This document shows positions 1 through 64,000 of a DNA stretch of 64,000 nt, piece by piece. Source of the DNA: Nemertoderma westbladi (Eukaryota > Animalia > Xenacoelomorpha); assembly GCA_032718475.1 (NCBI GenBank), contig JAUCBJ010002168.1, forward strand, positions 1-64,000. The letters run 5' to 3'. A program made the position numbers and the translations under genes. Position 1 is the first letter of the stretch. Each line of letters opens with the position of its first letter. The notes beneath the pieces are model-generated. The model had not been told where the DNA came from. It was given only the letters and a program-made list of their open reading frames with translations, and searched no databases.

Positions 1-25
1 AATCTGATCAATCAACGAGGCTAAT

Positions 26-752
26 CTAGTCTTAATCACTTAATTTAACTGCACTAATCATATTGTTTGTACTGTTATTTACCGTCAGTTATTAATTGTA
101 TCTATTTGTTGATGAAACATTGCCCTTTGGAGAATACGGATAAATCACCCAAAAATTCCCAATTTTCTTGATACACTACAGGTTAGAGAGACAGGCTATA
201 TATAACAATTGCGATTTATATTAATGTGGTGTGTATTGAATCTAATGTTATTTAGCAGACCCTACATGAGTCAATTGCTGCTCTCTTTATGTGTGATCAA
301 ATATACTGACGGTCGGCAGAATAGTGTGCATGATTGTGATTGGTAACAAAGTATTTCCTAAAGAATGCGCCTTATACTTTAATCATAAGCGGTATCGTTG
401 CGTTTAGTATAAGTCCTAGTTCTGTTTAAATAGATAGAGCGCCACGTCCCAAAGGAACTGTTAATATTTCCCGAAAGCCAATAATATCTGTCAGAAATTA
501 ATTATTAACGATCTATCGAATAATACAGTAGGTTTACACTGCAACCTTACACTGCAATAATAAAATTTAAGCATCCGAATTCAGCCTCCCGGGTGTAGAT
601 CCATCGGGTGAATGATCGCGCATGGGCTGACTTCGGCTAATGTTTTGTTTATTAGCATAAAATATTGTCGTATGCTAAAGGTGTTTTAATTAACTAAAAG
701 ACATATAAATTTTGGCGGGTTAAACTGCTAAAGGTCTTCAAAAGCGCGAACA
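26..752 (+). repeat. 5' LTR (3' portion only)
   Basis: Matches 17466-18192 at offset 17440 with one mismatch seen (C118 vs T17558). Ends ...AAAAGCGCGAACA. Bases 1-25 do not match the 3' LTR. Confidence 0.92.
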
Positions 753-819
753 GTAACAGTTATAATCTTATTGCAGTAAGCAATAAGGTTGCGAAATACC
801 GTAGTAACCGGTAAACCTG

Positions 820-907
820 AACCGGTACTTCTGTAGGTCAGTAGGCCCAACTGTCAGAACCGGTACTTCTGTAGGTCTGTAGGCCCAACTGTCCTAACCG
901 GTACTTC
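820..907 (+). repeat. ~38-bp tandem duplication in the BEL 5' leader
   Basis: aaccggtacttctgtaggtc(a/t)gtaggcccaactgtc twice plus a partial third copy. Confidence 0.85.
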
Positions 908-1135
908 CAGTATAAGTACATTAGTATTATTCGATTTTGATTATTGCATACCGGTAGGCTGTTTAAGAGATTAGGGACTGTACACCCCTTGTTTCTTTTG
1001 GAGCTTACTTATTTCTGTCAGTTTTATTTCCTAGTAAGTTAATATTGAGCTGAAGACGTGTAAGTCTGCTCAGATTGTTCAGATAATTGTAGGCTGAGCT
1101 GCTGTCTGACTGTTGTTGAGTTTGGAGAGATTACG

Positions 1136-1660
1136 GCGTGTGTAGAGTTTGTCTGATAAAGTGCCGTTAGTAAGTTGGGGCAGCCATATGCTGTAAGGTC
1201 AATCCCCTCTTAAAGAATAAGTCGTACTACCGTGTTAGAACGCATACTAACTAACAGTTTCAGAATCTGCATATACTGTAGTTTATTTAGGCTTGATCGT
1301 GGTCTGCCGGCATTTTTGGCCTGTGTTTGTTTGTGAAGTCTGTTCAGGTACCGTAATAGTTATTACTCAAATATTTTGTAGGCTGGATTGTTGTCTAGCT
1401 ATTCTTAGGCCTGAAGGGATTGCTGCGTGTGTAGAGTTTGTCTGATAAAGTGCCGTTAGTAAGTTGGGGCAGCCATATGCTGTAAGGTCAATCCCCTCTT
1501 AAAGAATAAGTCGTACTACCGTGTTAGAACGCATACTAACTAACAGTTTCAGAATCTGCACATACTGTAGTTTGTTTAGGCTTGATAGTAGTCTGCCAGC
1601 GTTTGGTTTGTATTTTTGTTTGAGTATTCTGTACGGGTAGCGTAATATTTATTATTCAGA
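1136..1660 (+). repeat. 290-bp-period duplication in the BEL 5' leader
   Basis: gcgtgtgtagagtttgtctgataaag...cagaatctgca block at ~1137 and ~1426, identical for ~135 bp and then diverging. Confidence 0.9.
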
Positions 1661-2971
1661 GTTTGTGCGATTGTTCGCAACATTCATGTCCCCAAGTTTA
1701 TTCCTACAGTAATTGTGTTTGTTACACATACCGTTATAGTTAAATTAACCCCGGTACTACACGGGCTGCTTGGCGTAGGACAAGACTGGTGACTTTGTGC
1801 TCTGGTCACTCCAGCAGATGCCGTGGTTCTTTTAACTGTTCAAGTATATTTAACTACTGATTATTGGTTGTACTAGTACTTGTACCTAATTTAGGGTTTA
1901 GTGTACAGTGCTTTCCGAGGTAATTAGTGTGTAGGCAGTATATTTGTGTTGTAAAGTGGTTGATAGGCACATTCGTTAGCTCTATTAACCTCTGGGTAGG
2001 AACATTCCGTGATACATAACGTAGTACCTATAGCAATACGGTTATAGGTCGTCAGGTGGTGGTATTTTCCTATCTGGACAGTGCAATATATTTACTACTA
2101 CTTATTATTTCAAATACCGTAGTACCCTGTCCGTTGTAATAACCAGAATTCTAACCCTTTGTTAGACTGGTTTGTAGTTTTCCTGTAAAATTACCCTAAA
2201 AATTTCGTACGTAATATTTTTTGTTGTGTTTAATTAGAGATTTAATCTCACCCATATCGTAAGTAATTTGTAGTATTAAGTAACTTAAGTAAATTAGAAT
2301 TATCAGTTTTAGTGTCAAATAAATAGCACTTCACTGAGAGCGCACAGCTTCTGTGTAGTGACCCCAGAAATAATAACATTTATTTCAAATATTGACAAAA
2401 CCCCTTTTAAACGGGTATATAAATATTATAAACCAACTAAATCTATTAATAAAATAGTAGGCCCGTTATACAACATTTAGGTCTTAAAATCAGTTGGTCT
2501 ACTGCTCAAATAACGGTAACAAAGTAAGTTCAAGTAACCAAGTAACCCTAAAAATATTCAGAAATTCAATTATTTAAAATAATTGACATACCGGTACTTA
2601 ACATAGGCTTATTATATTTATTTCTATAAATTTGAGCTGAAATCATACCGGTATTCTGTAATTAATTCTAGTTCATAATTATACTTATATATACTATAAG
2701 TGTGGGCTGTATACCGGTATTCACGATAGGCCTATTATATATTTATATATATTTGTGCTAAAATTATATACCGGTACTCTGTGACAAACCTAGTCTGTAA
2801 TAATACTTATATATATACTATAAGCATACCGGTATTCTAATATATTATATATATATCACGCTACACTGAGTAGCAGTATCGGTAATTAATCGCTAGGCTT
2901 GCAGTGATACTGAATTACTAGACTTGCTTTAACTGTAATATAGCAGTAGGCATTCAACTGTACAAACAAAC

Positions 2972-4618
2972 ATGTCTGACACTCAGAAAAATCTGTCAGA
3001 CAGTCTAATCGATACAACCATCTGTGACACAGATAGGAGTGTAGAGCGATTAAGAAAAGAGTTCAGTTCACCTCCTACTGTAAGAAAGGTCATCCCTCCA
3101 GTAGTATCAGACCCTAGGCTAATCCACCATAGGTCCATCATAGGCACTCGGGCCCAGGTCAAACGGAACCAAGAGGCAGCTGTCCTATCGCAGCAACATC
3201 TTGGTCACGAACCTAGTTCCCAACGAACCGATAGCTCCAGTAGTTCAGATACTGTAGAGCTCACCCCCGAACGTGGAGTGCAGATGACTACTACAGTCTA
3301 TTCGGACCCCCTTCTCACCCTTCCTGCTGCAGTGTTAACTACCATATTCATTGCGGTGGAGGAACATCAAGCCGACTGGGCGAGAAATAAGCGAGCAACC
3401 CAAGATAATTATGCGGGATACGCCAGGGAAGAATTGATGGCTATTGTCGAGTCACAATGGAACTTTCCCGGACTCGGACTCCCGTTGGATCTGTCCGAGG
3501 CTACTTGGGAAGATATACACAGGATGAGAGTGGCGAAAGATACAATGGATCCAGCTGTTTGGAAGAGGTCAGCAGCAGGATATGTGCAGGGATTCTTCGG
3601 CTCCTTGGAGCGATTGGAAGAACAACTGTTTCGACAACCCCAAGGACCTCAAGAGCAGGAAGAGCTGCTATACCAAGTACGCGAAAGAACCCTACGCATT
3701 CGACTAATCCTATCAGCCTTTGAGGAAACTTCCAAAAGAAGACAGGACACGTCGCTGCAGGTTGCTGTCAAAACCTGGTTACATCGGGTAGGTCTCAAAG
3801 TACAGGAAACGGCCCAGTGGAAATCCCAGCTGGCTGAGAGATCAACCTATGAAGAACAAACTGATGTCACCCTTTCTCAGGCGGAAAGCGAAGAGACCGC
3901 CGAGAAACCGCGAACTAGAGACACTATCGACATTTATTTGTCTGACTATCAGCGATTCCTAGGAGACGAAGAGTTGAGGAGACGGCTGTCTGAACTTTCC
4001 CCTAATAGTGAAGGAACTAAGCTTGTGTTGGACTCAATCGATGCGGAAATGTTAGCTGCAAACCAAGCTGAATTTGATGAAAAACTCCGCCTCACTAGAG
4101 TCCGAGAAGAACAAGTAAAGAAAGAACGGATAGAGAAAAGAAAGGAGGCAGCAGCAGCGGCGGCAGAAGCAGAAGCCGAAAGAAAGGCGGCAGAAGCAAA
4201 AGCCGAAAGAAAAGCGGCAGAAGCCGAAGCCGAAAGAAAGGCGGCAGAAGCAGAAGCAGAAAGAAAGGTAGCAGTGGTAGAAGCAGAACGGAGAGCTTCT
4301 GAGGAGACTATCCAACTGGAGTTGGAAAATCTGCAAGAGACGCAAGACAGCATAAATAAACAGTTCACTGCTAATCAAATGCAGATGATGAGAAAATCTA
4401 CTCCCAAGCGCCAGGGATACACATCCTCGGAGGAAGGCGAGACCACCGATCCTGAAGGCGGAGGAAATAGATCTCATCTAAGCAGGCGTAGAAAAACATC
4501 TTACCGTCGCAAATTGCCTGATTTGCCCCCAGCTGTTAGAAGACAGCTAGCTAGCACAGACTTGAGTAGTATAGAACCTACAGACCAAATTATTAGGTCA
4601 AAAGACTCCCTACTATAG
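2972..4618 (+). CDS. gag: BEL gag N-terminal part (coiled coil, AEAEAERKA repeats); first segment of a frameshifted gag-pol
   Basis: 548-aa ORF after the leader. The next frame is open from 4597 and overlaps its end, implying a -1 shift near tcaaaagac (~4600-4606). Confidence 0.75.
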   Translation: MSDTQKNLSDSLIDTTICDTDRSVERLRKEFSSPPTVRKVIPPVVSDPRLIHHRSIIGTRAQVKRNQEAAVLSQQHLGHEPSSQRTDSSSSSDTVELTPERGVQMTTTVYSDPLLTLPAAVLTTIFIAVEEHQADWARNKRATQDNYAGYAREELMAIVESQWNFPGLGLPLDLSEATWEDIHRMRVAKDTMDPAVWKRSAAGYVQGFFGSLERLEEQLFRQPQGPQEQEELLYQVRERTLRIRLILSAFEETSKRRQDTSLQVAVKTWLHRVGLKVQETAQWKSQLAERSTYEEQTDVTLSQAESEETAEKPRTRDTIDIYLSDYQRFLGDEELRRRLSELSPNSEGTKLVLDSIDAEMLAANQAEFDEKLRLTRVREEQVKKERIEKRKEAAAAAAEAEAERKAAEAKAERKAAEAEAERKAAEAEAERKVAVVEAERRASEETIQLELENLQETQDSINKQFTANQMQMMRKSTPKRQGYTSSEEGETTDPEGGGNRSHLSRRRKTSYRRKLPDLPPAVRRQLASTDLSSIEPTDQIIRSKDSLL

Positions 4619-5325
4619 TTGATGAGCCTGAAATAATTAGGCCTGTTGTTCCCAAAGTCACCCCTGTATTAGAGACCCCTGTACTTCCAGAGCTTAACTC
4701 TAAATTCCCTTTACATAGTACTACACTCCCTGTACCCAGTAGAACAGTCCAAGAGAATATCCCTGTCCGGATAGCAGAGAGAGAAATCAATGATTTGTCT
4801 CCCGTCGTCCCGCGTCAGCCCGCTACTATGTTGGCGACTCCCGCTTCGGCGGTTGAGTGGGTAGAGGAGGGATGGCGGGGGATGAATCTCCTGCTCGGAC
4901 AGATGCAGGAGACTGTCCACCAGCTTAAGGGAACGGTAAGGGAAAGTAGAGCAGAGTTGCAAGAAGTGCAGCAAAGTATCGCACTGGAACGCGACAAATT
5001 AGTCAATATACAAAAGGGCATACCAATACCCCCTGTAACATTGTGTCAACCTGTTAGGTCTGAAGTATTACATGCGCAAGGTGTGGAGCCTACACGCATC
5101 TATACTGCTAGTGAAGTTGAAACTCCTATAGCAAACCCTATTAAGGGTAATTATAGACCTGTTATTAATGATATTCCCTATAGACCTGATAATGATCCGA
5201 GAAATTTATATACCGATAATTCGATATTAAATAACACGATGGCCCAAGAAAGCTTTACGCGTCAGATGGCTAGAACAGAAGCCCGCCAAGCGGTCAAAGT
5301 GGGGATGCAAATTCAATGGGGATGA
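4597..5325 (+). CDS. gag: BEL gag middle segment (Pro-rich plus short coiled coil)
   Basis: Frame open 4597-5325. It joins the next frame at ~5305-5310, where KFNGDEMKWLPF (BEL gag DUF1759-type motif) begins upstream of the 5327 ATG. Confidence 0.7.
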   Translation, partial: VKRLPTIVDEPEIIRPVVPKVTPVLETPVLPELNSKFPLHSTTLPVPSRTVQENIPVRIAEREINDLSPVVPRQPATMLATPASAVEWVEEGWRGMNLLLGQMQETVHQLKGTVRESRAELQEVQQSIALERDKLVNIQKGIPIPPVTLCQPVRSEVLHAQGVEPTRIYTASEVETPIANPIKGNYRPVINDIPYRPDNDPRNLYTDNSILNNTMAQESFTRQMARTEARQAVKVGMQIQWG

Positions 5326-5326
5326 G

Positions 5327-8300
5327 ATGAAATGGTTACCTTTCAACGAATATTACAAAGATAGCATACAGAACTCTGTACTATCTAACGGAGAGAAACT
5401 TAGATTCCTCATCAAGTGTTTGGAAGGACCTCCCAAGTTAATGGCGTTAAAGTTTATTGGACATCCAGAAGGATTAAGACAAGTTTGGGATACATTAAAC
5501 ATCAGGTATGGTAACAAGGATAACATAGCTAAGTATTTGTATGCAAAATTAGTAGCCCCCCGACACTTCCTTAGTAGTGGGATTATAGAGTTTTCCGATG
5601 AAATTCAAGAGATCTGTAGACAACTGGACTGGTTAGGTAAGTCGCATGAATATCAGAGTTCCATGGTTATTAGAGCCGTAGTCTCTACTTTACCAAAAGG
5701 TGGAGTATGTACACGCTGGGACAAGAAAGTGTTGTACATGAATGAACAACAACGACGAAGTCCTACCATGGCTGATCTCATGTCTTTCTTAGATGGTGAA
5801 GTCAAACTACAACTCATCAAGCAGTCCAGAGAGAAAACATCGGAAAATAAGGTAAGTGAGAAACCCACTTCTAGGAGAAGAGTAACACCGGTGTGTTACA
5901 CTGACGACGGCGAAAGCCAAGCTTCCCAAGAAGAGGACAGCGGGAAAGATACAGACCGATCTTATTATGTTGACAAAACATCAAAGGACGTAAGTAAATA
6001 CAAGGCTCGAAACAACGATAGGAGAGAACAGGTTGCCAAGACCCCTCCTCAGTCTCCTAACAGAATGCACCGAAGAAAACCCGAAGAAAAAACTAGAGTG
6101 CATCAAGTTAATCAAGGTAAAGTGAGTAACATTAAACCTAACTGTGCGCTGTGCGACGGGACCCACCGTTTGAGTGCGTGTGCTGAATTTCTAAGGAAAT
6201 CCCTTGTAGACAGACGTACAGTCGTGTGGGACAAGCGGTTATGCTATAATTGCCTCAGACCAGGACATCAACGGCGAACCTGTTACTCAGACATAAAGTG
6301 TGCAAAGTGTGGTGCGAAACATCACATCTTGTTACACAGTGAGTTCGAACGAGACAAACAGAGTCAGGTAAGTGAGCCCGAACTACATGTCCAATTTAGT
6401 GACGTAAATGACACAGATCAAGAGTCTGAGATGGAAGGATTCTATACTGACGAATTCTCCGACGCCAATGAATCCTGTTATCTAATAAACACCGCGGTGT
6501 ATCGAGCACTTACTTACGAAAAGGACATCAACGAGGAGTTTCCCCCTACTACTTTTACCAAACAATCATCTTGGAAAGCTCCAACTTCCAACGTAGGAAT
6601 CAGAGAATTTCCTGTAGTGCAGGTAAGAGTTCACGGTCTTAACAAAAGTTACATAGTGAACGCCCTCCTGGACTCCGGCAGCACAGGAACATTCATCGAT
6701 CAAGAACTAGCCGAAGATATCTTTGCTGGACAACCCAAGTTCCGGACTAAATTGAATATGTCAGGAATTATGCAGGTTTGGAAATCTACCCTGACGGCAG
6801 ATTACTATGTAGGTGTGTTGTCCACCCCCCAGGATAAGTTAGGAACACAAGGTGTAAGGTCAGTAAAAATGGTGGCTATAAAGAACTTCGCTACGACCCA
6901 AGCAGACCTTTATAATTGGGACGAGGATGAGAGCATCCAACATCTTAAGATACCTCGATTCCAGACAGATTATCCTGGAGTGCAAATACTCATCGGCCAA
7001 AACGCGCACGAAGCGCTTGAGACATTGGAGAAACGGCCTGCTCAACCACAGCCACTGCAAACCTATGCGGTAAGAACTAGAGTAGGTTGGTACTTTACTG
7101 GCCCTTCCCGTAGAACTCTAGAAGAGAGAATGCCCCACGAACAAATATATCAGGTAAGTGATTGGGAAGAGGAAAGCAGTGAGGTGGACGAACTAACTGA
7201 GGGAACACCATACTCCTCAGATAATGACGACATCTACCAACTCTTCGATGAAGAGAACACAATGGACCTACTCACCGAAAACCAAACTTGGAAAAACCAA
7301 GCGAACCTATGTCAACTGATTCGCCCAACGGAATCCATTATTTATAATGACGAACTTAATGACGAGGTAGAGCGCTACAACGCTAGAACTCGGGACAAAC
7401 TCGCCGTACGATTCTTTACCCAAGAATTAGTAGAACCCAATTCATACGACAAAGCCCTGTCGATAGAAGAAGAAAGAGCCAAGCAAATCCAGGAAACAAC
7501 CACACGTTTTTTAAAAGATCAAGGTAGATATGAAATCGGACTACCCTTCCGAAAACGTGAACCCAGATTTATAAATAACAGACCCTTGGCTGAGAAAAGA
7601 ATCAATCAATTACATCGACGTCTTACGGCAAACGCTTCAGCTAAGGAAATGTACCAAACTCAGTTGAAGAAATTTATCACAAAGGGATATGCGGAGCGAG
7701 TACCGGAAGGAACTCCAATAACTGAGAGAACGTATTACTTAACACATCATTACGTTCCCAAACCCGGCAAACCCAACGAAGTACGAGTCGTATTCGATGG
7801 CTCCGCCCTATATATGGGCCAATCCCTCAATTCCGAGTTGTTACCAGGACCCAACTTACTCCAATCTTTGTTGGGAATACTTTTAAGGTTAAGACAATAT
7901 TCCATCGCGTTCGCCTCCGATATAGAAGGAATGTTCTTACAAGTCAAGGCGCTGGATAGAGATAGAGACAGCCTGAGATTTCTGTGGTGGCCTGAAGGAG
8001 ACCTCAACCAGAAACCGGTGGAGTACTGGATGACCATCCAGGCTTTTGGGATCATATCTAGCCCTTCCAACGCCTGCTCCGTGGTGCGAACTACTGCGAA
8101 TGACAATCGAGACTCCTTCTCAAAGGAAGTGATAGACAACATAAAACGCAATATATATATGGACGACAATTTAAGGTCCCTTCCATCAGTAGAAGAAGCC
8201 ATAGCTGTCGCGAAAGGAACGGTAGAGTGTTTGAAAAGAGGTGGATTTCGACTGACGAAATTCACTAGCAACTCCCGTGAGTTTCTGGAAGCCATACCGG

Positions 8301-11041
8301 TAGAAGACCGAGGAACGAAAGACCTAGACTTAATAAAGGACGACCTTCCGGAAACCAAGACGCTAGGCTTGAAGTGGGACACTGAAAGAGACATCCTGTT
8401 TTTTCAGTTAAAACAGCGAGATAATCCAGTTCGAACCAAACGGATTTGTTTAAGTATCCTGAGCACTTATTTCGACCCATTGGGATTTATTAGCCCAGTT
8501 ATCTTGATTGCTCGGAGTTTAGTACAACAGATGTGGCTTGAAAACCACTCATGGGACGATCCGCTTAAGGGAGAACTTTTGAAGAAATGGATGAAATGGG
8601 AAGATTCTCTACCTGCCATCGAGAACTTTATAATTTTCCATGCATATTTTGGCCATGTTCTCCCTACGTATTCCTATCAACTCCATGTATTTGGAGATGC
8701 CAGCGATATGGGAATCGGTATAGTGGCATACCTGCGAGTCGAAACTCCGGATGGAATCAAAGTTGCCTTGGTTACATCTAAAGCATTGATTAACAACAAG
8801 CTTAAGGTTCCTCGGGCGGAGTTAAAAGCAGCTTTATACGCTACAGCTATCGGCCGGAATGTAACAGAACAGATCGATTATACACTGGAGAAAACTGTTT
8901 ATTGGACCGACGCTTTACTTGTATTGGAATATATAACGAATGAAGTCTGTCAGTTCAGCGTCTTTGTTACTAACAGAGTAGCCATTATTCTTAGTCGCAC
9001 AACGATAGATCAATGGAGACATTGCCCTGGTACGATTAACCCAGCTGACATCGCCTCCAGAGGAGCAACTCCACAGGAACTGATAGATACCCCTGACTGG
9101 TTGGGTGGACCCGATTTCCTGAGCAAGGAAGAGGATGAATGGCCTCCTCACCTTACTACGGCTGAGATTAGACAAGCCAAGGGAGCGGAGAAAGTCAAAT
9201 CCAAAACTCGGACAAGTAAATCGAAGTTATTTAAACCGACAATCGATCTATCTGTATTACATATTGCCGAAAACGATACTTCGGATCCACAATTTCTCGC
9301 CGTAAACAAGTCTGTTGTGGAAATTAGAGACAGAGATTGGAAATCTGGAATACCAGACGTCTCGCAAGGAATCTCACCCCTGCTGCAGAGAGCACTGCAT
9401 CATTACAGTTCCTGGAATCGTCTCTGTAAAGCCGTCACCTACTTAAAGAGATGTTTTCACCATCACTACTCCAGGACGCAGAACACTAATGATCCTGCTC
9501 CAGTGACATCTGCGCAAGTTCATGTTATTAAAGATCTACCTAAGTACAAGATATCAGACCGGTTTCTAAAAGAGAAGATCAGTTACCAGGAGCATGAAGA
9601 AACTAATAAGCAGCTACTGAGACTCCTGCAATGCTATGAGGATTCCGATAGGTATTTTCTGTTGTTGAGAAATCCGCAGATGCGCTTAAGGGATCGCTTC
9701 TCTAGCACATTGATAGATGGGTTAATACGTGTTGGAGGAAGGCTTACCAACGCCCCATTATCCTTTGATACTAAATTTCCTATACTCATTAGTAATCTTG
9801 AAGTACAAATCAAGATGATTGTAGATGTTCACAGTAAACTGTATCCTGCTGGTAGAGAACGAGTTCTTAGCGAAATTCGAACCCGCTATTATTTTCATAA
9901 ACCACGTAGAGCTCTGAATCAAGTTCTTAGGAACTGCATACCTTGTAGGAAAGTATTCAGTAGGCCTTTAACACAGCGAGAGGCAGAATTACCTAGGGAA
10001 CGAGTAAGCTTTTATGAACCACCCTTTACTAATACTGGTGTGGATTTATTTGGCCCTATTGAAGTGTATCGTGCTAGAACTATAATCAAGAGATGGTGTG
10101 TAATCTTTGTCTGCATGACTTGTAGAGCTATCCATCTCGATATGGTGAACGATCTATCTACTATCAGCTTCGTCTTATGTTTACGACGACAGATCGCTCG
10201 TTTCGGAACTAGCAACACGATGAGATCCGATAAGGGAACGAACTTCATTGGTGCCAACAACGAAATTCAGGCTTACGTAAAGGACTGGAATCAAAGACAG
10301 GTGGACGACCAGCTACGGATAACGGCGTCTAGCTGGACCTTTAACGCCGCCGACGCCCCTTGGTGGGGAGGAAGTTGGGAGAGATTAATTCGAAGTGTCA
10401 AGACCGCATTTCACTTTATAGTGCCGTGCCGCGCATATCTCACCGACGAACTTCTGCGGACGTTAATGGAAGAAATCGCTGCCTATCTTAACGAGAGACC
10501 GCTTATGCCAGTCTCATCGAGTCTCGACTCCCTGGAAGCGCTAACACCCGCGCACTTCCTACTTAAGAAACCTGTAGCCATGCTCCCACAATCCGAGATT
10601 GCCGATGGAGATGAATACTGTCGTCGAACTTGGCAGCTTATGCAGTTGCTATCCCGTCGTTTCGCTGACCATTTTGAGAAACATTATCTGCCCACGCTAC
10701 AACTTCGAACTAAGTGGTTTGCGCAGCAGGAAAATGTCAACGCCGGAGACATGGTCCTTATTGTAGATCCGGACCTTCCGCGTAGACGGTGGCAGATCGG
10801 TCGTATCATCGAGACGCACATCTCGGAGGATGGTCTAGTGCGCTCAGTAGAACTCGTCGTAATGCGGCGTAACTTCAAGAAACCAGGTATAATCTTTGAA
10901 ACGCAACAACTCAATCGCCCAGTTGGTCGTTTATGTTTGCTGGAAAGAGACCGGGAACTCTCCGGAAACTATGGAAGGCAAGAAACCCTTCCCACGACCA
11001 CCTCCCTAATACCTCAAACATCTAGGGGCTCTTCAACGTAG
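5327..11041 (+). CDS. pol: BEL/Pao gag-pol polyprotein (DUF1759-like, zinc knuckles, aspartic protease, RT, RNase H, integrase)
   Basis: CALCDGTHRLSAC / CYNCLRPGHQRRTC / CAKCGAKHHILLH; ALLDSGS; RVVFDGS, IYMDD; FGDAS, PRAEL, YWTD, NPADIASRG; GVDLFGP, RSDKGTNF, WWGGSWERLIR. Confidence 0.96.
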   Translation: MKWLPFNEYYKDSIQNSVLSNGEKLRFLIKCLEGPPKLMALKFIGHPEGLRQVWDTLNIRYGNKDNIAKYLYAKLVAPRHFLSSGIIEFSDEIQEICRQLDWLGKSHEYQSSMVIRAVVSTLPKGGVCTRWDKKVLYMNEQQRRSPTMADLMSFLDGEVKLQLIKQSREKTSENKVSEKPTSRRRVTPVCYTDDGESQASQEEDSGKDTDRSYYVDKTSKDVSKYKARNNDRREQVAKTPPQSPNRMHRRKPEEKTRVHQVNQGKVSNIKPNCALCDGTHRLSACAEFLRKSLVDRRTVVWDKRLCYNCLRPGHQRRTCYSDIKCAKCGAKHHILLHSEFERDKQSQVSEPELHVQFSDVNDTDQESEMEGFYTDEFSDANESCYLINTAVYRALTYEKDINEEFPPTTFTKQSSWKAPTSNVGIREFPVVQVRVHGLNKSYIVNALLDSGSTGTFIDQELAEDIFAGQPKFRTKLNMSGIMQVWKSTLTADYYVGVLSTPQDKLGTQGVRSVKMVAIKNFATTQADLYNWDEDESIQHLKIPRFQTDYPGVQILIGQNAHEALETLEKRPAQPQPLQTYAVRTRVGWYFTGPSRRTLEERMPHEQIYQVSDWEEESSEVDELTEGTPYSSDNDDIYQLFDEENTMDLLTENQTWKNQANLCQLIRPTESIIYNDELNDEVERYNARTRDKLAVRFFTQELVEPNSYDKALSIEEERAKQIQETTTRFLKDQGRYEIGLPFRKREPRFINNRPLAEKRINQLHRRLTANASAKEMYQTQLKKFITKGYAERVPEGTPITERTYYLTHHYVPKPGKPNEVRVVFDGSALYMGQSLNSELLPGPNLLQSLLGILLRLRQYSIAFASDIEGMFLQVKALDRDRDSLRFLWWPEGDLNQKPVEYWMTIQAFGIISSPSNACSVVRTTANDNRDSFSKEVIDNIKRNIYMDDNLRSLPSVEEAIAVAKGTVECLKRGGFRLTKFTSNSREFLEAIPVEDRGTKDLDLIKDDLPETKTLGLKWDTERDILFFQLKQRDNPVRTKRICLSILSTYFDPLGFISPVILIARSLVQQMWLENHSWDDPLKGELLKKWMKWEDSLPAIENFIIFHAYFGHVLPTYSYQLHVFGDASDMGIGIVAYLRVETPDGIKVALVTSKALINNKLKVPRAELKAALYATAIGRNVTEQIDYTLEKTVYWTDALLVLEYITNEVCQFSVFVTNRVAIILSRTTIDQWRHCPGTINPADIASRGATPQELIDTPDWLGGPDFLSKEEDEWPPHLTTAEIRQAKGAEKVKSKTRTSKSKLFKPTIDLSVLHIAENDTSDPQFLAVNKSVVEIRDRDWKSGIPDVSQGISPLLQRALHHYSSWNRLCKAVTYLKRCFHHHYSRTQNTNDPAPVTSAQVHVIKDLPKYKISDRFLKEKISYQEHEETNKQLLRLLQCYEDSDRYFLLLRNPQMRLRDRFSSTLIDGLIRVGGRLTNAPLSFDTKFPILISNLEVQIKMIVDVHSKLYPAGRERVLSEIRTRYYFHKPRRALNQVLRNCIPCRKVFSRPLTQREAELPRERVSFYEPPFTNTGVDLFGPIEVYRARTIIKRWCVIFVCMTCRAIHLDMVNDLSTISFVLCLRRQIARFGTSNTMRSDKGTNFIGANNEIQAYVKDWNQRQVDDQLRITASSWTFNAADAPWWGGSWERLIRSVKTAFHFIVPCRAYLTDELLRTLMEEIAAYLNERPLMPVSSSLDSLEALTPAHFLLKKPVAMLPQSEIADGDEYCRRTWQLMQLLSRRFADHFEKHYLPTLQLRTKWFAQQENVNAGDMVLIVDPDLPRRRWQIGRIIETHISEDGLVRSVELVVMRRNFKKPGIIFETQQLNRPVGRLCLLERDRELSGNYGRQETLPTTTSLIPQTSRGSST

Positions 11042-11570
11042 TACGTCTGGAGTGGGTGTATGTCTATATTATTTTATCTATTTTTATTACATTTTATATG
11101 TAAATGTTATTGTACGTTATTATAATCGTTTTTATTTAATTTTATTTAGTAAAATGTTATTTTAGAATATTTAGTAAATTAGTGCAATATATTAGTGTTT
11201 ATTACGTACTTAATTACTTATAATATATTTAGTGCGACGGCAAGAAATAATTATTTTTCTCTTTCCTTACTGTCCGTATTATATTATAAATGCGAGACTA
11301 TAGTAAGATGACATGTCAGTACTTATTAAAGTACAATAAAGCCACTACTATATTTAAGTATTATTGGTAGGCAGAGTATTAGGAATGCAAAGTTCAGATC
11401 CTCGTGTCTCGGCTAAACCAAGCTCTGGGTAGACCTTGGAAACGACTTGCCTCTTCACACTGACATTGCTTCGTGCGATATTGCTCTTCTACCTTATATT
11501 AAATAATACATATAGTAGCGTGATGTCCCTATAACAGTAGCGTAAAACGCAAATAAATCTGTTAAACCTT

Positions 11571-11842
11571 TTGACCATCTGTAATTCTAGTCGATTAAGA
11601 TATCGTGGCACCCACCGATATGCTTGAAAGACAAATTCTAGAATCAATGGTTAACGTCCCCAGACAAGTTCTGGAATAAATCGGTGCCCATCTTAAATAT
11701 TAATTTAATATTTATTAAAATCTGTAAAATTCAGATCCGTTAACAATTCTAGTCGATTAAGATATCGTAGCTCTTACCGATACTCTTAAAAGATAAATTT
11801 CATAGAATTAAGGATCCTATGTCCCCAGACCTGCTCTGGAAT
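11571..11842 (+). ncRNA. duplicated structured RNA motif (two ~110-nt copies) in the pol-cargo spacer
   Basis: Copies at ~11571-11688 and ~11734-11842 share AATTCTAGTCGATTAAGATATCGT and fold into the same multi-stem hairpin plus a CCAGA-N5-TCTGG hairpin, with compensatory changes. Confidence 0.6.
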
Positions 11843-12468
11843 CAAATTGTGTCAATTTTAACATCAAATAATAAAATTCACGGGAATAAATTTAAATTCA
11901 TACTTTAAATGAATTTCATAAATTGTCGTTTTGTGCAATTTATAACATTCCCAAAATTCCATTAATTAATAGATCACGGGAGCGGAGATTCATTCTATTG
12001 AGTGTATTAGAGTGCGAGAATCTCCAACATATAGTCAATAGCCGATAAAATTTATAAAATCATGCATAAAGAGGATATTGACAATTAAAGAATTACTATT
12101 AAATAGCATCCCAGATCTGTATGCATGAGAATTACCCTAATTCTACCGCTAGTTTTCCATAATGTCACCATGGCAACACCCACGCTAGAATTAGAAGCAA
12201 GTTAAAGGAATAATAAAAAGCTTGCCCCATTACGTAGCATAAGAGTATACATAGCGCACTATTAGTATCCAAGGATACATAGTAATAACGTGACATTCTG
12301 GAAGACACTGACTAACGGACAAATGGCATGCATGTGTGCAGTAAGTAATGATTGTATGGAATTTGTGCGTTTATAGGTGAATGTTACTACTAAAGTGTGT
12401 TTACAGTAGCTAATCGCAATTGTAAAGTAGCCCTAACTCTACCGAGATAACCTCAAGTGGATTCAAGC

Positions 12469-12590
12469 CTTTGGGACGGACAGTGGTGGGACTTGTGCCG
12501 GGTATCGTTGTCGTGCTGTTGCTACATGTTGGCGTAAACACTGCGACAACGGTACATCGGCGCTGAGAAACCCACTGTCCGGGGGCAAAG
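12469..12590 (+). ncRNA. long GC-rich stem-loop upstream of the cargo ORF
   Basis: CGGACAGTGG (12477-86) pairs with CCACTGTCCG (12572-81). Inner GTGCCG/CGGCGC and GTATCGTTGTCGT/GCGACAACGGTAC pair using G-U on the + strand. Confidence 0.6.
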
Positions 12591-12662
12591 CCTAGTAGGC
12601 AGCGACGCCCGCTTGCCTAAAATATTAACTCATATTGATATTAATAAACTCAGATAGCAGAT

Positions 12663-14855
12663 ATGACGGAATTGATAGAAGATGACCTTGGTATTAGAGA
12701 GCGATATACTCTACCTTTACAAGCATTTGTGGATAGCTTGATACGCGGTGAAGCCGATCCGACTATTACGGAGGACGATGGTCGTTATATCGAACCGCCG
12801 ATGTCCCAGGAACAACTTACGCGTGAATTGGACTATAGAAAATTCACCGCTCGCTATACGAATCGTAATGGTACGTATATGGACTTCTTAACTACCGGCC
12901 ATCCTACCGATTTACATGATACTGAAGATGTAGACACCGAAAGGGAAATGGTTTTATTTAAATATCATGCCCAGCGGAATCGTAATGATAAACCGAGAAT
13001 AGAACACGAGAACTCTATTCGCAACCTACTCGACAGAGAAAACGTTGAAGAACCCGATAAGCGTATCAACTTCAACGACTACTTGGAATTTTTGAGAGAA
13101 ACCTATCTCAATATTGCCAGTCAACAGAACCTAGAGACTCGATATCCTCAAGGTATGCATCACGATCCCATGGTAGAACTCAAACGACTCTATTTCACCA
13201 TGATGTATCTTACCGCAGATCGTCCACTGCCTGTTGTCCCGGACAGCTTTGAACAAATGGAAGAGTATTGCAAAACTGGAGAACGATCACCCGCGTTTCC
13301 TCTGCAGGACGTACGTCTTTGGTATTATTGTGACTCATGTCCTAGACCTAACCAGCAAACGGAAAGACATAAACATCCGCGGAGACGTTGTGCTAAACAC
13401 AGTTTTACGCGTTATACTTACGGGAGTTTCGAGCGAAACCTGTTCGACGTATCACCTACGATCGCCCGTCTAAAACGATCGCTAAATAAACCCATGATCA
13501 GAGTTCCGGAATACTCGGTCAGGCCTCCCCATTTCCCCGTGAGACCTCAAACTCTTGATCCTAACAGTATCACTGATCCTCCCGAGTTATATTCACTGTT
13601 CAAAGATTTGGTGTTACCCGAGCAGTTAATCGGTGGGGTTCCAGCGGTAGGTTCGTTAGATATTCGACCATCCTATTTAACCGGATTGGGACGCGGGCAT
13701 CTAACATCGCCATTTAATCCTTACAACCGGCCAGGATTAACTCCGATACAACCTGCCACGGAGGTCGAGGAGAGTGTCATCAGAAACGCTCTAGACGCCA
13801 TCCGACAGAAAATCGGAAAGGGAACCCAGGATTTTCTAGAGAAACGTAAGTTACAGCAGCAGGTCCAATCGGTTAAAGAGTTAGCCTTGCCGCAGTTTGA
13901 TAGAGAAATCCAAAACCTCGAAGAGGACATCGAGCTTGGACGTACGTATTCTCTACAGGAGTTTCTAGAAGAACGCTTACAGAAACAAGCGGAGGAAAAT
14001 CAACTAGAGGAGAAACATACGGAAATGGATGAGAGAGAAGAAGCCGCTTTAGCCCAACCCGAAGCTCAGATACTCATAACTGATCTCTACTCTAAAACCG
14101 TCCGTCATCCCTCGATGGTTCCGCATTTCGGAGACAAACTTTTCGCAAAGATACAACCCCAACCGGTTGATATCAGCATAAGATCACAAAATCTTATCGC
14201 TGACGCTCCTATGTTACAGCGTCCGCCAATTGAGGCCGCTCGAGTTGACGGTATACTCGTTGAACCTCCGGACAATCGAGCGGATCTTGTCCGTCGTATG
14301 GTACACGATGTCAACATACGCGCTAGACCTTTACAGAACTCTTTTTATGGAATTAAAGATCACCCTTATTACGTTAATCTGACTCAATATTATATGGTAA
14401 AACCAGAAGATCCGACGCATAATTTAAAGTTTCTACCACTAATAAATCCTCTGGACATTGTCGAACTCGAACAATTGCAAAAACATCTGGATCAGTTAGT
14501 AAAGGTAAACTCATTTCGAAAACCATATAACGTTTCTCGAATAGAGAAGGATACAGTACCCCCTTATAATCTCGATGGATTTATTAAAACTCGATTAGTC
14601 CATTGGAATCTAGACGTATTATTCGAGGAGGAGAAAATACAAAGATATGGAAATGTGGAGACGTATACCACTCGATACATGAAGTATAGTGATCTCCCTG
14701 ACGCTAATCAATGCGCCACCTTGTGGCATCCGGTAGGGATGACCCTCGAGAACGCCACCAAGGAGTGGAATGAAACTCTTAATATCATTGAGATGTATGG
14801 CGTTGTTACTTACGAACGACGAATAACGAAGGTAGCGTTCCAATCGGAGAATTAG
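12663..14855 (+). CDS. BEL cargo ORF, N-terminal part; unknown protein with a CxxC..H..C motif and coiled coil
   Basis: 730-aa intact ORF inside the LTRs with no signal peptide or TM segment visible. Probably continues into 14867-16924 through a -1 shift near 14815. Confidence 0.8.
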   Translation: MTELIEDDLGIRERYTLPLQAFVDSLIRGEADPTITEDDGRYIEPPMSQEQLTRELDYRKFTARYTNRNGTYMDFLTTGHPTDLHDTEDVDTEREMVLFKYHAQRNRNDKPRIEHENSIRNLLDRENVEEPDKRINFNDYLEFLRETYLNIASQQNLETRYPQGMHHDPMVELKRLYFTMMYLTADRPLPVVPDSFEQMEEYCKTGERSPAFPLQDVRLWYYCDSCPRPNQQTERHKHPRRRCAKHSFTRYTYGSFERNLFDVSPTIARLKRSLNKPMIRVPEYSVRPPHFPVRPQTLDPNSITDPPELYSLFKDLVLPEQLIGGVPAVGSLDIRPSYLTGLGRGHLTSPFNPYNRPGLTPIQPATEVEESVIRNALDAIRQKIGKGTQDFLEKRKLQQQVQSVKELALPQFDREIQNLEEDIELGRTYSLQEFLEERLQKQAEENQLEEKHTEMDEREEAALAQPEAQILITDLYSKTVRHPSMVPHFGDKLFAKIQPQPVDISIRSQNLIADAPMLQRPPIEAARVDGILVEPPDNRADLVRRMVHDVNIRARPLQNSFYGIKDHPYYVNLTQYYMVKPEDPTHNLKFLPLINPLDIVELEQLQKHLDQLVKVNSFRKPYNVSRIEKDTVPPYNLDGFIKTRLVHWNLDVLFEEEKIQRYGNVETYTTRYMKYSDLPDANQCATLWHPVGMTLENATKEWNETLNIIEMYGVVTYERRITKVAFQSEN

Positions 14856-14866
14856 GAACTACGCGC

Positions 14867-16924
14867 ATGATACACATACGCGGATTAGCTGGTTCCACTC
14901 ACGTGTTTACGCGAGCGTGTTCCGACGTGATCGATTATTCCTTTGAAACTCTCACCGAAACGCAAAAGAATCTCCGACATGGACAATTCGAACTCGCGCA
15001 GCGTTACGTCATTGACACCAAACGCAAACCGGCCATGGGTATCGATGGATCGATGTTACCCCAGCCCGTTCTCGAGATGTTATTCAACGAAAGAATCATT
15101 AAAATCGGCTCAGCTGTTTACGGAGATCTCCAAAACGACTTTCGGAATATGGAGAATATCCCCTATCCTTTCGTGGATACTCAGCTGATAGCTCCTTGGG
15201 CCGAAGGCCGAGGTTTCTTTCGCACCATGTATGCTAATGCGGCTAGCGACATTACAAAGGTGCAACGAACTTCCATCGGACATCTTGCCTTTCAGGAATA
15301 CGGGTGGAATTTCAAGGTCGGAAATCCCATCAACTATCAACAAGTATATGGAGACCATTATTCTCGATTATACTTTGACGGACCGTTGACCGCACCTGGC
15401 GCCGTGTATAGCTTCATGAGTGTTCCACTCCGTCCCTCCTTAGCTATCTACACGATCTTCGAAAACACCGCACTTTCTGGTTGGCTAGCCGATGTGTGCA
15501 GTCGCACTATACGCGCCCATCCATTAATCCTTGGGACCAAACTCGCTAAGCTAGATGAACATAATAAATTCATCCGCTTTGAATGTTTCCGACGGTTTTT
15601 AACCCCGTTTCGCAACGTGGATAGCCAATTCAAAGAACGCGCTTTGACCAAGCTCAGCTTAAGAGACTCGGCTGCGGAGAAGTTAGATAGCGCTGGATTT
15701 GCTATTTTCAAAGACATTTGTATAATAAACCTGCACTCCTCGGTTATCCAAAGACCTCGGATCCCCACCGGTTATTCTGTCGTGGAAATTCAGACGATAG
15801 GTCCACTTGAGGAGACAGCCACGCCTACCTCAACTATACAAGGGGAAGACGAACCCATATGTTTAGAATCTGAAGAGATTCAGCCCCCCACGTCTCGGAG
15901 TAGCGATAGCGACTACATATTGGAATGGTATCAAGGTCCCCAGTGTCTTACTGCGTATGATTATCGCCATGCCAATTATGTTTCTAGACAACGTTGTCGG
16001 CTGTGCGCATCGAGAGACCATATTACGTCTATGGACACCAACGATCTTTGTTCCTATTTCCATGAGCAACCGTCGATGGAAATCTATTGTGCATATTGTC
16101 GGCTTAATAATTTGCACATTTTTGCTGTCTGCCCCCAATTTATGACTCAATGCCATCATTGTCAATTAAAAGGACACGCCAGCTTTGATTGTCCCTTTAA
16201 CCATGATTTAGAGAGCGTAGATGAAATGATTGTACTACGTTATATCAGAGCTTGGGAAGCGAACGCTGATTTACATTGTGATTCACGCCATCGCTATTAC
16301 CCTGGACGCGCTTACGAAGGAGTTTATGCGTTCCATCCTTATTTGTTTGCCTCCGTCGAGCAGAAATCACGCCTATCAAGTTATGAACTACTGAAGCGCG
16401 TTGGAGAATGTATTTCAACCAAATATGTACGCAAATTTCTCAGGAGCATTAATCCGAGTGACATCAATTCTTACAACTTAATAAACTTTATCCGTCAAGA
16501 TCCGGCCTATGGAGACTTATTTGTCAACTCACACCCCGAGTTACAGGAAGTATATCGACGGCCTTACGAGTACAGAGCCCACGAACGCGAGTTGGAAAGA
16601 ACCATTAAACCAAGGAAGTTTCTAACTGCCTATGGTCCACCCACGGCCCTCGTTCAGACCACTCGTAAAGGACCCGTAAGAGCGGCTGTCTTGAAACGAG
16701 CTCTCAGAGCCGTTAGACCCCTCTCCCCGGACGTTGATGTCAATCAACCCGGTACTTCTACCGGCGGATATACCGATCGTAATCCCATACCTTCTGATAC
16801 AATCATATTGCACCCTTCACCCAGGAGTTATAGCCCTCCTTGTAAAGTGGCTCGCCCCAAAGAGAAAAGGACTCTTGCTAGCTTTAAAAAACTGCGTAAA
16901 CGCCGTCCGCGCAAGAAAGACTAA
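14867..16924 (+). CDS. BEL cargo ORF, C-terminal part; degenerate DEDDy (WRN/EXD-type) 3'-5' exonuclease-like domain, three CCHC knuckles, basic tail
   Basis: LPQPVLEMLFNERIIKIGSAVYGDL...FVDTQLIA...SIGHLA resembles the WRN-exo core. Knuckles CRLCASRDH..C, CAYCRLNNLHIFAVC, CHHCQLKGHASFDC. Tail KKLRKRRPRKKD. Frame is open from 14792. Confidence 0.7.
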   Translation: MIHIRGLAGSTHVFTRACSDVIDYSFETLTETQKNLRHGQFELAQRYVIDTKRKPAMGIDGSMLPQPVLEMLFNERIIKIGSAVYGDLQNDFRNMENIPYPFVDTQLIAPWAEGRGFFRTMYANAASDITKVQRTSIGHLAFQEYGWNFKVGNPINYQQVYGDHYSRLYFDGPLTAPGAVYSFMSVPLRPSLAIYTIFENTALSGWLADVCSRTIRAHPLILGTKLAKLDEHNKFIRFECFRRFLTPFRNVDSQFKERALTKLSLRDSAAEKLDSAGFAIFKDICIINLHSSVIQRPRIPTGYSVVEIQTIGPLEETATPTSTIQGEDEPICLESEEIQPPTSRSSDSDYILEWYQGPQCLTAYDYRHANYVSRQRCRLCASRDHITSMDTNDLCSYFHEQPSMEIYCAYCRLNNLHIFAVCPQFMTQCHHCQLKGHASFDCPFNHDLESVDEMIVLRYIRAWEANADLHCDSRHRYYPGRAYEGVYAFHPYLFASVEQKSRLSSYELLKRVGECISTKYVRKFLRSINPSDINSYNLINFIRQDPAYGDLFVNSHPELQEVYRRPYEYRAHERELERTIKPRKFLTAYGPPTALVQTTRKGPVRAAVLKRALRAVRPLSPDVDVNQPGTSTGGYTDRNPIPSDTIILHPSPRSYSPPCKVARPKEKRTLASFKKLRKRRPRKKD

Positions 16925-16994
16925 CTGTTTAGAGTATTTTTATATTTTAGAAACTGTGATTTTGTATATTTTATAGACTTAAATCCCATTTTCT

Positions 16995-17002
16995 GGGAGC
17001 GG
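16995..17002 (+). promoter_or_regulatory. polypurine-tract-like plus-strand primer site
   Basis: GGGAGCGG directly abutting the TGT LTR start. Confidence 0.6.
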
Positions 17003-18192
17003 TGTAAAAGCTTTTGTGGGATAACTGATTCGTTTGCCTTGCCAACCAGTTCCCCCCCTGTCGCTGAATACTCTAAAAAGGGATACCTAGCTAGAATAGT
17101 GTAAGCTACCAGCTTATTGGCTGATGTGCTGTACGGAAGTATCTGGGCTCCGTTTAATCGGCCAACCAGCTTAGGGAGGTTGCCTCAGCCCTGCTGTCCT
17201 TATCTGCCAATAGAATTTGAGTGGGCGTTGATTTCGACCTATCCCAGAGCTACTGAACTGAATTTCCTATCTCTATGCTCATCCTCTGTGTTGGACGGGA
17301 GCTTTGGGGAATAAGGGTAGTTGGTATCCTTGTATAGGGAGCTAGTCATATGATTCTTTATATGATTCTGTTGTTATGTTCCCATTTTTCGCCATAACAC
17401 CGGCTTTTGGGAAGAACTCCAGTAAAACTGCTTAAATTATCGAAAGTATAACTGTTACCTAGTCACTAGTCTTAATCACTTAATTTAACTGCACTAATCA
17501 TATTGTTTGTACTGTTATTTACCGTCAGTTATTAATTGTATCTATTTGTTGATGAAATATTGCCCTTTGGAGAATACGGATAAATCACCCAAAAATTCCC
17601 AATTTTCTTGATACACTACAGGTTAGAGAGACAGGCTATATATAACAATTGCGATTTATATTAATGTGGTGTGTATTGAATCTAATGTTATTTAGCAGAC
17701 CCTACATGAGTCAATTGCTGCTCTCTTTATGTGTGATCAAATATACTGACGGTCGGCAGAATAGTGTGCATGATTGTGATTGGTAACAAAGTATTTCCTA
17801 AAGAATGCGCCTTATACTTTAATCATAAGCGGTATCGTTGCGTTTAGTATAAGTCCTAGTTCTGTTTAAATAGATAGAGCGCCACGTCCCAAAGGAACTG
17901 TTAATATTTCCCGAAAGCCAATAATATCTGTCAGAAATTAATTATTAACGATCTATCGAATAATACAGTAGGTTTACACTGCAACCTTACACTGCAATAA
18001 TAAAATTTAAGCATCCGAATTCAGCCTCCCGGGTGTAGATCCATCGGGTGAATGATCGCGCATGGGCTGACTTCGGCTAATGTTTTGTTTATTAGCATAA
18101 AATATTGTCGTATGCTAAAGGTGTTTTAATTAACTAAAAGACATATAAATTTTGGCGGGTTAAACTGCTAAAGGTCTTCAAAAGCGCGAACA
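17003..18192 (+). repeat. 3' LTR (~1190 bp, TG...CA)
   Basis: Starts TGTAAAAGCTTTT directly after purine-rich GGGAGCGG and ends AAAAGCGCGAACA (imperfect terminal inverted repeat). The right boundary is where identity with the 5' copy ends. Confidence 0.85.
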
Positions 18193-19479
18193 ACAAGGCA
18201 AGGCAGCAAGGTACCGTAATGCAATTTTTAAGGCATCTCCGAGCAGGCAGCAGGCTTAAGACACTTTTCGAGCACGCCACATTGGCACGATTTTATTGTA
18301 AAGCGCGCCGCCGGATTAATCCGGCGCAAAGTGTATAGGCCTAGGCCTACTGTAGTCTAAGTATTCCAGTCTGGCCTCTGGGGGGGGGGTATTGGCAGAA
18401 ACCTAAAAGTAGCTGTAATTATAGAATCAACCTTCAGATTCATCTGAAATTTGATAGGCGTGGCCTATCTGCCTATGGCAGTACCGGTATGGGATAGGCA
18501 TTGCTGAATAAATAAATTCTGCTCACAGACACACTTTTAAAGTTCCTCTTTCTGCCGCTAGGGTCGAATGACTAGGCAGCTAGGTCCACTAATTGTACCT
18601 CTACGCAAAGGATCATCTAGACTTACGTGCTGCGCGAAGTCCCCACAAGACATTAGAGACAAACTGACAGATCTGCCACAACCAAGTAAAGCAAACTCCA
18701 AAATGCGGTAATAGGCCTATCACATTTGAGGCACAGTGGTAAGAACTTTTTTGATCGATTCCCCTATTGCCTATGGCTATGCCTGTGGCGAACCACTAAT
18801 ACTTTTTTTTTCAAATTTTGATGATTGATTCCCCTATGCCCATGGCGAACCACTTATACTTTTTTCAAAAGTTTATTGATTCAGCTACGTCCACACACAG
18901 AAAACCACTCCATTTCAAAGTGTATTGATTCCTCTATGCCCTTATTAAGAAATCGAATTATTTGAAAGTTTAGTTATTAACGTTTTATTTATTTATTAAT
19001 AGTAGTAATAATAACAATACTTGATGAGCATACATTGCAGTGTAATATTGCAGTGCAGTACCGGTATTGCATATAATTAACTAATTAACTAAAACTGCTA
19101 ATTAACTACTGAAACTGAACTATGTATTAATAAATGGCACAAACTGCAAATTGATTTATTATTGTACAAAATGCCACAATTCCTAAAAATATGCACTGGA
19201 ATATAATAATTGCTTAATAATAATTTGAGGAAGACTTAAAAAATCGTACTAAAAAAACTATTATTATGAATTTATTAATTATCTATTACATGAATAATAC
19301 TTACTGACTTAATATAAAATACCAAAACAAATGACTGTAAAGTAACTCACAACATAATTATAATGCAAGATATATTATTTAAAAATATATCATCAAAAAT
19401 ATTCATCATCAGTGCTGGCAGAGAGATTGCCGCTTCTGCATCTGGTGCTTGTGCATCTCCACATGACTGCATGAGCAGT

Positions 19480-19805
19480 TAGGGACCATCCTTACTTAAG
19501 CAATAAAAATTATTGCTTAAATAAGGAATGTTGAAAATCCGGTAATTTTTTCCTTGCTTAAATAAGCAATTTTTTATTTTTCAAATCACAAAATCTCAAT
19601 TTAAAAATCAGAAAAATTTTTCGCGCAGGATTTTATTTGATGAAAAGAAAGAGCGAAAAATTCTGCATAAGATGGTGAAATCGCATAAAATTTTTAAAAT
19701 TATATGCCTTGCTTAATTAAGCAATATCTTTCAAAATGACAAATGTTGCTTAAATAAGGAATATGTGTAGCGCTTTTCAATTTTATTGCTTATTTAAGCA
19801 ATTTC
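19480..19805. repeat. cluster of palindromic TTGCTTA(A/T)(A/T)TAAGCAA motifs, probable DNA-transposon subterminal region
   Basis: Motif or half-motif recurs at ~19512, 19554, 19709, 19746 and 19786. Confidence 0.5.
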
Positions 19806-20777
19806 ATAAAAAATACAAACAAATAATATAAACTCTCCTAACCTAAAAATTGCAATTATGTGTACTGTGGGAGTGTGGGTCGAGCCATGAAGTAAAGTGA
19901 GCCTTAGCATTGGGGTATTATGTATTAATCACTTCAGTCTGGCAGTACTGTACAGTACTAAAGTATGCCAACATCATGTCAAAACTACAACAATAGGCCT
20001 ACTACCGGTACTACACTCTCCAATTTTTTTAAATAAAAAAATTATTTAATCGCAGGGAAATTATATGTATAGGAAGGGAAATATACTGCACAAGTTGGTA
20101 TTGGAGCCACCCTCAGAAAGTGAAAAGTTTGAAAGTGAAAACAATCAATCTGACTCACTCTCAAAAAGTTGTGAATGCCAGGTATTTTGCATTCTAGGCC
20201 TACATGTACCGTACTACTGTACTAAGTTGTCTATAGATGCCTACAGCTCTCCAGCAATGGCAGCAAAAGCAGCCGGGTGTACCGGTAATTAATGGTTACA
20301 TTTGTCTTTATTTATTTGAAATTATATTAAATTATTATTATTATTATATTAAATTATTATATTATTATATTAAATTATTATTATTATTATTATTATATTA
20401 TTATATTAAATTATAATCTGATAATTGAGACTGTGAGAAGACTCATTGAACTACAAGCTAAATGAGATGCCGAAGAACACGCTCTATTGATAAAACTGAG
20501 CTTAAACATTAAGTTCAAGATTCACCAACAGGATTGCTATATCGGGATAGACAGGAGGGTTAAACACTTATTCCACATACATGCCCAGGTTGGCCGGTCG
20601 GGTAGTTGTTTTTCCAATATCAATCGTCCTTGGAGTGGGTGATCGGTTATGGTAAGATATACTCGTCTGCTCGTATCGCGATACATTCACATACATACAC
20701 TGATACATTCACTGTTCGTTCAGTCATTGGTGGGTCGCTAGAAACTGGTATACGCCTCCAACTAAATTACTAGATGC

Positions 20778-22710
20778 TTATTCACTCCATGAGGCTGCCA
20801 AAGTACAAGAATATGCACTAAGCATTGCAGAAAGCAATTTCATGCAAAGTGGAGGCGATTTTGTTCTAGTGTCAAGCTTTGGGGAACCAATGAAACACCT
20901 CCAATGTTATATAGTGTCTGGTTGGAGATGTGTGCATTGTACTTGGCACAATGAACCCGGCGTAGCATTCTTGTGAATGTGCCATCCAGAGATTTGGTGT
21001 CCTCAGCAGTTAGAGCCCAGCATGGACTCCCATATAGGAGTACTGGAACTACTGCTGCTCTAAATAATTGGACCTTAAGTTTCCGATTAATTCTCGTTGA
21101 CTTCCAAATCCTGGTAAGCCTGTTCAAGGCTGCCCATGCCTTTCCCTTATGTATTCGAAGGTCCTCACCTGACTTCCGGATCCATGATCCCAGGTAACAG
21201 AAGTCATCCACATGCTCAAGCATACCATCTTTTGAGCTTATGCTCATCCGATCAGAGACTTGCTGAGGACTTTCAAAGTTAACTGTCAAAATTTTGGTCT
21301 TTCTGGAGTTAATAAAAAGACCAACACTAGAAGCAGCATGTTCTAATGAGCTGAGGAGCCATTGGGCTCCCTCTAGTGATTCTGAGAGTACTCCTAAGTC
21401 ATCAGCAAAGTCTAGATCAGTTAGGTACTTGGCAGGATTTCCTCGACTTCTGGAGCCAGTAGGTGGAGTTATCATCACCCCATCATCATTATGATGATCT
21501 AAGGACATACGTAGAACATAGTCAACAACTATTATGATCAAGAATGGTGCAAGTGTGTCTCCCTGGAGGACGCCCCATAACACTTCAAATGGTTCTCTGT
21601 CACCGTCAACAGTAGACACAAATGTTGTCAAACCATCGTATACTGATCTGATTGCTGCAATAATTTCATCAGGAATCCCATATAATGAAAGTATGCTGAA
21701 CATACGTGAGCGAGAGACTGAATCAAAGGCCTTGAAGAAGTCAACAAAGATAACAGCCAGATGCCTGTCTTTCTTTTTTGATAACTCTTCAATTATCCTT
21801 CTAAGTGCCAAAATGGGCTCCATGGTCCCATGACCTTTACGGAACCCATTCTGATTTCCACGGAGCAGTCTCTCAATGGGATCCCTGATGCGATTTAATA
21901 GAATTCTATTGTATATCTTTGCAGCAATCGAGATCAATGAGATTTCCCGAAAATAACCATAGAGTGTTTGGTTGCCCTTCTTGGGAACTGGCATCAACTT
22001 ATTTGTTTTCATTTCTTGTGGGACTCTTGTTGTTCGGTACATGTCTACTATGATGGGATAGATGAGCTTTAAACACTCAGGTATTTTAAAGACCTAAGGG
22101 GGAACACCATCTACTCCACTGGCACGATCGGTCTTAATGCTCTTTGCAGCAGCCTTCACTTCTGCAAAGGAGATATCACCAATGGGAATATCTGAGAGTA
22201 CAGACTCAGACACTTTTACTTCTATAAAGTTATCATGCAATACCCTGTCATTATAGAGGAGCTTTTCAAGGTGGGCCTTCCAACCATTGATGCGATCGGC
22301 TGGTGATTCAGCCTTAACCTTGGTGGTTGGTTGGCTTTTTCGACAAGCAAGTAAGTTGATCGATCTCCATGCCTGGGATGATTGCCTGCTGTCGTCAGCA
22401 TCATTGATGGCATCAACCTGTTGGTATATTAGCTCCTGTAATAATTAACAGAGTACTGCCTGTTCAGGGACCTAGATGCAGCCTTAACTGGATTCTTGGC
22501 CGCTGTAGTCTGTTTGAGTCGGGACTCTTTCTGCGCCTTGTAGAGGTCATTTCGGCACTTCTGAATTTTGTTGTCAGTCCAGGGGGCCCGTTTCCTGTTT
22601 CGAGGATATACAGGAACTGTTTCTGAAGCTGCTAACTTAACTGCCTCTGTGAAGGCAGTATAGACCTCACAGTGATCTGCCTCCTCAGAGGCAAGAATTG
22701 GTGCAGAACA
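20778..22710 (-). mobile_element. RTE-clade non-LTR retrotransposon fragment (RT), decayed
   Basis: ORF 20840-22042: NQNGFR, VDFFKAFDSV, GVLQGDTLAPFL, LDFADD, LLYGSPCW. Upstream frames are broken by stops. Confidence 0.9.
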
Positions 22711-22714
22711 TAGG

Positions 22715-23531
22715 AAGAAATGGTGCACATTTGAAAATACTGAAATAGGCAAAATTGACTTTTCGAAAAAAATGCCATAAACTAATGATTTTCTATCGTG
22801 CTGTTCGAAGCGGAAAATCGCCTAATTTAAAATTATTTTTTTCTATGAAGTTACACATAGGTCAGAGAGTGTCTGTGTAAAATGGGAGACAAATTGGTTC
22901 AAAAATGGCCACTGGGCACTGGCTGACTGGGGAAAGGTGTTTGTCACTGTGCCTCAAATGTGATAGAACCCAAAATGCTTATTTAGTAATTCGGCAATCG
23001 AAACCCTAGACAAAGTGTCTTAAATCGTAAAAATGTCTCCAAATGGCTTAACCTTAAATGTAATTTCAGGGTTCCAATTCAGGTTAGAATGAGGGTACCA
23101 GGTAGGATTGGGGTTTAAGACACTTTTTGTCTAGGATTTCGACAGGGAAACCCCATCCTTTGAATAAACAATGAGAATAGGGTACCCGAGAAGATGTAGA
23201 GCTGTAACAGATCTGTTAGGCGGTCTCTCATGTTTTCTGAAGTCCCCACCGACTGACGAACGTGTTGAATTTAGTAGATTTAAATTATATGATTATATAA
23301 TATGCCGCGAAATAAACTGTCCCCGTCCTCCATGAAGAAATCTCCTGTAACTTACCGAACATTTGGTGTTTCTCTTAAGACTTTATGCGAACTGAACGGA
23401 TCTGAGATCCCGCATATTCTAGAGAAATGCATTACCTTTATAACTAAACACGGGTTGGGGACCGAGGGTTTATTCCGTGTGAACAGCAGCGCGCGTCTTG
23501 TTGAGAAATTGAAAAACGATTTCGATCAATT
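22715..23531 (+). repeat. duplicated segment (copy 1) matching 62985-64000
   Basis: Near-identical upstream region and RhoGAP 5' coding sequence in both copies. Copy 2 has ~190 extra bp before the ATG. Confidence 0.9.
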
Positions 23532-24065
23532 TGGCGACTCAAGTTTCGACGGATTATGTGACGTGACTGCGTGCGCCTCTCTGCTTAAACTATTCCTGAG
23601 AGAACTCCGAGCCGATTATACCCCCCTCTTTACAAGGTTACATTATTACCGTTTTTGAAGAACACATCAAAAGTAACACGGCAGGAGCAATTCTCGATGG
23701 GAAAATCCGCGATCTTCTGCAACGACTTCCTCCTGAAAACTACCGCGTTTTGAGGTATCTCGTGCAATTCCTCGTTGTAGTGGCTCACGAGCCTACCAAT
23801 AAAATGTCCTTCACTGCGCTCGGCATCGTTTTCGGGCCGAATTTATTCCGGGTGGGCGACGGAATCGACGGGCTATGGGAACAAGGGATCGCCAACCAAC
23901 TCACCCAGAAGTTCATCCAGGGATTCCCCGTGTTGTTCGAGCAGAAGGTTGCGTCGCGTCGCAGCGTTTACGATAACTGGTCCGGCGACGACAATCTCTC
24001 GTTCTACCCGATCGATTCAGACTCGGCGACGCCGGTTCACTCCAACGTGGATTCTCCTTTCGCCC
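23302..24065 (+). pseudogene. FAM13-type RhoGAP domain, intronless, frameshifted and 3'-truncated
   Basis: FGVSL...GLFRVN...ASLLKLFLREL, then after a shift at ~23607 (P)EPIIP...LPPENYRVLRYL...NKMSFTALGIVFGPNLF. Sequence turns AT-rich at ~24065. Confidence 0.8.
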
Positions 24066-25483
24066 TGTTTATTGTTATTTCGTTATTATTGGTTATTTTG
24101 CTCCTGTTGCTTTATTACTGTAATGGATTTCTCGTGCTCCTTGACACGATAAGCTTCTACTAAAACGGCTTTGAATCTCAAAAAGGTTCCAGGTAGTGCT
24201 CTACTTTCGCTTAGTGTTTTGGTTTTCCGGCTAACATCAAATATTTCCACTTGAACACGGTCCTTGAATGACTTGTTATTTACGGACATCCACAACTTTC
24301 AATATAGTACAAAAACACAGTGATTTTCTGTTCTTCCCAAAAAATACTGTATATTGCTTCCTTCTAAATAAACTATAACACTGTAGAAAAACCTCTGGGA
24401 TGAGGAAAAAGATAGAAACTGGATGAAGGGTGCTTTGGGTCCGTTAGGCTCCAAAGTATAGCAGTAGTAATGGTTACCCCATTTCTGCAACAGTTGGACC
24501 CACTTCAAACCTTAGATGTTAAGTATGTCATTAATTAATCAATTAATTAATTAATTGGTGGATTAAACAATTAATTAATTGCTTAATCGATCGATTTGTA
24601 TCAAATAATGTTGCCAAAGGCAATTTAATTTGACACAAATCAATCAGATAGGGGACGCACGATGAATAGATAGTACTACAGTAGGTACAGTAGATAAAAT
24701 ATACAATACAATAGGTACCATACAGTACAATATACAGTACATTTGTATTATTTTTGTCATACAGTAGTAGGTAATGATAGAATGAAATAAAACGACGTAG
24801 CGGGGCCCAAAACATAGTTTACCCTCACAGTAAAATACGTGGGCCAGTTTGGCCCTGGCTCAGTCCCCCAATAATCTGAGGCTGTTGGGCTCTTATTAGA
24901 CGTAGCAAGATTAATCCCTTTGAATCTTATACTGTATGTCAACGCGTAGGTGGGTGTTGCACGAATTGTAAATTATTTAAACCTCCTGCTTCGTTATTAA
25001 CTGCAACCATTAATTACACACCATACGACCATTGTCAAATACGCCTGAGAAATGTGCCTTCTTTCACATTGTACTATATGAAGCAGCCTGCGCATATGTT
25101 AAATTAATCCTCAACCGTCTCTACTACTGTAGTTTTATGTACTGCATATTCCCTCGCGCATGTCATGCCAAAAACTACGGCCTTGTTTAAAATGTTAAGG
25201 TGGAACTTTCTATATAAATAAAAATCATATAAAAGTTAAATCATTATCTCTGAAAAACGTTAAAGTTAAGTTTGCCAAAACCAAGTTTCCTTTTAAATTA
25301 AATCCTATTAAATTTGTCTTTTTGGTACTATGGATTATCTTATATGCCCATACGATGCATCGGGAGAAGAGGTGTGGGACTGATCATTAGTTTGGAATGG
25401 ATTGATTAGACCCTATTATTCTAAACCCTATTTAATACCGTGTACCACATCATGGGAAGGAATTCTCAATAATCTTCAAACTA

Positions 25484-26392
25484 TTGAGTGGAATTCGACG
25501 GGGGGCCCCATCGAGCCCAATTCATTTCGTGATATATACATTAGGCTTAATTAAGATTTTTGATAAATGCAAACCAGAGCAGCTTATTAATAATATACAC
25601 CTTCTGATCCACACTGACGACACCCTACTTTTGACCGCTCCTCGTGGTACAGCTATACTAAAACTTAATTTGCTTGAGATATATTGTCATGAGAACTTCA
25701 TAAAACTGAACCCAAAAAAATGCGCGGTCTTATGTGTAAATGAACAGATTGACGAAAACAAACCATTACTGCTTAAACATGGAAAAATAGATATATCTAA
25801 ATCAGAAATATATTTGGGTTCAACACTTTGTGCTTCCGGCAGTCTCAGGGATATGTTCTCCGCTGACCTCAAGCTGAAGCAAAAACACTTTATAAAATAT
25901 TATGCCTTCCTTAGAGAAAACATGGCTGCTCCTTTAAAAGTCAAAGAAAAAGTCCTCGACGCATGCATCATTGACGGTATTTTATATAATTGTGAGGCGT
26001 GGGGTAATGTTAATTTCAACAAACTCGAAGACCAATATCGAAAAATATTGAAAACGATGTTAAGCCTAAAACGAACAACACCAAACGAATTTGATTATAT
26101 CGAGATTGAACGGCCCCCCATAACCGCTGTTATCAAGGCGCGTACTTCCTCGTTAGTTAAACGCATTATTTCCAACAAACACGATCACATGTCGGACCCA
26201 CTGCTTTCCCTTGTAGGACACCCCAACAACAACTCTTCATTAATAACATACCTTAAATCATGCGCCGATATTCCTGAACCGAAATCGGTAGAAAGGGACG
26301 CACTCGATAAGATAAAACAGTCTATAATATCAAAGTCAAATAAGGGTAAGACCAAATACTGCACTTATTTAATCAATTCATTTATTTATTAA
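25484..26392 (+). mobile_element. decayed non-LTR retrotransposon RT C-terminal fragment
   Basis: GIRRGAPSSP (QG motif region), IHTDDTLL, YLG, LYNCEAWG. Confidence 0.75.
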
Positions 26393-26414
26393 ATTGACAT
26401 TGCACAACCTACTA

Positions 26415-29395
26415 CAGTCCCGCTTTCAAAAAGCATGCCTTTGATCAAACATTGATCAAACTTTGATCAAACATTGATCAAAGTTTGATCAAAATGTGTC
26501 CATAGAATATCATTGAAAGTAGCATTGACATTGAAATGACATTGATGGCATATTGAAATGGCCTTGAAATCGATGGACCGAAATTCCAGACTTTCTGTCT
26601 CATATTGAAATGACATTGAAATGATTTCAAGGTAACAGTTTACATCGCTCTTCTGCGGCATTCCTTTGAACTCAGATTCCCGCCGAGAACTGGCTTTTGT
26701 TAATGGCCAAGCCGCGATGTGATTGACAGGGCGGTGGATGGAGCTTGCTTGACTTTGTGGATGGGCAGCGATTGGATTTACAAGGCGGTGCGGTGTTGTG
26801 GTAGTGTCCCAGACTGAGTTTTGTTCTTGTAGGGCAGGGCCTATTATTACACCAACAACTAGTTCTGAAAAACAGCCTTTGGAATATTTTTAAATTATTG
26901 TTATATTAGAAATTAGTTTCAATGTTCCTTAAATCAGAATCAAGGCCAAATACCTCCATTGACGTAGCAGCGCGATGGCTGCCGTTGCATTGCATTTGCT
27001 TATACACTAATTGTGTAAATTCGACAAGCTTCCTTCCTGCCCCTGTCTCTAATTTATACTAATAAATGTAAAGAAATAAATAAGAAATAATTTTATAAAG
27101 TAATAAATAAATCCAAGCGCCAGCGTACCCCCTAAAATACCTTCTAAAAATTTACGTAATTTAATTTTAATACTCTGATAAGGTAATTTTATTGAAAACC
27201 TAATTTGTTTCAAAGTAAACTATGTTATGTACATCATTAGTTACGTATTTTTTAATTCAGTTTAACGTATTGTAATTATAATTTTTTTAATATTAAAAAT
27301 CAAATTGGGTTAGTAATACATATTCAATTATGCTCATTCATTTTTAATTAATGGAGGTTTTTAACCATCCGGCCGACAAACCACACTTTTGCTCACTTTT
27401 GCTGTAAGACAAGGCATCAATATAACCCCAGTGATCCCATACCCTCTCTTGTTGTGGACTATTACTACAGTATATCATTGTACAAGCTGCGGACCTGTCT
27501 GTTGACACCGTCCTGCTGGACGGTGTTGTAGCCTTCCACCCAACCCATTGCGTATCTCAGAATTAAACTCCACACAGCACAGCCCATACCTGCCATTGCT
27601 TTCATTACGCCACATCGCCAAGTGGAGATTCAATTGTGAATTATTATAATCATTATTAGAATGACAACACAGTGTTGTTGTAGTGTACCAGTACCAGACT
27701 GAGTCTTGTAATAGGCCCCACTAACAACTCCGGGCTACGTTCTGAAATAAAGCCTCTGGAATATTATTAAATTATTTTCTTTAGACATTATTCACTAGAA
27801 AGCCAGTCTGTCAATTTAATCGTCCAGTATCAATTCCCGCGGGCTAATACAATTTATTTTCGGGCTAAGGATGCCCTGCCCACTGGCTAAGAAAGCTTGC
27901 GGGTAAACGATTCCCATTTTGCGGGCTAAGAATTCCCGCGGGCTAAGTCATCACCCAACCGAACATACAGTTGACTGTAACTGCTTTACTCGCATCTCTG
28001 TAACAACAACCCAAATGCTGTGATTCACAGTATGCGATTTCACCGTGCTGTCACCGCAAGTGTATCTGAGAACAGGCCCATTACTGGTACAGCTACAATT
28101 TGTTTCAAAAAAATTAATGTAATACATCGAAAGGAGCAGGTTAAAGGGGTTGTGTTTTCTAACCAAAACAACAAACCAAAGTAGATTTCATCGATTTGCG
28201 CTGGAGAACTTTTTTATTTGCGACCAACTGGCGCCACTATTTGCGAGATAAGGTAGAAATTTTAATTAATATCGAGACAAATACAACGTCTGTTTAATTG
28301 TTTTTGGGCAAACAGAAAAGACCTCCATGTTGAAATTTTAGTAAGAAAGTTTAGTGTAATAAATTAGTTTAGTACACATTACTACCTGCATAGTTCCTTT
28401 GCGACCAGGCCAGCTCAGTGCCAGGAGGCCAATCTCTTTGGTTCGCGGCCGCCTCCTGTGTATGGGTTAGTTGGCTGTCTAATTTCTTGGGAAGCCTTTA
28501 GTAAATTTCGAAATTTCGGGGAATTCCATTCCACAGCAGATAAATGGTTTTACATGCTGGGGCGGCATAAGCTAAGAGCCATTACACATGCTATGCCTTT
28601 ACTTTGTTAGTGGTCTGTCGCTGTCGGCACCCCAAGCTAATAATATACAGCAAATAGCACGGAGACCGCTGACTCCTGTACTCCCTATGACATAATTTGT
28701 TGTCGAATCAATTATTTCTCCTTACAAGAAAGCAACGTATTTCCCACTTGTGGCCAGCCAGAAGGCCACAATGTCAACTGATATAATAATACCAAGGGAT
28801 ATTCTCATATTACCCCCCCCCCCCCCCCCCCCCCCCCCCAGGATCTAGCCATTGGCCAGCCAGGATACAATTATTGTATCCTCCCATGTATCCCCCCCCC
28901 CCCCCCATTATAATGTATTGTAGCCATCCACCCAACCAACACATTGCGTAACTCAGAATTAAACTCCACACAGCCCCTACCCGCCCTTGCTTTCATTACC
29001 ACCACACCGCCAAGTGGAGATTCAATTGCGGCTGTTATTTTCTGATAATCGCTGTAAATTATTATAACCTAGGCGGTGCGGATTAAATAACGGCTATAGC
29101 GTACAAACCTATGGTATGATATGGACGTGGTGTCCTGTGTGCTCTGCAGACATCCTACAGAGCACATGGAGCTTTACACACACAGGGAGAGCGAGAGAGA
29201 GAGAGAGAGAGAGGGCTGCTTGATTGACACACGGCTCAGTGGGAATCTAGACTTTGAAGTGCAGCGCCTTTGGTAGAACTCAATGGCAGGATTTATAAGC
29301 CTGGTTCATTTCAATATTTGATCAAACTTTGATCAATGTTTGATCAAAGTTTGATCAATGTTTGATCAAAGGAATGCTTTTTGAGAGCGGGACTG
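26415..29395. mobile_element. non-autonomous TIR DNA transposon, CAGTC...GACTG type (A)
   Basis: ~80-bp TIRs CAGTCCCGCT(T/C)TCAAAAAGCAT..., with subterminal (TTTGATCAAA) palindrome arrays. Flanks TACTA/TATTA could be a degenerate 5-bp TSD or a TA TSD. Confidence 0.85.
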
Positions 29396-30853
29396 TATTA
29401 AGAGCCCATGTATATTAATCATTACCAATATATTATACTTATATTTGTACAGACTGTACGACATTAGTTTATTATCATGATATTTATTAATGACAATTAT
29501 CAACACACTTGACGACCTACTTATTACTTTAATTAATTAGTTTACTTTACTGTCTATATTTATAAATATACAACGCCTGAATGAATTATTACATTTGAAT
29601 TAACTTATTATTAATACTATTATCTTTTGGTTCTCATTAATTGTAGAACGATATCTTTCTTAGGACTGTTAAATTAGTGTAAATCTATAACCATCTTTTT
29701 AGGACAACTTAAATTCTGCTATATTTGATATATTATGTTTAGTGCTATTTTAACCAAATGATAGTATATATTATACATACATACATACTGTACAGCACAT
29801 ATACCCTTAAACACATTATATATTTCGTCTTCGATATTTACCTTTCGCCATAAGGATTGTTTGTACAACACTCTATACAGTATAATGGGATTTCGATACA
29901 CATTATACATTATATTTCGGTACTTGATTTTTGCCGTAAGGGTAACATTTTTCGATTTCGATATTTGGCTTTACCTCAATGTATAAACCGCACTATTATT
30001 ATTGCCTTTGTACGCTGCACCTTACCACAATAAGATTGGGTCTTTTGTTTTTGTGTACGATATACTGTATCATTGAATTAATTTTTCAATTTTGACATTT
30101 AATAACCTTATCATAAACCGTTTTCTCACCCTACTGTACACATTATAAGTACGTTTTTATTGTGCTTTTTGTCTATTTGCGCATAGATCTATTACTATTA
30201 ATGCTGTTGTACTCTGCGTTTTTCACCATCGAGGTTTCTGTTTTGTATTTGTGCACAATATACTTCGGAAGTAACCACGCTATCTCTAAAGCCTACTGTG
30301 CCACTAACTAACTAGTCTATATCTGGTATTTACTTTATTTTGATTTAATGATGTTTCTGTTCCTTATTTAATAATGATAGTTCTAGTCAAACTACTGTAT
30401 GTATATTTCTATTTCTCCCCATTTATGCTATTTAAGTACCCTTATTAGTTTATGACAGAACCCTGTATTATAAAAGAGACGGAATTTTGATTTGGTGGTG
30501 GGATGCAATAATTTTAACTTTATACATTCCTAATACCGCATTATAGTCTGAAGTAGCCCGGTTAGGGTGAAAACGTTCACTAATAAGAAGTGTTTTCATA
30601 CAACCAGCATAGACCCCAACACTTACCCAAACTCTGTTTTGTTTTGGTAATTATTATTTATATATGGTCACCCTCAGCCTCACCCTCAGCCTCAGCCTCA
30701 GCCTAGGCTTCAGCCTCAGGACCATTCATTACCCATTCATTATGCATTTAAAATAGGATCAAGTTGACTTTATTTGTCTAATTAAACATATTATTATGAA
30801 ATTACATCATTAATACGACTAAACATAATAAATATTTCAAACATCAGTTATAA

Positions 30854-31513
30854 TTAATGTATCGCATTAACTGTACGACTGTTCATACACCTAGGTCGAT
30901 ATACAACAGTTGCTGGAGATATACCTTTTCCATTCCCTACTCTGATTTTCTGTCCATTTTCATTGTCATTCTCCTCTGATTCTTCTTCACTGCCATCGCT
31001 ACTCTCCTCTGCTTCTTCTACACTAGCATCATTACTCTCCTCCGATTCATCCTCATCACTCTCATTTCCATCATTATCACTCTCCTTATGCAAATGTATC
31101 TGCATTATATTCAATTGTCTAATTATTTTCTGCAATTTATTTTTATTTCCTAATATATGTCTTAATATCTCCTAATTATCTGAGTCATTCTCCTCCCCAC
31201 TTTCATGTTCCGCGACTTCTATCTCGCTCTCATTTTCTTCATCACCACTCTCATTTTCTTCTTCCTCTATCTCACTCTCTGTTTCATCATTCTCAACCTT
31301 TTCACTTTCCTCTGATTTATCATCTTCCTCACTCTCATCATCCTTTTCACTAGGTGGCTGTTCCTGTATATTTTTCAAAATGTTCATGATTTTCTCGAAT
31401 TTATGTCCCATCATTTGTTTAATCTCAAGAAAGTCACTCTCAACTCTCTTTTTGTTCTCATCTCCACTAAAAATATCATCATTATTTTTTAATTTCTTTG
31501 GAGAAGGTTCCAT
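30854..31513 (-). pseudogene. Asp/Glu-rich coiled-coil ORF with one in-frame stop, inside the Polinton-like shell
   Basis: ORFs 31172-31513 and 30854-31135 are in the same frame, separated by a TAG at 31172-74. N-terminal PSPKKLK is NLS-like. Confidence 0.55.
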
Positions 31514-32293
31514 TACACCTTTCTATGTATACTCATATGGCGGGATATATTGTCTCGTCTCATTTCTTTATCACAAACCATGCACTTTTCATAACTAGAC
31601 ATTTTATGAAAGAAAACTGTATTATGTTTTTAAATGTCTACATCATCGTGTCTGCACGGTACTTCATATAGCGCCCCATTTGGAGATTTCCAGTGAATGT
31701 TTGGATTTGACCTGACCAAATTGGTTTACTACGGAAGATCCGCAGTGGGCACACCTGAGTGGGTGTGGGCCACTCGGAATCAAACGAGGCGGCGCACATA
31801 TTGACATTTGGCGAATGTACATTTCTTACAGTAGGGGGTCACTGGGTTAAGAGTTTTTACGGTATACTTAATATGAGCTTAAAGAAGAAAGTGTTGGCGA
31901 TGTATCTGAAAATAAATAAATAAACGTTGCTCTTTGTCTCTCTCAAGTTGATTTGGATCGGTCCTACGAATTACCCAAAAAAAACACAAAATTACCCAAA
32001 AATACACAAAAGAACACAAAAAAACACAAAAATCTACCCAAAAAAACACAAAAAACACAATAAAACACAAAAAAACACAATACCACCCAAAAAACTTACC
32101 CAAAAAGACAAACATAATTTATATCCTATAGCAGGGATATAGCAGTATAGGGTTGGAAAAATAAGACTGTAACCTGTGTTTTTTGGTTATCGTTTATTGT
32201 TTTGATTAGAAAAGCCTGCTACTGTAACCTGCTCCTTTCCATTAATTAAGAAATCTGATTTTGTAAGCTGTCTGGCAGTCTGGGTGGGTAGGC

Positions 32294-33703
32294 TTACCGG
32301 TAAACCGGTGGCAGTAGGTCATTAAAGGAATCATCAAATGAACAAAATATAATATATTGAAAAAAGTGAAAATTGAAAACTGAAAATTCTTCTTGTTTGA
32401 CATTCCCCTTCTCAGTATGCCTCTCAACCGGACCGGCGTCTCCTCCGGACCCTCCGTTACACCAGTTCTGGTTCTGTCGTCCGGTCCCTGTAAGTGGGGT
32501 ATTAACAAACGTTTCCATAACTTCTGGCTCCTCGTAAATACTACCCGAGCCAGTCTCACTCTCTGATAGTCCCAACTGCGCCAGTTCTAGTCGGCGCTTC
32601 TGCTTGGCCTGATAGTGCATAAGCCCCCCTAGCCGGGCATGCATATCATACCGCATACGTTTTCCCGCTCTCTCTCTCTGGTTGGCCAACTCTGCCTCTC
32701 TCGTCTCCCGCTCTCTACGCTCGTTCTCTATTTTTGCCTCCCGTTCCTCGCGCTCCCTACAGTTTCTCGCCACCCTCTCGGCTCTCTCTCTACATTCCCT
32801 GGCTAACTCTCTCTCTCTTTCTAATAATGCGGTTCCCTCGTTCAATTGTCTCTCTAACTCTTTCTGGTCTAGCGCAGCAATGTCTAGTTGACACGCTATC
32901 GTTGACAGATCTATCTCTAACACCCTTCTTGCTTTTGCGGAGGATGTAGCGGACTTGTCGGTCGCGACGGACTCCCGTTGCATCTCTGTCCTACTAACTT
33001 TCCCCCGCTTTCTGGGGTTCTCGCTAACCAACGAGACCGAATCCTCGGAGTTAACATCGGGTTCGCCCTCTTGCGGATCTGCTCAACCAACTAGCTTAAT
33101 TCCCCTGGCATCCACTAAATACGGCCCTACGTACACTATTTCAGGCTCCATAATCCCGGATCGCCACAGTTCGAATAGTTCGGTGGCAACCCCCCTCGCT
33201 CTCTCACTCGCCAGTTCTCCCTGCCCTAAACGAACTAGATACCGAAAATGTTTATTCGACTCACCTAGCCGCTGGCTCAACTTTCCCTGGTTTACCTTCT
33301 CTCCCTCTTTGGCCTCCTTTAACAGTTTCTTAGTGGCATTGTAGGCCCGTCAAAGCCGATCGCTGGTCCCGATGTCCTCTTCGCCGACATCTCCTCCTCC
33401 TCTCCTGGTGCGGCGTCGTACCGGTGGCCCCACCATTGCCGTTCCGGTGGGCCGTCCGTCGCCCTCGGCCTGTGGCTGGCCAGGGACTTCGGTACTCTGA
33501 CCGCCATCGTGTGTCGACTCGTCCCTTCCTCGTGGTAGACGGCCGCCCTCCGCTTGGGCTACCGGATCTTCCCTCTTCGGCGAATCCGGCGTCGCAGGTC
33601 GATACCGTCTCGTCGTGGCCTCGCGGATCGTTTGGTTGGTGTCGTCCGGGGTCCGCGGCGGCGTCCTCTCTCCCTCTGGTAATCGGGGTCCTTTATCGCT
33701 CAT
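32294..33703 (-). pseudogene. ~470-codon unknown ORF (Pro/Arg-rich N-terminus, Glu/Arg coiled coil) with two TGA stops
   Basis: ORFs 33350-33703, 33083-33280 and 32294-33031 are in one frame, and the gaps read open except for TGA at 33350 and 33083. Confidence 0.65.
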
Positions 33704-34305
33704 CCTTTACTCCTACAGTCACAGTTTAGTAGTTGGTAGTTTCTCACTGTGATGGGATCAAGGGATCCCGACCGGATATGTAAACTACGCGTCACCGTGT
33801 TTGCTTTAGGGATCGCTGCTGGTATTTAGGCCGAGGCCGTTGTAGTAAAATAATCAGAGTTGATGTTGTCTCTTGATATTTGGGTAATAATAATGGATAA
33901 AATGTAACAGCACAGTAAGGATTGCAGATATAATAACTGGATGGATACCGGTATAATGTATGTTGGTGACGGTGATGGTGAGAAACATTACCAGTCTGCA
34001 TTAAAGCTGATAACTGGATACCTGAACCGGTAACTAATATGCATTGATAATATATGTGATCACTTCTACACTACTGTGGCCTTTCACCTAGTGGATGCTC
34101 TCCTTCGCCCCTATTGGCTAATAATCTACTTCACACCTCTCCCCTCTCTGGGAGTGTTTCCCCCCCCCCCCCCCCCTGTTGGCCCCTGCTGGTTGTCTCC
34201 CCTCCCGAGGTGATTTGACCTCTAACCTCCCTTTGTGTGGTTTTGGGGTTGTGTTGTCCCCGGTGTTGGTTGTGATACGAGATTAGTTATTGCTAATCTC
34301 GTATC

Positions 34306-35655
34306 TCCAACATATTGCTGAAAAGGTGCCACTTCCCATTTTATGAGGGTAGTGCGGCGGAATTGAATCCGCTTACATTATTGTATATTTTGGCAGCTAC
34401 CACAAGCATACAGATCCCACGATAGTTTGTTGGTATACCGAGGTCTCCTTTCTTGGGGAGAGGCTTTAGTTGACCTTTAGTCCAAATTGGTGGTGGCCTT
34501 TCCCCTTTTAACATCCGGTTGCAAACATTCAATAATGGTCTGTTTAGCACTCCTGTTTTCCATACCTCCGCTGGGATTTCATCTAATCTACTCACTTTAT
34601 TATTGGACATGCTTTTAATGCTTCTTTGGAGTTTGGCAGGTGTGAAGTCCCCTGTTTCTATAGGTAGTGTCTTGTCATATACAGTATTTTCCTTGTAGGG
34701 CTGACCTCGATGTTTGGTGGCTGCCCAAGCAAGTTGCTGAAGTGATTTTTCCACTTCCCAACACGTTCTTCAGGACGATCGGCTTTGAGGCGCCCCTTTG
34801 GACAACTTTTCCGACCAGATACCCCATTTACAGTTTTCCAGGTAAGTCTTGATTGTTGCTGTATGTGAGCAGTTGTAATTGCTTCAATTTTATCATGTAT
34901 GTACTTTTCCTGGTTGATGTTGAAGGCCAATTTAAGATCGTCCTTAGCTTTCGCAACCTTGTTAATGTTTTCTGTTGTTGGTTGTTCGGTTTTAACTTTG
35001 TAGGCTATCTTAAGATCTTCTCTCTTACAAGTAATCTCAGAGTTTTGCCATGGCACATACTGTTTTCGTTTGGGCTTCTGGGGGATATGCCTCTTAGCTG
35101 ATTCCTTGTGGGCTGTTATTATATTCTGGTATATTGAATCGGTAGACTGGTCTTCATCCATTGACTGAAGTGCTTCAAAGCGGTTTTGAACTTCTACTGT
35201 GTAAGCATCCTTTACTGCATTGTCAGTTCTGAGTTTCTCCCAGTCATAGTTGATTTGCTTGCTTGTCCTGGGTTTGCTGACTCTCAAACTGAGTCTGATC
35301 TCTGCAGTAACAATTCTGTGGTCCGAACCAATTAGGTTGAACGAGCAGTATGCCTCGCAGTTGATCATGCTGTTTCTCCACTTTTTGTTTATAAGGATGT
35401 AATCCAGTTGTGCTTTGGTTCCATTAGGGTATTGAAAGGTCCATAGCTTCCCCTTACTCTTTTCGAATGTGTTGTTTGTTGGTATCAATTCACATTCTTC
35501 CATTAGGTCTAAAAGTAAGTACCCATTTCTGTTAGAACTGGTGTTATACTGTAGGAGTAACCCTTGATGTCTTCTGGGCCAATTTGCGCATTCAGGTCAC
35601 CAGCAATGACTTTAAAATTGTGTTTTGGAATGTCCTTTATAAGTCCAGTCAGTTT
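34306..35655 (-). mobile_element. RTE-like LINE fragment (APE endonuclease C-terminus to RT N-terminus)
   Basis: QLDYIL, GSDHRIV (APE); PLPKKGDL...NYRGI (RT start). Frameshifted. Confidence 0.85.
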
Positions 35656-36941
35656 TCGAGCAGATCGATTTGAGCAGAGTGAAGCTCTGTTAAATCAGAT
35701 GAAACCGGTTTACCTTATCATGTGATGGTTATTGAGGAATGTTGCTGGTTGAGTGAGATAGACACGGTAAGACATGAAATAGGTAAGTCTTGGCGAGTGA
35801 GACCTAATAAATAACTACATATGCCTCACAAGGATAGAGCTTTATCCTATACTCTTTGTAGAAAAGAATCCACCTTCCATCTGAGAATATATATACTGTA
35901 ATTTGCATACCATACAGTTAGTTTGACAGAACAATAATTCATACAACCATTCCTAGTGTCAATGTGAAAAGGACAGTTAGCATTAATGTGGAAATGATAA
36001 TCTGCTTGAGGGTTAATGGATTTCTTATTTATATATTGTTTATACATTCCAGAAACATATACTGTTTTTCCTGTGGGGCGAGCCACGAAGTGAGTGAGCC
36101 TCAGCGTAGGGGTACCATTAATCAACCTGTCGTTCTGTCGATTTTTTTTTCAGTATATTATTTTAAACGTTAATAACTCGGCCAATCCTTGATGAAATCT
36201 ATCCAAACTTTGTACACATGTTGTTTGGCAAAAGTTTGAAAATTTTCCAAGTAGAATTTGCGTGGGGCCTTCGTGCAGCATCAGTGTAACTGTTATTGCA
36301 GTTATAATAAATTTATTTATCCAAAATTAAAATGCGTTAAATTATTATTACTGTAGGATAAATCAGCTGGGTTTCTGACAAATTTTGCAATACATTGGGG
36401 CTGTCGGCCAATCTGCATGTACCGGTACTGTTAGGCTGTACTCAATCCCTGAATCGAGAATCCTGCAATCAGTCAATACTGCAACACTGGTCAGCCGGTA
36501 CCATACACTGCAGACATGCCATATCATGTAATCTAATTGAACATGGCCCCGGCAACCCTTGCGGTAATTATAGTTTAGGCCTAATTAGCCCAGTACCGGC
36601 ACCGGTAATAATAATATAATAGTTTAGATAGTTACCGCTAATCATTCAGTCATTGGCACGGTACACCGTATTGCTGTACTGCCGTTGTAGTGCGCACCGT
36701 AGGTACCACCCTACTACTGGTACCGGCTGACCGGTGGCAACTAGCACTTCAGCACTTGCACAGCAACAGCACTACCGGCGATACACAGGTTGGAATTTAT
36801 GTAGAGTTTGCTCAACAGTAGGCCTACAGATATAAAATAGTTATCTAAATTATATATATTACTATTGACAAGTATTGAAATATATACCGTTATTCGTGTT
36901 ATCAGTATTTGCAACATCTGACATTGAAGAGGTGAGAGAAG

Positions 36942-37290
36942 ATGAATACCGGTACTCAACAAAACCAACGCTTATCACAGGTCGGTATGGTTACCTCGAA
37001 ACCGGCGCGACTGTCCACTCGAATACAACTTCAAAACACAAATGCCAACAATAAACTGAAAGCGAATCGAACGTCTTCAGAAGAATCTGTCATTGGGACG
37101 AAGAAAAGGAAGCCGAAACCACGGGAATGGACCACAGCTAAGATTGAATGCTCCCATTGTCAGAGTTCCTGGACCGAAATTGAAACACCAATTGCCGATG
37201 GGCTTGATCTCTCAAACCAAAACTTCCTCTGCGGGGTTTGCGCGGCAGTAAAGATTGAAAGTCTGGAAGCTGGCATCCCTAGGTATTATT
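36942..37290 (+). other. ORF fragment with a partial PHD-like motif (possible LINE ORF1 remnant)
   Basis: IECSHCQSSW...FLCGVC. Confidence 0.35.
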
Positions 37291-37669
37291 ATTATAAAGA
37301 GCGTCAGCCTGCGTTTAATAAATATATTTTAATACAAAACAGGTCGAACGCAAAGAGGCTTATAATGAAGACGAGTACTGCATTGATTATATTCCTATAA
37401 ACCACCTGGCTTTGCATATTGAACGTGCGTTTGGAAATAAGTTCGTGCTACCCTTCCGTGGGTGGTAGATGTCGCGGTTATGTATTGGTGGGTGGGGGGA
37501 GGGGGGGGGGGGGGTGCAGATTAAAAGGGGTGAACACGTACTGTCCCCCTTTCTTTGATTAATTGGTGGTGTGGGTTAATCTCTCATAACCTGATTTTGT
37601 GATACAGTCGCACAATTTTAATTTGCATCTCTTAACTGGGCCTCGTGCTGCGCGAAGGCCCCACGAACG

Positions 37670-37939
37670 TGTCAACTGGCGTCTAATATATTGTTTAAAC
37701 GCATCATGATTTAGGAAACCATATTCCCAAGGGATATGATGACTTTTATCTCTGGTATTTGCTACTTTTATTTCTTCAGTTGAATTTAGAGTTAAATGGA
37801 GTGGTGCTTTAATGTAATAACAAGATTGTATACAGTTTGATTTCAAATCATAAACCACAAATTCTTTAAATATTACGGAATAAAATGAGTCGTTGAGTAC
37901 ATGGTATTGAAAATCAACAATAAACCCGTCCCTATTCAA
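37670..37939 (-). pseudogene. truncated small ORF resembling DnaQ/DEDD-fold proteins seen in Maverick-derived loci
   Basis: IVDFQ...IFKEFVV...YIKAP...HHIPWEYG pattern, recalled family resemblance only. Lies near the right TIR. Confidence 0.45.
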
Positions 37940-38255
37940 GTGAATCAGAAAATATTTATAAAAATAATAAGCAGGATAAGAATTACTATCAAAAAGAATA
38001 AAAAGTTATAAACATCTTAATTAAATATAATAATGGGTGAGGAAAATTGTAATGAACTTAAAATACTTTTATTAACCAATAAGAAATAGTAGAAATTGTA
38101 AAATGTCCTTCCCACTCAACCTCGTAACGTAATCATAATATATTCATAACTTCCGTGATCTAACCTTTCTAACCCACTTCAAAAAGTTTCGGGACTCTTA
38201 CACTTTACCGTGCCATTAAAGCCATATTTTGATATAATAAAATGATCTTAAAGTA

Positions 38256-38520
38256 TTTGTTCTAGAACAAAATATATTTGTTCTAGAACAAAATTTTTAT
38301 ATTAAATGTATAGATAATATGTTCCAGAACATTAAAAAAAAGAAACAAAAAATAGCTAGTATAAAAAATTCATACAAAGATAACATAGAATAAAAAATTA
38401 ACAAATTAGCTAGTGCTTTGTATTTTTTGTTCTAGAACAAAAAATATTTGTTCTAGAACAACATTTTTATATAAAAAGGATTGATAATGTTCTAGAACAT
38501 TTAAAAAACAAGAAACAAAA
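38256..38520. repeat. 170-bp-period duplication with paired TTTGTTCTAGAACAAA palindromes
   Basis: Two adjacent 16-bp palindromes per unit at ~38256-38292 and ~38426-38461. Confidence 0.8.
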
Positions 38521-41464
38521 ACATTGATATATTAAAATGATAGTTTTTAATCTATCATATCATAATAAGGGAAACTAGAAGGAAGTGAAGGAAGTGTACC
38601 CGGTTTAGTAACAAACAATAAAAACATTAGCTACAAAAGACGTAACAAAATGTAATTGTACGTAGAGTAAATTACGGTGTTACTTGCGTAAATATTTATT
38701 ATATAATTATAACAAATATATTTTTTTGAATTATATTGAATAATATAGGTGGCCCGGCAAACTGCAAGAGAGCTCCTCAGTCCTATTACACTTTACCGTG
38801 CCATTATAGCAATAGGTGGCACGGCAAACTGTAAGAGTGCCAAAGTTTAAGGCTCTATTAGCTCTGGTACTGTAATAGGGTTTATAGTAGTGATACAGTA
38901 GTGGTAATAATGTATCACGCATTCAGCTAACCTCATATGGCCCATGGTTGTAGTTGGCCTATGTGCGATTTGGGGTTAATGCTGGCGCGTAAGATGTAAA
39001 CCTAAGGATTCCAATTTTACGGTACAAGCTGGAAGTTTAAATAATTTCCAGCTCGATGCAACCCCCACCTACGCGTTGACATACAGTATAGGGGTATTAA
39101 TCTTGCTACGTCTAATAAGAGCCCAACAGTCTCAGATTATTGGGGGACTGAGCCAGGGCCAAACTGGCCCACGTATTTTCCTGTGAGGGTAAATTATGTT
39201 TTGGGCCCCGCCGCGTCTTTTTATTTCATTATATCATTACCTACTGTATGACAAAAATAATACAAATGTACTGTATATTGTATTATTGTTCCTATAAATG
39301 TTCTTTATTGTTCCTAATCATGTATTGCATATTTTATCTACTGTACCTACTGTAGTACTATCTATTCATCGTGCGTCCCCTATCTGATTGATTTGTATAA
39401 AATTAAATTGCCTTTGGCAACATTATTTGATACAAATCGATCGATTAAGTAATTAATTAATTGTTTAATCCACCATTTAATTAATTAATTGATTAATTAA
39501 TGACCTACTTAACAGCTAAGGTGTGAAGTGGGTCCAACTGTCGCAGAAATGGGGTAACCATTACTACTTATAGCCTCTAAATAATCCAAAAAGGAGAGAA
39601 AATATACCGTATTTTTAGCCGTTTTGTTTTGCTAAAAATACACCAGAAAAAATATACAAATAAAGGGAAAAATCTAATAATAATCAATTGTTTTGGAAAA
39701 CGTCTTAAAAAGCAATAAAAGGTATATGAATAAACGTCTGAAAAGTTTGGATAAAAGTCGTGAAAAGGTCGTAATAAACTTGGTGCAGCTTCACGCTATT
39801 GGAACTTGGCGATAGTGCAGAACACCAGGTTACCGTCTGACTCCAAACTGGGGTGGTACCGATTGGACTTAAAAGGTTAGCTGCAATTTGTTCTCAGACC
39901 ATAGAGGTTTATTTGGGCGAACCACAAATAAACATATAGCCTGCGGACACAGTGCACCAGCACTACCATGGGCAGGAGAGCCGAGCCGGTGGAGACGCTG
40001 CCACTTTTACTTTTGCCTGGTAGGCAAGAGCGAGCACAAAAGCGCGCCGGGCTTGTCTAGCCAATGTGCTCAGACCAACGGCGGAACCATCTTACGTTAC
40101 TGGCGACCGCAAAGCTTTTCGCAAGGCCCGATCCAGCAACAAAGAGGGCTCCAACTTGGACCAGAGCTGGCTTTTAGGCCAGATAGTACAGCCGTCCGAC
40201 GGCGGAATCGTCTTAAGTTACTGGCGACCGTAAAGCCTTTCGCAGGCCCGATCCAGCAACAAAGACGGCCCCAACTCGGAACAGAGCTGACTTCTGGGCC
40301 AGGGACCTCTGCTGTACTGAGGAGCAGGGCTTAACATTTATGCCTGAAGCAGAGTGAAAACTCTTGAAGTTTTAGTCCCTATGCGCCCCTATTTATAGCC
40401 TGCTGTGGGGTCAATATGGAGTTGACCTCTAAGTGTCACCTGCGCGCGGGTGGACTTTCTGGGCATGTTAAATATAATTACCCAATATAATAGACCAATT
40501 AATATTGGTGCACGTCCGAACAATATTAGATATAATTACTCAATAATATAGACCAATTAATATTGGTGCCTGGATTGAGTTTTGAAGGTGACTTGTCAAT
40601 CTCTTCCTACTGCTATTGGGTGGCGGCCATAGGCTGCGTGCTGGGGGTTGGTGTAAGGGAAGGGGTGTATTGGATAACAATCGACCCTGGATAGTGCATT
40701 GGATGGAGTGTATTGGGTGGATCAGGCAAGGCTTGACACGCCCGCCACGACTAAGGATGTCTGGGTTGGGGCAATAAGTCGTAATGTGAGATATGGGATA
40801 ATATTCTGAGAAGAATATTTTGGTGAATATTTCCGGGATGAATATTGCGTCGAATATTATTTTGAGATAAATATTACGTCTGAATAAGGAAAGGGTAATA
40901 ATTATATTGTAGTTATTTCGTTACTAAAATCAGAGTCCTGAGGAAGTGTATTTTGTATGTTTGCCTACGGAGGCACGAAAAATCGATTACACTCGCTACG
41001 CGGACCTAAAAACGCTGCAAACTCATAAGTGCTGACTGACGAGTGGATACTAAATATACAGTAATAAGTTACCAGGCAGAGAGCTCGAGTTCGTTCCTTA
41101 AAGGTCTGTCATTATTTTTTTGTGTTGCCTAATTCTCTCTTCTTTTTATATATATATATATTTTTTTATCAGAAAGTGTTTCTATAGCTGAGATAATATT
41201 GGTATATCTAGTTAGTTTATTGCTTTGGTTAGGGTTAGTTACATCAAATTATTGCCATTTACTGCCCTTCCTGATTTCAAAGATTATCACTTGGGGTAGG
41301 TTACTAATGTCACATTGAAATTAAATTGTCGTTTTTCAATTTTCAGATTTTACATGTGTTATTTGTAGTTTTTAAATGAGGAATCCACATCTGAAACTAC
41401 GTGTGAATAGCCGGCATAGTTTTCGAGATAATTATGTTTGAAATTTTCAAACACGGTCATACAA

Positions 41465-41660
41465 CCCGAAGGCTTCTCTCTCTTAGCTGGTACCTGTAAG
41501 ACAGAGAAGGGATGGCGTCACACTAACTCCCAAGTCCCAATACTCTCGCTATCCAACCTATTTTTACTCCTCCAGCAAATCCCAGGTTCCCATTACAGAT
41601 GAGCGGGCTGTATCTAGTTCCTTGTGCAGTTTCTTTTCTAGGGCTCGAACTCACGACCTA
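41465..41660 (-). mobile_element. probable tRNA-derived SINE fragment
   Basis: Minus strand GGTCGTGAGTTCGAGCC (B-box-like) followed by AATGGGAACCTGG core-like sequence. No A box or full cloverleaf seen. Confidence 0.45.
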
Positions 41661-42799
41661 ATTATATTTAATTAATTATTTTTAATTAATAATTATTTAA
41701 TTATGTTGAATTATATTTAATTGGCGGTAAGTCAGAATGATAGATAAAAACATGTATAAAAGAAACGAACATTATGACGATATAAAATACTGTATGACGA
41801 TAGCAAATATGGAGGCAGTAAGAAAAACAATAATAATAGAAACATAGGTTTACTGAGCGTAACTACCTATGGTGCGGTTGGACTTCCATTATGCGATATG
41901 GGTAGTTTACTTTGTTGTATTGTTGTATAAGCGGCGCCTTTCGTTTTAATATTTGGGAGGTCTCTATTCTGTCCGTTGATGTTAAGTTTTCTAAATGTTT
42001 CCTAAGATTTCTTGTTTTAACCGTGAACCGTGGAGAAAAACCTGCGCTGTATTTCGATTTTTTTTATTCGCTGGTGTATTCGATTTTTTCTTATGAAATC
42101 CGTAGAGTTTTTGGTTAATAATGTTAGAATACCGCAGTACACCCTTTAATTGTATTAATATTTTGCCTTTGGAGTTTACATACAATTTTTCTAATCGTGA
42201 TCGTCTGATCGTAGCCATTATAGCTGGGACATTGTTTCCTCTAATTACTTATCAACTTCATCATTGACACTGCTCAAATTATTGATTGACTTCGAAATAA
42301 GAGTTTCCTGTACGTTTGATGTACCGGTAAGGTTGGTAGTTGTTGGAGTAATAACGTTGTGATTGCTGATTGGGAAGTGTTGGAGGTAGTGGTTGTGTCC
42401 ATATCTTCACCGAGAGTTGTCTCCAATTGGTAATTAATTACCCGGCCAATTTCCCTGTTTTGACGTTGACAACCGATGAATGTAATGTATGTGTTTACAT
42501 CAAACTGTCAAAATGTACGTACACCTTGGTTTACATAAACTTTGACGTATGGTAACATCTATACACACGTACATGTACTGTACAGTATAATGGTGAACAC
42601 AGATCCCACAGTCACAGTCTTTGCACTGCAGTGGACAGAGTGGGAAACTCGCGTTAAGTTATCCGCTTATTTAAGTTTAACTTAGATAAAAACGAACACA
42701 ATGATTTACCGACGGGGTAGAATCTCAGTCATTACTCATACTACAGTACAGTACAGTGCGATCTGTACACGTACAGATGGACATATAAGGGATGCCATG

Positions 42800-43195
42800 C
42801 CCTGTGAAGGTTGTCTCGGCATATTACTTTACCTATTTAGGGGTTGAGTTCTCTTCCTCAGGAAGCTTCTTTGTCGCAGAAAGCCAATAAAGCTACAGTA
42901 TGGTCTCGCTCTATAAGTATATAGGCCCCACTTAAACCAACTTTTGAACATTTCATTAGACCTTCTTATGAAACTATTCACAACTCTTTTATACTACCAA
43001 TTCTGAACTACGGTGCAGAAGTTTGGGTTTTCACGGAGCCAGAGATGTTGAAAGAGTCCAACTATCTTTTCTTAAACGCATAATGGGTGTGAAATCAAGT
43101 AGGGCCTACTCCAAATTTCATGGTATAGAGGCCGAGTCAGGTGTAATTCCATTGGCTCTTCACAGGAAATTTATAATATTGAAGATTTGGGTACG
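42800..43195 (+). mobile_element. decayed LINE RT C-terminal fragment
   Basis: ILPILNYGAEVWGF...VERVQLSFLKRIMGVK. Confidence 0.6.
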
Positions 43196-44094
43196 CTTTT
43201 TGCTTTTGTTTTGGGTACGGTAAAATAATTTTATCTTGAATTATTTTATTAACCTTGAGGGTCAGAGACACCCTAAATTGGTTAGGATTGAGTTGGGCTT
43301 GGGCAGTCGAAATCATCGAAATGGTATTCTAGGATCATCCAGACTGATTTTATTTGACCAGTAGGCCTACGTACAGGCCTGGTGGGCAAATATAAATAGG
43401 TCACCTACTGTCAGGGGACACTTTACATTAAAAAACGGGTTGGTACAGAACTGCGTTTGAACTCTCTGAAAAATACCCCCCCCCCCCCCCCCCCCTTAAA
43501 GCTGGCGCTAGCGCGCTTGAGGTGCTTAACCCTCAGGTTGCAGGTGGAGGTAGGCCGGTGTGACCGACAGCCGACAGGAACCTTCCGACGGATTGTGTCG
43601 AGTCTGTAACTAAATATAAATTTAGGATGAAATTAATTTTTTCTAATTTGTCCCTCAGACAGAGAACTTAAGAATCTTATTTATTAGTAGGCCTACAGTA
43701 TTTCTTATCAATTATTTTATTCCGTTCTATCTATCTTTATTAGTAAGAATTTCAAACTCAGAAAAATGGTGTTATCGCTACTGTACAGTACAATCGAAGT
43801 AACCTAACCTACAGTATATCAATTGTAACCACTATGATATGTTTTATGTTAGTTCATGTTTTATTTATTGTTTATTGTAATTCACTAATTCTGTGGTATT
43901 GCAGACCTGTGCTGTGCAGCTGATTAGTACTAATAATAATATGTTTACATTATTGTGTGTGATCTCAACTTATAGCATCAATAATGATAGTTGCTTATGG
44001 TCTACGCACCGAATTTAGTAATATCGCGGGTTAAAGTAATAACAATGCAAATACAATATCATAAAGTGAAATAAATTACGAGTCACAGAAGGCA

Positions 44095-44366
44095 CAGCCC
44101 GTCGCGGTGACTTCTCCCCCTTTGTGGCTTCTTGTGACGGAGTCATGGCCCCACAAGCCAACAGACTGCTCCGTATAATTGCCACACGACTGACCAACTC
44201 TTGGAGTAAACCTTACTCAACAGTATTTGGGGTGGGTCCGAGCGCGACTCATGTTTGCCACCATCAGTGTTCGACGACTCCCTGCCTGAGAGGGTCCTGT
44301 ACAAAGTGGCGCAGTGGGCTGGGGATTGAGGACGGTGCAAGGCTACCAATTTCATTCGGAAGTTGA
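44095..44366 (+). mobile_element. 3' end of a CRE-like (restriction-like endonuclease) non-LTR element
   Basis: FSPFVASCDGVMAPQA...LTNSWSKPYS...CLRGS matches the C-terminal pattern of CRE-type ORFs. Confidence 0.55.
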
Positions 44367-46362
44367 AGGGGAAAGTAAAGAAAATGGGAAATGGGAGCTG
44401 GTCTACAGTAGGGGTCTTAGAGGAAAGGGAAGAAAATAAAAAGAAGATCGAAAAGTCGGGGGAAGTATGTATAAGGAATTCTAGATCGAATCAATTCGAT
44501 GGTGCAGTTGGATGGAAGAAGTTGATGAGAGGAAAATGAACTTACTGACTTGAACCGATTCTATTTCTAATGTATTTTGTGATTTTATTTGCTGAAGTTA
44601 AAGACCATTTATTCGTTATTAGCCTACTGTATGTAATGCAATGCCTATATCATAATATAAGTACGTGGATATTCAATATAGTCTATCCCCTGTTGTTGGC
44701 GGGGGAAGGGGGAGACAGGACCTCACAGACGGCATCGGAGTGGGTGGGATCCATGGTACCCAGCATGGAGGCCTGGTGTCATAAATATACCATATTCTAG
44801 AACATTTTGTTTATCACATTCGTATTTAGCTGGCAACAATACAATGCCTCCTTAGTCATACTAAAACTAATACGTATCCATTCATAAATAAACAAAATGT
44901 TCTAGAATATGATGTTATTATTTAATAGAATAAAAGAGCCTCACGCAGGTGCTAAACCATGAATCTTTTGAACGTTCAGACAGTATCTCAAACTACTTTT
45001 CAACGAAATGTTAGATTATATTACTTATTTGGAATCCTTGACCAGTTATCCATGAGTACAAAATCACCAAAAGGTTAAATAATAACTGCGTGTAACTGGT
45101 GAAATTTCGCCTGAGACACCTTTTTCAATCACTTGTAGCTAATAATTGAAAGAAAAAATTAATATTCTGGCTCACCCACGGAGGGTGAGGGAGGTGAATC
45201 TACATATCTCAGATTCAAATTTCATGGCAAAAAGTGACTTTTTGGATCCAAGACTATTTCTCCACCAATATGTGTTGACATTTATCGCCATTTGGAACAT
45301 AAGATCAGAAGACACCATTTCAGGCCCCAAAAAATTTCTATTTTTGGGCCTTTTTATCTAAAAAGTCTCCAGAACATATAGCAAAATTTGTATGGAAGAT
45401 TTGTTGACAAAGGTATTCCGAACAAGTAACTACTAAATTTCAACACGTTTCAGTTAAAATTAAGAGATAAGCAGATAAATAGCCTTTTCAATGGATAAAT
45501 GAGATAAAGGAGTTTAAGGTTTAAGATTTTTCACAAACAATTCAAACCTTCCCGCTATTTTAGATATATAATTTGTTTTTGTTCAACAATAACCTTGTCA
45601 AAAATGAATGAAATTCAACGAAATTTATTTCATCCTTACTAGAAATTTAACTACTAAAACAACATTTTAGCAATTTAATTCATATCTGTAACGTGAGAAA
45701 CTTATTATTGAAAAAAGCTTTTATTCAATTATTGTAAAATATTGTAAGGCTGATCGAAGGCTGCTTGTCAAAAAAAACAGACTAGCTCTTGAGGTTTTGG
45801 CTAATAAATCGAATTTAAAGAAAGATATGAGAAAGCTGTGCAGATTTGAAATCTTCATTAAATTCGACAAATGATAGGATTCAATTTTTTTTTGACAATT
45901 TCCAAAATAGGGTGTGCTTAATTAAAAATATGATCAGTAATTATGATCTTTTCTCTGCTATTCTAAATTTAATTATCTGCTTTCAAAATTTTAATCAATT
46001 GTTGTAATGTTAAGTATTACACACTTAATCAAAGAATGGGTATGTATGAGTTGAGTGTGCTGTGCATCGCCACTCCGAAGCATCAGAAGGAAGGAGGCTC
46101 GTACCTGCGTCACGGGATGTAAGCTTCTTAGTTGCAGCTACCACGGATGGATAAGTTTCCTGTCCCCCAGCAACCAACCATAAATCGTACAAATTGGCTA
46201 TGTGGCTACTATCACCTCATTGACGTTAATATCATTTTTCTGCAGCTGAAACCAATCTTCTTGAGTAAATAACTCGCATTAAAACATTTTATTTCTTTCC
46301 TAATGGATTTCATGGTCGTGCTGTATTAATAACATATAATGTGTCAATTTCAAGAAAGATAG

Positions 46363-48162
46363 ATGGGATATCATTTTATAGTATTTATACTTTATTTTAA
46401 TCTTATTTGTGTACTAGCTTCTTATCAAACTCTGGATAGCGGCGATATTAGTGATTCTCAAAATGTTTACGACGATGATCAATTTAGTGATGATATGGAT
46501 GACATTTACAGCGAGAATGTGGTTTATAACGACAACGAAGTACAAGAATCATCGATATATTCACGGCACGTGAAGATTCCAGGATTCTCCGCCAACCAGG
46601 ATGACAGCTATGTTTGCACATACTTCGAATTCCCGCGAGACGAGACATATCTCGTCGACTTCGCACCGTTCGTGGATCAAGCAACGGTGAATGCGATCGC
46701 TCTGTGGGCCTGTTATCGGCCAGCCAAGTTAACCGACATCTGGAGCTGCAACGACTCCGACGATATTTGTCTGTCGCAGCCAATACCTATGTACTCCTGG
46801 CAGGAAGGTCATCCAACAGCAGATATTCCAACCGGAAGTGGGATATTAGTTGGAGGAAAATCTTCCCTCAAATCTCTAATACTTCGAGTCCATTACGTCA
46901 GTAAGTCGCGACAAAGAGATTTCTCAGGTGTTACAATTCAGATGACTCCGATGAGACCCCCGAAGCTAGTTGGGGTCTATTTGTTGATTTCCGTTGAGGC
47001 TGCCGTAGACAACACCGTGACGATCGGCTGTGTGCACGATAACGAGGACCACATGGAGCCGTACGCGTTTCACGTGCGAAGTTCCGCCAAAGAAGTGAGC
47101 GGTTTCTATTTGTGCGGTGAAGAGGTAAGTCTTCTGGGTTCAGCGATGCCTCAATGGTCCGAATCGATATATCCTATCAAAGACAGTCCGGTAATTCATA
47201 AGGGAGGTCATGTCGTCGCGAGGTGCCTGTTTGAAGAGGGAATCGAAGCTGATCACAATCGTGGATGCATGTTTTACGTGTTCTATTTAATAAACTCCAA
47301 TGACTACCAAGAGCCAATCACGATTTGCGGTAGCAAACTTGAAGAACCGTTATCCAAATTGATAGCCGATCAGTCACCTCTTATATCCAACATACGAGTC
47401 GACCGATTTATCGCACAAACGTTCTCGGAACTTATTGCAAAGTTTGGATTGGATTGGGATCAAAACAAAGAAATACGGGATGAGTTAGAAGATTTGGTGG
47501 AATTTAACAATGGTTACAAAAATAGCCATGAAAAACTTATTGAAAAATCATTACATACTCCCGAGGACTCAACCAAATGGAAGGTGGCTTCTAGTAACGG
47601 TGCAAATGAAACCTCGTGTGTCACAAGATCTCAAGTATATCTGAAACAAAGACCTACAACCCCATTGGCAACATCATCATTCAAGATGCCGACCACTTCA
47701 ACCTTGCCATCATCTTCGCCAATACTAATAAAAACGTCATTGCCTCCAAAACAAATCTCTGCCGAAGTAGTAACTGAAAACGATGCCGATGGTGATGGCG
47801 ATGTTGTATTCGACCTTCACGACGAAGACAACATATTGAAAGATACTGACCTTAGCGGACCCAACGATCTGCAGTCATCATTAATGGTTATGGCCATGCT
47901 GACTGTTCCAATATTCATCATGGTGGTTGTTACAGTCATTTTGCGGATGAAAAAGGATACCAGTGACATCAAGCCGTCTTTTGACAAACTTAAAAATTCC
48001 CGAGGTTATAAGCGAACTAAACAAGCCAGTGAGAAAATTCAGGGGATAATCAACCAGTGGAACACACGAAAGGGTTTTGATCCACTTAGGCAGGACGATA
48101 GTGGGGGGGAGTTAAACCAATCAGATTCGGAGGTGGATGAATACACGGCTAAGCCAGTATAG
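46363..48162 (+). CDS. PAM-like type I membrane protein: PHM (copper monooxygenase) fold without most Cu ligands, no PAL domain, TM, PAM-type cytosolic tail
   Basis: Hydrophobic signal peptide; DDSYVC, LILRVHY, PQW...YP, HVVARC; TM LMVMAMLTVPIFIMVVVTVIL; tail RKGFDPLRQDDS...SDSEVDEY resembles PAM RKGFDRLSTEGS...SESEEEY. Confidence 0.85.
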   Translation: MGYHFIVFILYFNLICVLASYQTLDSGDISDSQNVYDDDQFSDDMDDIYSENVVYNDNEVQESSIYSRHVKIPGFSANQDDSYVCTYFEFPRDETYLVDFAPFVDQATVNAIALWACYRPAKLTDIWSCNDSDDICLSQPIPMYSWQEGHPTADIPTGSGILVGGKSSLKSLILRVHYVSKSRQRDFSGVTIQMTPMRPPKLVGVYLLISVEAAVDNTVTIGCVHDNEDHMEPYAFHVRSSAKEVSGFYLCGEEVSLLGSAMPQWSESIYPIKDSPVIHKGGHVVARCLFEEGIEADHNRGCMFYVFYLINSNDYQEPITICGSKLEEPLSKLIADQSPLISNIRVDRFIAQTFSELIAKFGLDWDQNKEIRDELEDLVEFNNGYKNSHEKLIEKSLHTPEDSTKWKVASSNGANETSCVTRSQVYLKQRPTTPLATSSFKMPTTSTLPSSSPILIKTSLPPKQISAEVVTENDADGDGDVVFDLHDEDNILKDTDLSGPNDLQSSLMVMAMLTVPIFIMVVVTVILRMKKDTSDIKPSFDKLKNSRGYKRTKQASEKIQGIINQWNTRKGFDPLRQDDSGGELNQSDSEVDEYTAKPV

Positions 48163-48897
48163 ACTTCGCTGTTAGATGATTCCAAAATGGAATCACTTCA
48201 CTGAACCTTTATCGCGAATGACTAAGGTTGAACTAAAGCCATATTATACCTCATAAAGTTTATGTAAAGCCTATGATGTCAAAATTACTGTACATAGTAA
48301 ACAAAATAACGTTGTTAGCTCGAACCCTATCCGTATTTTTGTTATTGTACCAGGGTGCAGACAATAACCATTTACATATTTGTTTGCAGAGTTTATTTAT
48401 CAGCACACTTTACAGTGTGCTGATCCGAGTGCTTTGTTACACAAACGAACAAAGTGAATTGGTGTAAATATAATCAAATCACGAGTTATAAGTTATAATT
48501 GAGATTTAATTTGCTAAATAACACTCTTATGATATATCCTATACATATAGATTGGCGCAAATTAACCACAAGTGAATAAAATTTTGTTTATTTCTTTAGT
48601 TAGAATACATCGAAATGGGCACTTGAGTTTATGTGTGTTGCGAATTCAATAAAAGGCCATGTGTGGAAAATTATCATGATTTTCATCATGAATTTGATTA
48701 CAGTAGCAGGCCTATAATGGGAACTTATGTTTGAACGTATGTTGAAGTCATAGCCATCCTTGGCTATGTACTGTAGCTCATCCGGCCACGGGACACACAC
48801 TGCACCCCTACAGTATGCTGCCAGGTGCATGTACGCCAGGTGCATTGGAGTGGACTTAATGGAATTGAGAGCACTCCACTCCTGACCAACCATTGGC

Positions 48898-49150
48898 TTT
48901 CGCCGTGAGGACCAGCCAGTGCATAATCTTGTACTTTGGCAGCCTCATGGAGTGAATAAGCATGGTGGACAGCCCATGACTTTCTTGAGACGCATCTTAA
49001 AGGACACTGGCCTTGAAGATGCGGATGATCTAGCAAATGTCATGGGTGATAGGGAGTTGTGGCGGCGCAATTTTGTCGACAAGCCGGCACAGTATTCTTA
49101 AAAATGCAGCTGCAATGCAGCATGCCGATACTAGTAGTAGCCATTGATTG
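48898..49150 (+). mobile_element. 3' end of the RTE family seen at 20778-22710
   Basis: HNLVLWQPHGVNKHGGQP...LANVMGDRELWR; matches 62545-62603 and the reverse of 59900-60100. Confidence 0.75.
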
Positions 49151-49948
49151 ATTACGATCTTCATGGTCAGGCCTCTTGACCCTGCAGCCGAGTAGGCCTA
49201 TATGGATCCTTATTTATCCCAGTATGTTCCTGAGACGTGTTGACCTAGGTCTAAAGGCCATAGATCTTAACAAAACAGGACTATAACTCAATAAAACAAA
49301 TTATGCGGGAAACATATCTTTTCACTCATTTTCAGTTGAGGGAAATTAAACTATTCTGCCCGAGTGGAAACTCAACACGCGATAGTAGAATATCTGAATT
49401 TAGCTAAAGAAAATGAATGGAAAATGGTGTTTTCCGTTACGTTTTTATATCGAATAATTTGTTTTATTTTAAAAAGTCATCACCAGCGTTAGCCCTCATA
49501 GTTAATCCCTTTGCATTCTTAGGAAGATACTCCGAAAGTAGAGCGTCATCGTACTCATCATTAACATTGTCGAGCACGTTCAGATTGTCAGGAATGATAC
49601 CGTTATGTTGTTACTATTCGCCTACCATGTCCAGTACCTCTCTATGCCATTCTGCAGGATGGGCCAGGCCTATGATTGTATACTGTATTGTGTAGGGGCC
49701 TACTACTGTTTTACTTTTAACATTGTTCAGCCGTTGTGGTGTTCTATGTTATTGTGGTGTTCTATGTTGTATGGTGGAATTGTGTGGTGGAATGGATGGC
49801 TCGCCCCGGAGGAGGAGGGTCAGGGAGAGGGGAGGTAGGCCTGGTGGAGAGTGAGGGATTGTAGGGATAGTGGACCTGTGTACTGGTGTACCGGTAGTCG
49901 GAATTAGAGGTTTCAGGGTTTTGGTGATTTATCTTGTTGATATTGAAG

Positions 49949-50007
49949 AGATAAGATAAGATAAGATAAGATAAGATAAGATAAGATAAGATAAGATAAG
50001 ATAAGAT
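49949..50007 (+). repeat. (ATAAG)11 microsatellite
   Basis: Perfect pentamer run. Confidence 0.95.
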
Positions 50008-50352
50008 TTATTAACAATTTCTACACAGATATAGAGCAAATTTGTACTAAATAAATTGATAACTATTGTATATAATATATGCATGCACATAATGTACTCT
50101 ACGTGTAGCTGGTACCTGGACGGGTAGTCCCATTATTTCAGGCACCAGTAACACAGCGATTAATTTATTTATTATTAACTACATTAGGCCTAATTAAGTA
50201 TTGTAATATTGACAGTAATTCTAATATATTGCATTAAGTATAAAACAATTTCGTAGGAGATTATATACAGATTATATAGGTTCGTAGAGATTAAATACAA
50301 GGATTGTTTATTGACAGACTTCCGCCATTTTCCCACAAGCTATCACCGCGAA

Positions 50353-53296
50353 ATGTCAGATTCAGACAACGAAGGAAATGTTGCTGGAAACGGAGTAGTG
50401 TCCGGTACCGGTGCTGTCACGACTTGTGCCGGTAGCAGTCGACCGCGGTTAAGTGTAAAATTAGATGGGATAATTGAGAAGTTTTCTAGACTAGATTGTG
50501 GACAAGATTTTGCAGAGTGGGCCGCAAAGTTTGAAATTGTAGCTCGATTACAAGGTTGGACTGACAATATGGAAGTTTATTTTCCTTTGTTTTTGACTTC
50601 TAGTGCATTTGTGGTTTATCAGCAAACGCCGGATGAAGATAAAGAGAGCTGGCCAGCGATAAAGAAGCGTTTAAACGATGCCTTTTCGGTAACTCAGTCT
50701 CAAGCCTACCAATTATTTAAAACACGCATTGTGAAACCGGGCGAATCTTACGATGTTTATTTAGCGGAATTAAGGAAGTTGTTATTGCTTTCTGGTGTAA
50801 CCGACGTCGATTCAGCTACGCCTATTCTTCGGGGACAGTTTTTGGCAGGTCTACCAAGTAATGTAACCCAACATCTAACAGCTGCCATTGAAGCTGAGGG
50901 AGTTGAACTGCAACTTTCGGAGTTAGTGGCGCGTGCTAGAAGAGTATCCGGTATGTTAAAGGAAAAAGGTGCTGGTAATGGTACCTACGATCGCGTTGTG
51001 GCCTGTGGGTGCCATCGAACGGCAGGGGAATGTTGGTGTACGAGGGAATGGTCCAATCCAAGCTGTCTGCTGGAATTGCAGTGAAGTGGGACATATTGCC
51101 CGACAGTGCCCCCGGGGTCGGAATCGAGGAAGTGGAGCACGCGGTGGGATACAATGTTACGGATGCCGAGGGTTTGGTCACACGCAGCGTGAATGCCCAT
51201 CTGTCCAACGGAAGTCGGGTTCGGAAAACTTTTCCAGGGGGGTGTATTCGCAATCCTCGGTCACCCCCCGCGCTTCCTTCCAACCGTAACATGTCAGTTA
51301 ACATTTCCTTGTAATAAAGGAGATATTTTTACGTTTACAGCCGGGTTGGACACGTTCTGTACAGAGTCTTTAATAACTAAGAAGTTGTTGCTTAACAATT
51401 GTATTAACTTTCGGTGTTCAGAATTTAATAATACTCTTGGAACATTAGGGGATAGTGTAGCCGTACATGGTAGTGTGTGTGCTCATATCAATGGTATAGA
51501 TGGAACTGATACAAGTGTCGAAATATGTTTGAAGGTTGTTGACACTGAGTGTTTGTTTGGTGTGGATATATTATTAGGGGCAGATTGTCTAACTATTTTT
51601 GGAGAGTTAAATGTAGTGTATGACCGTACCGTGACATGGGGGTGTGTAATGTAAAATTGCCATTGCATTGATGCATGAGTGCGTAGATGGTACCCAAACT
51701 AAGCTGCTTGGGGCCCTTAATAATGAGCGTAGCAAGCCTGTTGTCGCTGCTGCAATGTCTGATAAGTCTGATGGCAGTTGTGAACAATCATTACTTAATG
51801 TCAATGCTAAAGAGTGGTACCCAAAATGTCCATTGCAGACGGTATATAACCATAGTTTGTTGTCACAAACTAATCGGTTAGGAAAATTTATTCGTGTAGA
51901 ACAATTTTTGAATGGTGATATATGTTTGCATGATAAAGATTTTAATGTAACATGGCATAGCATCGATAAGCGGTGGGTTCTAGAGTGGAAGTGGATATCA
52001 GGAATTCCACCTGTTGGTCATATAGGTTCCGGCCTAGGTGAATATAACATTAAAATTTCTGATAGACAGCTAGACCTATTTAGTGGTGAAGTGAATAAGT
52101 GGGTTACCAATGGTTGGATGGTTAAGCATGACCCTCAGGTTCATGGTGAGCTTAAAGGAGTACTACCCCTAATGCCAGTTCTACAGGAACATAAACCGAC
52201 AACTCCCGTACGGCCTGTGCTAGATTATACCCTATTAAACAAGTTATTGTGTGCTGATCCCGGTCGGCAAGTGGCGGTTTGTAGCGAGTCAGTTAGAACA
52301 TGGCGTAAAATGGGTAACAATACCAAACTTTTAGACCTATCTAAGGCTTATCTACAGGTTCATGTAGTTCCATATCAGACTGTGTATCAGGGGGTGATTT
52401 GGAATGATGAAGTGTATATTATAAATCGAATGGGATACGGCCTCGAAATCGCTCATAAAGTTTTACATGCAATAGTTTCATTTATTTTTGACACCGGTGG
52501 TTACACCATTGAACAGGTTGATAAGTATGTGGATGACATCTATGTCAATGAAGATTTAATAAGTGTAACTGAGGTTCGTGCGTTACTAATGCGGTTTGGT
52601 TTAGAAAGTAAGGACCCTGAAGGTCCCCAAACAATGAGTCTTCTGGGAATGAATATTTACCAAGATCCTTGTGGTGTGCTACAGTGGACAAGGAAAGATA
52701 AAGATACGTTAGAATTGCCTAGTAGGTTAACCAAACGAGAAATATTTTCCTGGTGTGGGAAATTAGTGGCCCATTACCCTGTTGTTAGTTATATTAGAGT
52801 TTGCTGTGGGTGGTTAAAACGTCTCTGCGACAATCATTGGGATGATCCAGCTAATTATGCTGTGAAAGAACTTGCTATTGATTTGTATAACATGGTCAGG
52901 GATAACAATACAGTGCGTGGAGTTTGGTCTGTGCAGAACACTATCCATAGTAAAGTAGAGTTGTGGGTGGATGCCAGTGATATAGCCAAAGGTGTTGTAC
53001 TTGAAATTGATGGTAGTGTTGTTGAGGACGCATCCTGGTTACGTAAGGCAAAGGATTTTTCGCATATCAATGTAGCTGAGTTGGACGCATTATTGGAGGG
53101 CATTAATCTCCTTGTAAAGTGGAATTTGGTTTGCAAACGGTGTCTAATATATACGGACTCTGAGGTAGTGTATAATTGGATGCAACAGATGTTGAATAAC
53201 ACTTGCAGGTACCACATTGGCGGAATGACAGAAGCAGTAGTTAGACGCCGATTGCAAATAATAGAGGAAGTCATTGACAGTGATTGTGGAAAGTGA
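50353..53296 (+). mobile_element. divergent LTR-type retrotransposon gag-pol remnant (gag, 2 CCHC, PR, RT, RNase H; integrase lost)
   Basis: CWNCSEVGHIARQC, CYGCRGFGHTQREC; LDTFC; RPVLDY, LDLSKAYLQ, YVDD; WVDAS, HINVAELDA, YTDS. Split over four ORFs; no LTR found. Confidence 0.85.
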
Positions 53297-53561
53297 ATAA
53301 ATTTAGTGGAAAGTGAATAAATTTAGCGGAAAGTGAATACATTTAGTGGAATGTGAATAAATTTAGTGGAATGTGAATAAATTTAGGGGAAAGTGAATAA
53401 TTTTAGCGGAAAGTGAATGAATTTAGTGGAAAGTGAATAAATTTAGTGGAAAGTGAATAAATTTAGTGGAAAGTGAATAAATTTAGTGGAAAGTGAATAA
53501 ATTTAGTGGAAAGTGAATAATTTAGTGGAAAGTGAATAAATTGAGTGGAAAGTGAATAAAT
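53286..53561 (+). repeat. 20-bp tandem satellite (GTGGAAAGTGAATAAATTTA)n, ~14 units
   Basis: Contiguous near-identical units without spacers, degenerating toward ~53750. Confidence 0.95.
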
Positions 53562-53846
53562 TATAAACCATTTTTAGTAAAATATGATTATATTTGGTGG
53601 ATACAAAATTAAAAATAGTTGGGACATAATTATTTTTAATGGAAATCCAATTATAAATGGTGAAGAGTAATTAATTTAAGTGAAGGAAATATGATTTTTA
53701 GTGAAGGAAATATTGAGTGAACAAAATGATTATTCTTAGTGGGAAATAAATATGATGCGTAATAATTATCCTGAAAACGAAACTCAAAAGGTACCCGTAG
53801 GCCCTGCGCGTTACATATTTTAAGGTCCGCGTAGCGAGACCTCTAG
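53286..53846 (+). mobile_element. non-autonomous Helitron-like 3' portion carrying the satellite
   Basis: Hairpin AGGTCCGC-GTA-GCG-A-GACCT (53823-42) followed by CTAG|T. A related motif lies on the minus strand at 40992-41010. 5' end not identified. Confidence 0.55.
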
Positions 53847-54237
53847 TATTCACTCCGTTACTTGTTGTTGTTGTTGGGGTTGTTGAATGTTGGGGTTGTT
53901 AATTTCCAGATATGGAGAGGGGGACTTGGAATCTCTAGGTACATTCTTTTTCAATCCCCCATTACGGTGAATGTTTTTTGATGTAAGATTGATAGTAAGC
54001 CATTCATGGAAACAGTTCATGTGTTAGTAGACGTGAACCTTTGCTTGTTTGTGACTAACCATTTGGCAGTGGCAGTTCTGCAGTTAGGTAAAAGACCGTT
54101 GGACTGAATCAGAAGGCAGGAATGAAACTGAAAGTTTTATCAGTTATTATACAACACTGTTGTTGTAACAAACTCTCTCATGTCTCTGACTAGCCTATCT
54201 GCCTATTGCAGTATAGAGCCACTAACTGACTACACAG

Positions 54238-55700
54238 GGGTGCATGTAAAGAGCGGACTGCGGACTGGCGGACTACGGACTGGGGATTGCCAAAATCCGC
54301 GCGGTCAATTTGAATTATTGACTTCCAAACTAAGAATCCGCTCTTTGTTGTCTGGACAAATGGCGGACTGAAGCCGGTAAATTGTAACCTGATTGGCTCA
54401 ATCATTTACTTACATAGGCTGAAGCTGAAAGGGAACTTAAAGAATGAATCATCCCATTGGCTTTTAAATGTTTACCAATGTGCAACACTGTAATACAGGA
54501 AATAATTATCCTATACAGTTACGTGGACTGTTGATTAAGGGCCTACTATATAATCAATATTCTACGGATTTTCAGATTATTTATTTCAATAAATATTTTT
54601 ATATACTTCCTGCCTTTAGAGTTTATGTCACAGTTGTCTGTTCGCAAATATAAAAGAGCGAATATTCGGACATCCTAAGCGCAGGAGCTGGGGGAAGATC
54701 TTCTCTGTGCTGGGGGTAAGAGAGCGTAAGAAAAGGGGGAAGAGGGGCAAAGAAAATGGGTGTGGATCTATAAATAGCATCCAATAGGACGCATCTAATT
54801 ACTGGCATTTAATTCTGTCCAAATTTTTATGACAGCCTTAAAATGAAAACCACGAACACGTGATCGGCTAGTGCTTTTTTTAATGTTTTTTTAGTGTGGG
54901 CTGTGATATCCTACATATATGACATACGATTAACTGTGGGGCGAGCAACGTAAGTCCAGGTGAGCCTTAGCATATGGGTATAATTGGTGGACCCGTCTGT
55001 CGTTGTCATCGTCGGAAATGTTTGAACGCTAATAAGTCGGTCAATCTTGGAAAAATAATGTTTCACTACTAGTATGTACGACTAATATGTTTCAATTATG
55101 TTCCAATTTTGTTTCAACTAACAGAGACATAATAGTGGCAGTACGAGCCAACCTCCCCCACCCCCCCCCCCCCCCTTTTTTTTTTGGACGACCCCAACGT
55201 AAAAACTTTTAATTTAAGTAACAAGCAAACAAGGAATATCTTATAAGGTCGCTGTTCACACCTTTAAGCAATAAGCATAACTCTGCTTCGGCAGCAGAAG
55301 TACATACTACAGTAGTCCCAAAGTCTGCATCCAAAGTAGAGTTACGAATGAATCATGCTTAAAAGAGTGAACCGGCCTTAACCTGAGAGATTCTAATGAA
55401 AGTTCAAGAGTTCTTCCTACTGCCTACATAATAGGTTTTCAAAATAATAGGTTTCCATCTCTGTGTCACAATGAAAACATTTAAGCCAATAGGAGGATTC
55501 AAGAAAGTTCCCTTTGGGCCTCTATGTAAATGATTGAGCCAATCAGGTTAAAATTTTCTGGCTTCAGTCCGCCGTTTGTCCAGGCAACAAAGAGCGGATT
55601 CTTACATTATAATGCTATAATTCAAATTGACCGCGCATATTTGGGCTTTTAATTGACAATCCGCAGTCCGTAGTCCGCAGTCCGCTCTTTACATGCACCC
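54238..55700. mobile_element. non-autonomous Mutator (MULE)-like element
   Basis: ~180-bp TIRs GGGTGCATGTAAAGAGCGGACT... with 9-bp TSD ACTACACAG (54229-37, 55701-09). Confidence 0.85.
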
Positions 55701-56738
55701 ACTACACAGGACTAAATTAATTAATTAAATAACTAAATTAAATTAAATTAGTGCTTCTGTAGCTGTACCGGTAGCGTAGCCTATTTCTATTCAGCTATTA
55801 TCTGATTAGCAATTACCAAGCTGCCAAAGACTAGGCCTACTGTACTGACAGACTGACAGACTGAAGACAGGAAGGACTACAGGAACAGGACAGCATGACT
55901 ACCGTTTTGCCGTTCCCGTCAGCCTGTTCATACTTCCTGCTGTCCTGGCTCCACCCTACAGGTCAGCAGGTTACAGTCCTACAGGACAGGCACAGGTAGG
56001 CGTCTATCAGTCTATTGGCCTAGTCTGCTAGCAGGCTAGTAGGCTAAGTTTTAGCTTGCTTACGGTGCTTGTACTCATACTGCAGTACTGGTAGTTCGGT
56101 ACCGGTATTGTTTAGTTTGTAGTTTCAGAGTTTGGTTTACCGTACTGGCTGACTGGTTTGGATTGGAGATTGGATTAGTATGTTAGTTCAGTAGTTAGTA
56201 TGTAGTAGTACCGGTACGGTATTCTGGTATTTATTAGTAGTTTATTTTCCATTTTCGTTTAGGTTTAGGCCTCCAGGCCTCCTAGCTGCCTACTGCTGGA
56301 CTGGCATGGTTCTGTAGTTCAGTACAGGCTGACAGGTAGTTTACCTTCTGTTTCTTCTGTCAAGTTTCTTCTGTTTGGCAGTTTACCGCAGTACCTACCA
56401 TGTACCTACTTGTGTCTACTGTTGACGGTGACACAGAACCATTTGAAGTGTTATGGGGCGTCCTCCAGGGAAACACACTTGCACCATTTTTGTTCATAAT
56501 TGTGGTTGACTATGTTCTTCGCATGTCCTTAGATCATCATAATGATGATGGGGTGATGATAACTCCACCTACTAGCTCCAGAAGTCGAGGAAATCATGCC
56601 AAGTACCTAACTGATCTAGACTTTGCTGATGACTTATGAGTACTCTCAGAATCACTAGAGGGCGCCCAATGACTCCTCCATCCTCAGCTCATTAGAACAT
56701 GCTGCTTCTAGTGGTGGTCTTTTTATTAACTCCAGAAA

Positions 56739-58411
56739 CAGTCAGGTTCCCGGCTTAATTTGACATTATGTCAAATTTGACATGTGGCATGTCAAATTTG
56801 TCACTAATGTCAAAATTGCCATTTCGTTGTTTAAATTCTATCTATCTGTCTATAGGCATAGTTAAAAGACAGATGTCAAGGCAAATAGCCTACGGGTAGT
56901 TGGTAGTTGATAGCACTTACTGACTTAATAGTTAACTGGTTAAACAAATAGTTAATAGTACTTTCTTTAGTTGTACCTATTCAGTAAAAATATAATCAGG
57001 CAATGTATGTGTACGAGCAATCCTTCTGTGAGCAAGTCGAGTTCGATGGAAATGCTACATATGCCTGCCTATCTGCCTATCCCATGTGAAGCGACCGGGT
57101 AAAAACAGAAGCAATTGCAAAATTACCTGCGGAGCAACTGCGAGAAAAATTGATAGATATTTTGTCTAATTGGCAGTCTGATTTCGTAGAATACTCAGAA
57201 CTCCTTAAATTGTCCAAGAAAAAACAAGAACTAGTCGATTTGTACCTCCAAATCCAACAAGATATGAGCATTAGGTACCATAGAAGAGGAGCCTGAAACT
57301 GATGAATAGTCTGTTCTGAATCATTCATTTCATACCGTTCAACCATTCTGCCATTAGAATATATATTATATTGCACTAGTCCTAATCTTTTGTGGTTCAT
57401 AAATTGTATTGATATTGAGTTCCGAAATTGCATGTAGATATAATATAACAATGATTTGTGTTCCTTAAATAATTTACAGATTCTTGTTCATTTTTAAAGA
57501 TTGCAATTGAAGATTGCGGGTTAGTTATTAAATGCCATTTCCATGATTTCTATGCAGCCAGTTTTCAACCTTAACCTATGTTTGGCTCTGTCTGACCTCA
57601 ATATAAAATTTATATAATTGATTAATTGACCCCTCAGCCCTCACCCCCCCCCCCCCCCCCCCCCTCCCTCTTCCATTCGAAATAATAATGCTATATACCA
57701 TACCATATATAAATAAACTATGGTAAGCTAAGAATGGTGAACTGAACTGTTATTTATCAAGTTAAATTAGGTTGCTGTTATTGTTATATTAAGTTATTGT
57801 CTGGGGGGACTGGACGCAATAAAATTGCATCCCTCTCCAGGGGAAATTGGACACAATTAACAGTTGATTACTCTCAAAAATTAAACTGTAACCTGTTCTA
57901 TTGTGTTTAGTTTATTGTTTTGGTTAAAATAATGTGCCTTTGTAACCTGCTCCTTACAGAAGGAATCGGTAATTAAATATCCCATTTTTCATTTCATCCT
58001 TTTCATCCAGTTTAAAATATAAAACTATAATAATTAAAATTGATGTTGGATCAATTAAACAGATTTAATAATAAACCTTCAACATCAAATCGTTTTATAT
58101 ATTTATACTACTGACTGGCAGACTGGTATAATATTAAATGTGAAATTTGGAATGTCATGTCAAATTTGAATCTTGCAGAATTTAAAACGTAATTATTTCA
58201 AAAAATTCTTGGTGAATTTCAATTACCCCTGGTGAAAATGTTCAAATGGCAATTTAATGTCTACATATAAAAATTCAGATGCCCAATTAAATAATTGAAC
58301 TCCCAAAGCACTTTTTCTCTTTTTCCATGTCAAATTTAGCATGAAATGTCAAATTTGAAAAGCAAAATGTCAAATTTGACATAATGTCAAATTAAGCCAG
58401 GAACCAGACTG
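56739..58411. mobile_element. non-autonomous TIR DNA transposon, CAGTC...GACTG type (B), 5-bp TSD AGAAA
   Basis: TIR CAGTCAGGTTCCCGGCTTAATTTGACATTATGTCAAATTTGACAT. The empty site in the other RTE copy has a single AGAAA. Confidence 0.9.
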
Positions 58412-59894
58412 AGAAAGACCACAATTTTGACAGTTAACTTTGAAAGTCCTCAGCAAGTCTCTGATCGGATGAACATAAGCTCAAATGATGGTATGCTTGA
58501 GCATGTGGGTGGACGACTTCTGTTACCTGGCACCTGGGATCATGGATCCGGAAGTCAGGTGAGAGGACCTTCGAATACGTAAGGGAAAGGCATGGGCAGC
58601 CTTGAATAGGCTTTCCAGGATTTGGAAGTCACCGAGAATTAATCGGAAACTTAAGGTCCGATTATTTAGAGCAGTAGTTGTTCCAGTACTCTTCTATGGG
58701 AGTCCATGCTGGGCTCTAACTGCCTGACTGCTGAGGACACCAAATCTCTGGATGGCGCATTCACAAGAATGCTACGCCGGGTTCATTGTGTCAAGTACAA
58801 TGCACACATCTCCAACAGTCGGTGAGAAGTCAAAAATTGGACTTGAGTCCAAAATTGGACTTCGACTCCAGTTCAAGTCCAAAATTTGACTTCTGTGAGT
58901 CCAATATTGGACTTCAAATCAGCCAATTGTTCCAGGGCCTTGGGTAATTGGATCGGGCGGGATTTTTTTTCTTTAATCGAAAATATATCAAAAAATAAGA
59001 GTTTTGAACAGGGGGACCTGAAATTCACCAGGGGGAACTTTTTTTATAAGGCTTTGAATTTTTACAAAAGTCCAATATTGGACTTTAAGTCCAATTTTGG
59101 ACGTGACATTGAGAATCGAACTTAAAGGTAGATGAAGCATGACAGATGAGAGACAGCCAGACAGCTGTTAAGTTATGGAAAGTTACCTTTGCAGCTCTGT
59201 ATGTATCTTCAGTGTAATGACTGTACTGTACTTAGAATATAATGGTACATTCTAGCATTCTAGGTACTTTGTACTTTACTTTTAGCATATTGTTTAGTTT
59301 ACAATTTACATTCATGTTATGTCTAACCTTACAGCCTTATGTACCCAGGACTTTATAATGTCTTTAGGACTAGATTAGATTATGCTCCAACAAATATTTA
59401 ATTACAAATTATATTTGGTGGATACTGGTAGCAATGCCAGGTTAGCCAACTGCAGCTGCTGCTAAGGCTAACTACAGTACAAGCTACGATTTCGTCTAAG
59501 GCTATGGGAAGGGGAACCCTATCAGAAAGAAATACTACAAGTTGATGCTACCTCCATCTCTTCTAATTTTTCCATACAACAGGAAGGGTATTATAAAACG
59601 GCTGGATAACAGGATAATGAAATGGGATTAGTAACTACCGGTAATTAACGTGTTGGGGTCTCCACATAATAAGTACAGAAGTAACAAGTAACACACGTCA
59701 TAATCATAAACCAATTGAGGGAAAGGAACAGGTTACAGATGCAGGCTTTTCTAACTAAACAATAAACGGCCACTTTTGACTTTACCAATTGAAGGAGCCC
59801 TATACTGCTATAACCTCACCACATACTACTACTACAATCGGCATGATTCATTGCAACTGCATTATATATATCGGCCCTATTATGTATTAAGAAT

Positions 59895-60259
59895 GCTGTG
59901 CCGGCTTGTTGACAAAAGTGCGCCTCCACAACTCCCTTACACTCTTACAGCTGTACAGCCTTATCACCCATGACATTTGCTAGATCATCCGCATCTTCAA
60001 GGCCAGTGTCCTTTATTAAGACAGTAAGAAAGATGCGTCTCAAGAAAGTTATGGGCTGTCCACCATGCTTATTCACTCCATGAGGTGCACTGGCTGGTCC
60101 TCACGGCTTAAAGCGATGTCCTGCAAAGCGGAGGCGGCTTTGTTCTAGTGTCAAGCTTGGGGGAACCAATGACTGAATGAGACACCTCCAACTCCAATGT
60201 TATATAGTGTTTGGTTGGAGATGCAGAGATGTGTGCATTGTACTTGACACAGTGAACCT
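59895..60259 (-). mobile_element. RTE 3' fragment nested in element C
   Basis: Matches ~20775-20960 on the same strand and the reverse of 48900-49095. Confidence 0.75.
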
Positions 60260-60683
60260 AATCAAAACAATTAGGCCTAGTCAATAAACATTAACTCAAT
60301 AACATAATAGGTTACAGTTTACAGTAGTCTTATTTTTGCCATACGAAAATACCACAGGTATGGCAGTATGTGTATGAATGAACTATACAGCTATAACTCC
60401 ACTACGCTACCGCGGTATACACCGCTAAGGCAGTAAGGCTACCGCAAAGCTATACCACTACCGCCAGACCGCAAAAAGTAACTACTGACTGACTGACTGA
60501 TGTCTGACTGTACGTGCTGACGCGTGCGATCCCTGTCTGCCTGTTTATAATACATATAATAATTAATTTGATCATTAAAATAATGTTGCATTGTAATTAT
60601 GTAATATAGGCCTATATGTACTGATACGGCAGTACGGGATGCAGTTTTGATTTAAATACCGATATACAGTATGGCAGCATGGG

Positions 60684-62340
60684 TAGGGGAAGGTGGGGGA
60701 ATTAGAAACATGGGGTAATTAGAAGCAATGGCTACTACATGCATGCTTTTGTATGTATAGACTTGAAATTTTGATGTTTATTGAGATAAATTATTGGTGA
60801 TTATTTTTCCAATAGGAATATGGCGTTTATTTTCACTTCTTCATTGTCAAATGGCTGATTGTATAAAAGATGAAAAAAAAATCAAATTTTCGATTATTTT
60901 TTTGCAACTTCACAAATGGATTGTGAGCGATGTCTTATTCCAATTATCTTAAGCAATAGCTTAATTTAAAGCTTATTATGTCATCTATTCAGTAGACAAC
61001 CTAATTTAATGATAGCATAATTAAAAATTTGTTTGTTCAACATAATTTAAAAATGGTCAAATTTTAGTGCCATGGGGTAATTGGAAACATTAATTTTTTT
61101 AGCTGGTCCTGTTACTTTGGGGACCGTCCTTTTCAACAGTTTCTAATTGTCATACAGCTGCGCACCGGTACCTATCTGCCTATTGCTTGAGTGCCTGATT
61201 TTTTTGGTTATATAGTGACTACTGACAGTCTGATCATGTGACTAATGACTACTAGCTGACTAGAAGTCTGACCATATGGTTTCCCTCAATTGGTAAAGTA
61301 ATCGTTTATTGTTTTGGTTAGAATAGCCCACCTAGGTAACCTGCTGCTTTCCCTCAATTGGTAAAGTGGCCGTTTATTGTTTTGGTTAGAAAAGCATGCC
61401 TCTGTAATCTGCTCCTTTCCCTCATTTGGAAAAGTGGCCGTTTATTGTTTGGGTTAGAAAAGCCAGCCTCTGTAACCTGCTCTTTTCCCTCAATTTTACG
61501 CAAAACTTCATGGCTGCCTGCGTTGCCTGGGCGTCATACTCTATGGAATCTCTATCTGCTGCCTTAAAGCACCATTTCCAGTGGTCATGCCACTATTCGG
61601 AAGGCTGCATATACCTTTGGAATTCCTGGGGGTACCCTCTGGGAACAAGAAACTTAAATATAGTGATCGCTAATTATATAGGTCAGGTGCGTAGATGTTT
61701 TCTCGGAAAAGCCAATGAGGAAACATTGGCCCAATATCTGGTGGTAATAGGAAAAGCGGGAATGGGGCTGTGCTGAACCAACAAGAAATTCTAATTTTAA
61801 TTTAAGTTAAGCTAATTCATTTTAATTTAAATAAATGAAGTTTAATTTAGTTATATAAAGAGCAATAATTAGTTTTCATATATCCATATTGTTGCTGGAT
61901 GTCATTTATTCACAAACATGCATATCTCTGTTAATTGTTGAAGGTTTGTGAAACACTTTAAATATTAAACATATGTGGCAACATAGACATGTTATATATC
62001 AAATTGTGCGCAATTTAATCTACATTCCCATGTGGTAATTAGAAATATTCCAATTACCCCATGTGAATTTCTGGTTGATTTAACTATTGTGAGGCAAACC
62101 CTGTTTCCATTTACCCCATTGTGGGGTAAATGGAAACAATCTCGACTTAAAAAAAATCTCGTCTGCCTGTCACTACCAGATAGTGATAGGCAGACGAGAT
62201 AGGATGTTCTATTGTTAGCAGAGAGATGCATGATTCCAAATCTATAGTTATATTTCCTCTATGAATGTTTGTGTAGAAATGAGGGCACTTTTAATTTTTT
62301 AAAATCCAAAAAGTGTTTCTAATTCCCCCACTTTCCCCTA
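60684..62340. mobile_element. TIR element nested in element C (TA-flanked)
   Basis: TAGGGGAAGGTGGGGGAATTAGAAACA ... TGTTTCTAATTCCCCCACTTTCCCCTA. Confidence 0.75.
61283..61495 (+). repeat. ~64-bp tandem units of a dispersed repeat
   Basis: GTTTATTGTTTTGGTTAGAAAAGC...TGTAACCTGCTCCTTTCC three times. Related copies at ~32170-32240, 57885-57955 and 59720-59775 (reverse). Confidence 0.75.
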
Positions 62341-63767
62341 CACTTGGAGTTGTACTAAAGTCCAATATTGGCAGATTGGACTTTGGAGTCCAAAATTGGA
62401 CTTAAAGTCTAAAATTGGACTTGAAGTCCAATTTTTGACTTCTCACCGACTGTCCAACCAGATACTATATAACATTGGAGGTGTCTCATTGGTTCCCTCA
62501 AGCTTGACACTAGAACAAAATCGCCTCCGCTTTGCAGGACATTGCTTTCGCCGTGAGGACCAGCCAGTACATAATCTTGTACTTTGGCAGCCTCATGGAG
62601 TGAATTCAAGGAGTCAAGGCACTTAAACTGGCAACAATTGTAGACCTACCGACGGCGACGGGGACGGCCCGTCGGTACAATTGAACATCGCCATTTAAAA
62701 TATTATTTGACTATTAATTGATTGCCTACTTACAGCGCAGTAGGTACCGGTCCGGTTCCGGTAGTGCTGTACTGTAGTGCGGTTGTCTGGTACTGGCAGG
62801 GCAGGGCAGTCGCAGTAGTCAGGTAGTGGTCAAATTAATAAGTTTTTTTTCTAGAAAAGACAGTTTTTTTCACGTGCTGCGCGAAGGGCACAGCGTCCTC
62901 TGCAGCCGTAAAATTTACATCACATTAAATACACGACCTGGAGTGTCTGTCTGTAGATTTTCCGACAAATTGAAGGAAAATTGAGGAAATGGTGCGCATA
63001 TGAAAATAGGCAAAATTGACTTTTCGAAAAAAAATGCCATAAACTCATGATTTTCTATCGTGCTGCTCGAAGCGCGGAGAATCGCCTAATTTAAATTTTT
63101 TTTTTCTATGAAGTTACACATAGGTCAGAGAGTGTCTGTGTATATTTTGAGACAAATTGGTTCAAAAATGGCCACTGGGGAAAGGTGTTTGTCACTTTGC
63201 CTCAAATGTGATAGAACCCGAAATGCTTATTTAGTAATTCGGCAATCGAAACCCTAGACAAAAAGTGTTTTAAATCACATTTAAGCCATTTTGAGCCCGT
63301 CGGCCTCGAAATGGCTTAACATTACAATGTAATTTCAGGGTTCCAATTCGGGTTAGAATGAGGGTACCAGGTAGGGTTGGGGTTTAAGACACTTTTTGTC
63401 TAGTATTTCGACGGGGAAACCCCATCCTTTTGAATAAACAATGAGAAAATGAGAGAGAATGAGAGTACCCGAGAAAATGTAGAGCTGTAACAGATCTGTT
63501 AGGCGGTCTCTCATGTTTTCTGAAGTCCCCACGGACTGACGGATGTGTTGAATTTAGTAGATTTAAATTTATCCTTTATATGCCGTTATATATTTAATAT
63601 TTATTTACCTATTTCTGTATTTATATAGGCAGATAGGCCTATCATTTCATATTTAATATTCATATGTTCATATGTTATTTGATTGACTAACCGAACCAGC
63701 AAGTGGTTGGCTCTTGGCTGCTCTTCTATATCATTTGCTGATTTGGGTCCGACAGTTACATTTTTAA

Positions 63768-64000
63768 TATGCCGCGAAATAAACTGTCCCCGTCCTCCAT
63801 GAAGAAATCTCCTGTAACTTACCGAACATTTGGTGTTTCTCTTAAGACTTTATGCGAACTGAACGGATCTGAGATCCCGCATATTCTAGAGAAATGCATT
63901 ACCTTTATAACTAAACACGGGTTGGGGAGCGAGGGTTTATTCCGTGTGAACAGCAGCGCGCGTCTTGTTGAGAAATTGAAAAACGATTTCGATCAATTTG
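63768..64000 (+). CDS. second copy of the FAM13-type RhoGAP 5' coding sequence (runs off the window)
   Basis: ATGCCGCGAAAT... nearly identical to 23302-23531 (ACC>AGC difference seen); open to the window end. Confidence 0.8.

Follow-up and report, generated by a model that had tools for sequence, protein, structure and literature searches.

A putative RNase D-like exonuclease with three zinc fingers encoded as cargo by an abundant BEL/Pao retrotransposon

The Juno and Vesta clades of bdelloid rotifer retrotransposons belong to the Gypsy group. A DEDDy exonuclease ORF3 occurs in these LTR elements and in the rotifer Athena/Terminon elements, and ORF3s typically come from spliced messages (PMC5408684; all reports cited here are quoted from partial texts). 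The other close precedent, TbRND of Trypanosoma brucei, is a mitochondrial host enzyme that trims guide-RNA U-tails; its four zinc fingers hold the U-rich strand and its nuclease removes the tail (PMC7797062). In BEL/Pao elements, the slot behind pol can be occupied by env, F-like in roo and gB-like in mosquitoes, which is expressed by splicing (PMC13524379). The gene described here lies in the same slot and is probably likewise expressed by splicing, but it differs from env in having no signal peptide, transmembrane segment or similarity to fusogens. No DEDDy cargo was found in BEL/Pao in the literature searched, and the partial texts of PMC8220671, PMC6338049, PMC6431247 and PMC5718144 contain no BEL/Pao exonuclease case.

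Here, we describe this cargo gene in a window of 64,000 nucleotides from Nemertoderma westbladi. Judged by its sequence, the host element is a young BEL/Pao LTR retrotransposon, and its family is high-copy and very abundant. The element comprises the following parts.

26..752, plus strand: 5' LTR, 3' part only; 726/727 bases equal those of 17466-18192, and bases 1-25 are unmatched
2972..11041, plus strand: gag-pol of BEL/Pao type (Pfam domains and reading frames)
11049..11059, plus strand: polypurine-tract (PPT)-like site, then TGT, directly past the pol stop (sequence)
16995..18192, plus strand: PPT-like site and inferred full 3' LTR, TGT...ACA (sequence)

The direct repeats differ at 1 of 727 bases, in agreement with a first-pass annotation that had called the element young. 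The 5' LTR is probably truncated at its own 5' end, and because of this truncation the 5' boundary of the 3' LTR and the target-site duplication are uncheckable; the inferred 3' LTR (17003-18192) has TGT...ACA ends and is preceded by a purine tract, its 5' boundary being set from the motif only. No clear primer-binding site was found in the element sequence, and Rfam gave no match in 1-19000. In this copy gag-pol is spread over three frames (2972-4618, 4597-5325 and 5231-11041), whose overlaps contain no slippery heptamer. Pfam matches DUF1759 in gag (E=2.9e-12) and, in pol, Asp_protease_2 (463-497), Peptidase_A17 (1069-1227, E=4e-34), Integrase_H2C2 (1530-1575) and DUF5641 (1800-1902). The domains follow the Pao-type PR-RT-RH-IN order, with YMDD between the pol domains; RVT_1 is not among the Pfam matches. 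Three Cys/His fingers are found in gag: a pattern search locates two, at 6143 and 6242, and a third is visible by eye. There are two PPT-like sites in the element, and the one directly past pol may be left over from an earlier LTR start.

The region between pol and the 3' LTR is filled by the cargo gene.

12663..14855, plus strand: ORF A, 5' frame of the cargo gene, 730 aa
14792..16924, plus strand: ORF B, 3' frame of the cargo gene, with the remainder of the exonuclease, a linker, zinc fingers and a basic tail
16860..16921, plus strand: Lys/Arg-rich C-terminal tail (sequence; the C-terminus of the homolog P0001 is also basic)

Both ORFs lie on the same strand and make up a ~4.2 kb intronless open frame; across 300 shuffles of the sequence between pol and the LTR, no stop-free stretch exceeded 218 codons. 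ORF B has its own ATG (14867-16924, 685 aa) within a frame that is stop-free from 14792, so the frames and lengths first reported stand unchanged. The cargo frames look non-env, as had been proposed: maximal 19-residue hydropathy is 1.21 and 1.37, with no window above 1.6, neither N-terminus has a signal-like hydrophobic core, and Pfam contains no fusogen match to them. The N-terminal part of ORF A (~680 aa) contains a cluster of Cys/His residues at 13329 as well as, near 13836-14050, a charged, coil-like stretch; no homolog or family was found for it in Pfam, protein and profile searches, among which the word-based protein search is a weak negative. The 3' end of ORF A is the start of the exonuclease domain, and its last strand aligns with ExoI of the homologs P0001 and P0002. 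The Lys/Arg-rich tail is putatively nuclear-localisation-like or RNA-binding.

P0001 (E=1.2e-6) and P0002 (E=2.1e-4) are remote homologs of ORF B retrieved from among 1.84 billion proteins, and both share the exonuclease and three-finger layout of the cargo protein. When a profile made from these two proteins only was run against 667 stretches of the window, ORF B was matched in the nuclease (E=4e-15) and in the fingers (E=1.1e-6). The ESM Atlas places P0002 with PF01612 and zf-CCHC in Euglenozoa (0.92, 194/256 features). Its top cluster, a 381-aa euglenozoan protein with both Pfam domains, we take to be of the TbRND family; TbRND-type rows in Foldseek reach E=1.5-1.8 only. Relatives of the cargo gene were not found in viral contigs or JGI metagenomes, and tblastn of P0002 in plasmids and of P0001 in phages returned nothing useful. 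Two word-based searches are weak negatives: ORF B against longer proteins gave nothing new, and the three-sequence profile retrieved P0001 alone.

Two domains and one lesion define the cargo protein of this copy.

14700..15500, plus strand: DEDDy/RNase D-like 3'-5' exonuclease domain (profile, HHalign, Atlas, motif register)
14813..14824, plus strand: frame break private to this copy, within the ExoI motif (length differences in sister contigs)
15995..16192, plus strand: three Cys/His zinc fingers, one canonical CCHC and two variant (pattern; kept in P0001 and P0002)

Homology of the first domain to DEDDy exonucleases, which the first-pass annotation had suggested from motif spacing, is well supported but not proven, each test being weak and all of them concordant. 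The TIGR01388 rnd profile matches at E=0.005. HHalign to RNase D gives 70% and E=4e-5, with a score of 39, whereas 30 column shuffles did not exceed 20, and the top Atlas clusters for ORF B are PF01612 (0.90, on 142 shared features only). Pfam has no exonuclease match for ORF B (for P0001, E=0.2), and a PHROGs search returned nothing useful for the cargo protein. In the fold check proposed at the outset, DEDD-domain proteins make up 40 of the 44 Foldseek rows, none of which is significant (best E=0.17), and the structure models are poor (pLDDT 31 and 39). The highest-ranking rows, EXD2, Egalitarian and Exd1 included, belong to the EXD2/WRN, Nibbler, EXD1 and Egalitarian exonuclease domains and are likewise non-significant; EXD2 is also the best PDB match by sequence (E=0.51), and the VIA fold search reached a best Z of 3.7. 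As a lead only, the Atlas taxa for ORF B hint at a giant-virus origin, on which neither the VIA search nor the viral fold library gave a clear signal.

The motifs quoted earlier lie at 14799-15466. The ExoII Asp (~15125) aligns with that of RNase D and EXD2. ExoIII has the P-L-x6-Y-x3 register of 80/80 RNase D sequences and keeps the Tyr (15449); its terminal acid (15461) is Glu here, as it is in P0001, but Asp in P0002, and shuffling reproduces the pattern in 424 of 20,000 cases. ExoI looks odd because the lesion interrupts it: ORF B retains the Glu and the first acid is unreadable in this copy, while D-x-E is found in both P0001 and P0002. Three of the four acidic positions are therefore acidic in this copy, the fourth being the unreadable one. 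The spacing of ExoII and ExoIII also matches that of EXD2/WRN, Nibbler (mut-7), EXD1 and Egalitarian, whose other domains Pfam does not detect in the cargo protein.

The zinc-finger array had been described as three CCHC knuckles. Three Cys/His fingers are indeed there, but only the third has the canonical C-x2-C-x4-H-x4-C form, the first two having variant spacing. Downstream of them, a conserved helical cap extends to ~16340, and a profile of the cargo family matches HIV-1 nucleocapsid at E=6.5e-4. That the cargo fingers duplicate the element's own gag fingers is unsupported (pairwise E=0.037).

We consider an RNA 3'-trimming accessory protein most likely. The first-pass annotation had suggested a dead nuclease with altered ExoI and ExoIII acids. 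With the ExoII Asp and ExoIII Tyr kept and the acidic positions as described, the dead reading is not supported; of the two alterations, that in ExoI can be put down to the lesion, which leaves the Glu in place of the ExoIII Asp. This Glu may weaken or end catalysis, and kept acidic residues would not in themselves prove activity. Egalitarian has putative catalytic residues that are dispensable (PMC13186709), and because it does not need them, the same gene and fold could code for a non-cutting RNA-binding adaptor or decoy in the manner of EXD1 or Egalitarian. Such a protein would ferry element RNA to the germline nucleus or compete with host small-RNA factors. The ExoIII Glu, the EXD2, Egalitarian and EXD1 rows in Foldseek, the long N-terminal part with its charged coil-like stretch and the basic tail would all suit it. 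Nevertheless, the ExoI Glu is kept along with the ExoII Asp and ExoIII Tyr, the Glu variant is common to the 30%-identical P0001, and in P0002 the set is canonical throughout. EXD1, the model dead case, lost its acidic metal ligands outright according to the partial text (PMC4712191), whereas three of the four positions are acidic in this copy of the cargo gene. We therefore regard an adaptor or decoy as possible but on balance unlikely.

A nuclease acting on DNA is improbable. During reverse transcription it would trim or proofread the ends or flaps of the cDNA, while the fingers served as a nucleocapsid-like chaperone. EXD2 being the best solved-structure match by both sequence and Foldseek points this way, as do the resemblance of the cargo fingers to retroviral nucleocapsid, the pair of PPT-like sites and the existence of DNA-acting DEDDy enzymes (PMC5408684). 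On the other hand, TbRND, whose architecture is the nearest, works on the tails of RNA (PMC7797062). Nor is it evident how a protein of ~1,400 aa that is expressed separately would enter the particle, and to our knowledge most BEL/Pao elements replicate without such a cargo gene.

The exonuclease part is under purifying selection among sister copies. Between 14826 and 15700 of ORF B, 23 of the 28 listed variants are silent against an expected 0.30 (p=2e-8, pN/pS ~0.09), compared with 8/40 and 3/40 in wrong-frame controls. In gag-pol, 17 of 23 listed variants are silent, and pN/pS of the nuclease domain is as low or lower. Selection of the kind that had been proposed as a check is seen in the nuclease domain but is not demonstrated for ORF A, where 6 of 12 variants are silent (p=0.10) and two further rows are both replacements. 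That the cargo is a decaying passenger captured from the host is accordingly very improbable, and for the nuclease domain this reading is already largely refuted: this copy is broken, ORF A is without demonstrated selection and an internal deletion from 13025 to 15843 in contigs of run X5 removes the nuclease, but against these stand the pN/pS value, the intronless open frame and the finding of no close host homolog among 1.84 billion representatives.

ORF A and ORF B are one gene, broken in this copy. Sister copies were examined via Logan contigs only; contigs from 4/4 runs carry the junction region, so that the cargo is present in sister copies as expected, and their length differs exactly at the ORF A/B junction at 70-100% of depth. 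Since the sister contigs differ there, the split is a private lesion or an assembly error and not a programmed frameshift: the single -1 shift near 14815 proposed earlier joins the frames, but it is no feature of the family. That ORF A and ORF B encode distinct proteins, or that a fusion is regulated by programmed -1 frameshifting, is hardly tenable given these length differences, the absence of a slippery heptamer at the junction and an ExoI motif cut by it, even though the frames overlap, ORF B has an ATG and a mildly stable fold (z=-1.8) lies 3' of the junction.

A route to expression is suggested by two candidate splice sites.

176..188, plus strand: candidate splice donor in the LTR, exon end 181 (sole AG|GT-N-AG in the LTR; two X5 contig joints)
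12410..12446, plus strand: candidate splice acceptor, AG at 12445-12446 (X5 joints from the LTR donor, two sequence variants)

The same donor is found at 17621 in the 3' LTR, and the acceptor AG lies 216 bases upstream of the cargo ATG. From the pol stop to the cargo start codon there are 25 ATGs, and only one past the acceptor. The joint from the GT donor to the AG suggests a spliced subgenomic cargo mRNA; it was seen in one run (X5, guessed to be DNA) among 12 of 111 matches listed, and may instead be a deletion or retrocopy. Depth along the X5 contigs is uneven and was left out of account, as such depth does not rank genes.

Taken together, the reading that we prefer is one long accessory gene, expressed from a spliced LTR-driven mRNA, that codes for an RNase D-like exonuclease with three fingers and acts in RNA 3'-end trimming; we hold the chances for and against it to be about even. 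In this mechanism, the fingers would grip single-stranded RNA and the D-E-D-Y-E site, if it still cuts, would trim the 3' end. By analogy with TbRND, the protein might strip host-added 3' tails from element RNA or, alternatively, shorten small RNAs aimed at the element, and more genomic RNA would thereby survive for reverse transcription. The N-terminal 680 aa could be a scaffold or localisation module, which is a guess. Because uridylation restricts LINE-1 (PMC6191937), a U-tail trimmer is a concrete candidate. A bolder proposal is a transposon-encoded counter-defence, in which a TbRND-like enzyme from its own spliced mRNA removes U-tails or trims silencing small RNAs and has aided the high copy number; together with its homologs P0001 and P0002, this enzyme would form an undescribed nuclease-plus-three-finger family, a convergent retroelement design. 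This we offer as speculation that is rather unlikely to hold in full.

The cargo protein differs from rotifer ORF3 in several respects. The first is the host, which is BEL/Pao here and Gypsy-group in the rotifer clades. The second is size and layout, namely three fingers and a long N-terminus in a protein of ~1,400 aa, as compared by description. Furthermore, the acidic residues include an ExoII Asp and end in an ExoIII Glu, in contrast to DEED in the rotifer proteins, and the cargo belongs to a high-copy family and is under purifying selection, whereas the partial text on rotifer ORF3 describes no significant departure from neutrality (PMC5408684). Both are nonetheless non-env, post-pol proteins with an RNase D-like DEDDy domain and no transmembrane segment (PMC5408684). 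With TbRND it shares a DEDD/RNase D nuclease followed by a CCHC array instead of HRDC (PMC7797062); it has three fingers, two of them variant-spaced, and is transposon-borne, the likeness being one of layout. Few of the enzymes with which animal retrotransposons counter RNA control by the host are known, and the rotifer DEDDy cargo sits in low-copy elements without shown selection or activity. Intact natural homologs of the present gene can be assayed, which makes retrotransposon-encoded RNA 3'-end nucleases a testable question. DEDDy cargo is thus known from rotifer elements; what the present case adds is the BEL/Pao host, the abundant family, the clear purifying selection and a hint of a spliced mRNA of its own.

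The BEL/Pao element, assigned by Pfam search from its domains, belongs to a family with an accessory gene that is real, under selection and not env; the gene is DEDDy-like, has three zinc fingers and is broken in this copy. The two long frames that the first-pass annotation placed between pol and the 3' LTR are both present:

12663-14855, forward strand: ORF A, the 5' frame of the cargo gene, 730 aa
14792-16924, forward strand: ORF B, the 3' frame, 710 codons (685 aa from the ATG at 14867)

When the pol-to-LTR region was shuffled 300 times, the longest stop-free stretch did not exceed 218 codons. Neither frame contains a signal-like or transmembrane-like hydrophobic stretch, in agreement with the earlier statement that the cargo is not env.

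The insertion is young, as had been proposed, since the direct repeats at 26-752 and 17466-18192 differ at one of 727 bases. The 3' LTR appears to run from the TGT behind a purine tract (16995-17005) to the ACA at 18192, which makes it ~1,190 bases long; the 5' copy would retain just the final 727. A similar purine tract follows pol (11049-11059); TGTA stands behind both tracts, and the start of an older 3' LTR may have been the entry point of the cargo cassette. The gag gene is split across three frames with a slippery heptamer at neither overlap; this and other breaks indicate several small lesions in this copy or its assembly. Within 2972-5325, gag has ~780 codons upstream of DUF1759, for which family matches were of low complexity only, and a 27-base repeat (4159-4268) encodes an Ala/Glu/Lys-rich helix. 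The 5' leader (753-2971) is unusually long at 2.2 kb, has no clear primer-binding site and contains two repeats:

1087-1664: 289-base tandem repeat
819-907: 38-base repeat

Sister copies were taken from assembled contigs of four public sequencing runs (X1, X3, X4 and X5) from four studies; the region is present, whole or in part, in six runs. Each of the four covers every one of the 30 bins of 1-19000, with very many divergent contigs, which shows an abundant, diverse family that includes the cargo region. Internal pol deletions (7230-9006 and 9195-10906) are also seen in each of these runs and suggest that non-autonomous derivatives are common.

A phmmer search of ORF B against 1.84 billion representatives gave two matches, both unnamed ENA proteins:

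P0001: 648 aa, E=1.2e-6 to ORF B
P0002: 575 aa, E=2.1e-4 to ORF B

Each matches ORF B in two regions in the same order, a nuclease-like region and then a finger module with a helical cap, and both lack the long N-terminal part of the cargo. A profile of these two proteins alone recovers ORF B (E=4e-15 and 1.1e-6) among 667 stop-free stretches of the window. The finger module matches HIV-1 nucleocapsid (E=6.5e-4); of the triple CCHC knuckle described previously, all three fingers exist, but only one has canonical spacing and two are variant. ORF A had no homolog or family match in sequence and family-model searches. Its Cys/His cluster at 13329-13400 (C-x2-C, then His and Cys residues), likewise without a family match, may bind zinc.

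Several individually weak lines, which share sequence signal and all name the same superfamily, suggest that the nuclease region of ORF B belongs to the DEDD superfamily. The RNase D family model matched ORF B directly (E=0.005), and a three-sequence profile aligned with 80 enterobacterial RNase D sequences at a probability of 70% (E=4e-5; 48 columns only, around ExoII) with a score of 39, whereas none of 30 column shuffles scored above 20. The domain profile found only EXD2 and RNase D in the PDB, both non-significant. In the Atlas, ORF B fell with PF01612 clusters (0.90, only 142 of 256 features) and P0002 with a Euglenozoan cluster (0.92, 194 features) whose members carry PF01612 (100%) and zf-CCHC (61%). 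Model quality was poor, with a pLDDT of 31 when ORF B was folded alone and of 39 for the P0001 domain. Foldseek with the P0001 model gave no significant match; judged from titles, 40 of the 44 matches listed were DEDD-domain proteins, including EXD2, Egalitarian, Exd1, TbRND, RICE, Nibbler, NrnC and polymerases with proofreading domains. The proposed DEDDy assignment was thus supported by concordant weak matches, but not by a significant structural one.

The first-pass annotation suggested that the nuclease may be dead, which is not supported. In an alignment in which X marks the break, the point where the two frames meet falls inside ExoI of P0001 and P0002, both of which have D-x-E there; the ExoI Glu is present in ORF B. 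The apparent alteration of ExoI is an effect of the lesion, as the first acid is unreadable in this copy. The ExoII Asp lines up with that of RNase D and EXD2. ExoIII keeps its Tyr and follows the P-L-x6-Y-x3-acid register, which all 80 RNase D sequences show; the acid is Asp in P0002 but Glu in P0001 and in the window. This conserved acidic site, which EXD1 as reported does not share (PMC4712191), argues for metal binding. We consider it an even prospect that the cargo is an RNA 3'-end-trimming protein of ~1,400 aa, analogous to TbRND, the Trypanosoma brucei RNase D that trims RNA U-tails, and made from a spliced LTR-driven mRNA. However, a conserved site is no proof of cutting, since the putative catalytic residues of Egalitarian are reported to be dispensable (PMC13186709), and a non-cutting adaptor or decoy is a possible, if less probable, alternative. 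Processing of DNA ends by this nuclease is unlikely.

Between 14500 and 15700, selection was scored on the best-supported 40 of 226 substitutions. Of the 28 listed in ORF B, 23 are silent (0.30 expected at strong transition bias; p=2e-8; pN/pS ~0.09), compared with six of 12 in ORF A (p=0.10) and 8/40 and 3/40 in wrong-frame controls; these silent shares are not formal dN/dS, because the listing favours common variants. Additional rows comprise two replacements in ORF A and one silent change in ORF B. For gag-pol, 17 of 23 rows are silent, a count that omits another five pol rows (9302, 9303, 11032, 11033 and 11041). Purifying selection is therefore evident for the nuclease domain, but not for the N-terminal part, and that the cargo is a passenger is very improbable.

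The split between ORF A and ORF B is a private lesion of this copy or an assembly error. All seven length differences listed within 14500-15700 lie at 14813-14824, the junction, where they account for 70-98% of depth in X1, 70-100% in X3 and 100% in X4 and X5 (each event summed once; ranges reflect the position used as denominator). The proposed fusion by a -1 shift near 14815 is thus right in positing a single gene, but the split is not a family feature; a programmed frameshift is the least credible reading, as the junction lacks a slippery heptamer.

Because 25 other ATGs stand ahead of the cargo ATG, which lies 1.6 kb downstream of the pol stop, its translation likely requires a separate mRNA. 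Two X5 contig joints that differ in sequence (depths 1108 and 493), among 12 of 111 joint rows listed, connect the LTR to about 12447, past which one 3-codon ORF precedes the cargo ATG. On the LTR side lies the LTR's sole AG|GT-N-AG site, and AG precedes the landing point; by chance, ~0.4% of joints would be bounded by GT and AG, but this one was chosen from many. Found in one run that is guessed to be DNA, in strandless contigs, the joint is consistent with splicing of a subgenomic mRNA, as reported for env genes (PMC5408684). Another X5 contig skips 13025-15843, ending at AG, so that the first 121 cargo codons run into the finger module. This could reflect either a deleted derivative or alternative splicing that removes the nuclease.

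Elsewhere, the window contains the following:

46363-48162, forward strand: copper monooxygenase frame, 599 codons, apparently intron-free (Cu2_monooxygen, E=3e-12)
50257-53296, forward strand: frames with DUF7047 and RNase H matches and a knuckle-like stretch near 50960, probably another retroelement
20840-22093, reverse strand: reverse transcriptase fragment
25436-26392, forward strand: reverse transcriptase fragment
23600-24163, forward strand: RhoGAP-domain frame, its flank repeated at 63090-64000
34658-35596, reverse strand: MATH-domain frame, weak

An 84-base inverted repeat built from 11-base units flanks 2.8 kb at 26410-29400, which may be a non-autonomous DNA transposon.

For a trimming protein, the LTR-driven transcript would be spliced to an mRNA encoding the ~1,400-aa product, whose fingers would grip single-stranded RNA while the RNase D-like domain trims its 3' end, as reported for TbRND (PMC7797062). 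We infer the substrate and benefit: host-added tails would be stripped from element RNA, or element-targeting small RNAs shortened. Literature searches, in a mainly open-access collection without Repbase or Dfam, listed no BEL/Pao element with a DEDDy cargo. DEDDy ORF3s are reported for the rotifer Juno and Vesta elements and Terminons (PMC5408684; repeated in PMC6431247, PMC5718144 and PMC6338049).
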